From contig CAZXZC010000004.1 of the NCBI GenBank assembly GCA_964645125.1, positions 1 through 42,600 of the forward strand: 42,600 nucleotides of DNA. Reading direction: 5' to 3'. Every line of letters starts with the position of its first letter. Positions within the stretch are counted from its first letter, which is position 1. Source of the stretch: an uncultured Candidatus Saccharibacteria bacterium (lineage in GTDB: Bacteria > Patescibacteriota > Minisyncoccia > UBA6257 > 2-01-FULL-56-20). Positions 1 to 42,600 of the stretch are shown piece after piece. The notes beneath the pieces are model-generated. The model was not told the origin of the DNA, did no database searches, and saw nothing but the letters and a program-made list of their open reading frames with translations. A program made the translations under genes and the position numbers.

Positions 1-1
1 A

Positions 2-676
2 GGAGATACTTCTATTGCAGGAGCTGATGACGTTGTGATTGGTTCTATGGCTCGATTAACCGGATCTTTTACCTATCACAGTACGCGGGAGGCTCGCATT
101 GAGGATGGTGCAGCGATTGTGGGTGGTGTTTCGTTTCAGCCAATTGAGCGTAAAGATCAATCAGCGAGTCCTCAAACGGCTAAAGAGTGGGCCGGTGTTG
201 TGTTCGCGTTTTTGGGATTCTGGATGCTGGTTAAGATCGTTTCACTTATTATTGTGAGTTTGGTTGTGTTTCGCTTGTTTGGACCATGGGTGGAGCGTGT
301 TGTGGCGGAGGTTCGTCGTTCGTTTTGGGGAAACGCAGGGTTTGGTTTTGTAACAATTATTTTAGTGCCAATAGCTATTGTGCTTTTGTGCATTACCGTT
401 GCTGGTTTTTTGCTTGCTCTTACGACGGGGCTTTTGTACGGATTGTTTATTATTATCTCATCGATTGTTGCCAGTATTGTGGTCGGTGCGTTTTTGTGTG
501 AAACGGCCTTTGGTAAAAAAGAATGGATGTTTACGAATGGAAGCGTGGTGTTGGGAGTTGTTGCGTTTCAATTGGTAAAGGTTGTTCCGATTATTGGTTG
601 GATTGTATGTATGCTTGTATTTTTTGCGAGTTGCGGCGCCGTGGTTCGTTGGTTTGCGAGGGTTGTTCGTTCTTAA
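2..676 (+). CDS. 5'-truncated membrane protein; Gly/Val-rich beta-helix-like N-terminal part followed by several hydrophobic helices
   Basis: The frame is open from the window edge and stops at TAA 674-676. Long hydrophobic stretches are present (VVFAFLGFWMLVKIVSLIIVSLVV, FGFVTIILVPIAIVLLCITVAGFLLAL). Confidence 0.6.
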   Translation, partial: GDTSIAGADDVVIGSMARLTGSFTYHSTREARIEDGAAIVGGVSFQPIERKDQSASPQTAKEWAGVVFAFLGFWMLVKIVSLIIVSLVVFRLFGPWVERVVAEVRRSFWGNAGFGFVTIILVPIAIVLLCITVAGFLLALTTGLLYGLFIIISSIVASIVVGAFLCETAFGKKEWMFTNGSVVLGVVAFQLVKVVPIIGWIVCMLVFFASCGAVVRWFARVVRS

Positions 677-752
677 CAGAGGCATTAAGTATTTTGTATT
701 GTATATTTGGCGTGTTTTTTATACTCTATACCAATACGAAACATTGTTTGTT

Positions 753-1094
753 ATGACTATTGATGAGTTTGTAAAATGTGACTTAAGGGTCGGTACTATC
801 CTTGCTGCTTCTGCGGTAGAGGGATCTACAAAATTACTGAAACTTTCAGTTGATCTTGGAGAAAAAACAGAAGATGGAGTAAGTGCGCCGCGCATAATTT
901 TATCGGGCATTGCCGCTTCGTATTCGCCTGATCAGCTTGTTGGTAAGCAGGTTGCAGTAGTTGCAAATCTTGAGCCTCGAACTATCATGGGTAGCTCGAG
1001 TCATGGTATGGTGTTGGCGTCAAAAGATGAGTCTGGAGTTGTAAAAGTTGTTACTATAGATGGCCCAGTTGCATCAGGCGCTGCAATTACCTAA
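753..1094 (+). CDS. tRNA-binding domain protein (Trbp111/CsaA, MetRS C-terminal-like OB fold)
   Basis: ATG at 753. Contains the motif series DLRVGTI..KLLKLSVDLGE..RIILSGIA..LVGKQVAVVANLEPR..G..SHGMVLA. Confidence 0.85.
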   Translation: MTIDEFVKCDLRVGTILAASAVEGSTKLLKLSVDLGEKTEDGVSAPRIILSGIAASYSPDQLVGKQVAVVANLEPRTIMGSSSHGMVLASKDESGVVKVVTIDGPVASGAAIT

Positions 1095-1132
1095 TAATAT
1101 ACAGGTCGTATATTTGTTTTATTTATTTACGT

Positions 1133-1609
1133 ATGTCGTTTGGAAAGATGCTTTTGTTTATTGCCCTTGCAGTTGCCATACTCTATGGTGGGTATATCCT
1201 CGGTGTTCGCATTGAAGGAAATACCAATCAGGATCAGGCAAAGGTAGCACAAGAACAGCAAAAACAACAACAAATTATTATGGATAATTTTATCGTGAAA
1301 GATGAGGTCGTTGGTACTGGGGCAGAGGCTATGGCGGGGGACACTGTGAGTGTGCATTACACAGGAACACTTGATAATGGTACAAAGTTTGACAGCTCAT
1401 ATGATCGTGGGGTCCCATTTTCGTTTGTTCTTGGCGCTGGTCAGGTTATCGAAGGTTGGGATCGTGGCGTTGCGGGCATGAAGGTGGGTGGCAAGCGGAC
1501 GTTGTCTATTCCGCCAGAACTTGGTTATGGCGATCGTGCTGTGTCGGTTATTCCTGCCAATTCAACGCTTCATTTTACGGTTGAGTTGCTGGACGTCAAA
1601 AAGAAGTAG
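1133..1609 (+). CDS. FKBP-type peptidyl-prolyl cis-trans isomerase with N-terminal membrane anchor
   Basis: Contains VSVHYTGTLDNGTKFDSSYDRG.PFSFVLGAGQVIEGWD.GV.GMKVGGKR.L.IPPELGYG. Confidence 0.92.
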   Translation: MSFGKMLLFIALAVAILYGGYILGVRIEGNTNQDQAKVAQEQQKQQQIIMDNFIVKDEVVGTGAEAMAGDTVSVHYTGTLDNGTKFDSSYDRGVPFSFVLGAGQVIEGWDRGVAGMKVGGKRTLSIPPELGYGDRAVSVIPANSTLHFTVELLDVKKK

Positions 1610-1628
1610 ATTTTTATTGATTTATATT

Positions 1629-1698
1629 CCGCGATATTTTTTATTAAGAGCGCTCCAAGGCCGCTAGGCCAGTCTTACGCTTAATAAAAAATATGCGA
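1629..1698. repeat. Conserved-core hairpin element, copy A (locus-specific AT-rich stem around GAGCGCTCCAAGGCCGCTAGGCCAGTCTTACGC)
   Basis: Left arm gcgatattttttattaag pairs with right arm cttaataaaaaatatgcg. The core starts at 1648. Confidence 0.85.
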
Positions 1699-1750
1699 AA
1701 CTAAATACTAAATTCTATAAAAATCTTGGGTGAAGATGGGTAAAGAATTA

Positions 1751-1788
1751 AAAACCACTCTTTGGTGAATTCACCAAAGAGTGGTTTT
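1751..1788. terminator. Perfect 38-nt palindrome, likely a bidirectional terminator
   Basis: AAAACCACTCTTTGGTGAATTCACCAAAGAGTGGTTTT, with A/T runs on both sides. Confidence 0.7.
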
Positions 1789-1807
1789 GGTATTGGCGAA
1801 GCTTGAT

Positions 1808-1900
1808 TTACCACAAACCAAACTCCTTACTAAAATAGAGTGCTCGTATTCTGAGCCATCGCAATATATTTCGTAGCCATCTTCTTCGACGAGGCCCCAT
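1808..1900 (-). CDS. Candidate 30-aa Arg/Trp-rich cationic micro-protein
   Basis: AAGGAGG, then a 9-nt spacer, then ATG. Product is MGPRRRRWLRNILRWLRIRALYFSKEFGLW. Stop is TAA, and the palindromic terminator lies about 20 nt downstream. Confidence 0.3.
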   Translation of the reverse strand: MGPRRRRWLRNILRWLRIRALYFSKEFGLW

Positions 1901-1976
1901 AATTCTTTACCTCCTTTTTTAAAGAACCTACATTGTATTCATCCTGTGCGCCCAATACCTTATACTGTATACCATT

Positions 1977-3158
1977 ATGCGAAAGAGTTCATTATTTGAT
2001 TCTCAGCCCGTACTTACTGTCGGAGAGTTTTTGGAAGCAGTGGATGTGGTGCTGCAGGATTTTGAGGTTGTGGTGCAAGGAGAAGTGTCTGGGGTTTCGC
2101 ATCACGCGACTGGGTTGTATTTTTCTTTGCAAGACCCAGATAAAAAGGCGCTTGTGCAATGCTATATGCCTCCGTTTGTATACAAGGCGTGCGGAGTGGC
2201 CTTGCAAGATGGAATGCAGGTGCACGTTGGAGGCCAAGCCTCAATGTATAAACCTAAAGGGCGTTTCAGTTTTTTGGTTCGCACTATTGAACTCACTGGT
2301 GAAGGCGCGATTCAAAAAGCATATGAATTGTTAAAAAAGCAACTGGCCGCGGAAGGATTATTTGAACGTAAGCGTGAGTTGCCTGCTTGTGTTTCTCGTA
2401 TCGCGTTGGTTACGTCGGCAACGGGCGCGGTGCAAGCTGATTTTCGTACAAATATTATTCGTCGTGGTATTCGCATTGATTTGTATGACGTGCTTGTTGA
2501 AGGAGCCCGTGCAGCAACAGATATTGTTAGTGCGCTGCAGCGTGCTTATACAAAAGACTATGACATTGTGGTGCTTGTTCGTGGTGGGGGAAGTTTAGAA
2601 GATTTACAGGCATTTAATAGCGAGGCTGTGGCGCGTGCATTGTATGCGAGTCCAGTACCCACGGTGTGTGCGATTGGGCACGATCGTGATATTCCCATAG
2701 CACAGCTTATTGCAGATGTCGCTCCATCGACTCCTACTGCTGCAGCAGCTGTAGTAAGTAATACATGGGAAACAGTGGAAGCGAGTGCTGCAGATTTTTC
2801 TAGGAGCTTAATGTATTCATACGAACACTTATTAACTGATGTATATCACCGACTTTCACAAGCAACTGTCGTGTTTTCTTCGGTATTTGCGATGGGTCGA
2901 CAGCGCCTTCGCGAGTTGCACCAGCAACTCGTGTTCGGATTTAGTGGCGTGCTTCACGTTCAATTTCAGTCATTGCGTCATGCTGAAGTGCTTTTAACAA
3001 GCGTTGATCCAAAAAGATTATTGGCTGTTGGGTATAGCATTACGCGTACCGCACAGGGTTCAGTTGTGCGTAGTGTTGGCAGTGTTTTACCAGGCGAGAT
3101 TCTTGAAACGGTACTTGCGGACGGGACTATCGCTTCGACTGTTCAAAAACCCTCATAA
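1977..3158 (+). CDS. xseA: Exodeoxyribonuclease VII large subunit
   Basis: N-terminal OB fold plus IALVTSATGA..D, VLVRGGGS.EDL..FN and IGH..D motifs. The small subunit gene follows. Confidence 0.93.
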   Translation: MRKSSLFDSQPVLTVGEFLEAVDVVLQDFEVVVQGEVSGVSHHATGLYFSLQDPDKKALVQCYMPPFVYKACGVALQDGMQVHVGGQASMYKPKGRFSFLVRTIELTGEGAIQKAYELLKKQLAAEGLFERKRELPACVSRIALVTSATGAVQADFRTNIIRRGIRIDLYDVLVEGARAATDIVSALQRAYTKDYDIVVLVRGGGSLEDLQAFNSEAVARALYASPVPTVCAIGHDRDIPIAQLIADVAPSTPTAAAAVVSNTWETVEASAADFSRSLMYSYEHLLTDVYHRLSQATVVFSSVFAMGRQRLRELHQQLVFGFSGVLHVQFQSLRHAEVLLTSVDPKRLLAVGYSITRTAQGSVVRSVGSVLPGEILETVLADGTIASTVQKPS

Positions 3159-3177
3159 ACGCTACAATTGTCACTAT

Positions 3178-3417
3178 ATGGCTGCTAAAAAAACTCATGG
3201 AATACCCCAGGATTTACCCTCATCGGGAGGAGAAATTAGCAAAAATCTCAAAAACCTTGAGGCTATTGTGGGGTGGTTTAGCTCTCAAACCGAGGTTGAT
3301 GTTGAGCAGGGTTTGGAGCGAGTGAAGCAGGGCGCTGAGCTTATTAAGACGCTTAAAAAGCAATTGGCTGAGGTAGAGAATGAGTTTGAGGTTATAAAAA
3401 AAGATATCGATGGGTAA
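3178..3417 (+). CDS. xseB: Exodeoxyribonuclease VII small subunit
   Basis: 79-aa coiled-coil protein (LEAIV..F....V.VEQGLE..KQGAELIK.L) immediately after xseA. Confidence 0.85.
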   Translation: MAAKKTHGIPQDLPSSGGEISKNLKNLEAIVGWFSSQTEVDVEQGLERVKQGAELIKTLKKQLAEVENEFEVIKKDIDG

Positions 3418-3425
3418 TTTTTTTG

Positions 3426-4193
3426 ATGACTAAGATGCCCTCAAAACACGATACGTCTTGGGAATCGGTTGCGGATTGGTATGATGCGCATTTGGCAAGC
3501 GGTGATACCTACCAAAGCAGGTTAATTTTGCCAAACCTTAAAAAACTCGCCGTTGTTTCTGCCTCAACGCAACTTCTTGACGTGGCATGTGGCCAGGGAT
3601 TTTTTAGTAAGGCGTTTGCTGATATGGGCGCGCGGATTACGGGTGTAGATTCATCGACTACTCTAGTAGAAAAAGCGCGTGTGCTAGTTCCTACTGGAGC
3701 TTTTCACGTCAGCGATGCGACTGCGATGCCCTTTCTTAGCAACTCAGCTTTTGATGTGGCTTTGTGTGTGTTGGGTTTACAAAACATGGAGAATCCTGCG
3801 CATGTGGTGCGTGAGGTTGCTCGAGGACTTCGTGCCTCTGGAACGTTTCATGTCGTATTAAATCATCCCGCATTTCGTGTGCCAGGAAGAAGCAGTTGGG
3901 GGTGGGATGAAAAAAACAAGATCCAGTATAGGCGTGTAGATGGGTATTTACTTGAATCGAAAGAAAAAATTTTTATGCATCCTGGTGAAGATGTCACCAA
4001 TGTTACCTATTCTTTCCATCGGCCGTTGCAGTATTATGTAAAAATTCTTGCGAACGCAGGCTTTGCTATAACTCGCATGCAAGAATGGATTTCTGACCGT
4101 TCGAGCCAACCTGGTCCTCGTGCGGATGCTGAAAACACCGCTCGTCAGGAGTTTCCGCTCTTTTTGTACCTCGAAGCTCAAAAATTGAAATGA
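3426..4193 (+). CDS. Class I SAM-dependent methyltransferase
   Basis: Motif I LLDVACGQGFF followed by GVDSS. An alternative TTG start lies at 3423. Confidence 0.85.
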   Translation: MTKMPSKHDTSWESVADWYDAHLASGDTYQSRLILPNLKKLAVVSASTQLLDVACGQGFFSKAFADMGARITGVDSSTTLVEKARVLVPTGAFHVSDATAMPFLSNSAFDVALCVLGLQNMENPAHVVREVARGLRASGTFHVVLNHPAFRVPGRSSWGWDEKNKIQYRRVDGYLLESKEKIFMHPGEDVTNVTYSFHRPLQYYVKILANAGFAITRMQEWISDRSSQPGPRADAENTARQEFPLFLYLEAQKLK

Positions 4194-4909
4194 AGATCCA
4201 TCATTTTGTGTATCCGTATACGGTTGTCGATTCTGTTGTTGTTATTTCTGACAGTGCTATTGTTCGCCAAATTGAACGGGTACTTAAACTTCTGCCTGGA
4301 GAGCATATTGCCCTTATTCATCCCAATGGTGGTAAAGTAGTGTGTGAGATTATTGCATTTGATCGTAAACATCTTACGTGTGCTGTTTTGCATACGGCGC
4401 CAGCTTCTTCTGTTGCTGGGGTTCATTTGTATTTGGCTGTTTTGAAAAAAGAACACTTTGAAGTTGCATGTCAGGGGGCAGTACAGGTGGGAGTATCTGC
4501 TATTACAGGCATGATTACTGACCGCACTATTAAAACAAATATTAATGAGTCGCGACTTACTAAGCTTATTCAAGAATCTGTTGAGCAATCAGAACAGACC
4601 CGTATTCCTTCATTTACTGGAATTATTTCCTTTTCCGATGCGGTGAGCCACGCTTGTTCTTCTGGTGCGCTTGTTTTGTTTTTTGATCCAACCGGGAGTA
4701 ATGTCTCGACAATTTCTGAAATCTCAAAAGATATTTGTGTATTTATTGGCCCTGAGGGTGGATGGAGTGAGCAAGAGCTAGTATTGATACGTACAATGCA
4801 AGAAGACTCAAGCGCCGTTTCTGTTGTGCGATGCGGTGACTCTGTGCTTCGCGCGGAGACTGCTGCGATTGTGGGCGTGTATGTTGCAAGGAGTAGATGC
4901 AAGAATTAA
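4190..4909 (+). CDS. rsmE: 16S rRNA (uracil1498-N3)-methyltransferase
   Basis: Starts with an ATGA overlap onto the upstream stop. C-terminal IGPEGGWS..E and LR.ETAA motifs. Confidence 0.88.
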   Translation: MKIHHFVYPYTVVDSVVVISDSAIVRQIERVLKLLPGEHIALIHPNGGKVVCEIIAFDRKHLTCAVLHTAPASSVAGVHLYLAVLKKEHFEVACQGAVQVGVSAITGMITDRTIKTNINESRLTKLIQESVEQSEQTRIPSFTGIISFSDAVSHACSSGALVLFFDPTGSNVSTISEISKDICVFIGPEGGWSEQELVLIRTMQEDSSAVSVVRCGDSVLRAETAAIVGVYVARSRCKN

Positions 4910-4985
4910 GAATAATGAAGTATGAATAAGGGTTTCTGCAATAATGCATTAAAACCTTAATTCTTTATTCGTTATTCTTTCTTCT
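4899..4985. repeat. AAGAAT/ATGAAT-word palindromic repeat with conserved ATGCATTAAAA loop (family 2)
   Basis: Arms aagaattaagaataatgaagtatgaataagggttt and aaaccttaattctttattcgttattctttc. Overlaps the rsmE stop codon. Confidence 0.8.
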
Positions 4986-4993
4986 CGGTTTTG

Positions 4994-5002
4994 TGGTATA
5001 AT
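4994..5002 (+). promoter_or_regulatory. Extended -10 promoter element TGgTATAAT
   Basis: Lies 31 nt upstream of the 5034 ATG. Confidence 0.55.
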
Positions 5003-5033
5003 CTTTCTACCGTCGTTTGTTTTATTTACCTCT

Positions 5034-5849
5034 ATGGATACTAAATTTAAACCGTTATTTTTGGGTGCGTTTGCGCTTGCTGCTTTGATGGTTGGCGGCG
5101 CGACATTGCAGTATGTTTCAGCGTATTCACGTTCTATTCAACCCTCGTCGTTTCGGAGTTTTACCGTGTCGGCCGATGGTCGATTTGTGAGTGTTCCCGA
5201 TGTTGCTCAATTCACCTTTAGTGTAGTGACACAGGGTGGTCAAAATCTTGCTGCGCTTCACGATGAGAATGCTAAGAAGACTCAGTCAGCGATTGATTTT
5301 TTGAAGGGATTGGGAGTGGATGCAAAAGATATTCGTACCGCATCTTATGCTGTAAATCCTCGGTATCAGTCCTATAATTGTTTTGAGAAAGCTGCGGTAA
5401 GTGGTGGTGCGGGGGCTTTGACCGCATCGATTCGTCCGTGTCCACCAGCTGATATAACTGGTTATGAAGTAGTTAGCTCTGTCGAAGTAAAAGTTCGAGA
5501 TTTTGCCAAAATTGGTGATGCGGTAAGCGGTGTGGTAAAAAATGGCGCTAACAGCGTTTCACAACTCGCTTTTACTATGGATGATCCCGCGGTAGCTCAG
5601 TCAAAGGCTCGCGAGAACGCTATTGCCAAGGCTAAAGAAAAAGCTGAGGCTGTGGCGAAGGCGGCTGGAGTTCGTTTGGGTCGCTTGCTCGAGATTCAAG
5701 AGGGTGGTGGATATGCACCGTATTATCGCAATACCCTTACTTCATATGATTCGGCTGTTGGTTTGGGTGGAATGGAAAAAGCCGCTCCGATTGAGCCTGG
5801 GAGTCAGGACGTAACAGTGAGCGTGACATTGCGTTACGAGATCGACTAA
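5034..5849 (+). CDS. SIMPL/DUF541 family secreted protein
   Basis: N-terminal signal/anchor. The A.A.AKA.A.A.A.A Ala-rich helix and the C-terminal V.V.V.L.YEI are typical of SIMPL proteins. Confidence 0.85.
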   Translation: MDTKFKPLFLGAFALAALMVGGATLQYVSAYSRSIQPSSFRSFTVSADGRFVSVPDVAQFTFSVVTQGGQNLAALHDENAKKTQSAIDFLKGLGVDAKDIRTASYAVNPRYQSYNCFEKAAVSGGAGALTASIRPCPPADITGYEVVSSVEVKVRDFAKIGDAVSGVVKNGANSVSQLAFTMDDPAVAQSKARENAIAKAKEKAEAVAKAAGVRLGRLLEIQEGGGYAPYYRNTLTSYDSAVGLGGMEKAAPIEPGSQDVTVSVTLRYEID

Positions 5850-5854
5850 AGGCT

Positions 5855-5940
5855 ACCCACATACTTTGCTGCGGAGAGCGCTCCAAGGCCGCTAGGCCAG
5901 TCCTACTCTCCTTAGTCAAAGTATGTGGGTTTTATTGCAT
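5855..5940. repeat. Conserved-core hairpin element, copy B
   Basis: Stem acccacatactttg / caaagtatgtgggt. The core GAGCGCTCCAAGGCCGCTAGGCCAGTCCTACTC starts at 5876. The element begins 6 nt after the stop codon. Confidence 0.85.
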
Positions 5941-6094
5941 CTAAAGCACACATCCCAAGTCTTACGCTCCATAATGAAATCCTGTGGCTTTTGCGTATGA
6001 AAATTATTTTTAATTAGTAACGCAATGTTATATATGGGAGGGTGGAGAAAGGAAAATGCATTAAAACAAATTTTTCATTTTATATAGTAGCGCA

Positions 6095-6742
6095 ATGGGT
6101 ATATATAGGGGCAGGGAGAAAGAAGAGGATTTAAAAGCAAAAACTGCTGCTATTATTCGGCAGTTGAAAAAACTTATTCCGGAGCCGAAGATTGCGCTCC
6201 ATTTTAGTACTCATTGGGAGTTGTTGGTTGCAGTGATGCTGTCGGCGCAATGTACAGATAAAAAGGTAAATCAAGTAACGGAAAAACTATTTAAGAAATA
6301 TAAAACAGTAGGCGATTATGCTGCGGCTGATATTCGAAAACTTGAGCAGGATATTTACCAAACGGGATTTTATAAAGCCAAAGCAGCTCGTATTAAAGCA
6401 GCGGCCCGCTTGCTTTTAGAAAACTATGATGGCGTGGTACCTGCTTCTATGCAAGACTTACAGACATTGCCTGGCGTGGGTCGTAAAACGGCGAATGTTA
6501 TTTTGCATACGGCATTTGGGGTTAGTGAAGGAATTACGGTGGATACGCATGTGCGGCGATTGTCACGACTGTTTGGTTTAACCAGCCATATGGATCCGGT
6601 AAAAATTGAGCAGGATCTTATTGCGCTGGTTCCAAAAAAAGATTGGTCGGTGTTTTCGCATTTACTTATTTTGTATGGCCGACAGTATTGTTCGGCGAGG
6701 TGTAACCACATAAACTGTCCGTTAAGACAGTTTATTGATTAA
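6095..6742 (+). CDS. nth: Endonuclease III (HhH-GPD DNA glycosylase/AP lyase)
   Basis: Contains LVAVMLSAQCTD..VN and LPGVGRKTANVIL. The C-terminal Cys pattern is non-canonical (YCSARCNHINC). Confidence 0.9.
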   Translation: MGIYRGREKEEDLKAKTAAIIRQLKKLIPEPKIALHFSTHWELLVAVMLSAQCTDKKVNQVTEKLFKKYKTVGDYAAADIRKLEQDIYQTGFYKAKAARIKAAARLLLENYDGVVPASMQDLQTLPGVGRKTANVILHTAFGVSEGITVDTHVRRLSRLFGLTSHMDPVKIEQDLIALVPKKDWSVFSHLLILYGRQYCSARCNHINCPLRQFID

Positions 6743-6746
6743 CATA

Positions 6747-6835
6747 TTAATTAGTTAACGAATTGCGGATTATTATACACTGTGTGATTGAATTATTTTA
6801 ATTCGTTAATGCGTAATTTCTTAATTTTTTAATCC
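6747..6835. repeat. TTAACGAATTGCG-word palindromic repeat (family 3)
   Basis: TTAACGAATT (6764-6773) pairs with AATTCGTTAA (6800-6809). Homologous to 20841-20920. Confidence 0.75.
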
Positions 6836-6859
6836 AATCATTATGATATAATGATTGGC

Positions 6860-7153
6860 ATGGATTCTTTTATTAAAGCGGATGTGTTTTTTTTCATCAC
6901 GAGTGTTGCGGTTTTTTTGGTAACTCTTTGTGCGCTTGCGATACTGCTGTATGTCGTGCGTATTGTTCGCGATGTTCGTGCAATTGTAGCCTTGGTGCGT
7001 TTCGAGGCTGAGCGAGTGGCAGATGATGTGGGGGCGTTTCGCAGCGCAGTAAAAGAGCATGGGCTTGCGGCTGCTGCTGCCTTTTCATTTTTACGGCGAT
7101 TTATGCCAGGTTTCACTAAAAAGGGCCGCACCGTGAAGGTGAAAAAACTCTAG
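6860..7153 (+). CDS. Small membrane protein, hypothetical
   Basis: One TM helix (FFFITSVAVFLVTLCALAILLYVV). TATAAT at 6847-6852 overlaps the alternative ATG at 6851, so ATG 6860 is favoured as a leaderless start. Confidence 0.55.
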   Translation: MDSFIKADVFFFITSVAVFLVTLCALAILLYVVRIVRDVRAIVALVRFEAERVADDVGAFRSAVKEHGLAAAAAFSFLRRFMPGFTKKGRTVKVKKL

Positions 7154-7185
7154 AGTTTTTGGAAATAGTGTATAATACTGGAACT

Positions 7186-7533
7186 ATGAAGAAATCACAC
7201 ATGTCTGGTGCGGTAGGGTTGGGGTTGGCAGCAATTACCGCGGCTGCAGCAGCTGGGGCATATTTCTTGTATGGCAAAGATGGTGCCAAAAACCGGAAGA
7301 AGATTAAAAGTTGGAGCTTAAAAGCAAAGGCAGAAGTGTTAGAGAGATTGGAAAAAGCAAAGGATATGAACGAGGAAGTCTACCAGCAGATTGTAGACAC
7401 GGTGAGTAAGAAGTATGCAGCAGTGAAAGCAATTGACCCAAAGGAACTGGAGATTTTGGTAAAAGAAATGAAGGGTCATTGGCGTCGAATCGCGGCCGAT
7501 ATGAAGGCAGCAGAAAAGAAACACAAGAAGTAG
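7186..7533 (+). CDS. YtxH-like small stress/coiled-coil protein with N-terminal hydrophobic segment
   Basis: GLGLAAITAAAAAGAYFLYG followed by a Lys/Glu-rich helix. TATAAT at 7171-7176. Confidence 0.65.
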   Translation: MKKSHMSGAVGLGLAAITAAAAAGAYFLYGKDGAKNRKKIKSWSLKAKAEVLERLEKAKDMNEEVYQQIVDTVSKKYAAVKAIDPKELEILVKEMKGHWRRIAADMKAAEKKHKK

Positions 7534-7540
7534 CGTAAAT

Positions 7541-7673
7541 TAGCCAATAGCCAGTAGGGTGTAGCCAATAAAACATCAGCCATTAGTATCCCTAGATTTG
7601 AGATCTGGGGATTTGGTTTTTATACATGCTTTTTTGTATTACACTATTGGCTATTCGCCACACCCTAAACCCT
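7541..7673. repeat. GCCAATAG/AGGGT-word palindromic repeat (family 1)
   Basis: Left arm tagccaatagccagtagggtgtagccaata; right arm actattggctattcgccacaccctaaaccct. An inner terminator-like hairpin ccctagat..atctgggg is followed by a T-run. Confidence 0.8.
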
Positions 7674-7680
7674 GTTTATT

Positions 7681-8505
7681 ATGGCTATACGTCTTTCGAG
7701 ATTTCAAAAGATCGTGTGGGATTTTTATAAAAGTCATGGCAGACATGATTTGTCATGGCGTGAAACTACCGACCCCTACCGTATTCTCGTTTCAGAGTTG
7801 ATGTTGCAGCAAACACAGGTGGCGCGAGTAATTCCAAAATATCAGGCATTTTTGAAGTTATTTCCGACTGTGAAAAAACTTGCTGGTGCGTCTCAGGCGG
7901 ACGTGGTGGTTGCTTGGCAGGGATTAGGCTATAACCGGCGGGCGAAATTTTTGCATAAGGCTGCGCACGTTGTGATGGAACAATACAAAGGGGTATTCCC
8001 CATTAGTGAGGTTGGGTTGCGCACGTTGCCAGGGGTTGGCTCGTATACTGCGGCGGCAATTGCCACGTTTGCCTATAATATTCCGACGGTTTTTATTGAA
8101 ACAAATATTCGCCGGGTCTTTATACATCATTTTTTTAAAGTCCAACAGAATGTTTCTGACTCACAACTACTACCCTATATTCAAAAGTCGTTAGATACTA
8201 AAAATCCCCGCGCATGGTATTGGGCACTCATGGACTATGGAGCGAGCTTACCAAAAATAGTAAAAAGGAATCCTAACCGTCACAGTAGGCATTATGTAAA
8301 ACAATCAGTGTTCGTTGGTTCATTGCGCCAGGCACGCGGAGCAATACTTCGAACGTTAGCGCTACAAAAGGCTATGACTGTTTCTTCTATCCAGAAACAT
8401 TTATTGCGTCAAGGTATGGAAAAAGAAAAAATCACTCAGGCGATGAGTGATTTGAGTGGAGAAGGGTTTATTGTGCAAGAAAGGGGCAGAATAAGGCTCG
8501 TATAG
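7681..8505 (+). CDS. mutY: MutY-like adenine glycosylase catalytic domain with no Fe-S Cys motif and no NUDIX-like domain; the C-terminal ~70 aa may be a winged helix
   Basis: Contains PY.ILVSE.MLQQTQV..V, GLGYN.RA..L and LPGVG.YTAAAI. There are no Cys after the HhH region. Confidence 0.75.
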   Translation: MAIRLSRFQKIVWDFYKSHGRHDLSWRETTDPYRILVSELMLQQTQVARVIPKYQAFLKLFPTVKKLAGASQADVVVAWQGLGYNRRAKFLHKAAHVVMEQYKGVFPISEVGLRTLPGVGSYTAAAIATFAYNIPTVFIETNIRRVFIHHFFKVQQNVSDSQLLPYIQKSLDTKNPRAWYWALMDYGASLPKIVKRNPNRHSRHYVKQSVFVGSLRQARGAILRTLALQKAMTVSSIQKHLLRQGMEKEKITQAMSDLSGEGFIVQERGRIRLV

Positions 8506-8599
8506 AGTGCATAGCTTACAGAGTATAGAAAATAGTAGAGAGTAAATAGCGTATAGGAAATGGTTATAGAATATAGTGGATAGAAAATAAAAAACAAAG

Positions 8600-8646
8600 A
8601 GCAAATGAAAAGTAAAAATCCCCTTGAGCGCGTTGCTCGGGGATTT
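8600..8646 (-). terminator. Intrinsic terminator (minus strand)
   Basis: AAATCCCC..GAGCgcgttGCTC..GGGGATTT followed on the minus strand by TTTTTACTTTTCATTT. Confidence 0.65.
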
Positions 8647-8726
8647 TAAAGAGGGTGCCATTATGCGTAGTCAAAAAAAACAATCTACCTTGTGTAAACG
8701 AGCGTGTTTCATAACTTCTTGCCTCC

Positions 8727-8766
8727 TTTTTAAAAAATACGGCAGCTCTAACTTTCAAGCTGCCGT
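8727..8766 (-). terminator. Intrinsic terminator (minus strand)
   Basis: ACGGCAGC-12 nt-GCTGCCGT followed on the minus strand by ATTTTTT. Confidence 0.65.
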
Positions 8767-9125
8767 TGACGAATATCCAACAAGAATATTGCGTGCCAAG
8801 ATGGGCACAAATATTCTTTTCTTTGCTTCAGTTTTTTACATTTGTAACCACCCCCTTTTTTTGTGAACTCCTTTTACAGTATTGTATTTTTTTTGCGGCG
8901 TAAAGTGGTTTGTTCTGTAAAAAAACGACCCGCGCTGGTGCTGGGTCGGTGTGATGGTATGAAAGTAAATAATGAATGTATCCAGACGTGACTGATTTTT
9001 GCCTAATACAAACTCGCGCGCGCCCATGGAGGGAATTTTAGGGTGCTGGGGAAGCGAGTTTTTTGAAATTTGCATGTATCTAACCGTTCAGTAACGCCTG
9101 GATCTGTGAACACAGTAGCAGGTTA

Positions 9126-9173
9126 TTTTAAAAAAGGAAATGGCGGCTCCGTGTAACATTTGTTAGAGCCGCC
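9126..9173 (-). terminator. Intrinsic terminator (minus strand)
   Basis: GGCGGCTC-16 nt-GAGCCGCC followed on the minus strand by ATTTCCTTTTTT. Confidence 0.7.
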
Positions 9174-9500
9174 ATGGTTGGTGAAGCGTGGGCTTCGTAG
9201 AAAATATTTGCGGGATAGCGGTATCCCTCCTTTTGAAGATTGAAGATTTTGAAACAACTGGATTGTTAATACTTTTTTTGCTCGTGCAGTAGCCCGGTGG
9301 GTGGCATGTGCTTGCGACATGGAGCTTGGGGTGCGTGACTTATTGTATTAACCTCCTTGGTTCACTTTATGGCATCATTATTTTTTGTGCAAGACCATTA
9401 ATTAGTAAATAGGGTAGAGGGTTTAGCCAATAGGGTAAATACAGAAAAATTTTTGGAAATAAAAAAATTTGCCAATGATGTAAGAAATTTAAAATCCTTG

Positions 9501-9549
9501 CAAGAAAGAATAGAAAAAGGACCCAGAAGCTCTGTGGCTTTGGGTCCTT
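9501..9549 (-). terminator. Intrinsic terminator (minus strand)
   Basis: AAGGACCCA-15 nt-TGGGTCCTT followed on the minus strand by TTTTCTATTCTTTC. Confidence 0.65.
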
Positions 9550-10078
9550 GGGGTGAAGCCTGCCGAAAGATACGGAGGGCTGTTGCGCATACAGCCACAA
9601 ATCCATTTGCTGGATCCGTCTGGCGAGTGGCAGGCTTCAAAGACGGAAGACTTACCGGTTATGGGAGCCTGTCGCAGTTGAGAAACTGCGAGATCGAAGA
9701 GTAGAAAAAGATGTACACTCTGCGACAGGCTCAGGGTTTTAGGGTTGCTACAAAAAATCTCGTTGTTTTTTCATGGCTGTAGCCTCCTTTTTTTGGGTTA
9801 ATGCCATGAGTCGTCTCTCTCAGCCACATAAAATAGGTGGCACGTCTCGAGAGTTTTTTTAAGAAAAAATCCATGCTTGGCCGTTCTTCGAGTTTTGGAT
9901 CTGATTGATGACCCGTTTCGAATACTTGGTTGGGGTGATTTTGTTCTTATGACTCCGTGTGCAGGCCTAATTAGAGTGCCCTGCACTACCTCGGTTTGGC
10001 GTGGCTAGCCAAAATCGTCGGCCTTTTTCATGGCCTCCTCCTTTCCGGTTTTTTTGTTATCAACGAACTGTAAGTGCC

Positions 10079-10106
10079 AGCATAGCAAGTTAAAAATATT
10101 TGTCAA
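10079..10106 (-). promoter_or_regulatory. Sigma70-like promoter firing leftward into island L
   Basis: On the minus strand: TTGACA, 16 nt, TATGCT. It is divergent from the tgt promoter. Confidence 0.6.
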
Positions 10107-10166
10107 GGGCTGTTAGTCGTGTATCGCAAATCGTAGAACGTGAATCGTGAAAAACCCTTGGTTTTA

Positions 10167-10195
10167 TTGCCATTTTTGAGGTTTTATGGCATAGT
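10167..10195 (+). promoter_or_regulatory. tgt promoter (TTGCCA-17 nt-TGgCATAGT)
   Basis: The -10 ends 12 nt before the ATG and there is no SD, so the leader is very short or absent. Confidence 0.6.
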
Positions 10196-10207
10196 AATGA
10201 TACGTGT

Positions 10208-11350
10208 ATGATTTCTTTTAAGGTTCAAAAACAGTCTAAGAAATCCGCAGCTCGCCTGGGGGTTCTTACGACTCCTCATGGGGAAGTTCAGACTCCATGC
10301 CTGGTGCCGGTGGCTACTCAGGCCACGGTGAAGGCATTGCCGCCTGATGTGGTAAAGGCTAAGACGAAGTCGAGCCTTTTGATATGCAATACCTTTCACC
10401 TACATTTAAAGCCAGGGGAGAAAACAGTGAAAAAACATGGGGGCTTGCATGAATTTATGCAGTGGGATGGGGCTTTAATGACGGATTCGGGGGGATTCCA
10501 GGTGTTTAGCCTGGGGTTTGGGCGAGACCTTTCGACGAATAAGGTTATAAAAAATGGAGCGAAGGTGCCTGAAGTTTTGCATGGTCGCCAACCACAACAC
10601 TTAAAGATTTCAGAAGAGGGGGTGTTGTTTCGTTCGCCGGTTGACGGGGCTCAGGTGTTTTTGGGGCCAAAAGAGTCGATAAAAATCCAGCAAGCATTGG
10701 GGGCTGACATTATTTATGCGTTTGATGAATGCCCGCCACCGTCAGCCAGTTATGAGTATGTAAAAAACTCGGTAGAGCGAACGCACCGGTGGCTTACGCG
10801 GTGTATTAAGGCAAAAACGAGCAAACAGGCATTGTATGGGATTGTGCAGGGTGGGCGTTATAAGGACTTGCGTGCGCTAAGCGCGAAGTTTGTGGCAGCA
10901 ACAGACGTCGATGGGTTTGGAATTGGGGGTGAGTTTGGGAATAGTAAAACAGATATGACTAAAATGCTCTCTGCGGTTATTCCGCATTTGCCAGCACATA
11001 AGCCTCGGCATTTGCTGGGGATTGGCCACCCGGAAGATATTATTCCGATTATTAAAAGCGGGGTGGATACGTTTGACTGTATTGTGCCGACGCATTACGC
11101 CCGGCACGGCACTGCCTTTACGAATCGAGGGCGTGTGACAATTGGGAATGCAAAGTTCAAAAATTCTTTAGAGCCGCTTGACCCTAAGTGTGATTGTGAA
11201 GTATGTGCTACGTATACGAAAAGTTATGTGCACCACTTGTTTAAGGCACATGAGATTACGGCCTTACAGTACCTTTCGCTCCATAACATTTACTTCTTTC
11301 AAACCTATATCGAACAGATAAGGAAAAAAATTCAAAAGGGATTGCTTTAA
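10208..11350 (+). CDS. tgt: Queuine tRNA-ribosyltransferase (tRNA-guanine transglycosylase)
   Basis: Contains TDSGGFQV and a CDC..C...SY.HHL zinc site. queA follows. Confidence 0.95.
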   Translation: MISFKVQKQSKKSAARLGVLTTPHGEVQTPCLVPVATQATVKALPPDVVKAKTKSSLLICNTFHLHLKPGEKTVKKHGGLHEFMQWDGALMTDSGGFQVFSLGFGRDLSTNKVIKNGAKVPEVLHGRQPQHLKISEEGVLFRSPVDGAQVFLGPKESIKIQQALGADIIYAFDECPPPSASYEYVKNSVERTHRWLTRCIKAKTSKQALYGIVQGGRYKDLRALSAKFVAATDVDGFGIGGEFGNSKTDMTKMLSAVIPHLPAHKPRHLLGIGHPEDIIPIIKSGVDTFDCIVPTHYARHGTAFTNRGRVTIGNAKFKNSLEPLDPKCDCEVCATYTKSYVHHLFKAHEITALQYLSLHNIYFFQTYIEQIRKKIQKGLL

Positions 11351-11417
11351 GAAAAATTTTTCTCGAGAGCGCTCAAGGGTGCTTGCCCAAGCTTTACTCT
11401 CTCGTAAATTTTTTCTT
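11349..11417. repeat. Conserved-core hairpin element, copy F (variant core GAGCGCTCAAGGGTGCTTGCCCAAGCTTTACTC)
   Basis: Stem aagaaaaatttttctcgagag / ctctctcgtaaattttttctt. The left arm contains the tgt stop codon. The inner mini-hairpin is changed compensatorily to GGGT-GCTT-GCCC. Confidence 0.8.
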
Positions 11418-11432
11418 AAATTTATTTTTATT

Positions 11433-12470
11433 ATGAATATTCAAGAATTCAAAAAACGATATTGGTATGAATTTCCGGCAGGGTTAATTGCGCAGCACCC
11501 GGCGCGGCCGCGGGATGCTGCGCGGCTTTTGGTGTGTGATAAAACGACTGGCGAAACGCGCGTTGATACGTTTTCTCATTTGGCACAGTACTTACCACCC
11601 AAATCAGTATTGGTTTTGAATGATACGAAAGTGTTGCCGGCGCGACTTACTTTACATAAAAAAACTGGTGGAGTTGTGGAGGCTTTGTATGTGCGCGATG
11701 TTTCTCCGTTTCGTGTGGCGGTGCTTTTGAACAAGGGTGTTGTGGTAGGCGATGAGCTTTTGTTTCGAAATAAACCAGTTTTTAAGGTTGTTGAGCGATT
11801 AGAGAAAGAATGGGTGTTGGAGCTGTTGGACGTCCATAAGCGACCGGTAGATGTGTGGATTGCGCATGGCACAGTTCCGTTGCCGCCATATATTAAACAT
11901 GCTTCAAAAAATAAGAAGCAAAATGAACGAGACTATCAAACGGTGTTTGGCAAACACCGGGGTTCTGTGGCTGCGCCAACAGCATCGTTGCACTTTACAA
12001 ACCGATTATTGCAGAAATTGCGAACCGCGGGGCATACGGTGTGTTTTGTGACGCTTCATGTGAACTTGGGTACGTTTGCGCCGGTTAGCGAGAGTCATTT
12101 GGTTAGCGGTACGCTGCACAGTGAGTATTTTTCGGTGCCTGCGGCAACTGCCAAAACTATTGCCGCTGCCAAGCAGAAGGGCCAAGCCATTATACCCGTG
12201 GGTACTACGGCGCTTCGCACCTTGGAGTCGGGATTTGATAAAAACGGCGTTTTGGTTACCCAGTCTGGGATGACGAATTTGTTTATTCAGGAGGGGTATG
12301 ATTTTAAAATTGCGACAGCGCTCATTACGAATTTTCATGTACCACAATCGAGTTTACTGGCTTTGGTGTGCACGTTTGCAGGGTACACGCAGGTAATGGA
12401 GTGGTATAGAAAAGCAATTACAGGTAAATTTCGATTATTTTCGTTCGGAGATGGGATGATGATTTTTTAA
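11433..12470 (+). CDS. queA: S-adenosylmethionine:tRNA ribosyltransferase-isomerase
   Basis: ATG 11433 lies downstream of repeat F. Contains LPPYI, GSVAAPTA.LHFT and TNFH.P.S.LL.L motifs. Confidence 0.93.
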   Translation: MNIQEFKKRYWYEFPAGLIAQHPARPRDAARLLVCDKTTGETRVDTFSHLAQYLPPKSVLVLNDTKVLPARLTLHKKTGGVVEALYVRDVSPFRVAVLLNKGVVVGDELLFRNKPVFKVVERLEKEWVLELLDVHKRPVDVWIAHGTVPLPPYIKHASKNKKQNERDYQTVFGKHRGSVAAPTASLHFTNRLLQKLRTAGHTVCFVTLHVNLGTFAPVSESHLVSGTLHSEYFSVPAATAKTIAAAKQKGQAIIPVGTTALRTLESGFDKNGVLVTQSGMTNLFIQEGYDFKIATALITNFHVPQSSLLALVCTFAGYTQVMEWYRKAITGKFRLFSFGDGMMIF

Positions 12471-12606
12471 GCAAGCCAATAGCCAAAAGGGTATGGGGTT
12501 TAGTGAAACTGCGAACAAACTGAAGTATCAATGCATTTGATTCTTCTTACTATTGGCCATTGGCTAAACCCTATTGGCTTGCTAAATGGCCACACCCTAC
12601 ACCCTC
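12471..12606. repeat. GCCAATAG-word palindromic repeat (family 1)
   Basis: GCAAGCCAATAG (12471-12482) pairs perfectly with CTATTGGCTTGC (12571-12582). Additional CTATTGGC words occur at 12550 and 12571. Confidence 0.85.
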
Positions 12607-12639
12607 TTGTATTTTTTATTTCATGTGGTATAGTATTTT

Positions 12640-12925
12640 TAGTTCGGCAATTCGTGTTTTTCTAGCTTTCAAGCGTACTTACCAGAATATATTGAGCGCT
12701 GGGAATGGCACTGATTTGCCCCATACTCTTATCGAAGCTGATTTATTTAGATCGCTATTTAAAGTTCTATATGAGCTTTTTGTTTTTGCCAGCGACCATG
12801 AGTTCTCCTCTCTCCCGGAGCAACGTTCTCAGATTCCCCTAGTTCGTTGTTCCTTTTTTCTCCGCTGTGTTTCACTGCTTTTCTCACAAGAAGGCCTTGA
12901 AACCAGCGGACTTTTTTTATTTTCA
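12640..12925 (+). ncRNA. Candidate ~280-nt standalone transcript
   Basis: TTGTAT-16 nt-TGgTATAGT promoter (about 12612-12639). Closing stem CCGCTG/CAGCGG followed by ACTTTTTTT at about 12861-12920. Contains a decayed copy of the GAGCGCT core at 12694. No SD-led ORF. Confidence 0.35.
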
Positions 12926-12956
12926 TACTTTATTTTTGTAGTGGTATGATATTTAC

Positions 12957-13430
12957 ATGATTACTATTGGAATGAATGCACCGGATTTTTCATTACCGGA
13001 TCAAGATGGGGCAGTTCACACTCTCAAAGAGTATAAAGGCAAGTGGTTACTCATTTATTTTTACCCAAAAGATAATACGCCGGGGTGTACAAAAGAGGCA
13101 TGCAGTTTGCGTGACTTATTTCCAAACTTTCGAAAACAGCATATGGAGGTTGTTGGGGTGAGTGCGGATAGTGTTGCATCGCATAAAAAATTTGCATTGG
13201 CCTACAACTTACCATTTACGCTGTTGGCTGATACGGAGCGTGATATGATACAGGCTTACGGGGTGTGGCAAAAAAAGAAGTTTATGGGCAAAGAATATAT
13301 GGGTATCGTGCGCAGTTCATTTTTAATAGACCCAAAAGGGAAAATCGCGAAAGTGTATGAAAAAGTGAAACCGGAGTTGCATGGGAAAGAAGTGGAAAAG
13401 GACTTACAGGGTCTAGCCAATGGCCAATAG
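12957..13430 (+). CDS. bcp: Thioredoxin-dependent peroxiredoxin Bcp
   Basis: Contains FYPKDNTPGCT.EAC. TGgTATGAT at 12942-12950 ends 6 nt before the ATG, implying a leaderless mRNA. Confidence 0.93.
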   Translation: MITIGMNAPDFSLPDQDGAVHTLKEYKGKWLLIYFYPKDNTPGCTKEACSLRDLFPNFRKQHMEVVGVSADSVASHKKFALAYNLPFTLLADTERDMIQAYGVWQKKKFMGKEYMGIVRSSFLIDPKGKIAKVYEKVKPELHGKEVEKDLQGLANGQ

Positions 13431-13492
13431 GGTGTAGTAAGCAATGAAAAATGTTTCTTTGATTTCACTATTGGCTAAACCCTATTTGGCTA
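13411..13492. repeat. GCCAATAG-word palindromic repeat (family 1) overlapping the bcp 3' end
   Basis: ctagccaatggccaatag encodes the last residues LANGQ plus the TAG stop. The right arm is ctattggctaaaccctatttggcta. Confidence 0.8.
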
Positions 13493-13505
13493 TATACTGA
13501 ATGTC

Positions 13506-14339
13506 ATGAAGCCATTAATTGGTGGGCATGTGTCAGCAGCGGGTGGGGCGTTTAAGGCATTTGGGAATGCTGCCACTATTGGTGCATCTGCAATTCAAAT
13601 ATTTGGTGCCTCCCCCCAGTCGTGGCGGACTAAATTGCCTGATGCGGCGGACGCGGCAAAATTTCAGGCTGCGTGGAAGGCGAGTGAGGTGAAGGCTGTG
13701 TATTTACATGCAGCATACCTCGTAAATTTGGCTACTGAAAATGATGAACTCTATGAAAAATCGATTACGAATTTGAGTGAGCATTTGGCTATTGCCAAAG
13801 CACTTGGTGCGAATGGACTTATTTTCCATATTGGTTCAGGCGAGAACATGAAGCGAGTAGTTGCGGGCATGAAGCAGACGCTTAAAAACGTGCCTGGCAC
13901 GACGCAACTTATTATTGAAAACAGCGCGGCTGGCGGGAAAAAGGTGGGTGGGAAGCCTGAAGATATTGGGGCGATTATGAATTCGGTTAAGTCTCCTCGA
14001 GTGAAGGTGTGCTTGGATACGGCGCATATTTTTGAGGCAGGGGAGATTGAAAGCTACACACAGCCCAACATTAAAAAATTATTTGATCGAATTGAAGCAT
14101 CTATTGGAGTGGAGAACTTAGTGGCCATGCATGTGAATGATTCGAAAACTCCGTTTAACTCGCACCATGACCGACATGAAAATATTGGGCAGGGGCATAT
14201 TGGCTTGGACGGGTTTAAAAACTTGGCGAAAGAAAAGCGAACGCACCATGTGGCATGGTTGTTGGAGGTGCCGGGGATGGAAGGCAACGGACCAGATAAG
14301 GAGAATGTGGATATTTTGAAGAAACTCTTTGTTGGTTGA
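13506..14339 (+). CDS. nfo: Endonuclease IV (deoxyribonuclease IV)
   Basis: Contains the H..YL.NL, FH.GS, CLDT.H.F and LE.P motif series. TATACT at 13493-13498 lies 7 nt before the ATG. Confidence 0.93.
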   Translation: MKPLIGGHVSAAGGAFKAFGNAATIGASAIQIFGASPQSWRTKLPDAADAAKFQAAWKASEVKAVYLHAAYLVNLATENDELYEKSITNLSEHLAIAKALGANGLIFHIGSGENMKRVVAGMKQTLKNVPGTTQLIIENSAAGGKKVGGKPEDIGAIMNSVKSPRVKVCLDTAHIFEAGEIESYTQPNIKKLFDRIEASIGVENLVAMHVNDSKTPFNSHHDRHENIGQGHIGLDGFKNLAKEKRTHHVAWLLEVPGMEGNGPDKENVDILKKLFVG

Positions 14340-14416
14340 GACAATAATACCCTTGTCATAGAGCGCTCCAAGGCCGCTTGGCCGGTCTTACTCTAAGCCA
14401 AGGGTATTATTGTCTC
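14338..14416. repeat. Conserved-core hairpin element, copy C
   Basis: Perfect 18-bp stem GAGACAATAATACCCTTG / CAAGGGTATTATTGTCTC. The left arm includes the last two bases of the nfo stop codon. The core GAGCGCTCCAAGGCCGCTTGGCCGGTCTTACTC starts at 14361. Confidence 0.9.
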
Positions 14417-14715
14417 CAATTTATTTACTTCTTTTTTCAAAATATTTGTGGAGTGAAGGATGGAAGAAAAAAACAACGGCAACTTGCCCAAGCTTTACTC
14501 TCTTAAAAACTTTATAAAAATAAATGAAGGCATGCTTTCTTTCGAAATATCCCGGGGGTGGAGGTGTAAGAAGAAGGCAGCAGCGCCAGGCCAAGGTTTA
14601 CTCTACTCGAAACAATATTATCCATTTTTTTATATAAATTTCTTTGCAAAATATCGTTTGGAGTGAGGATGGAGGACAAATACAAAAAGGCCAAAATATT
14701 TGCTATAATGTTTTT

Positions 14716-14839
14716 TAGTGAGAGCCGATTTATTATTATCGCGGTAGTTAGTCGGCTTTGATGTGCGTTTTGTGATTTATCAGTGTGTTTTTCTATTTTT
14801 GGTTTCGCCATCGACGCCCCCCGGTCGATGGCTTTTTTT
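14716..14839 (+). ncRNA. Candidate ~125-nt U-rich sRNA
   Basis: TGcTATAAT at 14701-14709. Internal hairpin AGCCGA..TCGGCT. Terminator GCCATCGAC-8 nt-GTCGATGGC plus T7. No ORF. Confidence 0.45.
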
Positions 14840-15117
14840 ATTGACGATTTTTTCATAATTGGGTAGGCTTGTTTTGAAAGAGGTTTTCTCCCTGCCTTTT
14901 TCATTTACAATTAAATAGGTGGATATCCAGGAGCAATTCTGGAAATGACACGCTTTGTGTTTGTGGCGCATGGCTACATGAAATGGAATATTTTCCTCCA
15001 TACCTGAGCTATACAGCCTGCCGAAGTTTACACCGCGTAAACTTATCTATAACTTTTCAACCATTCGATCGCTTTCAATCTGTTCAGTGTCAAGCCCATA
15101 TTTCATGGTTTTACCAG

Positions 15118-15146
15118 CCAGCGTATTTTTATGCGCTGGTTTTTTT
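15118..15146 (+). terminator. Intrinsic terminator
   Basis: CCAGCG-10 nt-CGCTGG followed by TTTTTTT. Confidence 0.65.
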
Positions 15147-15290
15147 GACTTCAGGATCCTACTTCGGTATTCTTAAACTCTACAGCTTCTTGAGAACTCC
15201 ATAAACCAACCCGAAGAATTTCTTTTGCGATGCAGGGAATTATTGGCAGGGGAGATTCTTCTTAACCAGAATTGTTTCATAGGGGGTTTT

Positions 15291-15404
15291 ATGCAAGGAA
15301 TTTTTCTTTGCGGAAAACAACTCGTACATGCAACCGACCTTTCCGTTTGCCTGGGTGAATGTCCAGGTGAACGTGAAACGGTCATTACCGGAAGGGAAGT
15401 TTGA
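15291..15404 (+). CDS. Candidate 37-aa Cys-containing micro-protein (family member P2)
   Basis: AGGGGG, 4 nt, ATG. Product is MQGIFLCGKQLVHATDLSVCLGECPGERETVITGREV. A T7 run lies 14 nt after the stop. Paralogous to 15441-15584. Confidence 0.45.
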   Translation: MQGIFLCGKQLVHATDLSVCLGECPGERETVITGREV

Positions 15405-15440
15405 CCCACTGGTCGGACTTTTTTTACGGTAGGGAGTAAA

Positions 15441-15584
15441 ATGATGACAACATCGAATCTTGTGCGTGGTGCGCCCATTATTAAATACCCGGCTGGATCC
15501 TTTCAATCCCAATGTCCGGGCGAGAGTGGGTATGGCTGTGGCGAAGGTGTCCCGTACCGAGTTGGTGGGTGCTGCTTGAACTGA
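15441..15584 (+). CDS. Candidate 47-aa Cys-rich micro-protein (family member X)
   Basis: GGGAG, 4 nt, ATG. Product is MMTTSNLVRGAPIIKYPAGSFQSQCPGESGYGCGEGVPYRVGGCCLN. The substitution pattern against its paralogues is synonymous. Frame +2 remains open to 15649. Confidence 0.5.
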   Translation: MMTTSNLVRGAPIIKYPAGSFQSQCPGESGYGCGEGVPYRVGGCCLN

Positions 15585-15673
15585 TCACGCCTGTTGGCAT
15601 CGGTCTAGGCACGCCCCCTTGTTTTTGGTGCTTCGCTTGCCGTAAGTGAAGTTGGTTTAAACCCTGTTTACCC

Positions 15674-15717
15674 CCCCCATAGAAGACGTATATTCTTTTA
15701 TGGGGGCTTTCTTTTTT
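15674..15717 (+). terminator. Intrinsic terminator
   Basis: CCCCCATAGAAG-9 nt-CTTTTATGGGGG followed by CTTTCTTTTTT. Confidence 0.75.
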
Positions 15718-16052
15718 GATTTGATTTTCATGTTTTTTTTGCTAGGATTTTATTGCGGTTGCATTGAAATTTGGTTACTCAGAACAAAAAGGGCAGCGGC
15801 ATGTAGTTATTAAGGCTGCTTCACGTATCCTTTATGATTTGTCCTTCGTGGCATTTCAGCTGGGTAATCTGGAGCTGTTTCCTGTGAAGGCATGAACGCG
15901 CTTCTTTGCCTGGGGACCGCTTCTATCCTGTAATTTCTTGTGACTGTTTCCAGGCATCGCCTGATGTCTTTTGTGTAACTATAGATTTGGAACTCTTTTT
16001 TGTTGGTTAGAAAGAGTAATGTGTTGTTGATTTTTCAATGAATGTTTCTCCT

Positions 16053-16090
16053 GGCCACGTTTGATAACCGACCGTGGCCTTTTTATTTAT
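16053..16090 (+). terminator. Intrinsic terminator closing island R
   Basis: GGCCACG-13 nt-CGTGGCC followed by TTTTTATTT. Confidence 0.7.
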
Positions 16091-16099
16091 ATTTTTTCT

Positions 16100-16321
16100 A
16101 TGCGTATTGAAGTTGTGGTAAAGCCAAAAGCAAAAAAGACGGTCATTGAGCAAACGGGAGACGCTTCATTTTTGGTTTCAGTAACGGAGCCACCGCACGA
16201 TAATGAGGCGAATTTTGCTGTTATGGATGTATTGAGCACACATTTCGCTATACCGCTTTCACGGATTCGATTGATTGGCGGTAAAACTTCACGGCACAAA
16301 TTTTTTGATATACAACTGTAG
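16100..16321 (+). CDS. DUF167 (YggU) family protein
   Basis: Contains MRIEVVVKPKAKK...V.EPP.DNEAN..V...L....IP.S.I.L..GKTSR.K. Confidence 0.85.
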   Translation: MRIEVVVKPKAKKTVIEQTGDASFLVSVTEPPHDNEANFAVMDVLSTHFAIPLSRIRLIGGKTSRHKFFDIQL

Positions 16322-16324
16322 GCA

Positions 16325-17089
16325 ATGCATGACATTCAAAAACAAATTGAGGTGATTATTCGAGATAAGTACGATGGTACTTCACCAACTCAAGAAGAGC
16401 TTGCTGTAGATATTACTCGGCTTATGGACGGTGAGCCGATTGATTATGTTATTGGGTGGAAGCCTTTTTTGAATATGAAGATTGATCTTTCTTACAAACC
16501 ACTGATTCCCCGGGTTGAAACGGAATACTGGGTGGATAGCGCGTTGGAAGATATAAAGCGACGTTTTGGTGATAGTACTATGCGAGTTTTGGATTTGTTT
16601 TGTGGTTCGGGGTGTATTGGTTTGGCTGCGCTGTCGCGACTGTCGAATGCGTCGGTTGTTTTTGCAGATAGTGACGAAAGAATGGGCGAGCAGGTAGCGC
16701 GGAGCGCTACTATAAATGGCATAGATACTTTGCGATTTTCATTTATGACCTCAGATATTTTTTCGAATATTTCAGGTACATATGATGTTGTATTCGCAAA
16801 TCCGCCGTATATTCCTGTTTCACGAAAAGAACTGCTTGACGCGTCGGTTGTACGATTTGAGCCGCATAGTGCATTGTTTGCTGAAGACGGTGGACTGTTT
16901 TTTATAAAAAAGTTTTTCATGGAGTTACCGTATTATTTGAGTAAAGAGGGTGTTTGTTTTTTGGAGTATGATACTGGTCAAGAAGCGGCGATTGAAGCAT
17001 TCGTGCAAGCTCATACTCCGTTTACGACGGAATTTTTTAACGATCAGTATGGGAAGTATCGGTGGGGAAGGATCAAATACAGCCAATAG
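16325..17089 (+). CDS. prmC: Release factor glutamine N5-methyltransferase PrmC/HemK
   Basis: Contains PLIPR.ETE, LDLFCGSGCIG and NPPYIP motifs. The stop TAG lies inside a GCCAATAG word. Confidence 0.9.
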   Translation: MHDIQKQIEVIIRDKYDGTSPTQEELAVDITRLMDGEPIDYVIGWKPFLNMKIDLSYKPLIPRVETEYWVDSALEDIKRRFGDSTMRVLDLFCGSGCIGLAALSRLSNASVVFADSDERMGEQVARSATINGIDTLRFSFMTSDIFSNISGTYDVVFANPPYIPVSRKELLDASVVRFEPHSALFAEDGGLFFIKKFFMELPYYLSKEGVCFLEYDTGQEAAIEAFVQAHTPFTTEFFNDQYGKYRWGRIKYSQ

Positions 17090-17205
17090 GGTATAGCCAT
17101 CCGCCGGCTGGCGGAGCCAATAGTTTTAAACAAATACATAGATTCCGGCTCGGCGGCCGGAATGACAGAAGAGTTGCTGGCTATTGGCTCAACCCTAAAC
17201 CCTAG
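17081..17205. repeat. GCCAATAG-word palindromic repeat (family 1) with inner GC hairpins
   Basis: GCCAATAG at 17082 and 17116; CTATTGGC at 17181. Inner hairpins CCGCCggctGGCGG and TTCCGGCtcggcGCCGGAA. Confidence 0.8.
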
Positions 17206-17215
17206 TTTTTCCACA

Positions 17216-17244
17216 TTGACATTACTGTGCAAGTCTGTTATCAT
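17216..17244 (+). promoter_or_regulatory. Sigma70 promoter TTGACA-17 nt-TATCAT for the RRM gene
   Basis: Consensus -35 and 17-nt spacer. Predicts a 5' UTR of about 118 nt. Confidence 0.65.
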
Positions 17245-17367
17245 TTCTTCTGTTGAGGATTCTTCCTTTGTGCTTGATGATCGGCCCTTTTCGTGGTCGT
17301 AGGCAAGTGGCAGGGTTTAAGAAGGTGTCGATCTTTCAGCATTTATAATTTCAATCATATTTCTAAT

Positions 17368-17643
17368 ATGAAGCTTTACGTAGGGAACCTTCCCTGGAGC
17401 ACCACGAATGACATTTTGCGCGACTTGTTCTCGCAAAAGGGCATGGTAACTTCAGCTACCGTTCTCATGGGCCCTGATGGCCGTTCACGTGGCTTTGGTT
17501 TTGTAGAGTTCGGCAACGACTCAGAAGCCCAGGCAGCGATTGACGCCTTCAATGGCTACGAGCTTGATGGTCGTAAATTGACCGTCAACGAGGCTCGACC
17601 AAAGACCGAAGGCGGTATGGGTCGTGGCCCTCGCTTCCGCTAA
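17368..17643 (+). CDS. RRM (RNP-1) type RNA-binding protein
   Basis: Contains KLYVGNL (RNP-2) and RGFGFVEF (RNP-1), with a Gly/Arg tail. Confidence 0.93.
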   Translation: MKLYVGNLPWSTTNDILRDLFSQKGMVTSATVLMGPDGRSRGFGFVEFGNDSEAQAAIDAFNGYELDGRKLTVNEARPKTEGGMGRGPRFR

Positions 17644-17664
17644 ATCTAGCGGTGCGCATATATT

Positions 17665-17714
17665 CCCCTTGGCTGTACTTTTCGGGTAAGCCGAAAATAG
17701 AGCCGAGGGGTTTT
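17665..17714 (+). terminator. Intrinsic terminator
   Basis: CCCCTTGGCT...AGCCGAGGGG with inner TTTTCGG/CCGAAAA, followed by TTTT. Confidence 0.75.
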
Positions 17715-17761
17715 GCGTATTTATAATGAGGTTTTCGATTATAGGCTTTAGAATACTTTTT

Positions 17762-19549
17762 ATGCAAAACAACTCTCTTCGCAATATTGCAATCATCGCT
17801 CACGTTGACCATGGGAAAACTACTTTGGTTGACGCACTTCTGAAACAATCAGATATTTTTAAATTAAAGACGGGTCAGAGCGATCAATTAATGATGGATT
17901 CCAATGAATTGGAACGAGAGCGTGGTATTACTATTTTTTCAAAAAATGCCTCAGTCATGTACCATGGTGTGAAAATCAATATTGTTGATACACCAGGACA
18001 TGCTGATTTCGGTGGAGAGGTGGAGCGTATTATGCGCATGGTGGATGGCGCTATTTTGCTCGTTGATGCGAAAGAAGGTCCGATGCCACAAACAAAATTT
18101 GTGCTCAAAAAGGCGATTCAAGCAGGGCACAAAATTATTTTAGTAATTAATAAGATTGATAAGCCAGGCGCGCGGTGTGACTGGGTGTTAAATCGTACTT
18201 TTGATTTGTTCGTGGAGCTTGGCGCCTCTGACGTGCAGGCTGATTTTCCGGTTATTTATGCGGCTGGCGTGTTGGGTAAAGCAGGAACAGAAAATAATTT
18301 AGAGGCAATGGAAAATATTTTGCCATTGGTTGAAAATATCATTACCCATATTCCCGCCCCAAGTGCTGATGTTGATGCACCGTTACAAATGCTGACGGTC
18401 AATTTGGCATACGATAATTACAAGGGCAAGATTGCGATCGGCCGCTTGTATGCTGGTTCAATAAAAAAGAACCGCGAAGTTGCGCATATTAACCGCGCTG
18501 GGGTGGTAAAAAAAGCGACCATTACCAATGTGATGTTGTTTGAAGGCATGAATAGGGTTGACGTTGATGAAGCAAATGCAGGTGATATCGTGGCAGTTTC
18601 TGGCATTGGCGATATTTCAATCGGTGAAACGATTGCAGATGTGACAAACCCAGTTGCCTTAGCAACCATTGCCATTGAAGAGCCGACAGTGAAGATGAAT
18701 TTTTCGGTGAATAATTCACCCTTTGCAGGTCGCGAAGGACAGTATGTTACATCGCGTAATATTGCCGATCGTTTACAAAAAGAACTTGAAACAGATGTGG
18801 CGCTTCGAGTTGATGCAACCGATACCACTGATACGTGGACAGTATCGGGGCGTGGAGAATTACACCTTTCCATTTTGATTGAAAAGATGCGTCGTGAGGG
18901 ATTTGAGCTTCAAGTATCTCGGCCGCAAGTGATTTTAAAAGAAGAGAATGGTAAAAAAATGGAACCAGTTGAGCGAGTTACCATCGAAGTTCCTGAGGCA
19001 TTTATTGGTGGGGTCATTGAAGATTTAGGAAAACGCAAAGGTACTATGGCAGATATGCGCGTAGAAAACGCTACTGGATTTTTAGAATTTCTCGTGCCAA
19101 CCCGTGGACTTATTGGGTATCGGAATCAGTTTACGACAAACTCTAAGGGGCAGGGTATTATGAATACATTGTTTGAAGGCTATGAGGCATATAAGGGTGA
19201 CTTTGAAGCCGCACCTCATGGGTCTTTGGTTACGACGGAATCGGGTACGACCCGCACGTATGGCTTGTTGGCCGCAGAAGAGCGCGGGGAACTTTTTGTA
19301 GGGCCCGGTGTTGAGGTGTATGAAGGCATGGTGGTGGGCCAGAATGCAAAAGCCATGGATTTGTGGGTAAATGTATGCCGTGAAAAGCAGCTGAGCAACA
19401 TGCGCGCGAAATCTGATGGCGGTATGGAATTTTTGAAGGTGCCTCGAGCAATGACACTTGAAGATGCAATTGAATACATTGGTGATGATGAACTTGTAGA
19501 AGTAACTCCAGAGTCAATTCGCATTCGCAAAGTAAAGTTGAAGCAGTAG
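17762..19549 (+). CDS. typA: Translational GTPase TypA/BipA
   Basis: Contains [23 protein letters not shown] and NKID motifs. Length and domain order match BipA. Confidence 0.96.
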
Positions 19550-19662
19550 GGTAAGCCAATAGAAAAACTAGCCGCTAGGGTTTAGGGTATAGCGAATAGT
19601 TAAATCAAAAACTTTATGTCTTTGTCTGACTATACCGCAAACCCTATTGGCCATACCCTTGG
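19547..19662. repeat. GCCAATAG/AGGGT-word palindromic repeat (family 1)
   Basis: Left arm tagggtaagccaatag...ctagggtttagggtatagcgaatag; right arm actataccgcaaaccctattggccataccc. It shares a 24-mer, inverted, with 23461-23484. Confidence 0.8.
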
Positions 19663-19685
19663 CATTCTTGTATTCTTATAAAACT

Positions 19686-20306
19686 ATGGTGGTAACGAAG
19701 AAGTTTACCAAGGAGGTTAAAGACAAGCTAAGAAAAGGGGCTGTGGGGGTTATCCCAACTGATACGTTGTATGGCATTGTTGCAAATGCCTTGCACGAAC
19801 ATTCGGTGGAGCGAGTGTATAAGGCGCGCAAGCGTACGCCCACGAAGCCAATGATCATCTTGCTGCCCGGGATGTCGTATTTGAAAAAATTCGGTGTTTT
19901 TTTGTCGCCGCAGCTTACTCGTATTGTAAAGCGATTTTGGCCAGGCAAAATTAGCATTATTTTCCCGGTGCCGCGAGGGTCTTTTTCGTATTTGCATCGG
20001 GGCCGAAACAGCTTGGCATTTCGGGTGCCGGATAACCCGCGTATATTAAAAGTTTTGCAGCGTACGGGGCCGTTGGTAGCCCCCAGCGCGAACGTAGAGG
20101 GTTCAAAACCAGCGGCGACTGTTAAGGAGGCGTTTGATTATTTTGATGATGCAATTGATTTTTATGTTGATTCGGGTCGGCTCTACGGGAAGCCATCGAC
20201 GCTTATTTCATTTCCAAGCGATCATGAGGTGGTAGTTTTGCGCGAGGGTTCGATACCGGCAAAAACCATTCAAAAAGTGGCGGGATTTGATCGGGTCGTC
20301 AAGTAA
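19686..20306 (+). CDS. tsaC: L-threonylcarbamoyladenylate synthase (YrdC/Sua5 family)
   Basis: Contains G.IPTDTLYG and LVAPSAN..G..P motifs. Confidence 0.9.
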   Translation: MVVTKKFTKEVKDKLRKGAVGVIPTDTLYGIVANALHEHSVERVYKARKRTPTKPMIILLPGMSYLKKFGVFLSPQLTRIVKRFWPGKISIIFPVPRGSFSYLHRGRNSLAFRVPDNPRILKVLQRTGPLVAPSANVEGSKPAATVKEAFDYFDDAIDFYVDSGRLYGKPSTLISFPSDHEVVVLREGSIPAKTIQKVAGFDRVVK

Positions 20307-20362
20307 TATTTCTCCTGGAGCGCTCCGGGCCGCTAGGCCAAGTCTTACGCCAGGAGAAATAT
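20306..20362. repeat. Conserved-core hairpin element, copy D
   Basis: Stem ATATTTCTCCTGG / CCAGGAGAAATAT starts at the last base of the stop codon. The core is GAGCGCTCCGGGCCGCTAGGCCAAGTCTTACGC. Confidence 0.88.
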
Positions 20363-20459
20363 ACTTAACTTTTAGGTTTTTAAGATATAAAAGAGACTAT
20401 TTTGCATTCTATGTTATCATGGTTTTTTTGTTTTTTATTGCCATGATATACTCTACCCC

Positions 20460-20816
20460 ATGCCAACACTACAAGAGATTTTTGATCGTATCCAAAAGAC
20501 AAAACAGGAAATTAAAGAATTAAACGGACTGTATAAAGCAGAGCTTACTTCTTTAAATGAGTACGAGGAATTAAAGGAAAAACTCCAGGGACATAAAATG
20601 CGTAAAATTCAGATTGAAAAAGCGGTGCAAGAAAAGCTGCAAGCTGAATTTGTGAAGTACGATGCGCTAAAGACTGCACTGGCTGATGATCAACAGTTAT
20701 TGGCTGACTTGGCTTTATCTACATACCTTAAAGGGGAGAAAGTTGAGGTTGTGGATGCAACAAACGCACCACACGCACCGTTTTTCAAGGTGGCGTTTAA
20801 GAAGATGCGTTCTTAA
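20460..20816 (+). CDS. Hypothetical coiled-coil protein
   Basis: 118-aa Lys/Glu/Leu-rich ORF. TATACT at 20447-20452 lies 7 nt upstream of the ATG. Confidence 0.65.
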   Translation: MPTLQEIFDRIQKTKQEIKELNGLYKAELTSLNEYEELKEKLQGHKMRKIQIEKAVQEKLQAEFVKYDALKTALADDQQLLADLALSTYLKGEKVEVVDATNAPHAPFFKVAFKKMRS

Positions 20817-20840
20817 ATATTTCGGAAGGAAATATTTAAG

Positions 20841-20920
20841 ATTATGCGATTAATCAATTAATGAATTGCGCATTAGGACATACACTTTTAATTCGTTAAT
20901 CCGCAATATATTAATTTGTT
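20841..20920. repeat. TTAATGAATTGCG-word palindromic repeat (family 3)
   Basis: ttttaattcgttaatccgcaatatattaat is homologous to 6797-6826. The left arm is attaatgaattgcgcatta. Confidence 0.75.
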
Positions 20921-20962
20921 CATTCATACAACATTACCTGCGTAATGTTGTATTATTAAGCT

Positions 20963-22006
20963 ATGATTCAAAAACATCCAGAGCGATTGTTTTTTGTGGT
21001 TTTGTTCGTTTTAGCGATTTTATTATTTGGCGCACTTCTTGTTCCGGTGTTTACTCCTTTATTTTTAGCAATTGTGTGCGCTACGTTATGGTACCCCTTG
21101 CATGTGCGCATTGAAAAACTGTTTGGCTCATTCTCTTCTGTTGCTTCCTTGGTGAGCGTGTTGTTGGTACTTTTGGTTGTCATTGTTCCTGTTGCTTTTA
21201 TTGGAGCCCAGGTAGCAACAGAAGCATTTGGTCTTTACCAGTATTTGGGCGATCCTTCATCGCGAGCACTTGATGCCTTTTCTTACAACAGAGTTGCTGG
21301 ATATTTCGAACGATTTATGTCGCAAGACTCTTTTGTGAGCCATATTGTTTCGTTTGAAGGGATTATTCGTGGCATTGGCGAGTATGCGGGTAATTTATTT
21401 TCGTACGCGCTTTCCCAGGCGTTTTCTTTGGGAGTAGGATTGTTTGTGTTCTGTTTTTGTTTGTATTACCTGCTTAAAGATGGCCCGGAATTAAAGAATG
21501 CCATTATCTCGGCATTACCGTTATCGCAAGGTGCTGGCATGGCTATCCTCCTTCGGTTGCAGCGCTCTATCCACGCTGTATTTAAGGGATTTTTGATTGT
21601 AGCTATTATTCAGGGTATTCTTGCTGGTATTGGGTTTTGGATTGCGGGTATTCCGCAACCCGTTTTATGGGGTGTCGTCGCGGTAGCTGCGGCACTTGTT
21701 CCCAATGTAGGGACTGCGCTTATTATTGTTCCATCAGTGGCGTATAGCGCTCTTTTCCAGTCGAGTTGGCAGACTATTTTTTTGATTGCATGGGGAGTTC
21801 TGGTGGTGGGTACTGCTGATAACGTGGTGCGGCCAATGCTTACGAGCCGTGAAAGCGGTTTGCACCCTTTTCTTATTTTTTTAAGTATTATTGGAGGCGT
21901 TGAGTTGTTTGGAATTATTGGGTTTATCGCTGGCCCGGTTATTGTCGCGTTTTTATATGCTGTTTCTGATGGTGTGCGACAATTTCGTCAATCACGGAAA
22001 GTGTAA
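20963..22006 (+). CDS. AI-2E family transporter (PerM/UPF0118)
   Basis: Eight hydrophobic segments. Contains the LVP.VG and DN..RP...S motif region. Confidence 0.88.
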   Translation: MIQKHPERLFFVVLFVLAILLFGALLVPVFTPLFLAIVCATLWYPLHVRIEKLFGSFSSVASLVSVLLVLLVVIVPVAFIGAQVATEAFGLYQYLGDPSSRALDAFSYNRVAGYFERFMSQDSFVSHIVSFEGIIRGIGEYAGNLFSYALSQAFSLGVGLFVFCFCLYYLLKDGPELKNAIISALPLSQGAGMAILLRLQRSIHAVFKGFLIVAIIQGILAGIGFWIAGIPQPVLWGVVAVAAALVPNVGTALIIVPSVAYSALFQSSWQTIFLIAWGVLVVGTADNVVRPMLTSRESGLHPFLIFLSIIGGVELFGIIGFIAGPVIVAFLYAVSDGVRQFRQSRKV

Positions 22007-22018
22007 TATAGTACGATT

Positions 22019-22891
22019 ATGGAACTTTTTACTACTCTCGTGCCCCACTTAGTAGTTCGGGATATGCTTGATGTATTAGTGCTTACGTTTTTAGTGTATG
22101 TATGCGTGCGCTTGTTGCAAGAAACCCATTCCACTCCCGTGGTGCTTGGAGTAGCCACGATTGTTGTGCTGTATGCGGTATCCCGCTTTATTGGACTTCC
22201 TCTTACTGAGACTATATTACGTACGTTTTTAAGCACATTCTTGGTTGTGTTGGCTGTTGTGTTTCAACGAGAACTTCGTCGTTTTTTTTCTTTTTTTGGA
22301 TTTTTTAGTGGGCGCACATTCTCGCTTCCACCTTCAAACGAGGTCATTACTGCGGTTGCTTCAACGTCGTTTGAACTTATTCAGCGCAAGCTTGGCGCTC
22401 TCATTGTATTTCCGGGGCGAGAGGCGATTGCCCGTAATATCGAAGGAGGTCACGAGTTGGGCGGGGAAATTTCCGAACCAATCCTCTTAAGTATTTTTGA
22501 TGAAACATCGCCTGGCCATGATGGGGCGGTGGTGATTCAAAATGATCGCATCAGTATGTTTGGCGTTCATTTACCATTAGCCGAACAGGTAGAAAAGGTG
22601 CGTCAATTCGGACTTCGTCACCGAGCGGCTCTCGGGCTTTCTGAGCGTTCAGATGCTCTTGTGATTGTGGTGTCACAAGAAAAGGGAAAGGTGAGTGTGG
22701 CGTACCAGGGTGGTATTCGTCATGTAGGAGGGGAGCAGGAGCTTATTGAGATGCTCACTTCATTTTACGCGGAAAAATTTCCTCGCAGTAACGCTAAATA
22801 CCTACTTTCATGGGCCACGCGCAACGCGCTTCTGTTAGTCCTTTCTTTTGCCATTGCATTGGGTGTTTGGATTGTGGCGCGAATATATTAA
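22019..22891 (+). CDS. cdaA: Diadenylate cyclase CdaA (three N-terminal TM helices plus DAC domain)
   Basis: Contains GALIV, HDGAVVI and GLRHRAALG.SE.SDA..IVVS.E.G motifs. Confidence 0.92.
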   Translation: MELFTTLVPHLVVRDMLDVLVLTFLVYVCVRLLQETHSTPVVLGVATIVVLYAVSRFIGLPLTETILRTFLSTFLVVLAVVFQRELRRFFSFFGFFSGRTFSLPPSNEVITAVASTSFELIQRKLGALIVFPGREAIARNIEGGHELGGEISEPILLSIFDETSPGHDGAVVIQNDRISMFGVHLPLAEQVEKVRQFGLRHRAALGLSERSDALVIVVSQEKGKVSVAYQGGIRHVGGEQELIEMLTSFYAEKFPRSNAKYLLSWATRNALLLVLSFAIALGVWIVARIY

Positions 22892-22991
22892 CGATAGGTT
22901 CGAGATCGCAGCGCATAGGCAGATCACCTTTTTTATTCCCTGTTTCATTCGGCTATTTACTATCTATTCCCTCATCAGTACTATCTATAGT

Positions 22992-23450
22992 ATGTCTATT
23001 TTTGCTGTAAAATCTCGTGCTGTTGCTTTGCCAGAGTGGTTTTCTTTAGCGTTTTCTGGAGTTGCGCTTCTGGGTATTTTTGACGCGCTTTTTCTTACTA
23101 TTCACTATTACTCAGGGACTCCGGTGCCGTGTAGTGTAACTTCGGGATGTGAAACAGTATTAACAAGTCAGTACGCAGTATGGTTTGGCATTCCACTGGC
23201 ACTGATTGGTGTGGCGTATTATCTCACGCATTTTATTCTTATGACGGCAGTGTATATGCGTCAAAGCTACTCCATTTTTATCGCGGTAGTGATTCTTTCC
23301 AGCTTGGGGTTTGCTGCATCGGTAGCGTTTGTGGGGTTGCAAGTTTTTGTTATTCAGGCATTATGCGCATACTGTTTGTTGTCAGCTTTTCTTTCAACAA
23401 TACTATTTGGACTTTCGGTGTATGGGGTTTTTCGATACCAAATCAAGTAA
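22992..23450 (+). CDS. Vitamin K epoxide reductase (VKOR) family membrane protein
   Basis: Loop cysteines CSVTSGC and active site CAYC. Four TM helices. Confidence 0.85.
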   Translation: MSIFAVKSRAVALPEWFSLAFSGVALLGIFDALFLTIHYYSGTPVPCSVTSGCETVLTSQYAVWFGIPLALIGVAYYLTHFILMTAVYMRQSYSIFIAVVILSSLGFAASVAFVGLQVFVIQALCAYCLLSAFLSTILFGLSVYGVFRYQIK

Positions 23451-23527
23451 CTAGGGCGCAGGGTATAGTCAGACAAAAGCATAAATTTTGCCTTAACTAC
23501 TGGCTATTAACTTAACCCTATTGCCCG
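23451..23527. repeat. AGGGT/CTATTG-word repeat (family 1, degenerate)
   Basis: Contains ctagggcgcagggtatagtcagacaaaagcata...ctggctattaacttaaccctattgccc. Confidence 0.65.
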
Positions 23528-23597
23528 TTACTGGTCTTGACGCATAGTGTATACTGGTAAGTAAGAAAGGTTAAAAGTCACATTTTATTTATTTTTT

Positions 23598-23834
23598 ATG
23601 TCAAACGTTATTATTTATTCAACTCCATGGTGCGTGTATTGTAAGATGGCGAAGGAATTTTTTACCCAACATGGGGTGAAGTTTACGGAACACGATGTGG
23701 CTGAAGATGATGCAGCGCGGGATGATATGATAAAAAAGTCAGGCCAAATGGGAGTACCGGTTATTGATGTAGATGGTACCGTGATTGTGGGATTTGATCG
23801 ACCAAAGCTTTCGCAACTTTTACATATTCAGTAG
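23598..23834 (+). CDS. Glutaredoxin-like protein (NrdH/YruB type)
   Basis: 78 aa with a CVYC redox motif and GVPVI. Confidence 0.88.
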   Translation: MSNVIIYSTPWCVYCKMAKEFFTQHGVKFTEHDVAEDDAARDDMIKKSGQMGVPVIDVDGTVIVGFDRPKLSQLLHIQ

Positions 23835-25273
23835 TGCCTCGTCCATACTTTATGCACCAGGCACCCACTGATATTGTAATTTTTGGGGTGACTGGTGATT
23901 TGGCACAGAAAAAAATCCTTCCGTCACTTTTTCGATTATTTCAAAAGAATCTTTTACCGCCTCATGCCAGAATTATAGGTTTTGGAAGGCGTGAGTTTAG
24001 CGTGGAAAGTTTTCAAGCATTTGTGGCAACTACTTTGCCTCACGATGCTGACGTAAAGGGTTTTTTGAGTCTATGTAATTACGCGCATGGCCTCTTTGAT
24101 GATGCATCGGCATATAATAATCTGCAGAAGCGTTTGCGGGCGTACTGGGAAGTAAATCAGGTGTGTGCTCACACGCTGTTTTATTTAGCTACTCCGCCGC
24201 AATTTTATAAAACAATTTTTGAACATTTAAAATCTTCAGGGCTTTCGGTGCCGTGTGTTATGCCTGGTCAATCGCCATGGGTCCGCATACTCGTTGAAAA
24301 GCCGTTTGGTAAGGATGCACACAGTGCGCGTGAGCTCGATGATCTTCTTGGGACACTTTTTACGGAAGATCAAATTTATCGCATTGACCACTACCTCGCC
24401 AAAGAAACGGTGCAGAATATTTTGGCGTTTCGATTTGCAAATCCACTATTTTCTCATATATGGAATCGCAATTTTATTGATCATGTAAGTGTATCTTTTT
24501 TAGAGGCACAAACTATTGGAAGCCGTGGGGTATTTTATGATGGAGTTGGGGCGTTGCGAGATGTGGGACAAAACCATGTGCTTCAGATGGCCGCACTGCT
24601 TCTGATGGATGCCCCCGCAACACTTGATGGGCCAGCTGTTCGCGCTTCCCGAGCGCAGGTGTTTGGGGCACTTGCGCGGCATACACCTGTCGAAATTGCC
24701 GCCTCTAGTTTTCGCGGGCAGTACGAGGGGTATCGTACCGAACAGCATGTTTTGCCAAAGTCGGACACAGAAACCTATTTTGCACTACACACCCACCTTA
24801 CCAGTGGAGCGTGCGCCGGTGTTCCTTTATTTTTAGAGGCTGGCAAAGGGATGGATAGTTCGGTTGTAGAAATGCGCGTTACATTTAAAAAACCTGCTAC
24901 GAAATTATTCTCCGCTTCCACAGCTACTGAATTGGTGTATCGAGTTCAACCAAACGAACATATTTCTTTTGGGTTGTTTGTTAAAAAACCAGGACACGCA
25001 ATGGAACTGGTCCCGGCTGAATTTTTCTTTGATTATGCTAGCACCACAAGCGGACATGATGTATTGCATCCGTACGAAAAGCTTTTAGTTGATGCATTTT
25101 TTGGGAATCAGACACTTTTCGTAAGCACGCAAGAGATTTCAGCAAGTTGGGGATTTATTGATCCTATTGTGCGTGCATGGGAAGGGAATAGTGTGCCCTT
25201 AACGCCATATACCGTTGGTCATACGCGCGCACTTCGCCAGAGCGTACGGGCTTGTGGTACACTACCCACATGA
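23834..25273 (+). CDS. zwf: Glucose-6-phosphate 1-dehydrogenase
   Basis: Contains FGVTGDLA.KK..P.LF and RIDHYLAKE motifs. GTG start at 23834; an alternative ATG lies at 23852. Confidence 0.94.
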   Translation: MPRPYFMHQAPTDIVIFGVTGDLAQKKILPSLFRLFQKNLLPPHARIIGFGRREFSVESFQAFVATTLPHDADVKGFLSLCNYAHGLFDDASAYNNLQKRLRAYWEVNQVCAHTLFYLATPPQFYKTIFEHLKSSGLSVPCVMPGQSPWVRILVEKPFGKDAHSARELDDLLGTLFTEDQIYRIDHYLAKETVQNILAFRFANPLFSHIWNRNFIDHVSVSFLEAQTIGSRGVFYDGVGALRDVGQNHVLQMAALLLMDAPATLDGPAVRASRAQVFGALARHTPVEIAASSFRGQYEGYRTEQHVLPKSDTETYFALHTHLTSGACAGVPLFLEAGKGMDSSVVEMRVTFKKPATKLFSASTATELVYRVQPNEHISFGLFVKKPGHAMELVPAEFFFDYASTTSGHDVLHPYEKLLVDAFFGNQTLFVSTQEISASWGFIDPIVRAWEGNSVPLTPYTVGHTRALRQSVRACGTLPT

Positions 25274-26229
25274 TTCGTGATGTATTGAATTCTTTTCATG
25301 AACAGTTTTCATTTTTGCCAACCGTTGTGGGTGGAGACGTGCCCTCTTATAAAACTCTCGTAGTCTGCGGAATGGGTGGGTCACACTTGGCGGCTGATGT
25401 GCTTGCAAGTATCGGTACTACTACGCCTATTATTGTGCATCATGACTATGGGTTGCCAGACAATACTAGTGAGTCGAATCCATTTATTCTTGTGTGTTCG
25501 TACTCTGGTAACACCGATGAAGCACTTGATTCACTTACCGCAGCACGTGACGCGCACATGCCCGTTGGTGTCATAGCCTCTGGCGGAGCGCTTTTGGCGA
25601 TGGCGAAAGAATATTCTGTGCCTCATATTGAGATACCCAGTGGCTTACAACCTCGTATGGCAACCGGATATATGACGGTTGCGGTAGCTGCTTTTTTGCG
25701 AGATCCAAGACTTTCTTCAGAACTTCAATCTCTTTCACGCACTCTGTTTTCTGCTCATTTCGAAGCGCAGGGAAATGATTTAGCCACTTTTTTGCAGAAT
25801 AAAACGCCGGTATTTTATTCCTCGGCTCGTAATTATTCCGTGGCTTACACGTACAAGATCGCCTGTAATGAAACAGGTAAGATCCCTGCGTTTGCCAACG
25901 TGCTACCTGAAGCAAATCACAATGAAATGAATGGATTTGGAGGGGGAGGCAACTCACAAAGCCGTGCACAGGAGTTTGCAGCAGTTTTTTTGTATGACGA
26001 TGAAGATGATGCGCGAGTTAGTACTCGTATGGATGTCACGGCTTCGCTTTTGCAAAAACAGGGCATTGCGGTACGAGCATTACGATTTGATGCCCCGACG
26101 CGCGCTGAAAAGATATTTTCGGCGATTATTACCGCACATTGGGCAAGCTATGTCATTGCGCAACTGTACGGGAACGAGCCGGAGCAAGTGCCGATGGTGG
26201 AGGAATTAAAAAGATTATTGAAACACTAA
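25270..26229 (+). CDS. pgi: Bifunctional phosphoglucose/phosphomannose isomerase (SIS domain)
   Basis: Contains GMGGS and SYSGNT.E motifs. The C-terminal region is typical of PGI/PMI. Confidence 0.85.
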   Translation: MIRDVLNSFHEQFSFLPTVVGGDVPSYKTLVVCGMGGSHLAADVLASIGTTTPIIVHHDYGLPDNTSESNPFILVCSYSGNTDEALDSLTAARDAHMPVGVIASGGALLAMAKEYSVPHIEIPSGLQPRMATGYMTVAVAAFLRDPRLSSELQSLSRTLFSAHFEAQGNDLATFLQNKTPVFYSSARNYSVAYTYKIACNETGKIPAFANVLPEANHNEMNGFGGGGNSQSRAQEFAAVFLYDDEDDARVSTRMDVTASLLQKQGIAVRALRFDAPTRAEKIFSAIITAHWASYVIAQLYGNEPEQVPMVEELKRLLKH

Positions 26230-26337
26230 ACACTTCAAGCGCCTATCTCGGGACTGTGTTCATGGGTGCACATCCCAACGCTTCAACCGTATTGAGTATT
26301 TTTCGTTAACTTCATTCTGCTATATAGTTCAACGCGT

Positions 26338-26673
26338 ATGGTTTTTATTCGCAGAATTTCTCGGTCTATAGAATGGACATCGCACGCATTGAATAAGCTG
26401 CGATTTTACGGACTTTCGAAAAGCAGGGTACTGCGGGTGGTGGCGCACCCAGCGCGTGTTGAAGAAGGTGTTGCTGAAAATACTATCGCCTTTATGCAAT
26501 CGGTCACGACTACTAAAAAACCATTTGAATTATGGGTAATGGCCCAAGATACTCTTGCATCTCGCAAAATCATCAGTGCGTGGCGTTATCCGGGGACTAC
26601 GAAGCCAGGAGAACCCCTTCCACGTTCTGTGCTTTTGGCATTGCGACAAAACATACAAGAAGCCGAGGGGTAA
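26338..26673 (+). CDS. Hypothetical protein (weak resemblance to DUF4258-type small toxin folds)
   Basis: 111-aa ORF with no recognisable catalytic motif. Confidence 0.6.
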   Translation: MVFIRRISRSIEWTSHALNKLRFYGLSKSRVLRVVAHPARVEEGVAENTIAFMQSVTTTKKPFELWVMAQDTLASRKIISAWRYPGTTKPGEPLPRSVLLALRQNIQEAEG

Positions 26674-26731
26674 TACAGGGCACTTGGTTGGTTTACTATA
26701 AACTCTTTCTTATCTTCTCTATAATTACTGT

Positions 26732-27193
26732 ATGCGTATTCGAGTACGTGAGTTTGAATATGGCGCAGAGATTCCAAGGCTCCACACCTGCGACGGGGGA
26801 GATGTAAATCCAGAAATTACCATTTCCGATATTCCTGAACATGCGCAAGACATTGTTTTGATTGTAAGTGACCCAGACGCTTCCGGTGGGGCCGTATTTA
26901 CGCATTGGATTATGTGGAATATTCCATTTGAGCACGGGGATGCTGTTGTTCCAGCAAATGTTGGCGTTGACTTTGCAATCCAGGGCACCACGAGTGCCGG
27001 ACAGCTTGGTTACATGGGTCCGTGTCCGGGCAATGGAAAGGCTCACCGATACTTTTTTATTGTTTACGCCCTTTCCCGCACTATATCGCTCTCACAAACC
27101 GCTACCGCCGAGCAACTCCACAAAGCTATCCAGCCATTCGTGATTGCACAGGCAGAATATGTGGGTACTTACCAACGATTATCGACACCATGA
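26732..27193 (+). CDS. PEBP/YbhB family protein
   Basis: Contains DPDA and H....N.P motifs, and GY.GPCP..G.HRY.F.VYAL. Confidence 0.9.
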   Translation: MRIRVREFEYGAEIPRLHTCDGGDVNPEITISDIPEHAQDIVLIVSDPDASGGAVFTHWIMWNIPFEHGDAVVPANVGVDFAIQGTTSAGQLGYMGPCPGNGKAHRYFFIVYALSRTISLSQTATAEQLHKAIQPFVIAQAEYVGTYQRLSTP

Positions 27194-27693
27194 ACGAATA
27201 CACAATCGAAGCAGTAGTACTAGCAAAAGACGCAAGCGGTGAAGCGGATTCGGCGCTCCACTTATTTAGTCGTGAATATGGAAAGATACCAGTAAAAACA
27301 AAAAGTAGCAGGAAGTTGCTTTCTAAAATAAATGGTCATACACAACCAGGCGCAATTATTGTTGGTCGGGTAGTTGAAAAAAATACAGCACTGTTAGTAG
27401 ATGCGCTTCAAATTGGTTTTTTAGCTGTTTCTCCTCTTATTCTTTTACAGTTAACACGACTCTTACCCGAAGCGGTTGCTGAACCAGATGTATGGAATGT
27501 GCTTATCGACTCGCCTAGATTTATGGGGTGGAAAGATATTTTGAAAACTCTTGGGTGGGGACACGAAACGGCAACCTGTGCGACCTGCTCGGGAGTTACA
27601 CCTTCTTTTTTTCATATCCCATCACAAGAATTTTATTGCCAAAACTGTACGTTGAACACCTCTGTTGTGCCAAGTGATTTATTGCTGTGCTAA
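27190..27693 (+). CDS. recO: DNA repair protein RecO (short form)
   Basis: ATGA overlap with the upstream stop. OB-fold N-terminus and a C..C...C..C zinc motif. Confidence 0.75.
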   Translation: MNEYTIEAVVLAKDASGEADSALHLFSREYGKIPVKTKSSRKLLSKINGHTQPGAIIVGRVVEKNTALLVDALQIGFLAVSPLILLQLTRLLPEAVAEPDVWNVLIDSPRFMGWKDILKTLGWGHETATCATCSGVTPSFFHIPSQEFYCQNCTLNTSVVPSDLLLC

Positions 27694-27725
27694 AAAATGT
27701 CCATTGTTTGGTATGATGAGTGTAT

Positions 27726-29612
27726 ATGGATCGCGAAATTGAACCATTGCCAAAAGGCGGTGCATTATGGGGCACACCTACTGCCATAAAAAAAGATACG
27801 CATTCCGGACAGTCATCACCAAATACTCCGCTTCGTCCAGCACTGAATATACCCACTGATGATCATGCGTTTGGCGCTGTCACTAGCAAGCGGACATGGA
27901 TATTTGCAGGGACGCTTATCGCGGTGAGCGTTGCCCTGTTATCGATTATTGGGTATGTGATTTTTTCTAATCGTATTATTGGTCCATCGGTTGATTTAGC
28001 AACAGCCCCGCTTGATGAGGTTTTTGCTGCTGCACCGTTTCCCGTCACCGTATCAGTATCAAATTTTTCTCCTGATAGTATTCGTGGGGGAACGATAACG
28101 GCATATTTACCTTCTTCGTTTTCTTTTACCTCGGGCACGCCAGAGACAAAAGAAATGACATTTGATATGCCGGCCCTCGAAAGTCAGCAAACAGTGCGAC
28201 AAGTGTTTACAGTCGTCAGCAACGCTCCAGTACAAAGCGTGGCGCGAATACGGTTTGTATTTCGTTATTCAACCCTTGTTGATGGAACGGCTCGGCAATT
28301 TGAAAAAGAGTACAGCACTGATGTGCTTACTAGTAGAAATGCTATTGATGTTCGTATTGATACGCCCCGTTTTGCGTATAATGGCAAGCCATTTGATTTC
28401 ACTATCCACTATAAAAATTTAACGCGACAGTCATTCTCTGGCGCGAAAATTTCTATTACCTACCCAACAGAATTTCAGCCAACTGACTTTTCGGCTGTTA
28501 CTGGCGATCACATCTATACTGTTGCGTTACCGTCTTTGGCAGCGCAGGAGGAGGGCATGGTGGTGGTAAATGGCGCTCTTGTTGGCCCTGCAAATTCATT
28601 CTTTAATTTTGTAGCTTCAGCATTTCTTCCATTGCCTGATACGCAGGGTGTCCCTGCTCAGGAATTTCCAGCGGGAAGTCAGCAAGCAAGTATTTCTATT
28701 TATCCAGAACCCCTCACCCTGAGTATCCAGCTACAAAGCAGTGCAGGTGACTTTGCAAACCCAGGGGATGGGCTGACATATGTTATCACCGCCCACAACA
28801 ACTCTGGCGTTACTTTACAAAACGCGACAATTCGAGCCTCTTTCAGTGGTTCTATGCTCGACACTCATTCTATTTCGGGCGATGGAGTGTATGATAGTCG
28901 CGATACTTCTGTTTCATGGTCAGCCGCAAATACCCCCGATCTTGCGCGTATTGAGGCGAATCGTTCCGTGCAGGTTACGGTAAGCGCACGAGTTTTTAGC
29001 AAATTTACTTCACCTGATGCCACACACAATACTCTAAAAATTGCCGCTTCTATTTCTTCTCCTACGGTTCCGCCAAATACCGCGGCAACTACCACAACTG
29101 CAACTGCTTTGTTGCAAACGAAAATTGGCGGGCGTGCCCAGTTTAGCTCAACAGTGTTTCATATTGATCCGAAAGATAAGAAAAAAAATAGTGGACCATA
29201 CCCGCCCGTTGCAAATCAAGCAACTCAGTACACGGTATATTGGACATTACAGGCAAGTGGTGCTGGATTGCAAAAAGCATTCGCTTCTACATTCTTGCAA
29301 GGCAACACTTCGTTTGTTGGTGTGCCATCAACGTCAGTAGGATCAATTTCGTATGATAAAAATTCGGGTAAGATTTTTTGGAATATTGGTTCGGTTGCTC
29401 CCAATACTACACAGACCGCTACCTTTCAGATTGAAAATATCCCTGCTATTACCAGTGTAGGAAACGCGGTTGTTATTGTATCACCTAGTCAGTTTGGAGC
29501 CGTCGATGATTTTACGGGCAATCCAGTGTCGTTTTCAACACAACAGGTAACAACGGACATACCCGATGATACAAAGGTGGGTAAAGATAGGCGCGTACAA
29601 AGCAGCCCATAA
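27726..29612 (+). CDS. Large N-terminally anchored surface protein with repeated beta-rich (DUF11/CARDB-like) modules
   Basis: TM helix IFAGTLIAVSVALLSIIGYVIF followed by about 550 aa rich in Thr, Ser, Val and Asn. Confidence 0.75.
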   Translation: MDREIEPLPKGGALWGTPTAIKKDTHSGQSSPNTPLRPALNIPTDDHAFGAVTSKRTWIFAGTLIAVSVALLSIIGYVIFSNRIIGPSVDLATAPLDEVFAAAPFPVTVSVSNFSPDSIRGGTITAYLPSSFSFTSGTPETKEMTFDMPALESQQTVRQVFTVVSNAPVQSVARIRFVFRYSTLVDGTARQFEKEYSTDVLTSRNAIDVRIDTPRFAYNGKPFDFTIHYKNLTRQSFSGAKISITYPTEFQPTDFSAVTGDHIYTVALPSLAAQEEGMVVVNGALVGPANSFFNFVASAFLPLPDTQGVPAQEFPAGSQQASISIYPEPLTLSIQLQSSAGDFANPGDGLTYVITAHNNSGVTLQNATIRASFSGSMLDTHSISGDGVYDSRDTSVSWSAANTPDLARIEANRSVQVTVSARVFSKFTSPDATHNTLKIAASISSPTVPPNTAATTTTATALLQTKIGGRAQFSSTVFHIDPKDKKKNSGPYPPVANQATQYTVYWTLQASGAGLQKAFASTFLQGNTSFVGVPSTSVGSISYDKNSGKIFWNIGSVAPNTTQTATFQIENIPAITSVGNAVVIVSPSQFGAVDDFTGNPVSFSTQQVTTDIPDDTKVGKDRRVQSSP

Positions 29613-29693
29613 GGTTTTTAGGGGGATACTTGAGAGAAAGGTGACAAATCCCTCGTTCCTTTATATTATTGAGTATATTCTCTTTGTGTTTTT

Positions 29694-31037
29694 ATGGAGC
29701 AATCGCGTATGGATAAAATTGTAAGTCTTGCCAAACGGCGTGGGTTTGTGTACCCAGGAAGCGAGATTTATGGCGGACTTGCTAATACCTGGGATTACGG
29801 CCCACTTGGGGTTGAACTTAAAAATAACATCAAGCAGTTGTGGTGGAAGATGTTTGTGCAGCGGCGTGATGACATGGTGGGGCTTGATGCGGCAATACTC
29901 ATGAACCCAAAGGTGTGGGAGGCGAGCGGGCATCTGAGTGAGTTTAGTGACCCTTTAATCGAATGTAAAAAGTGCCACAATCGGTTTCGAGCAGATCATT
30001 TGGGTTTTGTAGATGAAAAAGGAACTGTTATTGCGAATGCAGATATTTCTTGTCCCGAATGTGGCAAAAAAGATTGGGCACTCCCACAGCAGTTTAACCT
30101 GATGCTCCAAACGTATCTTGGCCCTGCGCAAGAAAAGGCGAATGTGGTGTATTTGCGTCCAGAAACGGCGCAGGCAATGTTTGTGGATTTTAAGAGCATT
30201 CTACAAACAAGTCGACGAACCTTGCCGTTTGGTGTAGCTCAGATTGGGAAGGCGTTCCGCAATGAAATTACCCCGGGCAACTTTATTTTCCGTACACGCG
30301 AATTTGAACAAATGGAAATTGAGTATTTTATCCCTACTCCAAAAATAGATGGCGATTGGCAAGAATATTTCGATGCATGGCTCAAGAGTATGCGCGAATG
30401 GATTCGCGCGATTGGGCTAGAGACCGCGCTTACAGATGGCCGCGTTCACGAACTCGATATTCCTGATGGGGAACGAGCGCACTATTCCAAGCGCACCGTG
30501 GATTTTGAGTACGAGTTTCCATTTGGAAAAAAAGAATTATATGGCCTGGCCTACCGCACTGACTTTGATTTGCAAAATCATATGCGCGTCAGTGGGGAAA
30601 GTTTGCACTATACCGATCCACACACGAATGAAACCTATGTACCTCATGTGATTGAGCCATCATTGGGTGTAGAGCGAACATTTTTAGCAGTCCTTTGCGA
30701 GGCATACACAGAGGAGGAAAAACGAGTGGTGTTGAAATTGCCCTTCGACTTGGCTCCGTATAAGGCAGCGGTGTTTCCGCTTTTAGCCAATAAGCCGGAA
30801 TTAGTGGCCAAGGCCAAAGAAGTCTACGATATGCTCAAAGAGCATTACCCTGTGGCATGGGATGATCGGGGCAATATTGGGAAGCGCTATTTTTCTCAAG
30901 ACGAAATTGGTACGCCATTTTGCATTACTGTTGATTTTGACACCCTCGAACAGGGCACTGTGACGGTTCGCAATCGTGACACTATGACCCAGGAACGAGT
31001 TGAGATTTCGAAGTTGGCTCTGTATGTAAAAGCTTAG
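29694..31037 (+). CDS. glyQS: Glycine--tRNA ligase (dimeric class II)
   Basis: Contains RGF.YP.SEIYGG....WDYGPLG and FRNEI.P motifs. Confidence 0.95.
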
Positions 31038-31101
31038 ACATGCTCCTTAAAATCCTTAATTTACAAGCTTTTTAGTTGTTTTTTAAAAGCGTCAGAAATA
31101 C

Positions 31102-31129
31102 TTGACAAAATTTGTAAGTACGCTATACT
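31102..31129 (+). promoter_or_regulatory. Sigma70 promoter TTGACA-16 nt-TATACT
   Basis: Consensus hexamers in the glyQS-mreB spacer. Confidence 0.7.
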
Positions 31130-31135
31130 GCGTGT

Positions 31136-31420
31136 TAGATGCGCTGGGTTATGTGATTCTTCATTGTAATCATGGTTTTTCAATGAGGAATCGCTATGGA
31201 TCATCCGGTTCCGGCGGCGACTTTTATCCGTACCCAGTGCTCATTTCATAATTTTGAACCGATAGGGAGGGATCTTTTTCTATAAAACCCTATCGGATTC
31301 TATACTTCGTTGAAGTCGCTCCCTTTTATTATTTTAACCAAAGGGAGCAATCTCAAAACAATTTTTAACTTTCAAAAGGCCCTAAGCGCATTTCATAGCT
31401 TCTGGCCTTTTTCCTTTTTT
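31136..31420 (+). ncRNA. Standalone ~285-nt highly structured transcript carrying micro-ORF Z
   Basis: Has its own promoter and terminator (AAGGCC..GGCCTT plus TTTTCCTTTTTT at 31376-31420). Four stems of 9-11 bp. Confidence 0.5.
31196..31285 (+). CDS. Candidate 29-aa micro-protein (family member Z)
   Basis: GAGGA, 6 nt, ATG. Product is MDHPVPAATFIRTQCSFHNFEPIGRDLFL. The TQC-x5-EP spacing is identical to ITQCAGEGVEP in the 37581-37979 ORF, with synonymous codon differences. Confidence 0.4.
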   Translation: MDHPVPAATFIRTQCSFHNFEPIGRDLFL

Positions 31421-31431
31421 ATATGGCAAAG

Positions 31432-31460
31432 TTGCCTGGGGCAGTTTTTTCGCCTATCAT
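31432..31460 (+). promoter_or_regulatory. mreB promoter TTGCCT-17 nt-TATCAT
   Basis: The -10 ends 9 nt before the ATG and there is no SD. Confidence 0.55.
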
Positions 31461-31469
31461 GAACCCACT

Positions 31470-32477
31470 ATGCTCTCGCGTAAAATTGGTATTGATTTAG
31501 GAACTGCCAATACGGTGGTGTTTGTACCGGGCCAGGGGTTTATTATCAACGAACCAACCATTGTAGCCTTAAGTAACCCTGACAATAAAGTGCTTGCGGT
31601 GGGTAGCGAAGCAAAAGAAATGATCGGCCGCACCCCAGAAGAAATCGTTGCGTACCGGCCATTAAAAGATGGTGTTATTGCGGATTACTACGTAACCAAG
31701 GCGATGTTGAAATATTTTATTTCCAAAGCTTCGGCATGGTATAACGTGCTTGGACCTGAGGTGATTATTTCGGTTCCGGCTGGCATTACCCCCACTGAAC
31801 GCCGCGCGGTGATAAACGCCGCGCGCGAAGCAGGCGCGCGGCAGGCATATTTGGTGCGCGAACCGGTTTTGGCGGCATTGGGCGCCGGCATTCCTATTAA
31901 TGCGCGCAGCGGCAATATGATCATTAACATTGGCGGTGGTACCTGCGAAGTAGCCGTTATTGCACTCGGCAACATTGTGGCTTCATTAAGCTTGCGTGTT
32001 GCAGGGAATAAATTCGACCAGGCGGTAGCTGAGTATGTGAAGAAAAAATATTCGCTGGCGATTGGTGATCAAACAGCTGAAGCGGTAAAAATTACGATTG
32101 GCTCGGCTATGACCACCAAAGAGAAGATGGAGTTTCAACTGCGCGGTCGCGACTTAGTAACAGGACTTCCAAAAGATATTGTGGTTAACAGCAACGAAAT
32201 GGCTGAGGCGTTAAATGGGTTACTTACCGATATTACCGCTTCAGTACAAAGTGTGTTTAATAACACACCGCCGGAGTTGGTAGCTGATATCATGGAGAAG
32301 GGAATCATTCTTTCAGGTGGAAGTGCGCAACTTCATAATTTGCCAGAGTTTTTCCGCCGCTTTCTAGGAGTGCAAACTTATCTGGCGGAAGATCCACTAT
32401 TTTGCGTGGCAAAGGGAACCGGTCTCATTTTAAGTCATTTGGACGTGTACAAACGAACGTTGCTAAACAAAAGATAA
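31470..32477 (+). CDS. mreB: Rod shape-determining protein MreB
   Basis: Contains IDLGTANT, actin-fold phosphate motifs and GGGT.E.AV. Confidence 0.96.
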   Translation: MLSRKIGIDLGTANTVVFVPGQGFIINEPTIVALSNPDNKVLAVGSEAKEMIGRTPEEIVAYRPLKDGVIADYYVTKAMLKYFISKASAWYNVLGPEVIISVPAGITPTERRAVINAAREAGARQAYLVREPVLAALGAGIPINARSGNMIINIGGGTCEVAVIALGNIVASLSLRVAGNKFDQAVAEYVKKKYSLAIGDQTAEAVKITIGSAMTTKEKMEFQLRGRDLVTGLPKDIVVNSNEMAEALNGLLTDITASVQSVFNNTPPELVADIMEKGIILSGGSAQLHNLPEFFRRFLGVQTYLAEDPLFCVAKGTGLILSHLDVYKRTLLNKR

Positions 32478-32482
32478 CAAAA

Positions 32483-32516
32483 GCCACTAGGGTATAGCCA
32501 ATGGCCAATAGTAAGC
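32483..32516. repeat. GCCAATAG-word repeat, single arm (family 1)
   Basis: tagccaatggccaatagtaagcaat is nearly identical to 13414-13445. Confidence 0.75.
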
Positions 32517-32552
32517 AATTTAAATACAAGAATAACGATCCGTCAGCTGGCG

Positions 32553-32625
32553 GAAAGAATTATGAATTAAGGTTTCCGCGTAATGCATTAAAAAACCCTT
32601 ATTCTTTATTCTCCATTCTTAATTC
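32553..32625. repeat. AAGAAT/ATGAAT-word palindromic repeat (family 2), abutting the holB ATG
   Basis: Loop ccgcgtaATGCATTAAAAAA. Arms gaaagaattatgaattaaggttt and acccttattctttattctccattcttaattc. Confidence 0.8.
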
Positions 32626-33465
32626 ATGAGTCAAAATTTTTTATATAAAAATCCGATTGTTGCTCGACTTGAAGAACAAGCAAAGATTAATACGCTTTCC
32701 CATGCCTACTTGTTTTTTGGCCCTTGGCTTGTGGGAAAACGCACATTTGGATTGCGGTTAGCACGTATTCTTGAGCATGGCGACGGGGACACGGAAAAAC
32801 CGCTTCACGACATATTATCTCTCTCTTCTGAAATGGGGGTGGAAGCAGCGCGTGAAGTGAAATCATTTTTATATACTCGACCAGCATATTCAAAACGCCG
32901 TACTGTGTTGTTTTGTGCCATTGATGGAGCAACTCGCGTTACTTCGGATGCACTTTTGAAAACCATAGAAGAGCCGCATCGTGACACGCTCATTCTCTTA
33001 ACAGCCACGCATGTTGATGCGGTACCAGACACTATTCTTTCGCGAGTTCAAAGCGTGTATTTTGCGCCCGTTGAATCTTCGCGCATAGAGTCGTGGCTTA
33101 CCGAAAAAACGAAAGTGCGTGGGCTGACGTCATCAGCTTCACATATTCATGCAGCTGTTGCGCAGGCAGGAGGACTCCCAGGTCTTGCCTGGCGACTCCT
33201 GCATGATGCAGAATTTCTCGCAACACTTACTACTGCTCAAAAATATCTTCGCACCACGCCTGCTTCTGTTTCAGCGTTTGTAAAAGATATGCTTGAAACA
33301 CACGAAGATTTTTCATTGCCGATATTTTTAGATTTCCTATTATTGGCGCTTTCTTTTGACCCCAAAACACCTTCTGCGTTTTTGCAAAAAACTATTGCCT
33401 TAGCACGCGATGCACGTGAATATAACCTTAATCCAAAGTTGCAACTTATTGCACTGAAGCAGTGA
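32626..33465 (+). CDS. holB: DNA polymerase III delta' subunit
   Basis: Contains HAYLF.GP...GK, LLKT.EEP and SR motifs. Confidence 0.85.
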   Translation: MSQNFLYKNPIVARLEEQAKINTLSHAYLFFGPWLVGKRTFGLRLARILEHGDGDTEKPLHDILSLSSEMGVEAAREVKSFLYTRPAYSKRRTVLFCAIDGATRVTSDALLKTIEEPHRDTLILLTATHVDAVPDTILSRVQSVYFAPVESSRIESWLTEKTKVRGLTSSASHIHAAVAQAGGLPGLAWRLLHDAEFLATLTTAQKYLRTTPASVSAFVKDMLETHEDFSLPIFLDFLLLALSFDPKTPSAFLQKTIALARDAREYNLNPKLQLIALKQ

Positions 33466-33470
33466 GCAGG

Positions 33471-33500
33471 ATTTAGGGTTTAGTAGCCAATAGCTAATAC
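33471..33500. repeat. AGGGTTTAG/GCCAATAG-word repeat, single arm (family 1)
   Basis: Sequence atttagggtttagtagccaatagctaatac. Confidence 0.7.
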
Positions 33501-33548
33501 GATGCAAAAGGTGGAAAAAAACCTCATTTTTTAGTACTATATATCGAT

Positions 33549-34109
33549 ATGGACGAAGCACAATTTATGAAACAGGCACAAACAGCCTTTACCAGTATTG
33601 TTGATGCATTTAAGCTAGAAGCCTCCTCAATTCGGGGTAACCGGCCTACGGTTGATTTAGTAGAGCATATCCCGGTGACCGCCTACGATAACCAGCAGTT
33701 TACTGTGCAGCAGTTAGGGAGTATTGGCGTGGTGCCCCCAAGCGAGCTCACTATTACGGTATGGGATAGCGAGGTAGTGAATGCAGTGGCGAAGGCTATT
33801 GAGGATGCACACGTAGGACTTTCAGTGTCTCACGATGGCACCGTTATTCGCGCGCGATTGTCGGCATTGGGTACGGAACGTCGAGATGAGTTAGTAAAAA
33901 CTGTAAAGAAACTTCACGAGCAATCACGTATCGCAGTACGTACTCATCGTGAAGATTTTATGAAGAAAATTAAGATGGCCGAAACAACCGAGGGATTTTC
34001 GGAAGATCGTTCATTTAAGCTAAAAGAACGACTCCAAAAAACGGTAGATGAAGCAAATGCCGCGCTTGAGATAGTGCTGGAGAAAAAAATTACTGAGCTA
34101 GCCGAATGA
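33549..34109 (+). CDS. frr: Ribosome recycling factor
   Basis: 186 aa with G.RP....L..I.V.AY, LG.I.V and VR..R.D motifs. Confidence 0.94.
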   Translation: MDEAQFMKQAQTAFTSIVDAFKLEASSIRGNRPTVDLVEHIPVTAYDNQQFTVQQLGSIGVVPPSELTITVWDSEVVNAVAKAIEDAHVGLSVSHDGTVIRARLSALGTERRDELVKTVKKLHEQSRIAVRTHREDFMKKIKMAETTEGFSEDRSFKLKERLQKTVDEANAALEIVLEKKITELAE

Positions 34110-34121
34110 TTTTTATTTAGT

Positions 34122-35174
34122 ATGCTTTTTATCCTTGTCATTTTTTTACTTTCTTTACTTATTCTGGGCCATGAGCTTGGCCATTTTGTAGTTGCAAAGT
34201 TTACCGGCATGCGCGTGGAGGAGTTTGGGTTTGGGTTTCCACCGCGTATGTTTGGGATACAAAAAGGCGAGACAACCTACAGTATAAACTGGTTGCCCTT
34301 CGGTGGGTTTGTGCGTATTGCGGGGGAGCATGACGCACCCGACAACACTGATGAGGCGAAGCAGATTGCATTGCTCCCGCACGCCGAACAAAATCGGTTT
34401 TTTTCCCGCAAAAGCGCTTCAGCGCGAACAGCTGTTATTTTAGCAGGTGTTGCAATGAATTTTTTGATCGGGTTTTTGCTGCTTATTCCTCTCTACATGA
34501 TTGGAACTGAAGCGAAACTTATTATCGGTAGCGTACAACAGGCGTCGCCGGCCGAGGCTGCAGGGTTGCAAGTTGCTGATGTGGTCAATGGCTTTGATTC
34601 GGCTGAAAGCTTTATTGCCTTTATCCGTGAGCATCAAGGCGCAGAGATTTCTTTGTCTATTACTCGCGGGAGGATAACGCGCGATGTATTGGTGACTCCG
34701 CGCAAAATCACAAAAGAAGGGGAGGGCGCGTTGGGCGTAGTGCCAACATATATCCCTCGCCAAGCGCCAGAATCATTTTTTGCAAGCGTGAAGCATGCAG
34801 CAATAAACACCTACTACCTGACCATTGCCACCGTGAAAGGCTTGGGGGCTTTTGCAGTGCAGTTGGTGACGACTGCCTCACTACCAGAAGGAGTGGCGGG
34901 GCCGGTGGGGATTGTTTCGTTCGCCCAAAAAACAGCGAGTGTTGGATTTGTGTTCTTTTTGAATCTCATGAGCATTATTTCGATAAATTTGGCAGTTATG
35001 AACTTGTTGCCGTTGCCAGCTTTAGATGGCGGGCGATTTGCATTTATTATTTTAGAAAAAATAAAAGGATCGCCAGTGTCGCATACGGTTGAGGCGTGGG
35101 TGAATGGAGTTGGGTTTGTGATTTTAATTGGGCTGATGCTTTTGGTAACGGTAAAAGATATCGTTAATTTTTAA
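34122..35174 (+). CDS. rseP: RIP metalloprotease RseP (site-2 protease, M50)
   Basis: HELGH zinc motif, a PDZ-like middle part, and NLLP.P.LDGG. Confidence 0.92.
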   Translation: MLFILVIFLLSLLILGHELGHFVVAKFTGMRVEEFGFGFPPRMFGIQKGETTYSINWLPFGGFVRIAGEHDAPDNTDEAKQIALLPHAEQNRFFSRKSASARTAVILAGVAMNFLIGFLLLIPLYMIGTEAKLIIGSVQQASPAEAAGLQVADVVNGFDSAESFIAFIREHQGAEISLSITRGRITRDVLVTPRKITKEGEGALGVVPTYIPRQAPESFFASVKHAAINTYYLTIATVKGLGAFAVQLVTTASLPEGVAGPVGIVSFAQKTASVGFVFFLNLMSIISINLAVMNLLPLPALDGGRFAFIILEKIKGSPVSHTVEAWVNGVGFVILIGLMLLVTVKDIVNF

Positions 35175-35179
35175 AAAAG

Positions 35180-35204
35180 AATCCCTCCTAGTTATGGAGG
35201 GATT
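35180..35204. terminator. Bidirectional terminator shared by the convergent rseP and tdk genes
   Basis: AATCCCTCC-7 nt-GGAGGGATT flanked by A- and T-runs. It overlaps the tdk stop codon. Confidence 0.7.
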
Positions 35205-35839
35205 TTGAAGGCAATGCCCGTGTTATGAAAGCTTGGTTTTCCTGGGCATTTGAAACAACCCCAACAGCGCGCTTGGTATGTTTCCTGTCCACCCACCTGC
35301 ACAATAGGTGATTCGTAGTGTGCGGGCACACCGTCTATAAGTCGTTGTGGCACATGTGCCGGATCACCACAGATTGCGCAACACGACTCAAGCACCGTAA
35401 AGTTACCTCCTGGCTTTGAGAAAATCGCTAAGTCAATTGTGTAGCCAAATTTTTCTCCTCTGAAGTTGAGTGCGAGACCAGCAGCAATGATATTGAAACC
35501 CTGAGTCAATAGTTCTCCTACTACTGGTACTATTTTTTCGGGATAGAATTGCACTTCATCAAGCGCAACAAAATCAGGGATGCAATTTTGTTGTCGCCTG
35601 TGAACCTCAAGCCATAGGAATATATCCTCCGGCCGCTCTGAAGGTAATTCATAGGCTAACAACTCATTGCCGTGGTAATCTTTAATTCCATCGCCGCTTC
35701 GACTGTCGATGTCGGGCTTAAAGATGGCAATTTGTTTCTTTCCAAATGTCCTTAAGTTTTCTACTCTTCGTATCAGTGCTGTTGTTTTCCCGGAAAACAT
35801 ACAACCTACGTACAAATCCAGCGTGCCGCGTTTTTTCAT
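35192..35839 (-). CDS. tdk: Thymidine kinase (TK1 family)
   Basis: P-loop GCMFSGKT, LDEVQF, and zinc cysteines C.ICG...R..C..C. An alternative TTG start lies at 35845. Confidence 0.9.
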   Translation of the reverse strand: MKKRGTLDLYVGCMFSGKTTALIRRVENLRTFGKKQIAIFKPDIDSRSGDGIKDYHGNELLAYELPSERPEDIFLWLEVHRRQQNCIPDFVALDEVQFYPEKIVPVVGELLTQGFNIIAAGLALNFRGEKFGYTIDLAIFSKPGGNFTVLESCCAICGDPAHVPQRLIDGVPAHYESPIVQVGGQETYQARCWGCFKCPGKPSFHNTGIAFKIPP

Positions 35840-35957
35840 AAACAATTCTTACTCCTTTCGCTTCTAATGCGCGTGAGATTCGTGTTGATTGTCAAAATCA
35901 AACTCTACTTAGGGTAATAAAAAAACGTGCTTTTGCCAAATTACAGAAAAATACATG

Positions 35958-36026
35958 AACTAAGAATTGAGAATAATGAATAAAGGTTCCTGCATTAAAA
36001 ACCTTAATTCTTACTTCTTTATTCTA
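35958..36026. repeat. AAGAAT/ATGAAT-word palindromic repeat (family 2)
   Basis: Left arm aactaagaattgagaataatgaataaaggtt, loop cctgcattaaaa, right arm aaccttaattcttacttctttattctatt. Overlaps the ABC-F stop codon. Confidence 0.8.
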
Positions 36027-37493
36027 TTTGCTGCTGCCCAATTTTTCTAAATCTACGGTTTCGTCAATGCGAATCTGTTTTACAAATTCGGGTACGTGAC
36101 TTACAAGGATCATGGCACCATCGTATTTATCGAGCGCTTTGGCAATAACAGGCAAGTGACGGAAGTTAATGTGGTTGGTAGGCTCGTCGAGGATTAAAAT
36201 ACCAGGTTTGATAATAACGAGGCGAGCAAATGATACTAAACCTTTTTGACCTTCAGAAAGTAGGCCAATTTTTGTCTTTAAAATATTCGCGTCCAACAAA
36301 AACCCAGCAGCAACGGAGCGCAAGTCCTGCGTGGTGATTCCGTGCGCTACATCAGCTAGACAATCATACACGGTTTGCTCGGGGTTAAGCCCTGAAAAAT
36401 CTTGGGCGTAGTAACCAACACGCACACCTTCGGTAAAAAGGGCACCCTTGGCAGTTTTATCGGCGAGACTTCGCAATAGGGTTGTTTTGCCGATGCCATT
36501 GGGACCAGCAAGCAAAATATGATCTTTTCGTTTTAGTTTTAAATTTACTTTTTTGGCGGTAGCTTTATGGTTTTTAATAACCGACAGTTGGTTGATTTCC
36601 AAAAGAACTCCCACCACATCTTCTTGCACAGGAATGACGAATTGGCGAATTGTTTTATCTTCTTGGCGCACATCTACGACTCCGTCTTCGAGTTCTTCGA
36701 TTTTTTCCTTCATTTTTCGTGCGACATCGCGCATGTGACCACCTTTTTGGGCAAAGAAGTTGGCCTGTTCCTTGCGATGGGCAATTTCGCGCTGGCTGCG
36801 CACGTTTTGCATGCGCTCACGCTCGATGCGAGCGGCAATTTCTTCTACTACCTTCAAGTAGTTACCAACGTACTGCTCAACCTTGTGACTGAATACGTCG
36901 AGGTACAATACACCTTCGGTGAATGAGTTTAAGAAATGAGCGTCGTGAGAAATGACAATTACTGTTTTTTTATATTCAATTAAAAACTTGGTGAGGTGCT
37001 CAATACCTTCTTTGTCGAGGTTGTTGGTTGGCTCGTCCAAGAGTAGCACATCGGGGTTGGTGATCATCGCGTAGGCCAACAACAAACGTCCTTTTTGGCC
37101 ACCAGAGAATTCCTGAACCTTTTTATCGAGGGGGGCATTGAGGTTTACGGCTGCCAACACTTTGGCGATGCGTGGATCGATGTCGTATACCTTTTGGGGA
37201 AACGCACTTTCAAAAAACTCACGCACGGTAAGTCCCATGTGGGTTGGGGGAATGACCTGCTTGGCAATACCAAAGGTTAAGCCATTTCCAATCACTACGT
37301 CGCCTTCATCGGAAGGGATTTCACCAGAGAGGAGTTTTAACAACGTAGTTTTGCCGGCACCGTTTTGACCCATCAGGGTTATCTTGCTGCCACGGCGCAC
37401 AGAAAAAGAGGCCTCGTGCAGAATGGGCTTGGTGTGAGCATATGCGTACGACACGTCGTTGAATCGTATAATGACTTCTCCGTTTAAAGGCAT
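36024..37493 (-). CDS. ABC-F family ATPase (two ABC domains, no TM domain)
   Basis: Two Walker A motifs (GQNGAGKTT, GPNGIGKTT), two LSGG signatures and an Arg/Glu-rich linker. Confidence 0.92.
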   Translation of the reverse strand: MPLNGEVIIRFNDVSYAYAHTKPILHEASFSVRRGSKITLMGQNGAGKTTLLKLLSGEIPSDEGDVVIGNGLTFGIAKQVIPPTHMGLTVREFFESAFPQKVYDIDPRIAKVLAAVNLNAPLDKKVQEFSGGQKGRLLLAYAMITNPDVLLLDEPTNNLDKEGIEHLTKFLIEYKKTVIVISHDAHFLNSFTEGVLYLDVFSHKVEQYVGNYLKVVEEIAARIERERMQNVRSQREIAHRKEQANFFAQKGGHMRDVARKMKEKIEELEDGVVDVRQEDKTIRQFVIPVQEDVVGVLLEINQLSVIKNHKATAKKVNLKLKRKDHILLAGPNGIGKTTLLRSLADKTAKGALFTEGVRVGYYAQDFSGLNPEQTVYDCLADVAHGITTQDLRSVAAGFLLDANILKTKIGLLSEGQKGLVSFARLVIIKPGILILDEPTNHINFRHLPVIAKALDKYDGAMILVSHVPEFVKQIRIDETVDLEKLGSSK

Positions 37494-37580
37494 GGGAAAA
37501 TAAAAAGTGCCGTGAAATTGGCAGTTGTTATAGTGTACCGCACTTCTTGCCGATATGCAAAGCTTATGGTATGGTGTTTT

Positions 37581-37979
37581 TTAGCTTCTTTCACGCGTGA
37601 AATCTGCGCGATTCACTAAACGCTTACCCTTGCAAAAACTACGAGGTGTACATGCAGCAAACGCAACCATCACCGTCTCGGCGGGGTACTTACCCCGCAT
37701 TAACCACATCGGCAACACAAACATGTATTCCGGGCGAGATCGGGATTGAAAAGCCTCGCTGTCCTTGTCAGAACAAACGGCTTCCGCGCAACCCCAACAA
37801 ACCATGCCCGGGCTGTGGCCAGAAACCAAAGCCCGAAAAACCGGTAATGCATTGTAACGGCTCTGATCAAATTGGGCCGTTACACTCCGATAGGGTTCGA
37901 CTCCTTCACCTGCACATTGGGTGATTCCGGCGTTTCCTTTCACAAAAACCAAAGCAGCCCTTACCAGGCTGCTTTTCAC
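37581..37979 (-). CDS. Candidate 132-aa Cys-rich protein (family member Y-minus)
   Basis: GTG start with no SD. The N-terminus MKSSLVRAALVFVKGNAGITQCAGEGVEPYRSV is colinear with micro-protein X, with synonymous codon differences. It overlaps an antisense ORF. Confidence 0.4.
   Translation of the reverse strand: MKSSLVRAALVFVKGNAGITQCAGEGVEPYRSVTAQFDQSRYNALPVFRALVSGHSPGMVCWGCAEAVCSDKDSEAFQSRSRPEYMFVLPMWLMRGKYPAETVMVAFAACTPRSFCKGKRLVNRADFTRERS
37652..37924 (+). CDS. Candidate 90-aa Cys/Pro/Lys-rich protein (family member Y-plus), antisense to 37581-37979
   Basis: GAGG, 5 nt, ATG. TYPA..TQTCIPGEIG resembles X (KYPA..SQCPGESG). Contains CPC-x13-CPGC. A terminator lies 29 nt downstream. Confidence 0.35.
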   Translation: MQQTQPSPSRRGTYPALTTSATQTCIPGEIGIEKPRCPCQNKRLPRNPNKPCPGCGQKPKPEKPVMHCNGSDQIGPLHSDRVRLLHLHIG

Positions 37980-37986
37980 TTTTTAT
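37953..37986. terminator. Bidirectional terminator-like hairpin
   Basis: AGCAGCC-7 nt-GGCTGCT, followed by TTTCACTTTTT on the + strand and TTGGTTTTTGTG on the minus strand. Confidence 0.6.
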
Positions 37987-38039
37987 CAGTACTACCAGAG
38001 ATTCCTCGGCAAGCTTCGCAATAGCAGAGGGATTTTTTT

Positions 38040-38104
38040 CTATTGACCATTGGCTTGTCCTGAGCTTGTCGAAGGGCTAAACCAAACCCTATTGGCTCTA
38101 TTTT
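38040..38104. repeat. CTATTGGC-word repeat (family 1)
   Basis: Contains ctattgaccattggc ... ggctaaaccaaaccctattggctctatttt. Confidence 0.7.
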
Positions 38105-39844
38105 CTATTTCGGATTCTGTTGGCGCCACATGGCGGCGTACAGGCCAGATTTTTTCAACAACTGGTCATGGCTGCCGCTTTCAATAATTGAACCGTTTTC
38201 TAACACATGAATGGTGTTGGCATGGGCTACCGTGGAGAGGCGGTGGGCGACAATGACAATAATCATGTCTTTTCTGGTAGTGCCAATTTGCTTTATGGCG
38301 TCGGTGATTTCGTTTTCGGTGAGTGAGTCTAGGCTACTGGTTGCTTCGTCGAAGATAATAAGCTGTGGTTCACGCAAGAGCGCGCGAGCAATGGCTAAGC
38401 GTTGTTTTTGGCCACCGGAGATTTTAATGCCCGACTCACCGATGCGAGTATCCAACCCCAAGCCCGTATTTTCAATAATCGCCAGAGCCGATGCGGCGCG
38501 CAGTGCGCTCATGCACTGATCATCTGTGGCATCGGGACGCACGAACAGCAAATTCTCGCGTATCGTGCCGGCAAAGAGCTGCGTGTCTTGGGATACGTAG
38601 CCTATTTTTTTACGCAATGTAGCGTAGTCAATGGTGGTGGCCGAGATTTCGTTTATACGAATCTCACCTTCGGTTGGCTTGTACAACCCCACCATGGTTT
38701 TTAATAAGGTGCTTTTACCGGCACCGGATGGGCCTACAAACGCAACGGTTTTTCCTTTTGGTATTTCAAAACTCACACCGCGCAGGGATGCTGCCTGGTT
38801 TTGACTATAGGCAAACGTGACGCCTTGGTAGTTGATTGATTCTATTTCGGTTATGGCGCGAGCGTTGCGAGGTTGTTCTTCGGGCTTTGTATCGAGGATT
38901 TTTTGCACGGTTTCCATGCTTGCTTTGGCTTCTTGGTAGCTTGCTGAAACGGTACTGACTTCTGAAAGCGGGTTAAAGAGCGCAAACGAGTAAAACAATA
39001 ATGAGAAAAATTGCCCCACACTGATTTCACCGGAAAATATAAGGTAGAGCATCAAAAACATGATTGCCGTGCGCGTAGCGTTTAAGGTTGTCCCTTGCAC
39101 AAAACTGAGCGCACGGATGAGTCGCACTTTATGGAGCTCCAGATCGAGAATCTTGCCGATTAAACCTTGCAAGCGAGTGGTTTCTTGGCCTTCGAGTCCT
39201 AAACTTTTAACCAACTCCACGTTACGCAATGTTTCAGTGGCGGACCCGGACAAATCGGCGGTTTGAGATACGATATTTTTTTGAATAGTTTTAATACGCC
39301 TGCCAATTAAAAAGCTGCTCACTCCCACAATAGGAATGATGAGGAAGTAGGCGAGTCCGATTTTCCAACTCACCCAAAAGCTGTAGGCCATTACAAAGAC
39401 AACACCCACCAATGAAAGGAATATGGTGTTTACGAATGTGGCGATGAGTTTTTGGCTGTCTTGCTTGGCCTTGGCAAGTTTTTGCAAGAGTTCACCGGAG
39501 CGCTGGTCTTCGAACACGCTAAAGGGGAGTGAAAAGGCATGAGCGATACTATCCGAATAGAGTTTTGAGCCAACAAGTTCCGTAGTTGCGTTTACGTAAT
39601 AGTCTTGGAAATTTTTGGCAACACGAGAAATAAAGGCAACCGTCATTGACGCAAGAAGGAGCAAGCCCACCCCGCCGATAAATTCTTTCGGTGAGTACTG
39701 GCCTATTTTAGTGGCGTAATTATCGATCAGTAGGCGAAATATTTGTGGATCAAGGAGTGAAAATACCTGGTTGATGGTGGCAAGCACTAAGGCCAATAAA
39801 AGCTGCTTTTTGTATTGTTTGATATAGGAGAATAATAAAGACAT
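38105..39844 (-). CDS. ABC exporter, fused permease/ATPase (MsbA/type I exporter-like)
   Basis: Six N-terminal TM helices. Contains GPSGAGKST, LSGGQKQR and IFDEATS motifs. Confidence 0.93.
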   Translation of the reverse strand: MSLLFSYIKQYKKQLLLALVLATINQVFSLLDPQIFRLLIDNYATKIGQYSPKEFIGGVGLLLLASMTVAFISRVAKNFQDYYVNATTELVGSKLYSDSIAHAFSLPFSVFEDQRSGELLQKLAKAKQDSQKLIATFVNTIFLSLVGVVFVMAYSFWVSWKIGLAYFLIIPIVGVSSFLIGRRIKTIQKNIVSQTADLSGSATETLRNVELVKSLGLEGQETTRLQGLIGKILDLELHKVRLIRALSFVQGTTLNATRTAIMFLMLYLIFSGEISVGQFFSLLFYSFALFNPLSEVSTVSASYQEAKASMETVQKILDTKPEEQPRNARAITEIESINYQGVTFAYSQNQAASLRGVSFEIPKGKTVAFVGPSGAGKSTLLKTMVGLYKPTEGEIRINEISATTIDYATLRKKIGYVSQDTQLFAGTIRENLLFVRPDATDDQCMSALRAASALAIIENTGLGLDTRIGESGIKISGGQKQRLAIARALLREPQLIIFDEATSSLDSLTENEITDAIKQIGTTRKDMIIVIVAHRLSTVAHANTIHVLENGSIIESGSHDQLLKKSGLYAAMWRQQNPK

Positions 39845-39875
39845 AGAATTAGAATCTGCGACGTTAAATTTTTAA

Positions 39876-39946
39876 AGCTATTCTATTTTATGAAGAGCGC
39901 TCCGGGGCCGCTAGGCCAGTCTTACGCTTCATACAATAGAATAGCT
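39876..39946. repeat. Conserved-core hairpin element, copy E
   Basis: 20-bp stem AGCTATTCTATTTTATGAAG / CTTCATACAATAGAATAGCT with one mismatch. The core GAGCGCTCCGGGGCCGCTAGGCCAGTCTTACGC has the same + orientation although the flanking genes are on the minus strand. Confidence 0.88.
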
Positions 39947-40012
39947 TTGTGTGTATATTTTCTTTATTTTATATGATTTGACGATAAATTCAAAAAGGTA
40001 GGAGGAATGAAA

Positions 40013-40043
40013 ACGGGTCGTCTTTTTTATAAGAACGACCCGT
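40013..40043 (-). terminator. Terminator after the 40052-40522 gene
   Basis: ACGGGTCGT-13 nt-ACGACCCGT. Confidence 0.6.
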
Positions 40044-40051
40044 TGGTGGGT

Positions 40052-40522
40052 TTACGCGTGCGCGGCCAGAGAGCGGTTAGGAATATACTTGCCGAGCACT
40101 ACTTCTTGATCAATGTTTTGGACTTCAAATCCAACAAAAAGCTTGTATTTTTTGTGTAAGGGAATTATTCGCTTTTTCTTTTTATTTGGCGCGTGGCAAT
40201 GTACTTTGTAAAACATTTTAATCACATCCTCGGCTTTTATTTCTTGTGATGTTCCTTTTTTCGTAGAGCACCGTGTTTTAGTGAGTGGAATTAAGATGTT
40301 AAGTGCAGTGTTACCTTCTACTACTTGAAACATGGTAATATCCACGCTTTCAAGATACCCAAGGACATCTTGCAGTAATTCTTCGAGTGATTGTTTTACA
40401 TAGTGCGCATTGCGAGTCGCTATGAAAATTGCCGCCTTTACGCATTCGTCGCAAATCATTTCGTTTTCTTTTTTGGCTTCTTTCAAATTACGTAAATTTC
40501 TTCTCAGGTTTCGGTCGCGCAT
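40052..40522 (-). CDS. Hypothetical basic protein, paralogue of 41287-41655
   Basis: AAGGAG, 9 nt, ATG. Shares ..LEELLQDVLGYLES..ILIP..EIK.. with the 41287 protein. Confidence 0.7.
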   Translation of the reverse strand: MRDRNLRRNLRNLKEAKKENEMICDECVKAAIFIATRNAHYVKQSLEELLQDVLGYLESVDITMFQVVEGNTALNILIPLTKTRCSTKKGTSQEIKAEDVIKMFYKVHCHAPNKKKKRIIPLHKKYKLFVGFEVQNIDQEVVLGKYIPNRSLAAHA

Positions 40523-40617
40523 ATGCTTATGCTCCTTATGTGGTATTACCTAGCGTGAGATTTTAAAGCCTTATAGAAGGCCTCTTTACAATTGCTTAAA
40601 ACATGGTACCGCAAATA

Positions 40618-41205
40618 TTAGTGAAACTCAAGTGAGCTTTTTACTATGTCAAAGTCTTTTACAATTTGGTCGTTTGGAGATATATAGGTAACCGATAGAG
40701 TATTTATGGATGTGTTATGGGCGAAGGCGATAGTGGTGCCTTCATAAAGACCAGACCAATGGTAGGTGAGCGCTTCATGGGTACCAGCAATACGCACGGC
40801 TTCTATTTTGCCATCAGGCGAAAGTTTGAAATTGGAATCGTTCGTATTTTTTACCCACTGCTCAACACTCAAATTGTCCAGATTATTTTGGTAGTTGGTT
40901 ATGGTAATGGCTGTTGGGCCTTCGCGGGGAGGGGTTTTGCCTTCTCGCACGAGCCGATTTTCTTGCGTGTCGGCCGTGAGTTCGATTTGGTAGATTTCTC
41001 GCTCGCCGTTACCGATATTTTTTTCTTCTACGAAGTAGCTGGCAGGGTAGGAGAATGAAAGCCCAAGTTTTTGGCTGGTGTATGTTTTGATGGCAGGAAC
41101 TTCATTGTTGTTTATTTTTTTTACGGAAATGGCTCCAATCGCAGTTACGATAGCAATGACGAGCACTGTAATGATGCCAAGCGTGAGTTTGTTTTGCATA
41201 TTCAC
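40618..41205 (-). CDS. Hypothetical N-terminally anchored extracytoplasmic protein
   Basis: TM helix LTLGIITVLVIAIVTAIGAI followed by a beta-rich domain. Confidence 0.7.
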   Translation of the reverse strand: MNMQNKLTLGIITVLVIAIVTAIGAISVKKINNNEVPAIKTYTSQKLGLSFSYPASYFVEEKNIGNGEREIYQIELTADTQENRLVREGKTPPREGPTAITITNYQNNLDNLSVEQWVKNTNDSNFKLSPDGKIEAVRIAGTHEALTYHWSGLYEGTTIAFAHNTSINTLSVTYISPNDQIVKDFDIVKSSLEFH

Positions 41206-41286
41206 AGGATAGCAAATGCGGATGTAATAAAAAGCGAAGGCTACCTTGTTATGGGTAGCCTTTTGGAGAAAAAGTTTTTGCGAGGG

Positions 41287-41655
41287 TTAGGTGTTTTCGA
41301 GCACCAGTTCAAACCGAACATCAGTGGCGAGATACTTTTGTATTTCTTCACACACCTTGTTCCAATCCACCTCCTTAATTTCGCGTGGTTTAAATAGGGA
41401 GGTCGCAGACGGAATAAGAATCTCAACCGTGCGATCCGCAAGATTGACTGGACCGGTTTCCAAATAGGTGTTCAGCAATACCCCATAACCACTCAAAAGG
41501 CTATGAAGATTACTAACAACGTATTCGAGTAGCGCTTGTTCTGATGAACCAAACGCCTCTCTTGTGTTTTCGTGCAGAAGCGTTGCCCGAATTTTTGCGG
41601 GAATATAGTACACCGGAACACACCCGACGCTTTTCGTCTTGAGAGCGGTATTCAT
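41287..41655 (-). CDS. Hypothetical protein, paralogue of 40052-40522
   Basis: AGGAGAA, 5 nt, ATG at 41655. The longer 41736 start lacks an SD. Confidence 0.65.
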   Translation of the reverse strand: MNTALKTKSVGCVPVYYIPAKIRATLLHENTREAFGSSEQALLEYVVSNLHSLLSGYGVLLNTYLETGPVNLADRTVEILIPSATSLFKPREIKEVDWNKVCEEIQKYLATDVRFELVLENT

Positions 41656-41730
41656 GATTGTTCTCCTAAAGTTAAAATGTTCTTGCTGGGCGATATTGTT
41701 CAATATTTTTGTTATAAAGTCAAGATTTTT

Positions 41731-41773
41731 GAGCAAAAATAAAATCCCCGAACATATCAGAACGTCGGGGATT
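41731..41773 (-). terminator. Intrinsic terminator (minus strand)
   Basis: AATCCCCGA-13 nt-TCGGGGATT followed on the minus strand by TTTATTTTT. Confidence 0.7.
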
Positions 41774-41795
41774 TTTTCCGAAACACACCACGAAT

Positions 41796-42323
41796 TTACC
41801 TATTGAAATGCGTGGCTATGGGTGCCAGCAAATCGGTCAATTGGCCGGCAGTTGCATCGGAACCGGCACTTACGATGTATTCTTTCAGCTGGAAGAATTT
41901 TTTCGCGAAATCGATAAACGATGGGTTCTCGCCTTCAAGGAAAAATTCATCCTCGCATAGTTCTCTTTTAAATATTCCGCGATCTCCGTAGGTGAAGCGG
42001 TTGCATCGCCACCGCCGGCCATCAAACGTCCACTCATAATCGTGGGTCGGGTTGTTTTCGGGCCCGAGCCGCACGCGGATAAAATCCTCTTTTACCACAA
42101 TGCCCATGCGACTTGAGGGAGTATCACATGTTTCCAGCGATATGCGGATGATGCGCTGGGGATCGGTGATGTCGATGGTTATGTACTTGCTTTCGTACCC
42201 ATACTGCACCCGCAGCATTTTGAGGTTTTCGGTTTGCGGTTTTACTTTTTGAGCGTTTGCCGGCATAGAGCATGCCAGCACGGCAATGGCGAGCAATAGA
42301 ATACTCTTGAACCAATTTGTCAT
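41796..42323 (-). CDS. Hypothetical secreted protein
   Basis: GGAGG, 6 nt, ATG. Signal peptide KSILLLAIAVLACSMPANA|QK. Confidence 0.7.
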   Translation of the reverse strand: MTNWFKSILLLAIAVLACSMPANAQKVKPQTENLKMLRVQYGYESKYITIDITDPQRIIRISLETCDTPSSRMGIVVKEDFIRVRLGPENNPTHDYEWTFDGRRWRCNRFTYGDRGIFKRELCEDEFFLEGENPSFIDFAKKFFQLKEYIVSAGSDATAGQLTDLLAPIATHFNR

Positions 42324-42424
42324 ATTGTGCCTCCAAATCGGTTATGGGGTTTGTTACGTTACAATAGTTAATTTCAGGTTACTCCTTTCAGCATGGTATA
42401 GCGGGGCGTAAAATGCAATCAGGA

Positions 42425-42452
42425 TTGAATTATTGGCCATTCATGGCATAAT
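42425..42452 (+). promoter_or_regulatory. Promoter TTGAAT-16 nt-TGgCATAAT upstream of the tRNA locus
   Basis: Consensus-like hexamers with an extended -10. Confidence 0.55.
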
Positions 42453-42464
42453 AGGTGGGTATTT

Positions 42465-42493
42465 TGCGGGATCGTCTAATGGTAGGACTCCGC
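42465..42493 (+). pseudogene. Duplicated 5' half of tRNA-Gln (29 nt identical to 42529-42557)
   Basis: tgcgggatcgtctaatggtaggactccgc is repeated exactly. No anticodon loop, T-arm or 3' acceptor strand follows. Confidence 0.8.
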
Positions 42494-42528
42494 TGTTTTT
42501 ATAAATTGGAAATATTAGTTTCCACCGC

Positions 42529-42599
42529 TGCGGGATCGTCTAATGGTAGGACTCCGCCCTTTGGAGGCGGCTATCTTGGTTCGAATCCAGGTCCCGCAG
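42529..42599 (+). tRNA. tRNA-Gln (anticodon UUG)
   Basis: Acceptor TGCGGGA/TCCCGCA (U1-A72), D-arm GTCT/GGAC, anticodon stem CCGCC/GGCGG with loop CTTTGGA, T-arm CTTGG-TTCGAAT-CCAGG, discriminator G. Confidence 0.9.
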
Positions 42600-42600
42600 C

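Follow-up and report, generated by a model that had tools for sequence, protein, structure and literature searches.

A candidate structured RNA with Shine-Dalgarno-led mini-ORFs in a protein-gene-free slot beside tgt in a CPR bacterial genome

A slot without genes, located between a mutY-like gene and tgt, carries what we judge moderately likely to be a novel structured RNA (unit A) that loads ribosomes on mini-cistrons, within a set of up to five minus-strand units. The slot (island L, 8506-10207, ~1.7 kb) lies in a 42.6-kb stretch of DNA, here called the window, and domain annotation assigns its neighboring genes to HhH-GPD/mutY-like, TGT, and QueA. A preliminary description of this DNA had proposed several small units in a row on the minus strand, with terminators and SD-led tiny ORFs. 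That arrangement holds, and its promoter-proximal unit is backed by cross-species conservation. To our knowledge, CPR bacteria (Patescibacteria) have tiny genomes from which almost no regulatory RNAs have been described. A length of 1.7 kb without protein genes is costly in a tiny CPR genome, and the perfect SDs, mini-ORFs, and conserved hairpins offer a testable handle on the use of translation signals in CPR.

Table 1. Features of the island and its borders (window coordinates; evidence is computational)
Feature	Coordinates	Strand	Evidence or detail
tgt promoter-like site, TTGCCA-17-CATAGT with TG	10167..10195	+	promoter scan; divergent from unit A
Unit A, sigma-70-type promoter TTGACA-16-TATGCT, extended -10 TG	10079..10106	-	10/12 matches, promoter scan
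Unit A, Shine-Dalgarno 1 (AAAGGAGGAGG)	10034..10044	-	motif search
Unit A, mini-ORF1, ATG..TAG, MKKADDFG	10005..10031	-	ORF listing, AAGGAGG-led
Unit A, hairpin P1: 5' arm = last mini-ORF1 codons, UAG in loop	9988..10022	-	RNAalifold pairs 33-68
Unit A, hairpin H1, GTGCAGG/CCTGCAC, 7 bp, 14-nt loop	9959..9986	-	consensus fold; within most conserved core
Unit A, multi-branch domain closed by GAGUC/GACUC	9808..9955	-	RNAalifold
Unit A, Shine-Dalgarno 2 (AAAGGAGG)	9783..9790	-	motif search; weaker GAAAGGA in L001
Unit A, mini-ORF2, ATG..TAG, MKKQRDFL	9748..9774	-	ORF listing, AAGGAGG-led
Unit A, 13-bp stem GAGCCUGUCGCAG/CUGCGACAGGCUC, arms 9665-9677/9720-9732	9665..9732	-	100% complementary
Unit A, long hairpin closed by GAAGCCUGCC/GGCAGGCUUC; 10-bp GAAGCCTGCC/GGCAGGCTTC stem	9555..9638	-	folding
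Unit A end, intrinsic terminator T5	9501..9549	-	fold; T-run on minus strand only
Copy of genome-wide intergenic motif (AGGGTTTAGCCAATAGGGT)	9405..9440	not assigned	blastn and motif comparison
Unit B, terminator T4 (9175-9132 plus T-run)	9122..9392	-	folding z = -3.6
Unit C, long imperfect hairpin ~9104-8975, then T3 (8948-8918 plus T-run)	8911..9131	-	z = -3.9
Unit D1, terminator/5' hairpin T2 (8766-8739 plus T-run)	8730..8916	-	folding, motif and promoter scan
AAGGAGG 8728-8722, then mini-ORF3 MKHARLHKVDCFF (8712-8671)	8671..8728	-	ORF listing
Hairpin T1, T-runs on both strands	8600..8647	both	folding

Unit A is conserved in a related genome. It spans 10106-9501 of the minus strand (~570 nt) and is common to the window and a single relative, L001. 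The match is limited to 9717-10021 plus the promoter (73% identity over 325 nt, E = 4e-41). The conserved portion of the island is confined to 9655-10130, and in the core (alignment columns 31-120) 76 of 90 positions are identical (~85%). Identity between the two genomes at four-fold degenerate sites is 28.6% for tgt, 32.8% for the mutY-like gene, and 41.3% for queA, where 25.6% is expected at random, while the nucleotide identity of the non-coding block is that of tgt itself. Because non-coding conservation matches tgt while neutral sites are randomized, unit A must do something; on this comparison, it is real and maintained by purifying selection. An nhmmer search with a two-sequence profile, which covered syntenic loci, recovered just the two known copies from 83 related loci and the window. 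There were no matches in metagenome pattern scans with the conserved core, in viral scans with the core, the H3 block, the 13-bp hairpin, and the mini-ORF2 peptide pattern, or in blastn comparisons of the island with phage and plasmid collections.

Both ends of unit A carry transcription signals. The promoter proposed for it in the preliminary description was confirmed, with a predicted transcription start at ~10072. Its L001 homolog, TTGACA-17-TATATT, has 11/12 matches, and the alignment is conserved across the promoter, including the upstream GCGATACA...GCCCTTGACAAATA. In both genomes unit A lies back-to-back with the tgt promoter; L001 has ~290 additional nt between promoter and mini-ORF1. 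The strings of two further -10 elements suggested earlier, TGgCATTAA and TGcCATAAA, are present in the sequence, but their -35 boxes or spacing are poor and the promoter scan omits them. All five of the proposed minus-strand hairpin plus T-run terminators fold and have T-rich tails (dG -11.8 to -19.5). The L001 unit ends at the equivalent place in a minus-oriented terminator that is non-homologous to T5 and abuts the convergent mutY-like gene. We assign unit A to the minus strand from its promoter, terminator, and SD signals, since folding cannot decide: RNAalifold energies are nearly equal for the two strands (-69.6 kcal/mol for plus, -72.5 kcal/mol for minus).

The predicted unit A RNA is strongly folded (MFE z = -4.7). 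The RNAalifold consensus of the two sequences comprises 78 pairs, 4 of them compensatory; as the element is known from just two sequences, most stems do not vary at all and the support from covariation is slight. Within the multi-branch domain are a long stem rich in A/U and a hairpin of CUCUC..GCCAC/GUGGC..GAGAG; pairs 111-198, 150-156, and 208-246 show compensatory changes. A 13-bp stem, a competing hairpin, and a 10-bp stem had been described before, and all are present. The 13-bp stem begins 15 nt past the mini-ORF2 stop and encloses a non-conserved insert of 42 nt (52 nt in L001), while both of its arms are identical in L001. In the two sequences available, this stem and the competing CGCAG/CUGCG hairpin both occur, with no U-run after them. 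Manual comparison places an analogous GAAGUCGAGC/GCUCGACUUC-ACC hairpin of L001 at the same relative position as the long hairpin near the end of unit A. A target search with the complement of the conserved H1 loop remained at chance level.

Judged by its pattern of change, the stretch that separates the two mini-ORFs does not code for protein. Core indels between the window and L001 measure 1, 1, 3, 4, 1, 6, and 10 nt. A 62-aa ORF (9986-9798) was rejected as a protein gene, given indels that are not multiples of three and in-frame stops in L001; substitutions in its frame are distributed 15/11/12 across the three codon positions. Pfam searches with island ORFs of at least 47 aa (E <= 1) returned nothing credible.

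The two mini-ORFs of unit A are retained in L001. Three AAGGAGG-led tiny ORFs had been noted in the island, and all are found as described (Table 1); they encode 8, 8, and 13 aa, all hydrophilic. In L001, an AGGAG lies 8 nt upstream of the mini-ORF1 ATG, in a surrounding of 30 columns of which just 10 are identical; an in-frame ATG accompanied by a 5-mer SD would arise there by chance with a probability of 0.0015. The start, frame, and UAG stop of both mini-ORFs are kept. The sole indel inside mini-ORF1 is in frame (9 nt) and yields MTKTHKTHDFG, while mini-ORF2 (MKKQKDFL) differs by two synonymous changes and one R-to-K.

This retention could be taken to mean that the products are tiny peptides of 8-13 aa, for example signaling or regulatory ones, with the fold of the RNA a by-product. 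Such products would fit the strong SD and ATG of all three ORFs, the near-identity of the mini-ORF2 peptide despite synonymous changes, and a C-terminal D-F-G/L common to both mini-ORFs of both genomes. Yet the mini-ORF1 peptide differs in both length (8 versus 11 aa) and sequence, no homolog of mini-ORF3 was found, and the strongest conservation falls outside the ORFs, in ~200 nt unable to code. Moreover, the D-F-G/L codons overlap predicted stems, so that their conservation need not reflect translation. We therefore regard peptides as the main products as improbable.

The SD signals of the island are unusual for this genome. Even a 4-mer SD core occurs upstream of just 5 of the 45 window genes; because most genes here are without Shine-Dalgarno sequences, the island's cluster of perfect SDs stands out. 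The island makes up 4% of the window, and holds 6 of the 17 minus-strand copies of AAGGAG. The pattern GGAG-N(4-12)-ATGAAAAA occurs three times in the window (0.08 expected), and two of these are island AAGGAGG-led ORFs. Under one uniform criterion applied across the whole window, 5 of 17 compact minus-strand terminator-like sites fall in the island, where 0.68 are expected (Poisson P = 7e-4). Other identities for the region were discarded: GC skew is monotonic, which does not fit an oriC, and the island contains no CRISPR/TIGR arrays.

We infer from the sequence that unit A is transcribed, that its mini-ORFs are translated, and that it has a switching or stabilizing role and perhaps an activity in trans. 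The slot would carry up to five short units arranged head to tail on the minus strand, each ending in an intrinsic terminator. The strong sigma-70-type promoter would produce unit A as an independently transcribed, highly structured RNA, whose perfect SD/AUG sites, rare in a mostly SD-less, short-leader genome, would bind ribosomes for translation of the mini-ORFs. Termination on mini-ORF1 would occur at the UAG in the P1 loop, the P1 5' arm being the ORF's last codons, and termination on mini-ORF2 15 nt ahead of the invariant 13-bp stem with its conserved competing hairpin. This placement of the stops at P1 and at the 13-bp stem suggests that ribosome occupancy may remodel the fold, block 5'-to-3' decay, or both. 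The functional part might then be the conserved core between the mini-ORFs, acting on some partner.

Several known systems share parts of this organization. In leader-peptide attenuators and ribosome-arrest leaders (erm, cat), a ribosome on a short SD-led ORF abuts alternative hairpins, as it might in unit A. Unit A differs in having no downstream structural gene within the unit in either genome, and its terminator faces the convergent mutY-like gene. Dual-function sRNAs such as SgrS/SgrT, RNAIII/hld, and SR1/SR1P likewise combine a structured RNA, its own promoter and terminator, and a small ORF (whose translation in unit A we infer). Their peptides, 26-43 aa long, are conserved at the peptide level, whereas unit A has ORFs of 8-11 codons, one of which is not conserved as a peptide. 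STAB-SD elements and ribosome-mediated 5' stabilizers are known in Gram-positive mRNAs (PMC4113751; PMC5737220). By analogy, the perfect SD-like GAAAGGAGG of unit A, an RNA that would be translated barely or not at all, could bind 30S and block RNase J-type 5'-to-3' decay, and RNase J is encoded by CPR relatives. A STAB-SD precedes a long coding sequence, while unit A would protect a non-coding RNA. In addition, the distance between GAAAGGAGG and the predicted start is ~28 nt in the window and ~280 nt in L001, and because of the ~290 extra nt before mini-ORF1, a 5'-proximal stabilizer role does not transfer simply to L001.

Unit A is outside curated RNA families. No Rfam 15 family matched the island at the gathering threshold (including preQ1, T-box, 6S, tmRNA, RNase P, and ROOL/GOLLD/HEARO). 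Even at E <= 10, the best matches scored 10-19 bits in the island (E >= 1.5) and 12-21 bits in L001 (E >= 1.4), and ARAGORN found no tRNA or tmRNA in the island.

An RNA toxin or addiction module would explain the presence of such an element in a variable accessory slot. It could be a type I toxin-antitoxin locus or act like CreT by sequestering ribosomes or a tRNA. In CreT toxins, efficient initiation on a mini-ORF of ~6 codons is combined with a stem-loop downstream (PMC8501985). Unit A resembles them as a small RNA with a strong promoter, an efficiently initiated mini-ORF (AAGGAGG-ATG with 8-codon ORFs), and stable stem-loops. Unit A, unlike CreT, is without tandem rare codons, a CRISPR-Cas neighborhood, or creA; it has two mini-ORFs split by a conserved structured core of ~200 nt, and it is not known to be toxic. 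Measured against codon usage in the 45 genes of the window, no mini-ORF codon is rarer than 9 per 1000; the mini-ORFs contain neither a pair of AGA, AGG, AUA, or CUA codons nor two consecutive rare codons of any kind. We found no adjacent creA or cas operon, no cas genes among the ~45 proteins of the 42.6-kb window and no degenerate CRISPR repeats in it, and no repeat pair in the island. As for type I systems, there is no hydrophobic toxin ORF of 20-60 aa and no evident antisense partner, and the promoter scan gave no convergent promoter. A fixed chromosomal position and conservation in the face of saturated divergence are also unlike typical mobile addiction modules. A toxin or addiction module is thus very unlikely.

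The position of unit A beside tgt might instead point to a cis-acting regulator or sensor of the divergent tgt-queA operon, either a queuosine sensor of translation speed at NAY codons or a DNA-level control of the tgt promoter. Besides the back-to-back arrangement in both genomes, no mini-ORF is without codons for Asp or His, which Q-modified tRNAs decode. Of the 43 mini-ORF codons, 10 are NAY (background 13.3%), an enrichment that is marginal (P = 0.05) and drawn from ORFs that are not independent samples. The element, however, lies on the opposite strand, 170-870 nt from tgt at a distance that differs between the genomes; close relatives have tgt straight after mutY without it; and Rfam gave no preQ1 or other riboswitch match. 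Together these make direct control of tgt-queA highly improbable. A bolder reading of unit A as a ribosome-loading RNA, which we consider a long shot, makes it the first of an undescribed class of ribosome-engaging structured RNAs in CPR bacteria whose genes otherwise largely do without SDs; it would sense or titrate the translation apparatus through its perfect SD-led mini-cistrons. Since unit A keeps its place beside tgt-queA and each mini-ORF has Asp/His codons, it might specifically report tRNA queuosine status.

Parts of the island's plus strand had been read as relics of a micro-protein family encoded elsewhere in the window (P2, 15291-15404; X, 15441-15584). These resemblances are chance, and no decayed micro-protein copies are supported. 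In Smith-Waterman comparisons with dinucleotide shuffles, the P2-like scores of 9026-9094 and 8965-8995 were reached by 56 and 55 of 500 shuffles, respectively, and the X-like score of 9609-9670 by 33 of 500. The relic claim fails because local alignment against shuffled controls is not significant, the refutation set for it beforehand. The alignment of island L with island R or with 37581-37979 scored at the shuffle mean, blastn of island L against the rest of the window found nothing in island R, and tblastn with the P2 and X peptides gave E >= 0.29. Two of the supposed relic pieces (~8975-8995 and 9089-9104) pair with each other as the arms of a single long hairpin. The plus-strand ORF MEGILGCWG... 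is without a Shine-Dalgarno sequence and not conserved, and the proposed convergent plus-strand mini-unit was based on that ORF and a weak hairpin.

The slot itself is evolutionarily unstable. Its content and length differ among relatives, which have ~0.1, 0.6, or 1.1 kb there: ~100 nt in L082/L083, a 135-aa ORF of unrelated sequence in L081, and a stretch of 1.08 kb in L001. In contigs of the closest tgt and mutY-like relatives, it is empty or otherwise filled, or the synteny is different. The tgt relatives place the DNA within the CPR, on a Parcubacteria-type chromosome.

For units B-D (8600-9400), no homolog could be detected in L001, in 87 related loci, or in phage, plasmid, and metagenome searches; unit B is not alignable with L001, and the units show no paralogy among themselves apart from SD motifs. 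Unit B has a weak promoter-like TTGCAC-15-CATAAA and AAGGAGG at 9358-9352 and 9232-9226, neither followed by a canonical start codon. Unit D1 has an SD-like AAAAGGAG, a start-stop GGGGGTGG-6-ATGTAA at 8841-8836, and a promoter-like TTGGCA-16-GATATT (8799-8772). Their lack of homologs and the unstable slot would fit non-functional filler, that is, gene or mobile-DNA remnants with signals arising by chance, and units B-D could be decaying sequence. For the island as a whole, we consider filler unlikely: it is excluded for unit A by conservation relative to saturated neutral sites, and for units B-D the terminator clustering, the AAGGAG enrichment, and folding z-scores of -3.3 to -3.9 speak against pure chance. 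Furthermore, six-frame comparison of island fragments with related loci totaling 1.27 Mb and with the window outside the island gave no pseudogene traces, the sole signal being a multi-frame echo of the L001 nucleotide match. Units B-D are small structured units specific to this lineage, perhaps of transient function. At the far end of the slot, the predicted hairpin T1 is a probable terminator for the mutY-like gene on one side and the minus-strand units on the other.

The window is a housekeeping region of a chromosome of CPR/Patescibacteria type (Parcubacteria/Paceibacterota-like). All relatives of the window's tgt come from Parcubacteria/Paceibacterota-like CPR MAGs. Among the products of the window's genes are exonuclease VII, methyltransferases, BipA, MreB, RRF, a GlyRS-like protein and ABC transporters; no cas or mobile-element genes were found. 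Island L, the ORF-poor gap between a mutY-like gene and tgt, spans 8506-10207, since the flanking genes end at 8505 and start at 10208. This slot is evolutionarily unstable. At two loci whose Tgt is ~70% identical to the window's (L082 and L083) it measures ~100 nt; at a third (L081, also ~70%) it is filled by an unrelated 135-aa ORF (L081 4767-5174), and in more distant relatives the gap is 9-455 nt. Of the relatives compared, L001 (CAZELH010000008.1) alone carries a similar ORF-poor island, of 1.08 kb.

A non-coding block of unit A, the promoter-proximal minus-strand unit of island L (10106-9501), is clearly under purifying selection. Island L can be aligned to L001 only at 9717-10021 (73% over 325 nt, E = 4e-41), plus the promoter region. 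The neighbouring proteins are 59% (MutY-like), 77% (QueA) and 82% (Tgt) identical, while identity at four-fold degenerate sites is 29-41%, where chance would give 26%; neutral sequence has therefore been randomised between the two. The non-coding block nevertheless matches tgt in nucleotide conservation, and one 90-column stretch is identical at 76 positions. Searches of metagenome, viral, phage and plasmid collections and of 87 related loci returned no further homologs, so that the element is found in two sequences only, the window and L001.

Features of island L and its surroundings (window coordinates)
Feature	Position	Strand	Remarks
mutY-like HhH-GPD glycosylase gene	7681-8505	+	left flank of island L
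tgt	10208-11350	+	right flank of island L; queA next
Promoter-like site of tgt	final 40 nt of island L		from scan
Unit A promoter	10106-10079	-	homologous in L001: TTGACA-17-TATATT, 11/12 positions matching
Mini-ORF1	10031-10005	-	behind Shine-Dalgarno site SD1; MKKADDFG-stop; MTKTHKTHDFG-stop in L001
Hairpin P1		-	encloses mini-ORF1 UAG stop
Hairpin H1		-	immediately 3' of P1
Multi-branch domain		-	closing pairs GAGUC/GACUC
Mini-ORF2	9774-9748	-	behind Shine-Dalgarno site SD2; MKKQRDFL-stop; MKKQKDFL-stop in L001
13-bp stem		-	arms invariant; insert unconserved, 42 nt (52 nt in L001); competing hairpin conserved
GAAG-closed hairpin		-	analogous hairpin in L001
Intrinsic terminator, minus-oriented	end of unit A	-	at this position in window and L001
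TAGCCAATAG...AGGGTTTAGGGT motif sites	7540-7577, 7638-7680, 9405-9440, 12472-12612, 13408-13486, 17175-17210		
Further TAGCCAATAG...AGGGTTTAGGGT motif sites	19575-19602, 23491-23522, 32481-32524, 33467-33520, 38034-38065		

Several signals that the preliminary description had proposed for the minus strand are present: the promoter (an extended -10 type with TG, TTGACA-16-TATGCT), the 10-bp GAAG stem, and the 13-bp stem together with the hairpin that competes with it. All five proposed terminators (T1-T5) fold on this strand, a T-rich tail following each; at T5 the plus strand has no T-run. Under one uniform criterion applied over the whole window, 5 of its 17 compact minus-strand terminator-like sites fall inside island L, against 0.68 expected (Poisson P = 7e-4), and those outside lie mostly behind minus-strand genes. 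The RNA of unit A folds far better than its shuffles do (z = -4.7), and the consensus fold of the two sequences comprises 78 pairs, of which 4 are compensatory. Folding is about equally good on the plus strand; the strand assignment thus rests on the conserved promoter, terminators and ribosome-binding features. In L001, ~290 extra nt (L001 9443-9745), holding a long GGGAGGTTTGATT/AATCAGACCTCCC hairpin, separate the promoter from mini-ORF1.

The ~200 nt between the two mini-ORFs are not coding. Between the window and L001 this core has indels of 1, 1, 3, 4, 1, 6 and 10 nt and substitutions of 15/11/12 by codon position, and L001 has stops in all frames. The mini-ORFs behave differently from this core. 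The sole indel within mini-ORF1, of 9 nt, keeps the reading frame, and the SD and ATG of this ORF are kept in L001 although the surrounding stretch is just 10/30 identical; random sequence would give an in-frame ATG with a 5-mer SD in 0.15% of cases. The only differences in mini-ORF2 are two synonymous substitutions and an R/K replacement. All four mini-ORFs end in Asp-Phe-(Gly/Leu) and UAG (window 10005-10007 and 9748-9750; L001 9426-9428 and 9163-9165); window genes use TAA 26, TAG 12 and TGA 7 times. Asp/His codons account for 10/43 in the mini-ORFs versus 13.3% (P = 0.05), a marginal lead towards a possible link with the neighbouring queuosine genes.

Both mini-ORFs, and a third proposed tiny ORF at 8712-8671 (minus), do follow AAGGAGG, and island L accounts for 6 of the 17 AAGGAG motifs on the window's minus strand. 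An SD core of even four nucleotides precedes just 5/45 window genes, and a -10-like TAnnnT box lies no more than 18 nt ahead of the start codon in 20/45 (for example at starts 1977, 6095, 6851, 12957, 20460, 22019, 26732 and 33549); the boxes stand 5-15 nt from the start. This suggests that the window's mRNAs are predominantly leaderless or very short-leader. Because ordinary genes mostly lack an SD, the perfect AAGGAGG cluster in island L departs from the translation signal that the genome uses by default.

The likeliest reading of unit A is a structured RNA, transcribed on its own, with two mini-cistrons to which it recruits ribosomes. One UAG lies inside P1 and the other 15 nt ahead of the 13-bp stem; ribosomes terminating there would open or obstruct these hairpins, and translation could thereby toggle the fold. 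Ribosomes bound to the RNA might also shield it from 5'-to-3' decay of the RNase J type, as they do at STAB-SD and hbs (PMC4113751, PMC5737220); CPR relatives encode RNase J. These roles are not mutually exclusive. The mini-ORF1 peptide is not conserved between the window and L001, and we infer that the act of translation counts more than the product.

Unit A was compared with known systems. CreT RNA toxins share its strong start, mini-ORF and downstream stem-loop (PMC8501985), but their defining tandem rare codons and CRISPR-Cas/creA context are absent. Leader-peptide attenuators combine an ORF with alternative hairpins, as unit A may do, but unit A has no downstream gene. Type I toxin-antitoxin systems require a hydrophobic toxin, which unit A lacks. 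No Rfam family matched island L or the L001 element. The most fitting label for unit A is a candidate structured RNA, as yet unclassified, with mini-ORFs predicted to be translated.

Units B, C and D, the further minus-strand units of island L, all fold well (z-scores of -3.6, -3.9 and -3.3, respectively), and each ends in a terminator. No search returned a homolog of them; they may be of recent origin or in decay. A half-copy (9405-9440) of a genome-wide intergenic motif, TAGCCAATAG...AGGGTTTAGGGT, lies immediately upstream of unit B; the motif and its reverse complement are often found facing each other in the space from the end of one gene to the start of the following one.

The plus strand of island L had been thought to carry relics of the micro-protein ORFs P2 and X, a reading that did not survive alignment. 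In Smith-Waterman comparisons with dinucleotide shuffles (500 per pair), 56/500, 55/500 and 33/500 shuffles equalled or exceeded the three claimed pairs. Alignments of island L with island R and with 37581-37979 scored at the shuffle mean, and tblastn and blastn found no match to P2 or X in island L. The two "P2-like" pieces were rejected as relics; they make up the opposite arms of one long hairpin (~9104-8975).

Island R (14340-16060) is a second ORF-poor island, of ~1.7 kb, flanked by an AP-endonuclease gene and a DUF167 gene. It contains the small Cys-rich ORFs P2 (15291-15404) and X (15441-15584), along with several terminators on the plus strand; in L082 this slot measures 0.75 kb.

A repeat family with a 33-nt core, GAGCGCTCCAAGGCCGCTAGGCCAGTCTTACGC, occurs at 1639-1689, 5867-5917, 11367-11399, 14352-14402, 20318-20350 and 39886-39936. 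Each copy sits inside its own local inverted repeat directly behind a gene end, and in one case the copy overlaps the GTG start listed for queA. The family looks like a REP-like element or terminator cassette. In another intergenic gap, a small AAGGAGG-led ORF (1900-1808, minus) specifies an arginine-rich peptide of 30 aa, MGPRRRRWLRNILRWLRIRALYFSKEFGLW; a terminator with a very strong hairpin (1788-1743, dG -26) comes next. The ORF may code for a small basic protein or be a toxin-like gene. The initial 34 nt (42529-42562) of tRNA-Gln (42529-42600) are duplicated 64 nt upstream, at 42465-42498, with 94% identity, which may represent a truncated tRNA copy or an integration scar.

Follow-up and report, generated by a model that had tools for sequence, protein, structure and literature searches.

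The window, by which is meant the whole 42.6-kb stretch of DNA analysed here, carries ordinary housekeeping genes, with 81% of its length coding and 19% intergenic. Its stop codons (TAA 28, TAG 10, TGA 6) indicate use of the standard bacterial code. Among named proteins, the best homologues of its Bcp belong to Pacebacteria, Parcubacteria, Ryanbacteria and "Patescibacteria group" MAGs, and DNA of the window occurs in activated-sludge and river metagenomes. At six loci, downstream of the ytxH-like, queA, bcp, prmC, typA and VKOR genes (7534-7680, 12468-12617, 13404-13492, 17078-17212, 19545-19665 and 23449-23530, respectively), a non-repetitive core separates a first, TAG-sense arm built of 7-nt units from a reverse-complement arm, giving hairpins of 80-135 nt. 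Each element occupies a spacer, with the stop codon of the preceding gene on one side and the promoter or start of the following gene on the other. Their parts, together with single arms and a second family, are collected in Table 1.

Table 1. Arms, cores and arrays of heptanucleotide units in the window, with the units read in order and remarks on folding and flanking genes
Feature	Position	Strand	Units and remarks
Second family, best copy	4897-4990	+	AAGAATT AAGAATA ATGAAGT ... / CTTAATT CTTTATT CGTTATT around conserved loop; z -5.64
Left arm after ytxH-like gene	7541-7568	+	TAGCCAA TAGCCAG TAGGGTG TAGCCAA
ytxH element, unique core	7588-7622	+	11-bp stem-loop, then T-rich tail; intrinsic-terminator-like
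ytxH element, right arm	7640-7674	-	CAGGGTT TAGGGTG TGGCGAA TAGCCAA TAGTGTA; 6 nt from mutY start; z -4.32
Array directly after mutY stop	8512-8587	+	11-12 heptamers; TAGCTTA CAGAGTA TAGAAAA TAGTAGA ...; TAG in phase throughout, other four bases vary; no inverted partner
Single arm in long spacer	9403-9437	+	TAGTAAA TAGGGTA GAGGGTT TAGCCAA TAGGGTA
queA element, left (TAG-sense) arm	12473-12500	+	AAGCCAA TAGCCAA AAGGGTA TGGGGTT; begins 2 nt past queA stop
queA element, right arm	12546-12606	-	TAGGGTT TAGCCAA TGGCCAA TAGTAAG + AAGCCAA + outer GAGGGTG TAGGGTG; pairs with left arm; fold -44.7 kcal/mol, z -3.06; T-run next, 12607-12617
bcp element, left arm	13407-13441	+	CAGGGTC TAGCCAA TGGCCAA TAGGGTG TAGTAAG; overlaps bcp end, encoding the final five codons (LANGQ) and the TAG stop
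bcp element, right arm	13464-13484	-	TAGGGTT TAGCCAA TAGTGAA; ends 21 nt short of nfo start
prmC element, left arm	17080-17123	+	CAGCCAA TAGGGTA TAGCCAT over prmC stop; small CCGCCGGCTGGCGG hairpin; second AGCCAATAG
prmC element, right arm	17177-17204	-	TAGGGTT TAGGGTT GAGCCAA TAGCCAG; z -3.57; then TTTTT, then strong promoter-like site 17216-17244
typA element, left arm	19547-19603	+	TAGGGTA AGCCAAT AG ... TAGCCGC TAGGGTT TAGGGTA TAGCGAA TAGTTAA; typA stop is the TAG of the first unit
typA element, core and right arm	core 19609-19636; right arm 19640-19660	right arm -	Non-repetitive core
VKOR element	23452-23520		Inverted copy of typA element; z -2.58
Single arm after mreB	32488-32515	+	TAGGGTA TAGCCAA TGGCCAA TAGTAAG
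Second family, further copies	32545-32625; 35951-36031		Loop common to three copies
Single arm after holB	33467-33497	+	CAGGATT TAGGGTT ... TAGCCAA TAGCTAA
ABC exporter arrays, two TAG-sense	38034-38098	-	GAGCCAA TAGGGTT ... and AAGCCAA TGGTCAA TAG; after minus-strand gene

Heptamer arms and hairpins in the window

A first-pass annotation of this DNA had drawn attention to an over-represented word, counted at 16 sites and described as lying always between genes or on a stop codon. Exact search for GCCAATAG/CTATTGGC in the window gave 17 copies, 10 on the plus and 7 on the minus strand, comprising those 16 and one that had been missed at position 367. The excess is real: 1.46 copies are expected, and none of 100 dinucleotide-preserving shuffles reached 17, the maximum being 4. 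The described placement was found for 16 of the 17 copies, those overlapping stop codons being at the ends of bcp (stop 13428-13430) and prmC (stop 17087-17089), and not for the copy at 367, which lies within ORF 35-676 and is the sole coding one. Since intergenic DNA makes up only 19% of the window, this placement is far from chance, and the equal frequency inside genes that the annotation had named as evidence against itself was not observed, with one coding copy in a largely coding window. Regarding its other check, a Markov model, the excess over expectation persisted at maximal order but was smaller (17 copies observed and 10.7 expected), because the component 7-mers are themselves enriched. 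The longer blocks reported as common to several loci were borne out: TAGCCAATGGCCAATAG is present at 12550 (minus strand), 13414 and 32495, and a 28-nt block at 19609-19636 recurs inverted at 23462-23489 with 89% complementarity.

GCCAATAG is the joint at which a TAGCCAA unit meets the TAG of the adjacent 7-nt unit and is not a signal in itself. The arrays consist of tandem 7-base units of the types TAGCCAA, TGGCCAA, TAGGGTN and TAGTNAN with TAG in phase, and the flanks of the 17 word copies differ, as in TAGCCAA TAGCCAG TAGGGTG TAGCCAA. Base identity at lags of 7, 14 and 21 was raised in intergenic DNA only, coding DNA displaying its usual period of 3. Fifteen segments of lag-7 identity were obtained, 13 of them intergenic; lags 5, 6 and 8-11 gave 3-7 segments, mostly not intergenic. 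The counts were 19 for TAG-N4-TAG and 16 for CTA-N4-CTA, as against 2-6 for most of the other spacings between 4 and 12 (10 for CTA at a spacing of 12), and recurrence of TAG with a 7-nt period formed 13 chains in the window. A scan for the word with one mismatch was too noisy (485 matches versus 522 in shuffles), and in-register arrays were used instead, defined as chains of at least two units, each within one mismatch of TAGCCAA or TAGGGTN. Sixteen such arrays were present versus 0.47 in shuffles (maximum 3), every one of them in a spacer or on a stop codon. Tandem Repeats Finder flagged the second (AAGAATT) family and missed the main arrays because adjacent units in these differ in word type. 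It can be observed that the order of units within arms is stereotyped, with one or two TAGGGTN outermost, followed by TAGCCAA or TGGCCAA and, innermost, TAGTNAN. An arm comprises 2-5 units (21-35 nt). Of 58 units, 44 have T ahead of AG, the remainder having A, C or G at this position. Between the copies at 13414 and 32495 the difference amounts to exactly one 7-nt unit.

In the predicted RNA folds of the six hairpin loci the arms are paired, with energies of -24 to -49 kcal/mol and z from -1.8 to -4.3. The cores often possess a GC-rich, terminator-like stem-loop of their own that ends in a T-rich tail, as at 7588-7612. Long imperfect palindromes directly downstream of genes, as first described, are therefore present at these six loci; at mreB, holB and the minus-strand ABC exporter, which had been included, and also after mutY, the gene-proximal arm stands alone, without an inverted partner of the same family. 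The arm adjoining the 3' end of the upstream gene was TAG-sense for that gene at 11 of 11 loci, and a TAG of the array serves as the stop codon of three genes, bcp, prmC and typA. Although array-encoded, the tail of Bcp is just 2 residues longer than that of its nearest homologue. It should be noted that neither the uniform orientation of the TAG arm nor the TAG phase at 8512-8587 is predicted by a neutral selfish element.

The second (AAGAATT-type) family displays the same arm-loop-arm design with arms of 7-nt period, in three copies in the window. RNAalifold on the GAGCGCTC family did not recover the structure read by hand, because the outer stems of the copies are not homologous. At gathering thresholds Rfam returned tRNA-Gln alone, and when one heptamer element and one GAGCGCTC element were scanned permissively, the only matches were chance hairpins scoring below threshold. 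Metatranscriptome contigs matched, within the tested stretch, only 17276-17674, where the RRM gene (17293-17643) is located.

Related loci and other organisms

Syntenic loci of relatives (labelled L133-L140) were recovered via MreB and Bcp, their coding DNA being ~66-78% identical to that of the window. The mreB-holB spacer is 148 nt long in the window versus 37 or 0 nt in L133-L138 and L139, and the holB-frr spacer is 83 nt versus 24-38 nt in L133-L139, with no heptamer arrays in the relatives at either position. The spacer between VKOR and glutaredoxin (grx) is plain in L133 and L140, the VKOR element having no counterpart in the relatives. That following prmC is plain in L140, the nearest relative (Bcp identity 84%), from which the prmC element is absent. 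GCCAATAG is missing from five of the six syntenic loci, with 0 copies in L133-L139 (~75 kb, partly redundant) and 2 in L140 (20 kb). Similarly, the TAG-N4-TAG excess was found in the window and in L140 and not in four other Patescibacteria loci. Within the window, 19560-19650 and the reverse-complemented 23445-23535 are 79% identical over ~90 nt, a stretch that takes in a non-repeat core of 22 nt. From the spacers of the relatives and this inverted typA/VKOR duplicate, it appears that the heptamer-arm family is lineage-specific and gains copies by duplication into new spacers.

In L140, elements are located at two orthologous sites. The element in the ytxH-mutY spacer has a right arm almost the same as in the window, but different hairpins in place of the core. 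The element in the typA-tsaC spacer can be aligned over its full length, at 77%; the order of word types in its arms is different, yet these still pair (z = -4.0). Present and still hairpin-folding in L140, the typA element is by this comparison ancestral, and some elements persist for long periods with arms and pairing kept. At the strain level, Logan contigs from several strains across the bcp and typA elements displayed base substitutions, 0 gaps and no 7-nt indels, so the short arrays are apparently not slipping at present. Persistence since the split from the nearest relative could, in a streamlined CPR genome, instead indicate function. No obvious target-site duplication was seen in the flanks of the elements, where it is unreadable because the empty orthologous sites are ~25% diverged.

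A scan of JGI metagenomes with the composite AGGGTNTAGCCAATGGCCAATAG returned 12 short contigs (L121-L132) of a different organism, with a GC content of ~50% and no DNA similarity to the window. These carry at least 10 near-identical copies of ~100 nt, in which both arms and a 30-nt core are held in common. The copies occupy successive spacers of the ribosomal-protein operon, with the stop followed by TAG arm, core and CTA arm, and ATG a few nucleotides further on. For most contigs the ribosomal proteins (L16, L14, S8, L18, L24, S3, L22 and others) were recognized by reading ORF translations rather than by database match. In the fold of one copy (z = -4.8), the stop of the gene upstream and the start of the gene downstream lie at the stem base.

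A scan with TAGCCAATRGCCAATAG over one genome per species gave at least 119 loci with (AGCCAAT)n arrays in many phyla. Among the matches listed were Gemmatimonadota, Acidobacteriota, Bacteroidota, Chloroflexota, Verrucomicrobiota, Planctomycetota and several CPR groups, together with Vibrionaceae, Psychrobacter and a cyanobacterium. Most of the matches listed are longer heptamer arrays, some of pure (AGCCAAT)n and others that include related units as well, and inverted pairs are seen in several; among the matches, at least 260 arrays have a period of 7, versus 1-25 for periods of 5, 6, 8 and 9. An antisense-ORF test of the arrays in other phyla gave an ambiguous result, long spurious open frames being displayed by GC-rich genomes.

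Origin and possible role of the elements

As an explanation we lean towards a small, non-autonomous, dispersed family of hairpin repeats of MITE/REPIN-like type, with heptanucleotide-repeat arms, in a Patescibacteria (CPR) host. The features expected of MITEs were found: inverted arms of 21-35 nt, an overall size of 80-135 nt, dispersed copies with internal sequence in common, and presence or absence at the orthologous mreB-holB, holB-frr, VKOR-grx and prmC spacers. No transposase, RAYT, parent IS or other mobilising enzyme was found in the 42.6-kb window. Such a family would multiply by copying between spacers, with units occasionally gained or lost in 7-nt steps. It may be tolerated at gene ends where read-through would meet a stop in all three frames within 21 nt, that is, within three units, because 7 is not a multiple of 3; pairing of the arms would moreover loop the insert out of the transcript and so aid tolerance. 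On mRNA, an element may serve not as a sequence-specific signal but as a stem-loop that protects the 3' end or reinforces a terminator. The elements probably act at most as 3'-UTR or intercistronic stem-loops.

A comparable tolerance has been described for the TAACTGA heptamers of marine Beggiatoaceae, cyanobacteria and Bacteroidetes, the forward orientation of which is tolerated only at gene ends and which provide an all-frame stop (MacGregor, PMC4679880). These too are stop-containing direct heptamer repeats in intergenic DNA, adjoining start codons and present in ribosomal-protein operons; in contrast to the arrays described here, they are not inverted pairs, have no predicted fold and lie mainly upstream of starts instead of after stops (PMC4679880).

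The orientation and phase of the TAG units also suggest a cis-acting RNA module, a reading that we consider rather unlikely. The phased UAG of the 5' arm would then be a putative site for an XAG-reading oligomeric protein, of the HutP or TRAP kind, or for the abundant RRM protein, and protein binding would compete with the hairpin, controlling termination, processing or translational coupling at many junctions. Consistent with this, the 7-nt phase of TAG is kept while other positions vary (at 8512-8587 and in the word types of the window and L140), the arm facing the upstream gene is TAG-sense in every case, and the orthologous ytxH-mutY element keeps its arms and pairing despite its replaced core. 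Furthermore, HutP offers a precedent. Its target is a set of at least three XAG triplets lying 5' of a terminator stem, UAG plus four spacer nucleotides giving a period of 7 nt (PMC2425495). In metatranscriptomes, the tested stretch was represented only by the RRM gene at 17293-17643. The elements resemble the HutP/TRAP arrangement, and do no more than resemble it, in that at least three XAG triplets at fixed short spacing stand 5' of a terminator stem, a pattern found here at the level of sequence. Against the RNA module, the second arm is the complement (CUA), whereas the hut terminator has another direct XAG site, dozens of sites are present here versus a single operon leader, no HutP or TRAP homologue or other cognate was found among the proteins of the window, the relatives lack elements at the same junctions, and the orientation rule could have been inherited from one founder element. 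The narrower proposal that the phased UAG heptamers are themselves a selected signal, by which an oligomeric protein of this CPR lineage, HutP-like in principle and reading XAG triplets every 7 nt, would set termination, processing or stop-to-start coupling at many junctions, every spacer of the ribosomal-protein operon of the second organism among them, is improbable. Were it true, the AGCCAAT arrays in many phyla would imply a widespread and undescribed heptamer-reading or heptamer-writing activity; were phased TAG read by a protein, an uncultured phylum would possess a new post-transcriptional system of genome-wide reach.

Replication slippage at heptanucleotide repeats, acting independently in each spacer without dispersal or function, is unlikely as the whole explanation. 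In PMC4679880 and PMC4692102, heptamer repeats are described as the most abundant long simple repeats of prokaryotes, intergenic and generally over-represented in intergenic DNA; the predominance of period 7 among the (AGCCAAT)n arrays of at least 119 loci in many phyla, and the two window copies one unit apart, are in line with slippage. It accounts for the heptamer vocabulary and not for the common cores or the matched inverted arms. Here, non-repetitive cores and a fixed unit order are common to copies, the arms are matched inverted pairs, the arrays are short (2-5 units) with mixed word types, and the number of units is constant among strain contigs spanning the bcp and typA elements.

The dispersed hairpin family preferred here may be set beside repeats that are already known. 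The tandem 7-nt units resemble the cyanobacterial STRR and heptamer SSRs in being strictly intergenic and in having several intermixed, degenerate types (Mazel 1990 and Mrazek 2007 via PMC4679880 and PMC4692102). They differ in that arrays here have 2-5 units (one has ~12), with two or three word types in stereotyped order and paired arms around a unique core, in a Patescibacteria host and with no strain-level variation in unit number. One STRR unit, TTGGTCA, differs from TTGGCTA by the swapping of two adjacent bases and is otherwise the same. Inverted pairs of heptamer arrays have been reported in Xanthomonas (PMC4692102). With REPIN/REP sequences and MITEs such as Correia, ERIC and RUP, the elements share a length of ~100 nt, dispersed extragenic sites in 3' UTRs or between cistrons, inverted arms forming a hairpin (PMC3116915, PMC3184786), and presence or absence at orthologous positions. 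They depart from these in their arms, which consist of directly repeated heptamers and not of palindromic REPs or terminal inverted repeats derived from an IS. Both kinds of repeat are already known; what is new is that, in a CPR genome, heptamer repeats make up the arms of hairpins of MITE/REPIN-like type. No description of the AGCCAAT word, or of such elements in Patescibacteria, was found in the literature.

True REP/REPIN elements mobilised by a RAYT, an IS200/IS605-type Y1 transposase, are a very doubtful alternative. Over-represented, extragenic inverted doublets forming ~100-nt hairpins are indeed the architecture of REPINs (PMC3116915), and the first-pass annotation had named a REP/RAYT origin as its second choice; this is closer in kind than DNA uptake, the element being a dispersed, hairpin-forming, extragenic repeat. 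The arms, however, contain no palindrome apart from TGGCCA and are not REP palindromes, a conserved 5' GT(A/G)G head is lacking (T, A, G or C precedes AG), and the spacing between arms is variable. No Y1 transposase was found among the ORFs of the window or in Pfam annotations of ~140 kb of related loci. With arms that are direct repeats and no RAYT seen in either data set, REP/RAYT membership is not established.

The first choice of the annotation, a DNA-uptake sequence that biases transformation towards self DNA, is barely credible. Like the DUS of Neisseria and the USS of Pasteurellaceae, which sometimes occur as inverted pairs doubling as terminators, the word is over-represented and forms inverted pairs at terminator-like positions, and CPR bacteria commonly encode competence-type DNA-uptake machinery; but DUS and USS are fixed 9-12-mers, frequent in genes and conserved family-wide, none of which holds for degenerate 7-nt units of variable order and flanks, with 1 of 17 word copies coding, the word absent from five of six loci of related genomes and the same arrays present in many unrelated phyla. 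The search that had been proposed for competence genes returned none in the 42.6-kb window, just as that for RAYT was empty there.

Repeats of ~100 nt in about a dozen spacers per 42 kb are unexpected, because Patescibacteria genomes are small and tightly packed, and in the second organism the elements fill nearly every spacer of the ribosomal-protein operon. They join two phenomena that are usually separate, namely the unexplained excess of intergenic heptamers in prokaryotes and hairpin repeats of REP/MITE type. Since the elements provide the stop codons of real genes, they affect gene calling. In Logan contigs of public runs, breaks fall at these repeats and others or close to them, and the elements are convenient markers of strain and lineage.

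A conserved-core repeat family

A further repeat family, distinct from the heptamer elements (the spacer hairpins with arms of 7-base units), shares the conserved core GAGCGCTCC(A/G)(A/G)GGCCGCTAGGCCAGTCTTAC(G/T)C in six window copies and in two of L140, the syntenic locus of the nearest relative, where both are retained at orthologous sites. The core is enclosed by outer inverted repeats that are locus-specific and up to 26 nt long, and the small inner stem shows paired variation (GGCC/GGCC, GGGC/GCCC, GGGT/GCCC). Orientation is identical in all six window copies, including the copy between minus-strand genes. The repeat is also a break point of Logan contigs, assembled from public sequencing runs, and no match was found in Rfam. 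The family has the appearance of a structured hairpin; compared with the heptamer elements, it is possibly the stronger REP candidate.

Coordinates of repeats, genes and gene-free stretches
Feature	Sequence	Position (nt)	Strand
Conserved-core copy	Window	1639-1689	+
Conserved-core copy	Window	5867-5917	+
Conserved-core copy	Window	11360-11400	+
Conserved-core copy	Window	14338-14416	+
Conserved-core copy	Window	20307-20361	+
Conserved-core copy	Window	39874-39948	+
Conserved-core copy	L140	8800-8840	
Conserved-core copy	L140	11419-11460	
AT-rich block	Window	6796-6836	
AT-rich block	Window	20886-20926	
AT-rich block, similar sequence	L140	10520-10560	
L139 repeat	L139	2389-2460	
L139 repeat	L139	10210-10290	
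Stretch without called gene	Window	8600-10207	
Stretch without called gene	Window	15479-16324	
RRM protein gene with promoter	Window	17216-17674	
tRNA-Gln-like stretch	Window	42465-42498	
tRNA-Gln(TTG) gene, intact	Window	42529-42600	

Repeats in related and distant genomes

An AT-rich block, TTTTAATTCGTTAATNCGNAAT..TTAATT, occurs twice in the window (83% identity between copies), and a similar sequence lies in a relative's bcp-nfo spacer. L139, the syntenic locus of another related genome, has in two spacers a ~60-nt repeat of its own, AACCTAAACCTGC.TGCTAG.CTTC.CTAAAG.TACGGCTTAGTAAAACCGG.AGGCAGGG. The set of intergenic repeats seems particular to each lineage. Inverted AGCCAAT array pairs were also found in Gemmatimonadales MAGs (L047, L056, L065, L077, L095), with the TTGGCTA arm preceding the TAGCCAA arm, the reverse of the window order; hairpin formation is therefore common to both, whereas arm order is not.

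Expression signals and gene-free stretches

The gene for an RRM-type RNA-binding protein possesses a near-consensus promoter (TTGACA, 17 nt, TG-TATCAT). Contigs from sludge metatranscriptomes covered 17276-17674 and nothing else of 16300-20300, so that this gene is probably highly expressed. Extended -10 boxes (TGTGGTATGAT, TGTGGTATAGT, TGTGGTATAAT) were observed at 12922-12956, 12620-12640 and 4990-5005. The first precedes the bcp start codon by only a few nucleotides, suggesting that bcp is transcribed without a leader.

In the two extended stretches where no gene was called, terminator-like hairpins are numerous, and several minus-strand signatures of a ribosome-binding site plus ATG (CAT..CCTCCTTTTT) were located at 8710, ~9780 and ~10030; similar ones occur elsewhere in the window, at 1898 and 14416. 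These stretches likely contain several small minus-strand ORFs of less than 80 aa. Their Shine-Dalgarno sequences are strong, whereas none precedes mutY or nfo, the genes directly 3' of a heptamer arm. In the nearest relative, a comparable stretch of 866 nt lies 3' of mutY.

Finally, a 34-nt stretch shows 94% identity to the 5' part of the intact tRNA-Gln(TTG) gene, which it precedes by 64 nt; it may be what remains of a duplication or an integration site.

Follow-up and report, generated by a model that had tools for sequence, protein, structure and literature searches.

A Patescibacteria-restricted family of dispersed intergenic hairpins with a near-invariant 29-nt tip on variable, paired arms

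The window analyzed in this work, a 42,600-nt stretch of the genome of an uncultured Candidatus Saccharibacteria bacterium (contig CAZXZC010000004.1), resembles a Parcubacteria/Paceibacterota chromosome and encodes housekeeping genes only. It also contains canonical terminators, plain long hairpins at 1751-1788 and 20811-20841, and six hairpins that share a conserved 29-nt module (Table 1). Hereafter, the reader's strand is the one that reads GCGCTCC..GTCYTAC, and the complement is the one that reads GUARGAC..GGAGCGC in RNA letters. The first-pass annotation of this window had counted at least six intact copies of a conserved core, and a covariance model run with filters off recovered exactly six, all on the + strand, with E-values of 6e-20 to 4e-11; the next-best match in the window had an E-value of ~0.08. 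A degenerate 33-mer gave four matches at ≤1 mismatch in the window and none in 100 shuffles, and no module copy is expected there by chance. Folding z-scores of the six copies range from -2.4 to -8.4. The description of the stems as locus-specific and unrelated to each other also holds: each copy has its own arms (13-26 nt in the window; 92-100% complementary in copies 1, 2, 4, 5, and 6), and arm 11-mers showed no meaningful recurrence elsewhere in the window.

Table 1. Module-containing hairpins and partial module copies in the 42,600-nt window.
Feature	Span	Strand	Module	Arms	Covariance-model span	Context
Copy 1, whole hairpin	1629-1698	+	1650-1678	1634-1648 / 1680-1694 (stem 1634-1694; 15 nt, 100% complementary)	1636-1692	20 nt past FKBP gene stop (1609)
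Copy 2, whole hairpin	5855-5930	+	5878-5906 (GTCCTAC variant)	Outer arms 5855-5868 / 5917-5930 (stem 5855-5930; 14 nt, 100% complementary)	5864-5920	Starts 6 nt past SIMPL/DUF541 gene stop (5849)
Copy 3, whole hairpin	11349-11417	+	11369-11397		11355-11411	Occupies full tgt-queA spacer; left arm overlaps tgt stop codon
Copy 4, whole hairpin	14338-14416	+	14363-14391	26 nt, 92% complementary	14349-14405	Left arm overlaps nfo stop codon (14337-14339)
Copy 5, whole hairpin	20306-20362	+	20320-20348	13 nt, 100% complementary	20306-20362	Left arm overlaps last base of tsaC stop codon
Copy 6, whole hairpin	39874-39948	+	39897-39925	22 nt, 95% complementary	39883-39939	Flanked by minus-strand genes: msbA-like gene start 39844, upstream gene stop 40052
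Partial copy, 3' part of module only	14478-14503	+	GGCA-ACT-TGCC mini-hairpin + CAAGCTTTAC + TCTCT			
Short 3' module fragment	5955-5967	+	CCAAGTCTTACGC			25 nt downstream of copy 2

Several details reported earlier are real but were attached to the wrong copies, the copy letters having been permuted. The compensatory change of the mini-hairpin to GGGT-GCTT-GCCC belongs to copy 3 and not to "copy F," the left arm does overlap a stop codon in three copies (3, 4, and 5), and the copy among minus-strand genes is the one annotated at 39876-39946. Because the latter (copy 6) lies between two minus-strand genes, the complement is the sense strand there. The copy said to begin 6 nt after a stop codon was found as described (copy 2), and so was the RRM gene at 17368 (17368-17643), which adjoins no copy. 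The inner arms of copy 3 (CTCGAGA / TCTCTCG) contain a tandem U·C/C·U mismatch that corresponds to G·A/A·G on the complement, and the module of copy 5 is the CCGGGCC..GGCCAAGTC variant, which is the most frequent form in other genomes. For the four decayed cores proposed at about 5957, 12694, 14488, and 14580, the outcome was mixed. The one near 14488 is supported by 21 nt of identity to the 3' portion of copy 3, with a local score of 18 compared to a shuffled maximum of 14. The one near 5957 is an exact 13/13 match with a borderline alignment score and is plausible as a module remnant, whereas those at ~14580 and ~12694 aligned no better than chance when compared with shuffles. We considered 5'-truncation as a retro-element signature and rejected it, as no other genome showed anything comparable to the three 3' fragments of the window.

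The module reads GCGCTCC-(1-2)-GGCC-GCTN-GGCC-(1-2)-GTCYTAC on the reader's strand. On the complement, the tip becomes 5'-GUARGAC-(1-2 nt)-GGCC-NAGC-GGCC-(1-2 nt)-GGAGCGC-3', in which two purine-rich strands are opposed across a 4-bp mini-hairpin. An exact-pattern scan located the module at 119 or more loci; the counts of 113-119 given below rest on the matches listed. All listed matches are in named Patescibacteria metagenome-assembled genomes (MAGs) or in unclassified bacterial MAGs, and the carriers among them include Saccharibacteria, Paceibacterota, Parcubacteria, Kaiserbacteria, Adlerbacteria, Peregrinibacteria/Peribacteria, and Minisyncoccia in addition to the unclassified MAGs. A Nanosyncoccus MAG (locus L048) is one carrier, and the 805-kb genome OY970216.1, with at least four copies, is another. 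The matches form a family of dispersed hairpins between genes that is restricted to Patescibacteria and in which a near-invariant 29-nt tip sits on variable paired arms. The copies are extragenic and dispersed singly, mostly 3' of genes, and some genomes have at least 11 among the listed matches. About 20% of the listed copies read CCTAC. The mini-hairpin changes from GGCC/GGCC to GGGC/GCCC, a compensatory substitution, in three genomes, and in one case it was swapped for a different hairpin. No Rfam 15 covariance model matched the window at its gathering score, and a permissive threshold (E up to 10) returned only generic hairpin look-alikes far below their thresholds, such as HBV epsilon and plant miRNA precursors. 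A phage origin was rejected, as the module has zero matches among IMG/VR viral contigs. Kink-turn, sarcin-ricin, and UAA/GAN motifs were tried by hand for the tip, and none was in register with the arms. A literature search by sequence fragments and keywords found nothing relevant to the module, and the family is apparently undescribed so far.

The arms are AT-rich and long, with a median of ~28 nt outside the window and at times more than 40 nt. Their pairing shows heavy covariation: 82% of arm cells are paired compared to 53% in shuffles, double-sided changes occur at all 14 of the 14 modelled arm pairs, and sliding the partner reduces pairing to 34-51%. For 106 of the 119 listed hairpins, no 12-mer of the arms recurs in any other hairpin. 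Inner arms (5-14 nt) are shared within a genome and form lineage-specific families, whereas outer arms are not shared. Plain long perfect hairpins with small loops are also abundant in these genomes (7-18 per 100 kb vs. ~0.3 in shuffles), whether or not the module is present, but they have ~16 arm pairs compared to ~28 in the module hairpins. Several sources for the arms were tried and rejected. Copying from nearby sequence would leave arm 11- or 12-mers at other places in the window or locus, and none was found; capture of foreign "spacers" gave zero IMG/VR matches for two long arms, which is a weak test. The copies are dispersed and do not form tandem CRISPR-like arrays. The slight excess of flanking direct repeats corresponds to the conserved TTC/TTC internal loop of some families, which explains the apparent target-site duplications.

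The mismatches within the arms are strongly asymmetric between the two strands. When written for the reader's strand, the counts are 132 C·A, ~136 Y·Y, 40 G·T, and 14 R·R. The same pattern is found in 37 hairpins with unrelated arms after the inner eight positions were excluded (C·A 33 vs. G·T 4; Y·Y 20 vs. R·R 2), and a per-locus sign test gave 26:1 (p = 4e-7). Outer arms are asymmetric as well, and the conserved CUCG/CUCG and TTC/TTC of the reader's strand become CGAG/CGAG and GAA/GAA on the complement. Viewed from the other strand, C·A and Y·Y turn into G·U and G·A, which argues that the complement was selected to fold. Consistent with this polarity, among the listed matches the complement gives the better fold for the arms alone at 88 of 113 loci and for the tip alone at 97 of 118. 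We rejected mutational or repair bias tied to replication or transcription as the cause, because the asymmetry is equal under both GC-skew signs (31:4 and 18:0), is unchanged by the direction of the neighboring gene, and is absent in two sets of plain hairpins (n = 110 and n = 241). Judging from these mismatch patterns, selection for folding has acted on the complement, and this polarity tracks the module and not the neighboring genes or the strand of replication. In single-stranded DNA (ssDNA), too, no mismatches are more stable than G·T and G·A, so the mismatch spectrum does not separate RNA from ssDNA.

With respect to position, hairpin feet fall between -6 and +12 nt relative to a stop codon to the left as seen on the reader's strand (median ~5 nt). 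The upstream gene is co-oriented with the reader's strand at ~2:1 (56:32 in one count and 38:16 in another), and about one-third of the copies are antisense to the adjoining gene, with conservation and asymmetry equal to those of the rest. The uniform orientation noted previously holds for all six copies in the window but becomes a bias of roughly 70% elsewhere. At 72 of 106 loci, the reader's strand coincides with the G-rich strand, a preference that becomes 31:11 once corrected for gene strand. A run of at least four Ts within 10 nt past the whole hairpin is found in 14 of 115 copies in the reader's orientation (12%) and in three of 115 in the complement orientation (3%). Beside the tip, the 5' arm carries an A-tract and the 3' arm a T-tract in 49 of 118 copies (42%), and the reverse arrangement is seen in 13-14. 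We also considered and rejected a promoter on the complementary strand and an adjacent cognate gene. Hexamers resembling a -10 element showed no positional enrichment upstream in the complementary orientation, and a scan of the window was at background. Among 877 clustered ORFs adjoining the copies, the largest family occurs at 10 of the 119 listed loci, and the genes in the window are all of housekeeping type.

Comparison with relatives suggests how copies come and go. The tgt-queA spacer is 5 nt long and has no hairpin in the two nearest syntenic relatives, whereas in the window it has 82 nt with arms and core. The 3' flank of nfo also lacks a hairpin in the nearest relatives, and no copy was found in 700 kb of nfo-orthologous loci or in the nearest relatives. 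In this comparison of orthologous spacers with and without the core, of the kind proposed in the first-pass annotation, the unit gained was a whole hairpin and not a loop core. Because the closest Tgt found is only 70% identical, these empty-site comparisons are deep ones only; no record of the nfo product was found. Whole hairpins are gained as units. At orthologous sites that do have copies, the flanks are 67-75% identical and the module is identical at 27-29 of 29 positions, so copies can persist at one site over long divergence, with the tip conserved above the flanking genes. At some orthologous sites with flanks 72-73% identical, the arms were wholly replaced (loci L030 vs. L034 and L105 vs. 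L107). This patchy spread looks like that of a mobile or accessory system more than that of a housekeeping signal.

We tentatively regard these elements as dispersed REP-like hairpins with a tip that would function at gene ends as a recognition module in RNA of one specific strand, a reading that we consider possible and not yet probable. The functional form would be a single strand of complementary polarity, most likely RNA, and its tip would be a recognition module for a putative conserved trans-acting factor. This agrees with the earlier suggestion of a displayed recognition site, which fits the extreme conservation of the tip across a superphylum and at orthologous loci. The arms would need only to pair, such that G·U, tandem G·A, and GAA/GAA loops would be tolerated. 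The foot of the hairpin abuts a stop codon, usually that of a gene encoded on the strand opposite the folded one, and an A-tract/U-tract often lies beside the tip; a hairpin there is a candidate polar, factor-assisted transcript-end element. It would halt or mark transcription that enters the gene antisense or convergent, and a sense-oriented hairpin would act as an ordinary 3'-end hairpin. New copies would arise by whole-hairpin duplication, as in REP or MITE, followed by compensatory drift of the arms and selection on the tip. As no promoter-like signal was found upstream on the complement, the complementary-strand RNA would have to come from read-through or antisense transcription. Besides this and the patchy spread noted above, three points stand against the RNA reading: a T-tract past the hairpin in the complement orientation is present in only three of 115 copies; termination at the inner U-tract would omit the outer 3' arm, yet outer arms are asymmetric; and the origin of the unique arms is left unexplained.

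Nearly as likely as the RNA reading, and doubtful in its own right, is that the complement acts as a strand-specific ssDNA hairpin of a non-autonomous mobile element, following the logic of attC bottom strands, REP/RAYT, or IS200/IS605 ends but outside those families. An enzyme encoded elsewhere would recognize the complement hairpin and its tip and would copy or move whole hairpins, and the orientation bias would keep the fold-competent strand in the less exposed state (leading-strand template, transcribed strand). This would account for a polarity that tracks the element and not host transcription or replication, would make a promoter unnecessary, and fits the gain of whole hairpins where relatives have none, the wholesale replacement of arms at the two pairs of sites named above, and the patchy multi-copy spread with lineage-specific inner-arm families. 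The preference of the reader's strand for the G-rich strand also places the fold-competent strand usually on the leading-strand template, and attC bottom strands in chromosomal integrons are reported to be placed likewise. However, no transposase-like or other family recurs beside the listed hairpins (the largest at 10 of 119), the window genes are all housekeeping, target-site duplications are absent, and the module is missing from IMG/VR viral contigs. Conservation of the tip across Patescibacteria classes, above that of the coding flanks, is unusual for a mobile-element recognition site, and long arms with several purine-rich internal loops resemble structured RNA more. A further, unlikely possibility is that the hairpin is the dispersed cis-part of an undescribed Patescibacteria-wide system, in which a conserved factor reads the purine-rich internal-loop module on one strand, as RNA or ssDNA, and the arms are self-templated. 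Each copy would be born with its own self-complementary arms, for example through snap-back or template-switch copying between arms, and such a birth would account for arms that are unique yet paired.

The two remaining explanations are those offered in the first-pass annotation. In one, which we consider improbable, the functional RNA is the reader's strand: the hairpin would be a 3'-end terminator or stabilizer that shows its pyrimidine-rich 29-nt loop to an RNA-binding protein such as an RRM protein, and the C·A and Y·Y mismatches would be selected disruptions, for example for escape from RNase III. The foot is indeed tightest against the stop codon on the reader's side, the upstream gene is co-oriented about twice as often as not, T-tracts past the hairpin are commoner in this orientation (14 vs. 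3 of 115), and the window encodes an RRM protein. Nevertheless, the one-third of copies that are antisense to the adjoining gene are equally conserved and have the same asymmetry, 88% of the copies have no T-tract, and the tip folds worse on this strand. Functional RNA helices also do not typically conserve tandem U·C and C·A positions, whereas G·A and G·U, their complements, are typical there, and "selected disruptions" of this kind are absent from the plain hairpins found at gene ends in the same genomes. Display on the terminators of sense transcripts, as suggested before, is disfavored by the folding of the complement, the antisense third, and the scarcity of T-tracts. In the other, a ~30-45-nt element would insert into the apical loop of existing long terminator hairpins, and the arms would be old terminators. 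Such hairpins are available, as long perfect small-loop hairpins are common in these genomes and two lie in the window itself, and inner but not outer arms are shared within a genome. However, the 5-nt tgt-queA spacer and the nfo 3' flank of the nearest relatives have no hairpin to target, the outer arms have a module-linked mismatch asymmetry that plain hairpins do not, and the arms have ~28 pairs compared to 16 in plain hairpins. We consider this very improbable, and the earlier proposal of a short element that targets terminator loops is not supported.

Patescibacteria account for a large share of bacterial diversity and have tiny genomes, and their gene expression is almost unstudied. The near-invariance of the 29-nt tip across their classes suggests a conserved partner that recognizes it, because the tip is better conserved than neighboring protein genes and is present in many copies per genome. 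The mechanistic puzzle is twofold, namely, arms that are unique at each site yet paired, and a strand polarity that is independent of transcription and replication. As the module is easily searchable, its carriers, a co-occurring gene, the expressed strand, and transcript ending all become testable. If the tip is a protein-binding module, it may provide a handle on termination or RNA processing in organisms with poorly defined classical signals; if the hairpins are mobile DNA, they would represent a new mode of hairpin propagation. Self-templated arms would make the system a polar, factor-dependent transcription insulator of a new kind or, alternatively, a mobile element of a new, hairpin-borne class.

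Among known systems, the REP/BIME/REPIN elements of proteobacteria, which are associated with RAYT (Y1 HUH) transposases, are similar in being short, extragenic, multi-copy hairpins that are mostly located just past genes and can persist vertically; their proposed roles are action at mRNA 3' ends or binding by host proteins. However, the palindrome is the conserved repeat in REP and the loop is free, whereas the present hairpins combine a conserved tip with unique arms, and the earlier remark that variable stems around a conserved loop are the reverse of a REP or MITE is well founded. REP sequences also vary between species, whereas this tip is constant across classes of a superphylum. Apart from the TTC/TTC internal loop of some families, the foot has no conserved sequence and no GTAG, GTARG being found solely inside the tip on the complementary strand, and no RAYT was seen within loci of up to 8 kb around copies. 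Intrinsic terminators, including bidirectional ones with A-tract/U-tract, are likewise located at gene ends, and 42% of the copies have an A-tract/T-tract beside the tip. They differ in having G+C-rich stems and loops of 3-8 nt compared to 29 nt here, where the arms are AT-rich and long and only 12% (+) or 3% (complement) of the hairpins are trailed by a T-tract.

Integron attC sites are also hairpins of variable sequence and conserved structure directly past ORFs, with a defined folding strand that is complementary to the upstream gene and a replication-biased orientation, which are shared properties and not proof of membership. They conserve the R''/R' boxes at the foot while the tip varies, whereas here the tip is the conserved part, and none of 117 listed matches has R'' (RYYYAAC) and R' (GTTRRRY) at the hairpin foot. 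Furthermore, the neighbors here are housekeeping genes syntenic with those of hairpin-less relatives, and not cassette arrays. A conserved loop on a variable stem, as found here, is a feature of rolling-circle/CRESS-DNA origins, with a nonanucleotide in the loop, and of ssoA, with CS-6 TAGCGT. The loop end on the reader's strand, AAGTCTTAC, fits NAGTNTTAC, and the apical loop of the complement is TAGCG, a lead and not a relationship. Those origins occur once per replicon beside a rep gene, whereas here the copies are many and dispersed with no rep-like neighbor, and the nonamer-like AAGTCTTAC is on the strand opposite the favored folder, with ~20% of copies reading CCTAC. Unlike in MITEs, copies do not share conserved terminal inverted repeats, target-site duplications are absent, and the family is not known to have a parent IS. 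Nevertheless, these hairpins resemble MITEs in being small, non-coding, multi-copy, and flanked by inverted repeats, and the lineage-specific inner arms suggest copying within genomes.

The 29-nt module GCGCTCC-(1–2)-GGCC-GCTN-GGCC-(1–2)-GTCYTAC, which forms the tip of hairpins with paired flanking arms, defines a dispersed hairpin family confined to Patescibacteria. In a pattern scan of one genome per bacterial or archaeal species (GCGCTC-N1-4-GGCCGCTNGGCC-N1-3-GTCYTAC), we found at least 119 loci. Among the matches listed, all organisms that bear a name belong to Patescibacteria (Saccharibacteria including Nanosyncoccus, Paceibacterota/Paceibacteria, Parcubacteria, Kaiserbacteria, Adlerbacteria, Peregrinibacteria/Peribacteria, and Minisyncoccia), and the remainder are unclassified MAGs. 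Many loci occur per genome (at least 11 in FK3.bin18, at least eight in one Peribacteria MAG, and at least seven in SPRUCE 530), and in all listed genomes complementary arms that differ at each locus flank the module. On the complete chromosome OY970216.1 (804,691 bp; loci L063, L064, and L097), exact-pattern copies lie at ~252.1 kb (−), 255.3 kb (+), 454.3 kb (−), and 645.9 kb (−). The distribution is patchy, and no copy was found in the three nearest syntenic contigs, in 700 kb around the nfo orthologues of ~80 metagenomic relatives, or in 2.9 million viral contigs. No Rfam 15 family matches the element, and no description of it was found in the literature searched.

The window is a bacterial chromosome segment with housekeeping genes (FKBP, xseA, rsmE-like, SIMPL, two HhH-GPD glycosylases, tgt, queA, ahpC, nfo, DUF167, prmC-like, RRM protein, typA, tsaC, cdaA, zwf, pgi, recO, mreB, holB, frr, rseP, tdk, ABC transporters, and tRNA-Gln), a G+C content of ~44%, and positive GC skew throughout. 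Because the closest Tgt proteins are only 69–70% identical and come from Parcubacteria/Paceibacterota MAGs, we regard the source as a member of Patescibacteria (CPR) without close sequenced relatives. The conserved-core repeat noticed in the first-pass annotation is real: a 33-nt degenerate core had four matches in the window at no more than one mismatch and none in 100 shuffles, and a covariance model built from 60 examples, with every window position scored, recovered exactly six copies and no further position with E below ~0.08. Each of the six has a much more favorable fold than shuffled sequences, with the core at the apex of arms of 13–26 nt and 92–100% complementarity. As had been claimed, the flanking inverted repeats are unrelated between loci; the window arms have no kinship with one another or with the rest of the window, and share only RGA-tip-KCT in their inner part. 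Among four supposed decayed cores, one is solid, one is plausible, and those at ~14580 and ~12694 are at background level.

Module copies and other repeat features in the window
Feature	Position	Strand	Remark
Copy 1	1636–1692	+	Covariance model
Copy 2	5864–5920	+	Covariance model
Copy 3	11355–11411	+	Covariance model
Copy 4	14349–14405	+	Covariance model
Copy 5	20306–20362	+	Covariance model
Copy 6	39883–39939	+	Covariance model
Partial core	14478–14503		Solid; 21 nt identical to copy 3 (near 11349)
Module fragment	5955–5967		Plausible; 13/13 match to module
Palindrome	1751–1788		53 nt 3′ of copy 1; perfect 19 bp, no spacer (AAAACCACTCTTTGGTGAA, TTCACCAAAGAGTGGTTTT; centre GAATTC)
Long plain hairpins	20811–20841, 20926–20953		No module
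Inverted repeat	9665–9732		Perfect 13-nt arms (GAGCCTGTCGCAG / CTGCGACAGGCTC); 42-nt spacer unlike module
nfo to DUF167 gene	14420–16060		~1.6 kb without convincing ORF
Canonical T-tract terminators	14807, 15116, 15674	+	Within nfo to DUF167 stretch
Internal duplications	14420/14629, 14457/14666, 14488/14591		Small; same stretch
Second repeat	12544–12575, 13455–13486, 13408–13430		..ATTGGC..TAAACCCTATT; direct on both sides of ahpC (12957–13430), inverted once
Third repeat family	32557–32632, 35957–36017		Small, dispersed; inverted-repeat structures, ~60 nt in common at ~80% identity (GAGAATWATGAATWAAGGTTYC..TTAAAAACCYTWATTCTT..)

Several other features of the window were observed. The stretch between nfo and the DUF167 gene, which has one partial module copy and no Rfam match, corresponds to a syntenic spacer of ~750 nt in L200, one of the nearest syntenic relatives. 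The queA-ahpC spacer is ~490 nt in the window versus 27 nt in the nearest relative. In the third repeat family, one member sits just 5′ of holB and the second in the interval from tdk to an ABC-F gene. Long perfect hairpins are abundant in all Patescibacteria loci examined, at 7–18 per 100 kb versus ~0.3 in shuffles.

Two variants of the tip occur (CC-G-GGCC..GGCC-AA-GTC and CC-AA-GGCC..GGCC-G/A-GTC), and the linkers always sum to 3 nt. The strands GCGCTCC and GTCYTAC around the mini-hairpin are essentially invariant. The mini-hairpin, with the loop NAGC on the complement, has compensatory stem changes, giving GGGC/GCCC in three genomes and GGGT/GCCC in window copy 3 (the first-pass annotation had permuted its copy letters here, and the copy amid minus-strand genes is the one at 39876); in locus L088, it is swapped for a different hairpin. 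The conserved entity is therefore the two strands around the hairpin, an internal-loop module. A variant tip in L074 (1717–1771) and L092 (~5355), with the 5′ strand GCGCTC-GGGCC and the 3′ strand RATTCAAC instead of AAGTCTTAC, could aid in defining co-varying tip positions.

The arms have a median length of 28 nt and reach at least 40 nt in 28 of 110 hairpins. Among 106 distinct sequences, all 14 inner arm pairs have changes on both sides, and 82% of arm cells are paired, versus 53% in shuffles and 34–51% with the partner slid. The inner 5–24 nt are common within a genome or lineage (e.g., GAAAAAGTGT-tip-CCACTTTTTC, CCTCCTCAGCTCGG-tip-CCTCGTTCGGAGGA, and AAAANCGGTC-tip-TACCGNTTTT); the outer arms are unique, with no 12-mer in common with any other hairpin in 106 of the 119 listed, which bears out the original description of a conserved tip on locus-specific stems. 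An A-tract on the 5′ arm with a T-tract on the 3′ arm, 3–9 nt from the tip, was found in 42% of copies, and the reverse layout in 11–12%. The tip is under strong purifying selection, and the arms are selected for pairing only. Local duplications were also seen: the 3′ part of the tip and the right arm are repeated once in tandem in L067 (~2468–2590; 43-nt unit), and L041 (1793–1930) has two full copies of the element 72 nt apart.

The main new result concerns polarity: selection has favored folding of the complementary strand, not of the strand on which the module is written here. On the written strand, arm mismatches comprise 132 C·A/A·C, ~136 pyrimidine·pyrimidine (T·C/C·T 106, C·C 20, and T·T 10), 40 G·T, and 14 purine·purine; on the complement, the same positions read as G·U, G·A, and G·G, which are non-canonical pairs used or tolerated in structured single strands. 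In 37 hairpins with no arm 7-mer in common, counting only positions more than 8 nt from the tip, C·A outnumbered G·T by 33 to 4 and Y·Y outnumbered R·R by 20 to 2 on the written strand, and loci favored the complement by 26:1 (p = 4e-7). Recurrent CUCG/CUCG and TTC/TTC become CGAG/CGAG (tandem G·A) and GAA/GAA on the complement, which is also more stable by nearest-neighbor energies for the arms alone (88 of 113 loci) and the tip alone (97 of 118). Plain hairpins without the module are symmetric, both at 110 gene ends in gene sense (G·T 35 versus C·A 41; R·R 28 versus Y·Y 19) and in 241 cases on the G-rich strand (106 versus 99; 77 versus 86). The asymmetry is equal next to co-oriented genes, next to opposed genes, and where no gene adjoins, and for positive (31:4 loci) and negative (18:0) GC skew. 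It is therefore a property of the element's own polarity, and these controls rule out that host transcription, replication, or repair produced it as a side effect. The tip on the favored strand, 5′-GUARGAC-(1–2)-GGCC-NAGC-GGCC-(1–2)-GGAGCGC-3′, could be assigned to no named 3D motif.

The hairpins are intergenic. In most cases having a co-oriented ORF on the left of the written strand, the hairpin foot lies −6 to +12 nt from its stop codon; spacing on the other side is looser. The upstream gene is co-oriented with the written strand at ~2:1 (56:32 and 38:16 in two counts), and unambiguous co-directional contexts favor that orientation by 33:15 or 26:18. Relative to replication, the written strand coincides with the G-rich, leading strand at 72 of 106 loci (p = 3e-4), and by 31:11 after removal of the gene-strand effect. 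The uniform orientation reported for the window (6/6) is thus an extreme case of a bias that elsewhere is only ~70%. A T-tract follows the hairpin in 12% of cases in the written orientation and 3% in the other, and canonical T-tract terminators occur elsewhere in the window. In the window and listed loci, no promoter-like signal was positioned upstream in the complementary orientation, and no protein family recurrently adjoins the hairpins.

The gene order tgt-queA-ahpC-nfo-...-DUF167-methylase is kept in the nearest relatives L200/L201 and L202, where the tgt-queA spacer is 5 nt (TAA GAAAT ATG; TAA TCATC ATG) versus 82 nt in the window (hairpin 3 plus 15 nt), and nfo has no hairpin 3′ of its stop codon. 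Whole hairpins, arms included, were therefore gained at sites without an earlier hairpin. This argues against the proposal that the element inserts into pre-existing terminator loops, which we consider the least probable reading. Once gained, a hairpin can persist: in locus pairs with both flanks 67–75% identical, the module is still identical at 27–29 of 29 positions and thus more conserved than neighboring coding DNA. In L030/L053 (GG..CC to AA..TT) and L059/L028, the arms have been passed on with compensatory double changes; inherited arms evolve at about the flank rate and so are not hypermutating. At the same sites in L030/L034 and L105/L107, the arms are entirely different, a sign of replacement or of a renewed insertion there.

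We infer that the functional form is single-stranded and that a conserved putative factor recognizes the tip. Tentatively, we favor an RNA-level role at gene ends, which best accommodates the G·U pairs and purine-rich internal loops, the conservation of fixed sites over long periods, and the layout with A- and U-tracts. Most often, the hairpin of a putative complementary-strand transcript would face transcription heading back to the upstream gene's stop codon, so it may act as a terminator or insulator that is polar and assisted by a factor; in the rarer arrangement, it would be a 3′-end hairpin of the ordinary type. This role is weakened by the lack of a U-tract after the full hairpin, and because the asymmetry reaches the outer arms, outside the transcript of an inner termination site. 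The main rival, which we judge only slightly less likely, is that a non-autonomous mobile element carries the hairpin as strand-specific ssDNA, by a logic like that of attC, REP/RAYT, or IS200; it accounts for the independence from host transcription, hairpin gains, patchiness, and arm replacement, but has no candidate enzyme and does not readily explain the superphylum-wide tip identity. Display of the tip on sense RNA, as first proposed, is weaker than both and appears improbable. For the unique yet paired arms, which no model accounts for, the most interesting possibility would be that one arm serves as the template for making the other. We see a substantial, though minority, chance that the element belongs to a novel kind of system of which it is the part now seen.

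A 29-nt non-coding sequence conserved across Patescibacteria and a hairpin polarity that ignores both transcription and replication would be unexpected to a specialist, and the questions raised are directly testable. The element is short, extragenic, and multi-copy like the interspersed palindromes REP, BIME, and MITE, but lacks their conserved stems or terminal inverted repeats, their GTAG, and their target-site duplications. With integron attC sites, it shares single-strand-specific folding and a post-ORF position, but has no R boxes (0/117) and no cassettes. Rolling-circle/CRESS origins also have a conserved loop on a variable stem, but differ in copy number, context, and folding strand. 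Because it departs from each of these systems in such particulars and is kin to them in general features, we place the element among interspersed extragenic hairpin repeats.

What the first reader, a model, noticed from the sequence alone, without database searches (positions are those of the whole stretch)
14340..16099. 1.76 kb ORF-poor island R made of five tandem terminator-bounded units
In an otherwise tightly packed genome this interval has no ORF of 60 aa or more that respects the signals. Instead there is a series of plus-strand units. Two degenerate 210-nt repeats begin CAAAATAT(T/C)..GGAGTGA(A)GGATGGA (14437 and 14647), and each contains a decayed GAGCGCT-core copy. A TGcTATAAT-driven ~125-nt U-rich RNA (14716-14839) follows. 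Next come a unit ending at 15146, then the P2 unit, the X unit ending at 15717, and a ~370-nt hairpin-rich unit ending at 16090 just before yggU. The GC content looks higher than in ordinary spacers, and many 6-12 bp stems are present.
Basis: seen in the sequence. Interest (0 to 1): 0.7.

Follow-up and report, generated by a model that had tools for sequence, protein, structure and literature searches.

The report
Terminator-rich noncoding island after nfo
A 1.76-kb gene-free stretch between two housekeeping genes of a Parcubacteria (CPR) genome is real and packed with same-strand transcription terminators, but its nearest relatives lack it, so it is best read as a young patch of repeat debris plus a few unproven candidate small-RNA genes.

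Summary
The island (14340-16099, between nfo and yggU/DUF167) is real. It has no ORF with homologs, no Pfam or Rfam match, and no large ORF under any stop-codon recoding. A second assembler reproduces it base for base. It holds 6-7 plus-strand intrinsic terminators (0.5 expected by chance) and none on the minus strand. These cut it into five units.

The units are not paralogous. The "210-nt repeats" are only a ~56-nt motif recurring at 209-nt spacing, next to decayed copies of a GAGCGCT hairpin element. That first ~370 nt is unstructured duplication debris. The remaining ~1.4 kb has four to five orphan units with modest plus-strand-specific folding. One unit (14716-14839) sits behind a perfect TGnTATAAT box.

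Synteny is conserved but the spacer is hypervariable: 3 nt, 293 nt, ~760-790 nt and 1760 nt across relatives. Only the GAGCGCT hairpin and the last ~90 nt are shared with the closest relative. A degenerate copy of the nfo 3' end marks the right edge.

Best reading (~0.5): a lineage-specific accretion that now carries a few independently terminated small transcripts, most likely sRNAs. Neutral debris is the main rival (~0.3). Expression is untested.

The parts
13506..14339 (+). nfo (endonuclease IV), the left flanking gene. Its last ~45 nt are repeated in degenerate form at 15972-16020.
   Evidence: Pfam PF01261, E=2.6e-38. Homologs are named deoxyribonuclease IV from Parcubacteria/Patescibacteria.
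14338..14416 (+). E0, an intact GAGCGCT hairpin element. The core is 14361-14393, with an apical GGCC-GCUU-GGCC hairpin and a 16-26 bp copy-specific basal stem that starts in the nfo stop codon.
   Evidence: Six copies in the window. Inverted repeat I7 is 92% complementary. Folding z = -7.8. In the alignment of 8 copies, 11 of 15 pairs show compensatory changes. An ortholog sits after nfo in L001.
14420..14476 (+). head1, the first copy of the ~56-nt repeated motif (..CAAAATATTTGTGGAGTGAAGGATGGAAGA..). It may be a relic of a tgt 3' end.
   Evidence: Local alignment with head2 scores z about 12. It resembles the tgt 3' end of L160 (score 41, 0 of 1000 shuffles) and the window's own tgt (33, 9 of 1000). 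Control spacer 60-mers reach at most 32.
14477..14515 (+). E1, a decayed copy (3' half) of the GAGCGCT(b) element that follows tgt.
   Evidence: 21 of 21 nt match window 11382-11402. A 41-nt alignment to the L001 post-tgt element scores z = 11.
14574..14618 (+). E2, a second decayed GAGCGCT-type copy with its AT-rich downstream spacer.
   Evidence: 75% identical to the E1 tail. Weak colinear matches to 11387-11407 and 11409-11427.
14629..14686 (+). head2, the second copy of the ~56-nt motif, 209 nt after head1.
14701..14709 (+). Perfect extended -10 box TGCTATAAT. Predicted transcription start at about 14716.
   Evidence: One of 3 TGNTATAAT matches in the window, all on the plus strand in spacers. 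Two of them sit directly upstream of genes.
14716..14839 (+). Candidate sRNA-A (~124 nt): a 5' hairpin, a U-rich single-stranded stretch, then terminator T1 (stem 14807-14832, seven T at 14833-14839).
   Evidence: Terminator found. Fold z = -3.1 on plus and -2.3 on minus. Structure shown.
14840..15146 (+). Unit U3, ending in terminator T2 (stem 15116-15141 plus T-run). A weak TTGACG -35 box (14841-14846) overlaps the T1 tail. It contains a 20-aa ORF behind an SD (14945-15007).
   Evidence: z = -3.7 plus, -1.4 minus. Without the terminator z = -1.8.
15145..15173 (+). Promoter-like TTGACT-17-TATTCT that overlaps the T2 U-tract.
   Evidence: 9 of 12 consensus match. This is a consensus match only.
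15147..15425 (+). Unit U4, the best-structured unit. It has three long hairpins, including a 16-bp stem with five G-U pairs at about 15213-15262. It ends in terminator T3 (stem 15398-15419, T-run to 15425). It contains a 37-aa ORF (15291-15404) whose start codon lies inside a hairpin.
   Evidence: Fold z = -4.4. z = -3.7 on plus against -1.5 on minus. Still -3.25 without the terminator, 0 of 80 shuffles. T3 seen and by eye.
15441..15584 (+). Orphan 47-aa Cys/Gly-rich ORF behind an AGGGAG SD, 13 nt after T3. A gene caller called it as 46 aa.
   Evidence: Codon usage looks non-coding. HMMER against 1.84 billion representatives finds only itself plus repeat-protein artefacts.
15426..15717 (+). 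Unit U5/X (50.7% GC). It ends in a C8 run and terminator T4 (stem 15674-15706, tail to 15717).
   Evidence: z = -2.5 with the terminator and -1.0 without.
15718..16084 (+). Unit U7, ending in terminator T5 (stem 16053-16059 / 16073-16079, T-run 16080-16084), 15 nt before the yggU ATG.
   Evidence: z = -2.0. Without the terminator z = -1.0.
15972..16020 (+). Degenerate direct repeat of the nfo 3' end (pseudo-nfo-3'). It marks the right edge of the inserted material.
   Evidence: Score 31 against 21.6 +/- 2.9 in shuffles (10 of 1000). L001 has the same feature at the equivalent place (27 against 19.1 +/- 3.0, 22 of 1000). Seed D8.
16020..16099 (+). Anchor shared with L001. This is the presumed ancestral nfo-yggU spacer, including T5 and -35/-10-like boxes for yggU.
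   Evidence: Alignment of 15950-16129, which runs from about 16020 into the first ~25 nt of yggU, to the L001 spacer end scores 50 against 27.6 +/- 4.2 (0 of 200).
16100..16321 (+). yggU (DUF167), the right flanking gene, followed by a PrmC-like methyltransferase at 16325-17089.
   Evidence: Pfam PF02594, E=1.8e-18.

Best explanation
The island is a lineage-specific accretion in a spacer that is a hot spot for insertions in this Parcubacteria clade. Ancestrally nfo and yggU were adjacent or about 90 nt apart.

Material was inserted at the very 3' end of nfo. This left a displaced, degenerate copy of the nfo end at 15972-16020 (suggestive, not proven). The inserted material then grew.

Its first ~370 nt (14340-14715) is a GAGCGCT hairpin element plus non-functional debris. 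The debris was made by copying element-containing spacer pieces and is not a set of RNA units.

The remaining ~1.4 kb (14716-16084) consists of four to five unrelated, independently terminated plus-strand transcription units of 120-370 nt. I infer that these are transcribed as discrete small RNAs that end at the intact intrinsic terminators. sRNA-A (14716-14839) and U4 (about 15180-15425) are the best candidates. They would act as orphan regulatory or structural sRNAs. U4 could alternatively be an attenuating leader of the small ORF that follows it.

Shown: the anatomy, the terminator enrichment, the strand bias, the lack of homologs and the lack of conservation. Inferred: transcription, sRNA function and the order of events.
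For: - Terminators: 6 plus-strand sites (plus T4) against 0.51 +/- 0.70 in shuffles, and none on the minus strand. The island is 4% of the window but holds 6 of its 15 plus-strand sites.
- Terminator condition: the stems are perfect or nearly so (7-13 bp), while the adjacent repeat copies E1, E2 and the heads have decayed to about 75-85% identity or lost half their length.
- Folding: z = -2.0 to -3.7 on the plus strand against -0.9 to -2.3 on the minus strand. Coding controls average -0.06. U4 stays at -3.25 without its terminator.
- Promoters: TGCTATAAT at 14701 belongs to a class found only three times in the window, always on the plus strand in spacers. TTGACT-17-TATTCT follows T2 directly.
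- Not protein-coding: no Pfam hit. No homolog at E<=10 for 15 open frames among 5.8 billion proteins. tblastx finds nothing. No large ORF appears under recoding.
- Debris part: R1 and R2a are unstructured, z = +0.5 and +1.2. E1 matches the tgt-queA element 21 of 21 nt. Heads analysed.
- Lineage-specific: the spacer is 3 nt (L160-L162), 293 nt (L001), 763 nt (L002), about 790 nt (L004/L005), at least 469 nt (L163), and 3-8 nt in more distant Parcubacteria.
- Shared with L001: only E0 and the last ~90 nt.
- By analogy: the same spacer in L004 and L163 carries a conserved promoter and hairpins with compensatory changes. A second ORF-poor spacer is 81% identical between the window and L001. Spacer RNAs under selection therefore do exist in this clade.
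- Not an assembly artefact of one program: Logan contig L216 is identical to window 14362-16475.
Against: - No expression data exist for any unit.
- None of the units is found in any of 163 related loci, in phage or plasmid records, or in Rfam. There is therefore no covariation or conservation support for any unit.
- The closest relative keeps other spacer RNAs at about 80% identity but has none of these units.
- Apart from U4, the excess folding is mostly the terminator hairpins themselves.
- Promoters for U3, U5/X and U7 are weak or absent by sigma-70 consensus.
- The pseudo-nfo-3' repeat is only p about 0.01-0.02 in each genome.
Confidence: 0.5

Rival explanations
1. Neutral junk. The whole island is non-functional DNA accumulated by ectopic duplication and insertion around GAGCGCT hairpin elements, and it is on its way to deletion. 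The terminators are hitch-hikers copied from other gene ends, or leftovers of lost genes.
For: - The content is absent from all relatives and the spacer length is hypervariable.
- The 5' 370 nt is demonstrably duplication debris.
- Other spacers of this genome are also expanded relative to L001: 486 nt against 90 nt, and 1702 nt against about 1080 nt.
- A half tRNA-Gln duplicate at 42465 shows that the same process acts elsewhere.
- Most units are not over-structured once the terminator is removed.
Against: - Seven intact, co-oriented terminators in 1.76 kb, with none on the other strand, are hard to obtain by neutral decay.
- Their stems are intact while nearby repeat copies are visibly degraded.
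- U4 has a strong plus-strand-specific fold with many G-U pairs.
- There is a perfect extended -10 box upstream of T1.
- Small CPR genomes are generally thought to be deletion-biased (background knowledge).
Confidence: 0.3
2. A cluster of small protein genes. Each unit is a short mRNA: SD, then an sORF of 20-68 aa, then a terminator. The 47-aa Cys-rich peptide (15441-15584) and the 37-aa ORF whose stop lies in T3 are examples.
For: - Five plus-strand sORFs with SD-like sequences, roughly one per unit, against two on the minus strand.
- The 46/47-aa ORF was called by a gene caller.
- The 30-aa ORF (14669-14761) and a 43-aa TTG ORF have gene-like codon scores, in the 1-2% tail of off-frame ORFs.
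Against: - No homolog for any frame in 5.8 billion or 1.84 billion proteins, and no Pfam hit.
- The 68-aa and 47-aa ORFs have non-coding codon usage, and the 37-aa and 20-aa ORFs are ambiguous.
- The SD-plus-ATG of the 68-aa and 30-aa ORFs is part of the repeated head motif, which looks like a relic of another gene's end.
- The 37-aa start codon is buried in a hairpin.
- With about 25 ORFs tested, a 1-2% tail is expected by chance.
Confidence: 0.12
3. Remnant of an integrated mobile element that targeted the 3' end of nfo. The element brought its own copy of the gene end, which is now the functional nfo end. It displaced the native end to the far junction (15972-16020). Integrase and cargo have since been lost or replaced. 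This concerns origin and can coexist with the other readings.
For: - Degenerate direct repeats of the nfo terminus bracket the inserted material in both the window and L001, at equivalent positions.
- The ancestral state is compact.
- The content between the repeats differs completely between lineages.
Against: - The repeat is short and only p about 0.01-0.02 per genome.
- There is no integrase, transposase or phage gene, and no match to phage, plasmid or viral collections.
- A plain tandem duplication would give the same repeats.
- No residual similarity to the neighbouring queA-bcp-nfo block was found, so a decayed local 3-kb duplication is not supported either.
Confidence: 0.2
4. A long cis-acting leader. 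The units, at least U7 with T5, are a multi-attenuator 5' leader that controls yggU-prmC.
For: A terminator hairpin sits no more than about 35 nt upstream of the yggU start in the window, L001 and L004. The last ~90 nt are conserved with L001.
Against: - L160 and more distant relatives have no spacer at all.
- Five full terminators in series is not a known leader design.
- There is no Rfam riboswitch or leader hit.
- -35/-10-like boxes overlapping T5 suggest that yggU has its own promoter (sequence inspection).
Confidence: 0.06
5. A known structured RNA or array that was missed: RNase P, tmRNA, 6S, SRP, a riboswitch, or a CRISPR, TIGR or type III toxin-antitoxin repeat array.
For: Only chance-level Rfam hits on terminator hairpins (NsiR1 E=0.047, LhrC, MicA, STnc480).
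Against: No hit at gathering score. No tRNA or tmRNA. No tandem repeats. No unit-to-unit similarity.
Confidence: 0.02

Closest known systems
Tandem sRNA gene arrays such as cyanobacterial NsiR1 repeats, Listeria LhrC1-5, Vibrio Qrr1-5, and OmrA/B or PrrF1/2 (from my own knowledge; Rfam families RF02399, RF00616, RF00079)
   Same: Several short transcription units lie head to tail on one strand, each ending in its own intrinsic terminator, inside a spacer.
   Different: In those arrays the units are paralogs of one sequence. Here the five units share no similarity. None matches those families above chance, and expression is unproven.
Repetitive extragenic palindromes and related small dispersed hairpin repeats (REP/BIME, Rickettsia palindromic elements, Neisseria Correia elements; from my own knowledge)
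   Same: The GAGCGCT element (E0, with decayed copies E1 and E2) is a short hairpin repeat dispersed in spacers, usually just after stop codons. It occurs in many copies and is associated with local rearrangement. Logan contigs break at it.
   Different: Here the apical and internal-loop sequence is conserved, while the basal stem is different in every copy and co-varies. That is the reverse of REPs. No RAYT-type or other transposase could be looked for, because only one contig is available.
Genomic islets integrated at the 3' end of a gene, bounded by att direct repeats that duplicate the gene end (from my own knowledge of tRNA- and gene-end-targeting integrative elements)
   Same: Lineage-specific DNA begins exactly at the stop codon of a conserved gene and ends at a degenerate copy of that gene's terminus.
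   Different: There is no recombinase or other mobile-element gene. The region is only 1.6 kb. The repeat is weak, and the content is wholly non-coding.
Non-coding DNA accumulation in reduced genomes, such as the decayed spacers of Rickettsia prowazekii and Mycobacterium leprae (from my own knowledge)
   Same: A long spacer with no detectable homology in an otherwise small genome. Recognisable gene-end and repeat relics are present.
   Different: No pseudogene can be recognised for about 1.4 kb. The region is unusually rich in intact terminators.

Membership tests
Intrinsic (Rho-independent) terminators | A G+C-containing stem-loop followed directly by a U-tract on the transcribed strand | tested here: met
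   T1-T5 have 7-13 bp stems followed by 5-7 T. There are 6 sites against 0.51 expected, all on the plus strand.
Tandem paralogous sRNA array (NsiR1, LhrC or Qrr type) | The units are homologous copies of one another | tested here: not met
   All unit pairs except the R1/R2 heads score at shuffle level. TRF finds nothing.
Tandem paralogous sRNA array (NsiR1, LhrC or Qrr type) | Each unit has its own promoter and is expressed | not testable with these tools
   Only consensus matches are available: TGCTATAAT at 14701 and TTGACT-17-TATTCT at 15145. There are no transcriptome data.
Any curated RNA family (Rfam 15) | Covariance-model score at or above the family's gathering threshold | tested here: not met
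   No hit in the island at gathering score. The best sub-threshold hits are terminator look-alikes.
Protein-coding genes or pseudogenes | Detectable homologs or domains in some reading frame | tested here: not met
   Pfam: none. 5.8 billion proteins: none at E<=10. 1.84 billion representatives: only the window's own ORF. tblastx: none.
Protein-coding genes or pseudogenes | Gene-like codon usage of the candidate sORFs | tested here: inconclusive
   Two of six short ORFs fall in the coding range. The 68-aa and 47-aa ORFs fall in the non-coding range, and the 37-aa and 20-aa ORFs are ambiguous.
CRISPR, TIGR or other spacer-repeat arrays | Regularly spaced short direct repeats | tested here: not met
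   TIGR arrays are described in PMC12045711 (found; only title and abstract read).
REP-like dispersed hairpin repeats (applies to E0, E1 and E2 only) | A short imperfect palindrome, extragenic, in multiple copies per genome | tested here: met
   Six copies in 42.6 kb and two orthologous copies in L001. Hairpin supported by compensatory changes.
REP-like dispersed hairpin repeats (applies to E0, E1 and E2 only) | A conserved palindrome sequence and an associated RAYT-type or IS200-like transposase | tested here: inconclusive
   The stems are copy-specific and only the inner part is conserved. The transposase cannot be searched for without the rest of the genome.
Integrated element at a gene 3' end | Direct repeats duplicating the end of the target gene at both junctions | tested here: inconclusive
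   A degenerate repeat is present in the window and in L001, at p about 0.01-0.02 each.
Integrated element at a gene 3' end | A recombinase or other mobile-element gene inside | tested here: not met
Conserved (orthologous) non-coding locus | Sequence or structure retained at the syntenic site in relatives | tested here: not met
   Only E0 and the last ~90 nt are shared with L001. Nothing is shared with L002, L004, L160 or L163.

The most novel reading that the evidence does not exclude
The nfo-yggU junction may be a birthplace or capture site for new RNA genes in streamlined CPR genomes. Each lineage has filled the same operon junction with a different set of promoter-to-terminator RNA units. 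These are conserved within the L004/L163 lineage and orphan in this genome. Under this reading the window shows the process in action. Hairpin-element-mediated duplications supply raw DNA. Terminators and strong -10 boxes then turn pieces of it into five independent sRNA genes that uncouple nfo from yggU-prmC.
Probability: 0.2. Interest if true: 0.65.

Novelty: new member of a known kind. Interest (0 to 1): 0.4.

Why it matters
Almost nothing is known about regulatory RNAs in Patescibacteria (CPR). My two literature searches on CPR/Patescibacteria non-coding or small RNAs found only the TIGR-Tas paper.

A 1.76-kb gene-free, terminator-dense stretch is unusual for such small genomes. If the units are expressed, they would be among the first candidate trans-acting sRNAs of this radiation. 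The hypervariable nfo-yggU spacer would then be a natural system for watching RNA genes appear and disappear.

If the units are silent, the island instead shows that even streamlined episymbiont-type genomes tolerate kilobase-scale debris produced by a small hairpin repeat. That matters for gene-density assumptions in MAG annotation.

Tried and rejected
- Known RNA families: Rfam at gathering score on the whole window, and at E<=10 on the island. Only chance hits. ARAGORN found no tRNA or tmRNA in the island.
- Tandem array (CRISPR, TIGR, ToxI-like): TRF and direct-repeat search were negative.
- Hidden gene with recoded stops: the longest frame is 178 codons (150 on the plus strand) under any single read-through.
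- Pseudogene or domain relics: Pfam on the 10 longest frames. A chimeric query of 15 frames against 5.8 billion proteins. tblastx against the window and 163 loci. All negative.
- The 47-aa Cys-rich ORF as a conserved peptide: full HMMER search found only itself and repeat-protein artefacts.
- Units as paralogs of one another or of other spacers in the window: rejected.
- Units as orthologs of relatives' spacers: blastn, nhmmer and local alignments were negative except for E0 and the 3' anchor.
- Phage or plasmid origin: blastn against INPHARED and PLSDB found nothing. The GAGCGCT pattern in IMG/VR gave 51 hits. All lack the 3' TTAC tail of the element, and most have G+C-rich flanks, so they are chance matches.
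- Island interior as a decayed tandem copy of queA-bcp-nfo: no colinear residual similarity.
- Misassembly: a Logan contig of SRR8797213 is identical over 14362-16475. The neighbouring contig ends inside the repeated E0 core. Both probably derive from the same reads, so this is not biological replication.
- Metagenome and genome scans with Nfo found no relative closer than 85%, so within-species conservation could not be tested.
- Link between island units and the mini-ORF RNA family of the second ORF-poor spacer: no D[FY][GL]-stop mini-ORF occurs in the island.
Full report
CONTEXT. The window comes from a Parcubacteria/Patescibacteria (CPR) genome. The Nfo protein encoded at 13506-14339 has its best named homologs in Parcubacteria and Patescibacteria MAGs. 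Pfam confirms the neighbourhood: HhH-GPD, TGT, QueA, AhpC/Bcp, Nfo (PF01261), then the island, then YggU/DUF167 (PF02594) and a PrmC-like methyltransferase. All genes from 35 to 35174 are on the plus strand.

- Between the nfo stop (14339) and the yggU start (16100) there is no plus-strand ORF of 90 aa or more. No frame exceeds 178 codons (150 on the plus strand) even if one stop codon is read through.
- The consensus scan finds strong plus-strand terminators at 14807-14832, 15116-15141 and 15674-15706. Reading the sequence adds 15398-15419 plus seven T, and 16053-16079 plus five T.
- A stricter scan of my own gives 6 plus-strand sites in the island against 0.51 +/- 0.70 (maximum 3) in 200 dinucleotide shuffles. 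It gives none on the minus strand. The island is 4% of the window but holds 6 of its 15 plus-strand sites.
- GC is 41.7%, against 37.6% for the other spacers and 45.3% for coding sequence.
- A Logan assembly of run SRR8797213 contains window 14362-16475 exactly. The neighbouring Logan contig stops inside the repeated core of the first hairpin. The island is therefore not a quirk of one assembler.

- The two '210-nt repeats' share only a ~56-nt head (14420-14476 and 14629-14686), 209 nt apart. The remainder is no more alike than shuffles (47 of 300 shuffles).
- The decayed GAGCGCT copies are at 14477-14515 and about 14574-14618. The first matches the element in the tgt-queA spacer 21 of 21 nt, and aligns over 41 nt to the L001 copy with z = 11.
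- The other units share nothing with each other.

ANATOMY, PART 1: 14338-14715, DEBRIS.
- E0 (14338-14416) is an intact member of a hairpin repeat with six copies in the window.
- In an alignment of eight copies the apical stem (GGCC/GGCC against GGGY/GCCC) and the copy-specific basal stems co-vary: 11 of 15 pairs show compensatory changes.
- Among 163 related loci the element occurs only in the window and in L001. In L001 it sits at the two orthologous places, after tgt and after nfo.
- Downstream of E0 the order is head1, E1, E2, head2.
- The heads resemble the 3' end of tgt. Scores are: L160 tgt 41 (0 of 1000 shuffles), the window's own tgt 33 (9 of 1000), and control spacer 60-mers at most 32.
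- E2 and its AT-rich tail are weakly colinear with the tgt-queA spacer.
- This part folds no better than shuffles, z = +0.5 and +1.2.
- I read it as copies of element-containing gene-end and spacer pieces. The 'SD + ATG' of the 68-aa and 30-aa ORFs is then part of a relic, not a real ribosome-binding site.
- A half copy of tRNA-Gln at 42465-42498, just upstream of the real gene, shows the same kind of short local duplication elsewhere.

ANATOMY, PART 2: 14716-16084, UNITS.
- TGCTATAAT at 14701-14709 is one of three TGNTATAAT matches in the window. All three are on the plus strand in spacers, and two sit directly upstream of genes.
- Together with T1 this box predicts a ~124-nt RNA with a 5' hairpin, a U-rich single-stranded stretch and a terminator.
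- TTGACT-17-TATTCT (15145-15173) overlaps the U-tract of T2.
- Folding z-scores on the plus strand are -3.1 (sRNA-A), -3.7 (U3), -3.7 (U4), -2.5 (U5/X) and -2.0 (U7). On the minus strand they are -0.9 to -2.3. Coding controls average -0.06.
- With the terminators removed only U4 remains clearly significant (-3.25, 0 of 80 shuffles). U3 falls to -1.8 and the rest to about -1 to -1.6.
- U4 contains a 16-bp hairpin with five G-U pairs, which only the plus-strand RNA can form.

CODING TESTS.
- Five plus-strand sORFs of 20-68 aa have SD-like sequences.
- None has a Pfam hit.
- None of 15 open frames has a homolog at E<=10 among 5.8 billion proteins. tblastx against the window and the loci is empty.
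- The 47-aa ORF hits only itself among 1.84 billion representatives, plus repeat-protein artefacts.
- Codon usage is non-coding-like for the 68-aa and 47-aa ORFs, ambiguous for the 37-aa and 20-aa ORFs, and gene-like for a 30-aa ORF and a 43-aa TTG ORF. With this many candidates that is within chance.

- The order bcp-nfo-yggU-prmC is conserved, but the nfo-yggU distance varies widely:
  - 3 nt in L160, L161 and L162 (Nfo 76% identical)
  - 293 nt in L001 (85%)
  - 763 nt in L002 (74%)
  - about 790 nt in L004 and L005 (68%)
  - at least 469 nt in L163 (70%)
  - 3-8 nt in more distant Parcubacteria (L019, L020, L022, L041)
- No relative closer than 85% exists in the genome, metagenome or protein collections.
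- blastn and nhmmer of the island against all loci recover only E0.
- A local alignment adds the last ~90 nt, 16020-16099 (score 50 against 27.6 +/- 4.2, 0 of 200).
- About 1.5 kb is therefore specific to this lineage.
- Just 5' of the shared anchor, both the window (15972-16020) and L001 (10979-11015) carry a degenerate copy of their own nfo 3' end (10 of 1000 and 22 of 1000 shuffles). This suggests that the inserted material is bracketed by a duplication of the gene end. That fits either an old integration at the nfo terminus or a tandem duplication.
- A decayed copy of the whole queA-bcp-nfo block is not supported.

DO SPACER RNAs UNDER SELECTION EXIST IN THIS CLADE? Yes.
- The L004 and L163 nfo-yggU spacers share a TTGACA-17 promoter, hairpins with compensatory changes, and a strong-SD mini-ORF (MKKGDYG* and MKRDYG*).
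- The window's other ORF-poor spacer (8506-10207) is up to 81% identical to L001 over minus-strand, highly structured units.
- The absence of the island's units from L001 is therefore informative. It is not decisive, because YggU and PrmC are only 56% and 53% identical between the two genomes.

INTERPRETATION. I commit to a composite reading at about 0.5.
- The island is a lineage-specific accretion at a hot-spot junction.
- Its first fifth is hairpin-element debris.
- The rest consists of four to five unrelated, independently terminated plus-strand transcription units, most likely orphan sRNAs. sRNA-A and U4 are the strongest candidates.
- The terminators also uncouple nfo from yggU-prmC. yggU appears to have -35/-10-like boxes overlapping T5 (sequence inspection; inference).
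- The main rival is neutral debris whose terminators are hitch-hikers (about 0.3).
- Small-protein genes (about 0.12), a multi-attenuator leader of yggU (about 0.06) and a missed known RNA or array (about 0.02) are less likely.
- The integrated-element origin (about 0.2) is compatible with any of these.

COMPARISON WITH KNOWN SYSTEMS.
- The layout resembles tandem sRNA arrays (NsiR1, LhrC, Qrr). It fails their defining feature, paralogous units.
- E0, E1 and E2 behave like REP-type dispersed hairpins, but with the conservation pattern inverted: conserved interior and variable stem.
- The boundary repeat recalls att sites of elements integrated at gene ends, but there is no recombinase.
- Nothing here requires a new kind of system. 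If real, the units are new, orphan members of the ordinary class of terminator-ended bacterial small transcripts.

LIMITS.
- There are no expression data and no close relatives, so there is no covariation test for any unit.
- Promoter calls are consensus matches only.
- The head-to-tgt and pseudo-nfo similarities are statistically modest.

Noticed in passing
window 8506-10207 (minus strand), with L001 5920-7000, L004 8865-9115 and L163 3385-3410: A second 1.7-kb ORF-poor spacer lies between HhH-GPD and tgt. It carries minus-strand, highly structured units (fold z = -5.9 for 9515-9800) that are 72-81% identical to L001, as conserved as the best proteins. Each unit starts with a strong SD and a 7-11-codon mini-ORF ending D-F/Y-G/L-stop (MKKQRDFL*, MKKADDFG*; L001 has MKKQKDFL* and MTKTHKTHDFG*). 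A similar SD plus MKKGDYG* or MKRDYG*, followed by a ~170-nt structured RNA (z = -6.8), sits on the plus strand in the nfo-yggU spacer of L004 and L163. No Rfam match. This looks like an undescribed conserved RNA family.
   Followed up: partly
window 1639-1689, 5867-5917, 11367-11399, 14352-14402, 20318-20350, 39886-39936; L001 8213-8248 and 10832-10866: GAGCGCT hairpin element. It has a conserved ~33-nt interior (palindromic GAGCGCTC, then a GGCC-GCUA-GGCC hairpin, then AGUCUUACKC) inside a basal stem that differs in every copy and co-varies (11 of 15 pairs compensatory). All copies are on the plus strand, mostly right after stop codons, with no U-tract. It is found only in this genome and L001 among 163 loci, and not in viral contigs. 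Logan contigs break at it. Function unknown.
   Followed up: partly
window 7540-7680, 9411-9443, 12472-12612, 13408-13486, 17081-17210, 19570-19602, 23491-23522, 32481-32524, 33467-33520, 38034-38104: A family of spacer motifs combines AGCCAATAG / CTATTGGCT with AACCCTAAACCCTA / TAGGGTTTAGGGT, in either orientation. They often lie just upstream of -35/-10 boxes, for example before TTGACA-17-TATCAT at 17216. The motif is absent from the island's interior. It may be a regulator-binding site or another dispersed repeat.
   Followed up: no
window 42465-42498 against 42529-42600: A 34-nt copy (94% identical) of the 5' half of tRNA-Gln(UUG) lies 64 nt upstream of the intact gene. This is another short local duplication relic.
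   Followed up: partly
window 4897-4984, 32590-32628, 35951-36031; also 6746-6836 and 20886-20926: Two further spacer repeat families. One is ..GAATAATGAA..GCATTAAAACCTTAATTCTTTATTC.. in three spacers. The other is TTAATTCGTTAATGCGTAATT-type motifs in two spacers.
   Followed up: no
window 31038-31469: A 432-nt spacer has a near-consensus promoter TTGACA-16-TATACT (31102-31129, 11 of 12) about 340 nt upstream of the next gene. This is a candidate long leader or ncRNA.
   Followed up: no
window 12471-12956: The queA-bcp spacer is 486 nt here but 90 nt in L001. Its only long ORF (129 aa, TTG start) has no Pfam hit. Spacer expansion therefore seems to be genome-wide in this lineage, and my gene list covers only about 80% of the window.
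   Followed up: no
window 4994-5002, 6844-6852, 14701-14709: All three TGNTATAAT extended -10 boxes of the window are on the plus strand in spacers. This suggests that this promoter type is used by the organism.
   Followed up: partly

Follow-up and report, generated by a model that had tools for sequence, protein, structure and literature searches.

The class-II glycyl-tRNA synthetase gene (glyRS) and mreB are separated, in the 42.6-kb stretch of DNA that we analysed (the window), by a 432-nt spacer (31038-31469) that houses a hairpin-rich unit, and the question raised by this locus is whether the unit acts as an RNA, encodes a very small protein, serves as a leader for mreB, or is filler. 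To the 3' side of mreB lie holB, frr and a gene for an RseP-like protease. The best MreB matches among GTDB genomes were metagenome-assembled genomes labelled Parcubacteria, Paceibacterota or Patescibacteria and, because of these labels, the window evidently is a Parcubacteria/Paceibacterota contig of the Candidate Phyla Radiation (CPR). The genomes of CPR organisms are tiny, these bacteria cannot be cultured by themselves, and little is known of their gene regulation; to our knowledge, their sRNAs are essentially uncharacterised. If transcribed as predicted, the unit would join a very short list of candidate regulatory RNAs that have been pinpointed in CPR bacteria, and current understanding is unchanged unless a function emerges.

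We sought relatives of the locus in GTDB genomes, JGI metagenomes and a collection of 5.8 billion proteins, followed by contig look-up, and compared 177 loci, which are designated by L numbers. The clade that includes the window proved to be small, with four MreB variants in total across the 3 sources. Its members are L001 (MreB 92% and GlyRS 83% identical to the window), the group of L002, L163, L168 and L176 (MreB 91% identical), and L173 (MreB 88% identical), which appears to be the outgroup, as judged from pairwise identities instead of a tree. When we looked in the same 3 sources for non-identical close copies of the window-type unit, only L081 and L082 were found, 2 Logan contigs that are identical to the window type; the window-type body is therefore a singleton, with no variation among its copies. 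In farther relatives, murA (EPSP-synthase family) sits between glyRS and mreB.

The features of the locus are collected in Table 1. From promoter start to terminator, the unit would specify an RNA of ~285 nt, extending from ~31137 to 31420. All of the coordinates given in the initial annotation of this DNA, for the promoter, stems, GAGGA motif, open reading frame, hairpins, terminator and mreB promoter, proved to be right when we read the sequence. The predicted promoter P1 matches the consensus at 11 of 12 positions; it is the best promoter-like site of the region and the sole site of this quality in the window. However, since chance alone would be expected to give about one match of this kind per 42 kb, P1 needs comparative support, and it is through conservation in relatives, not through match score alone, that this putative promoter is credible. 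The terminator-like hairpin was missed by a consensus terminator scan, owing to an interrupted stem and a loop beyond the scan's loop limit.

Table 1. Coordinates of features in the glyRS-mreB region, in related loci and elsewhere in the window
Feature	Position	Strand	Description
glyRS	29694-31037		class-II glycyl-tRNA synthetase gene; 5' neighbour of spacer
Promoter P1 (predicted)	31102-31129	+	-35 TTGACA 31102-31107, 16-nt spacer, -10 TATACT 31124-31129
Predicted transcript start	31137-31142	+	AGATGC, 7 nt after -10 box
5' three-way-junction domain	31141-31240	+	closed by GCGCUGGGU/ACCCAGUGC; minimum-free-energy fold
Outer stem	31141-31149/31232-31240	+	GCGCTGGGT/ACCCAGTGC; 9 bp, one G-U
Inner hairpin	31155-31165/31182-31192	+	GATTCTTCATT/AATGAGGAATC; extends to 14 bp, 31153-31166/31181-31194
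Third junction helix	31195-31232	+	UAUGGAU/AUCCGUA; also pairs the ATG of the 29-codon ORF
29-codon ORF	31196-31285	+	MDHPVPAATFIRTQCSFHNFEPIGRDLFL; 29 aa; from ORF list
Hairpin	31259-31267/31288-31296	+	CCGATAGGG/CCCTATCGG; encloses stop codon TAA 31283-31285
Two hairpins	31304-31348	+	CUUCG/UGAAG 31304-31316; 9-bp stem GCUCCCUUU/AAAGGGAGC 31318-31348
Intrinsic-terminator-like hairpin	31374-31411	+	AAAAGGCC...GGCCUUUU, then UCCUUUUUU to 31420
Promoter P2 of mreB (predicted)	31432-31460	+	TTGCCT 31432, 17 nt, TATCAT, 9 nt before ATG 31470
mreB	31470-32477		3' neighbour of spacer
Sister-lineage unit	L002 2632-2945; L163 2126-2455; L168 772-1097		~300 nt
Slot contents	L008 2295-2820; L011 2283-2905		unrelated small ORFs with own consensus promoters
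Slot contents	L021 2730-2860; L057 2710-2850		17-20-bp long inverted repeats
Slot contents	L129 1600-1960		ORF-less G+C-rich sequence
AGCCAATAGGGT/CTATTGGCCATTGGCTAAACCCT sites	7540, 9418, 12472, 12546, 13408, 17081, 17175, 19570, 32481, 33483		second dispersed intergenic motif
Intact tRNA-Gln gene	42529-42600		at contig end

Folding reproduced the helices of the initial annotation, with the inner 11-bp hairpin extended to 14 bp. We observed that the segment 31137-31245 folds with a z score of -4.3 and that the 14-bp hairpin (31153-31194) has a dG of -18.6 kcal/mol and a z of -5.1; the motif GAGGA (31185-31189) is located within the 3' arm of this hairpin, 6 nt to the 5' side of ATG 31196. The third junction helix is present in the minimum-free-energy folds, and the centroid structure retains part of it only. 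Farther along the unit, the hairpin at 31259-31296 (CCGAUAGGG.../...CCCUAUCGG) has a dG of -17.0 (z -3.2), the 2 hairpins at 31304-31348 have a dG of -15.9 (z -4.2), and the terminator-like hairpin, taken with its U tract (31374-31420), has a dG of -15.3 (z -3.4). There is also a possible pairing of the 5' and 3' parts of the unit, AGAU with AUCU 31349-31352. Compared with shuffled sequences, the whole unit gave a z of -5.8 and the whole spacer a z of -6.8, versus ~0 for coding controls (n=8). Folding of the minus strand is nearly as strong (z -5.5 and -5.0), so that the fold alone has no power to name the transcribed strand; 2 other spacers of the window, 1610-1976 and 5850-6094, are equally structured.

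A near-consensus promoter was found at the position of P1, after glyRS, in L001, L002, L163 and L168, whose spacers are 400-470 nt in length and whose P1 counterparts sit just past the glyRS stop codon or overlap it. In every P1-bearing relative the sequence AGAT[AG]C occurs 6-7 nt past the -10 box, and it occurs so nowhere else in the 177 loci; this start sequence is AGATAC in the relatives and AGATGC in the window. (The possibility that a leaderless mini-ORF begins the transcript was considered and rejected: the ATG at 31139 opens 5 codons only, and the relatives have AGATAC, not ATG.) The putative mreB promoter P2 is a 9/12 consensus match of the leaderless type, with no Shine-Dalgarno (SD) sequence ahead of mreB, and it belongs to a block, GTTGCC...TTTTT...TATCAT...AC.ATG, that is kept in the same 4 relatives in the form GTTGCC-N17-TATCAT-N9-10-ATG. 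Four features are thus common to these loci: a P1-like promoter, the AGATAC start, a G+C-rich hairpin with a U tract, and P2, with the hairpin at the terminator position before the mreB promoter in both the L001 and L002 types.

Four-fold degenerate sites compared among the window, L001 and L002 show 0.26-0.34 identity and are saturated. Retention of the 2 predicted promoters over such divergence implies that P1 and P2 are both under selection, and supports the view that the upstream unit is separate and that mreB has a leaderless promoter of its own. In L001, where a clean glyRS terminator stands before P1, the unit appears to be independent of glyRS for that reason. By these observations, the standalone unit of the initial annotation, bounded by a TTGACA-16-TATACT promoter and its own terminator and set apart from a leaderless-type mreB promoter, was supported, since P1, the start, the terminator and P2 are retained in the nearest relatives. 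The further expectation, that the region would be conserved wherever glyRS and mreB remain adjacent, held for the promoter and architecture, and failed for the transcript body and in L173, which has 97 nt only between glyRS and mreB, with no P1 and no unit. The unit is therefore dispensable.

Neither BLAST nor nhmmer nor covariance models could align the ~300-nt body, which lies between P1 and the terminator, across the window, L001 and L002 types. Searches of the 177 loci and the window with blastn (word size 7) and nhmmer, using the window unit, the L001 unit or an L002-type profile, recovered self or same-lineage matches only, and MAFFT/RNAalifold applied to the 5' domains of the lineages gave no common fold. 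A covariance model of the L002-type hairpin 1 (R1) did not find the counterpart units, and a model of the window 5' domain (R2) detected no counterpart in relatives. The window, L001 and L002 bodies may not constitute one RNA family.

Within the sister lineage represented by L002, L163 and L168, the situation is clearer. The 3 units are 78-91% identical to each other, while four-fold sites between the same loci are 0.49-0.56 identical. Alongside an identity of 81%, six compensatory base pairs were identified, 5 of them in the first long stem and 1 in another helix; the terminator stem is invariant and its loop varies; the single-stranded segments are also constrained; and single-nucleotide indels shift every ORF. 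Because the body is kept above the four-fold rate, with compensatory pairs and frame-breaking indels, the sister-lineage unit is, by all signs in its sequence, a selected non-coding RNA, and for this reason there would be at least one lineage in which this class of locus works as RNA. This unit resembles that of the window in its site, P1, AGAUAC-type start, long 5' hairpin domain, terminator and P2, but its body sequence and predicted helices cannot be aligned with the window unit. As a novel structured RNA it is better supported than the window's own copy, whose function as RNA is suggested only by where it lies and how it is built.

The site upstream of mreB is a hypervariable hotspot for lineage-specific cargo. 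We observed murA within 150 nt of mreB in 75 of the 177 loci, and 300-2800 nt between the 2 genes in 39 others of this set, with MreB at least 80% identical in nearly all of those listed; the contents of several such slots are given in Table 1. A decayed murA or cargo ORF in the window is disfavoured because the unit folds far better than its shuffles while coding DNA scores ~0; in addition, the spacers returned nothing significant when searched by tblastn with murA and 21 slot ORFs.

Searches for known RNAs were negative throughout. Rfam 15 at the gathering threshold reported one tRNA only in the whole window, and ARAGORN found tRNA-Gln only; with Rfam at E up to 10, the best match in 30950-31550 was SpF22, on the minus strand, with 26.3 bits compared with a gathering score of 55. 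The L163 and L001 units, searched at E up to 10, gave weak, chance-level matches, none of them near a gathering score, and the loci of 40 relatives, including the slots, gave no match at the gathering threshold. The candidate 6S RNA was rejected, with no Rfam 6S match at E up to 10 and with a fold that is a series of hairpins, in contrast to 6S RNA, a long rod with a bubble at its centre and with its 5' and 3' ends paired.

We propose that the spacer carries a stand-alone, lineage-specific, structured non-coding RNA gene of ~285 nt that acts as RNA and not through a peptide, a reading to which we assign about an even chance of being correct. According to this proposal, a sigma-70-type promoter, P1, would start the RNA at ~31137 with AGAUGC; the RNA would fold into the 5' three-way junction and 3 further hairpins; and it would end at the intrinsic terminator (31374-31420), which could also shield the leaderless P2 from upstream transcription. 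The unit would work as RNA rather than via the 29-aa ORF, perhaps as a trans-acting regulator or a protein-binding RNA, and it would be one item of lineage-specific cargo in a variable slot among related Paceibacteria, having in common with the units of its nearest relatives the promoter and the first six nucleotides only. A predicted promoter and a predicted terminator of its own, by which a stand-alone sRNA gene is recognized, are both present. Like generic intergenic sRNA genes, the unit has a sigma-70 promoter and a Rho-independent terminator, strong structure, a narrow range and fast turnover; it differs from them in lying outside Rfam and in having a CPR host. It is plausible, then, that the unit, although outside every Rfam family, is in kind an ordinary intergenic sRNA gene candidate.

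The explanation that competes best with a stand-alone RNA gene is that the RNA has no function. The unit would then be hairpin-rich filler or insulator DNA, occupying a slot left by loss of murA, its hairpins would do no more than terminate transcription from glyRS or P1, and P1 itself would be a relic or an orphan cargo promoter. The high variability of the slot in relatives, which hold unrelated ORFs, long inverted repeats or nothing, is what such DNA would lead one to expect, as are the lack of a unit in L173, the failure of the body to be kept between lineages, and the existence of equally structured intergenic regions elsewhere in the window. Yet P1 and the start sequence are kept across saturated divergence, the sister-lineage unit is under purifying selection that includes its single-stranded segments, and 4 stable hairpins plus a terminator exceed the needs of insulation. 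We consider filler DNA to be rather unlikely.

The stand-alone RNA gene has a broader form, which we offer as a speculation that will probably not hold. In this Paceibacteria clade, a conserved promoter and AGAU(A/G)C start would drive RNAs of ~300 nt whose bodies are replaced between sister lineages and constrained within a lineage, all in a highly variable cargo slot that immediately precedes a leaderless mreB. RNAs of this kind would form a new class in the CPR, fast in evolution and either regulatory or protein-binding. If true, such a class might have a tie to cell-envelope or host-interaction functions.

The initial annotation had interpreted the unit as a dual-function RNA, or as the mRNA of a 29-aa micro-protein, in which the 14-bp hairpin, together with the junction, would gate the SD sequence and start codon. 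The arrangement of the sequence is suggestive in this respect: GAGGA is located 6 nt before ATG 31196 inside a stable stem, the ATG itself is paired, and a 31-codon ORF in L001 also begins inside that locus's own 5' domain. Well-known dual-function sRNAs, such as SgrS/SgrT, RNAIII/delta-haemolysin and SR1/SR1P, likewise combine a structured RNA with a short ORF after an SD-like motif. In those systems, however, the small ORF is conserved and translated, whereas the ORF considered here is found in none of the relatives, and this genome seldom initiates translation from an SD sequence. When counterparts of the micro-ORF were sought in L001, L002, L163 and L168, only unrelated or frame-shifted ORFs were found: no homologue of the peptide is present in L001, L002 or L163, and within the L002 lineage the ORFs are frame-shifted with respect to each other. 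The claim of a conserved peptide is not upheld by these results. A Pfam search of the 29-aa peptide gave no match, and the peptide has no transmembrane-like stretch and is not hydrophobic or otherwise distinctive.

Two other supports for a translated micro-ORF were weakened on inspection. First, the peptide had been described as family-like on account of a T-Q-C-x5-E-P pattern in common with ORF 37581-37979 (minus strand). We compared the peptide with the six-frame translation of the window and found 143 places with at least 5 of 10 residues in agreement, self-matches included; shuffled peptides gave 82-224 such places, with a mean of ~130. The likeness is at chance level. Moreover, the comparator ORF has no Pfam match and looks non-coding; it overlies a G+C-rich, non-coding-looking stretch with a tRNA-like T-arm on the other strand. 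Second, the weight placed upon SD sequestration is not supported, since the genome hardly uses SD sequences. An SD-like core (-4 to -12) is present at 4 of the 41 gene starts of the window, versus 5.7% at random positions, and a TANNNT box that ends 5-11 nt ahead of the start is present at 11 of the 41, versus 11% at random, which suggests that many genes, mreB included, are leaderless. A few genes of the window do bear SD-like motifs, but in such a genome the buried GAGGA, at -11 to -7 of ATG 31196, is weak evidence of gated translation. In summary, ORF 31196-31285 is probably not a gene, and we regard the gated micro-protein as improbable.

The stand-alone RNA gene must also be weighed against a long, regulated leader of mreB, in which transcripts from P1 would conditionally pass the terminator, in the manner of a riboswitch or attenuator, and supplement expression from P2. 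The order of promoter, structured RNA, terminator and gene is that of a classical attenuator, and the 5' three-way junction resembles many aptamers. Unlike known riboswitch and attenuator leaders, however, this region has a conserved leaderless promoter intervening between terminator and ATG, and it has no aptamer-like core common to the lineages and no match to an Rfam family, even at E up to 10. Also, no alternative pairing that would compete with the terminator was seen on reading the sequence. A leader of this kind therefore seems to us a poor prospect.

The type I toxin mRNAs hok, tisB and aapA1 have a compact fold that buries the SD sequence and start codon, and their 5' and 3' ends interact; the window unit is similar in its buried SD and start and in its possible 5'-3' interaction, but differs in having no hydrophobic toxin peptide, convincing antisense gene or multiple copies. 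It is very improbable that the unit is what remains of a small selfish element, be it a miniature inverted-repeat insertion or a module like a type I toxin-antitoxin system: the unit's highly structured RNA, the weak promoter-like sites on the minus strand, and the long inverted repeats in the same slot of L021 and L057 are offset by a peptide that is not hydrophobic, by the quality (9-10/12) and poor placement of those minus-strand sites, and by the results for which a dispersed repeat or mobile element was rejected in general, namely no second copy in the window or the compared loci and no match in the phage or plasmid collections.

Several minor observations were made in the course of this work. 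By eye, there is a weak resemblance between segments of the RNA and the 5' end of mreB. The 611-nt gap between 2 ABC-transporter genes at 37494-38104, which holds the minus-strand ORF 37581-37979 mentioned above, contains on its plus strand, at ~37893-37920, the tRNA-like T-arm and acceptor sequence GATAGGGTTCGACTCCTTCACCTGCACA; a very relaxed threshold was needed for ARAGORN to report a 'permuted tmRNA' in this gap, and Rfam reported nothing at E up to 1. The gap may harbor a divergent tmRNA-like or tRNA-derived RNA gene.

The sequence GAGCGCTCCAAGGCCGCTAGGCCAGTCTTACGC, ~33-51 nt in length, occurs in six copies at gene ends (1648, 5876, 11367, 14361, 20318 and 39895); the copies are often flanked by A+T-rich inverted arms, and their spacers fold as strongly as the unit. 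This element looks like a REP-like or terminator-like family of dispersed hairpins. A second dispersed intergenic motif, AGCCAATAGGGT/CTATTGGCCATTGGCTAAACCCT, is found in both orientations near gene boundaries. Finally, the 5' half of tRNA-Gln is duplicated at 42465-42498, with a run of T residues after it, and this copy precedes the intact tRNA-Gln gene by 64 nt.
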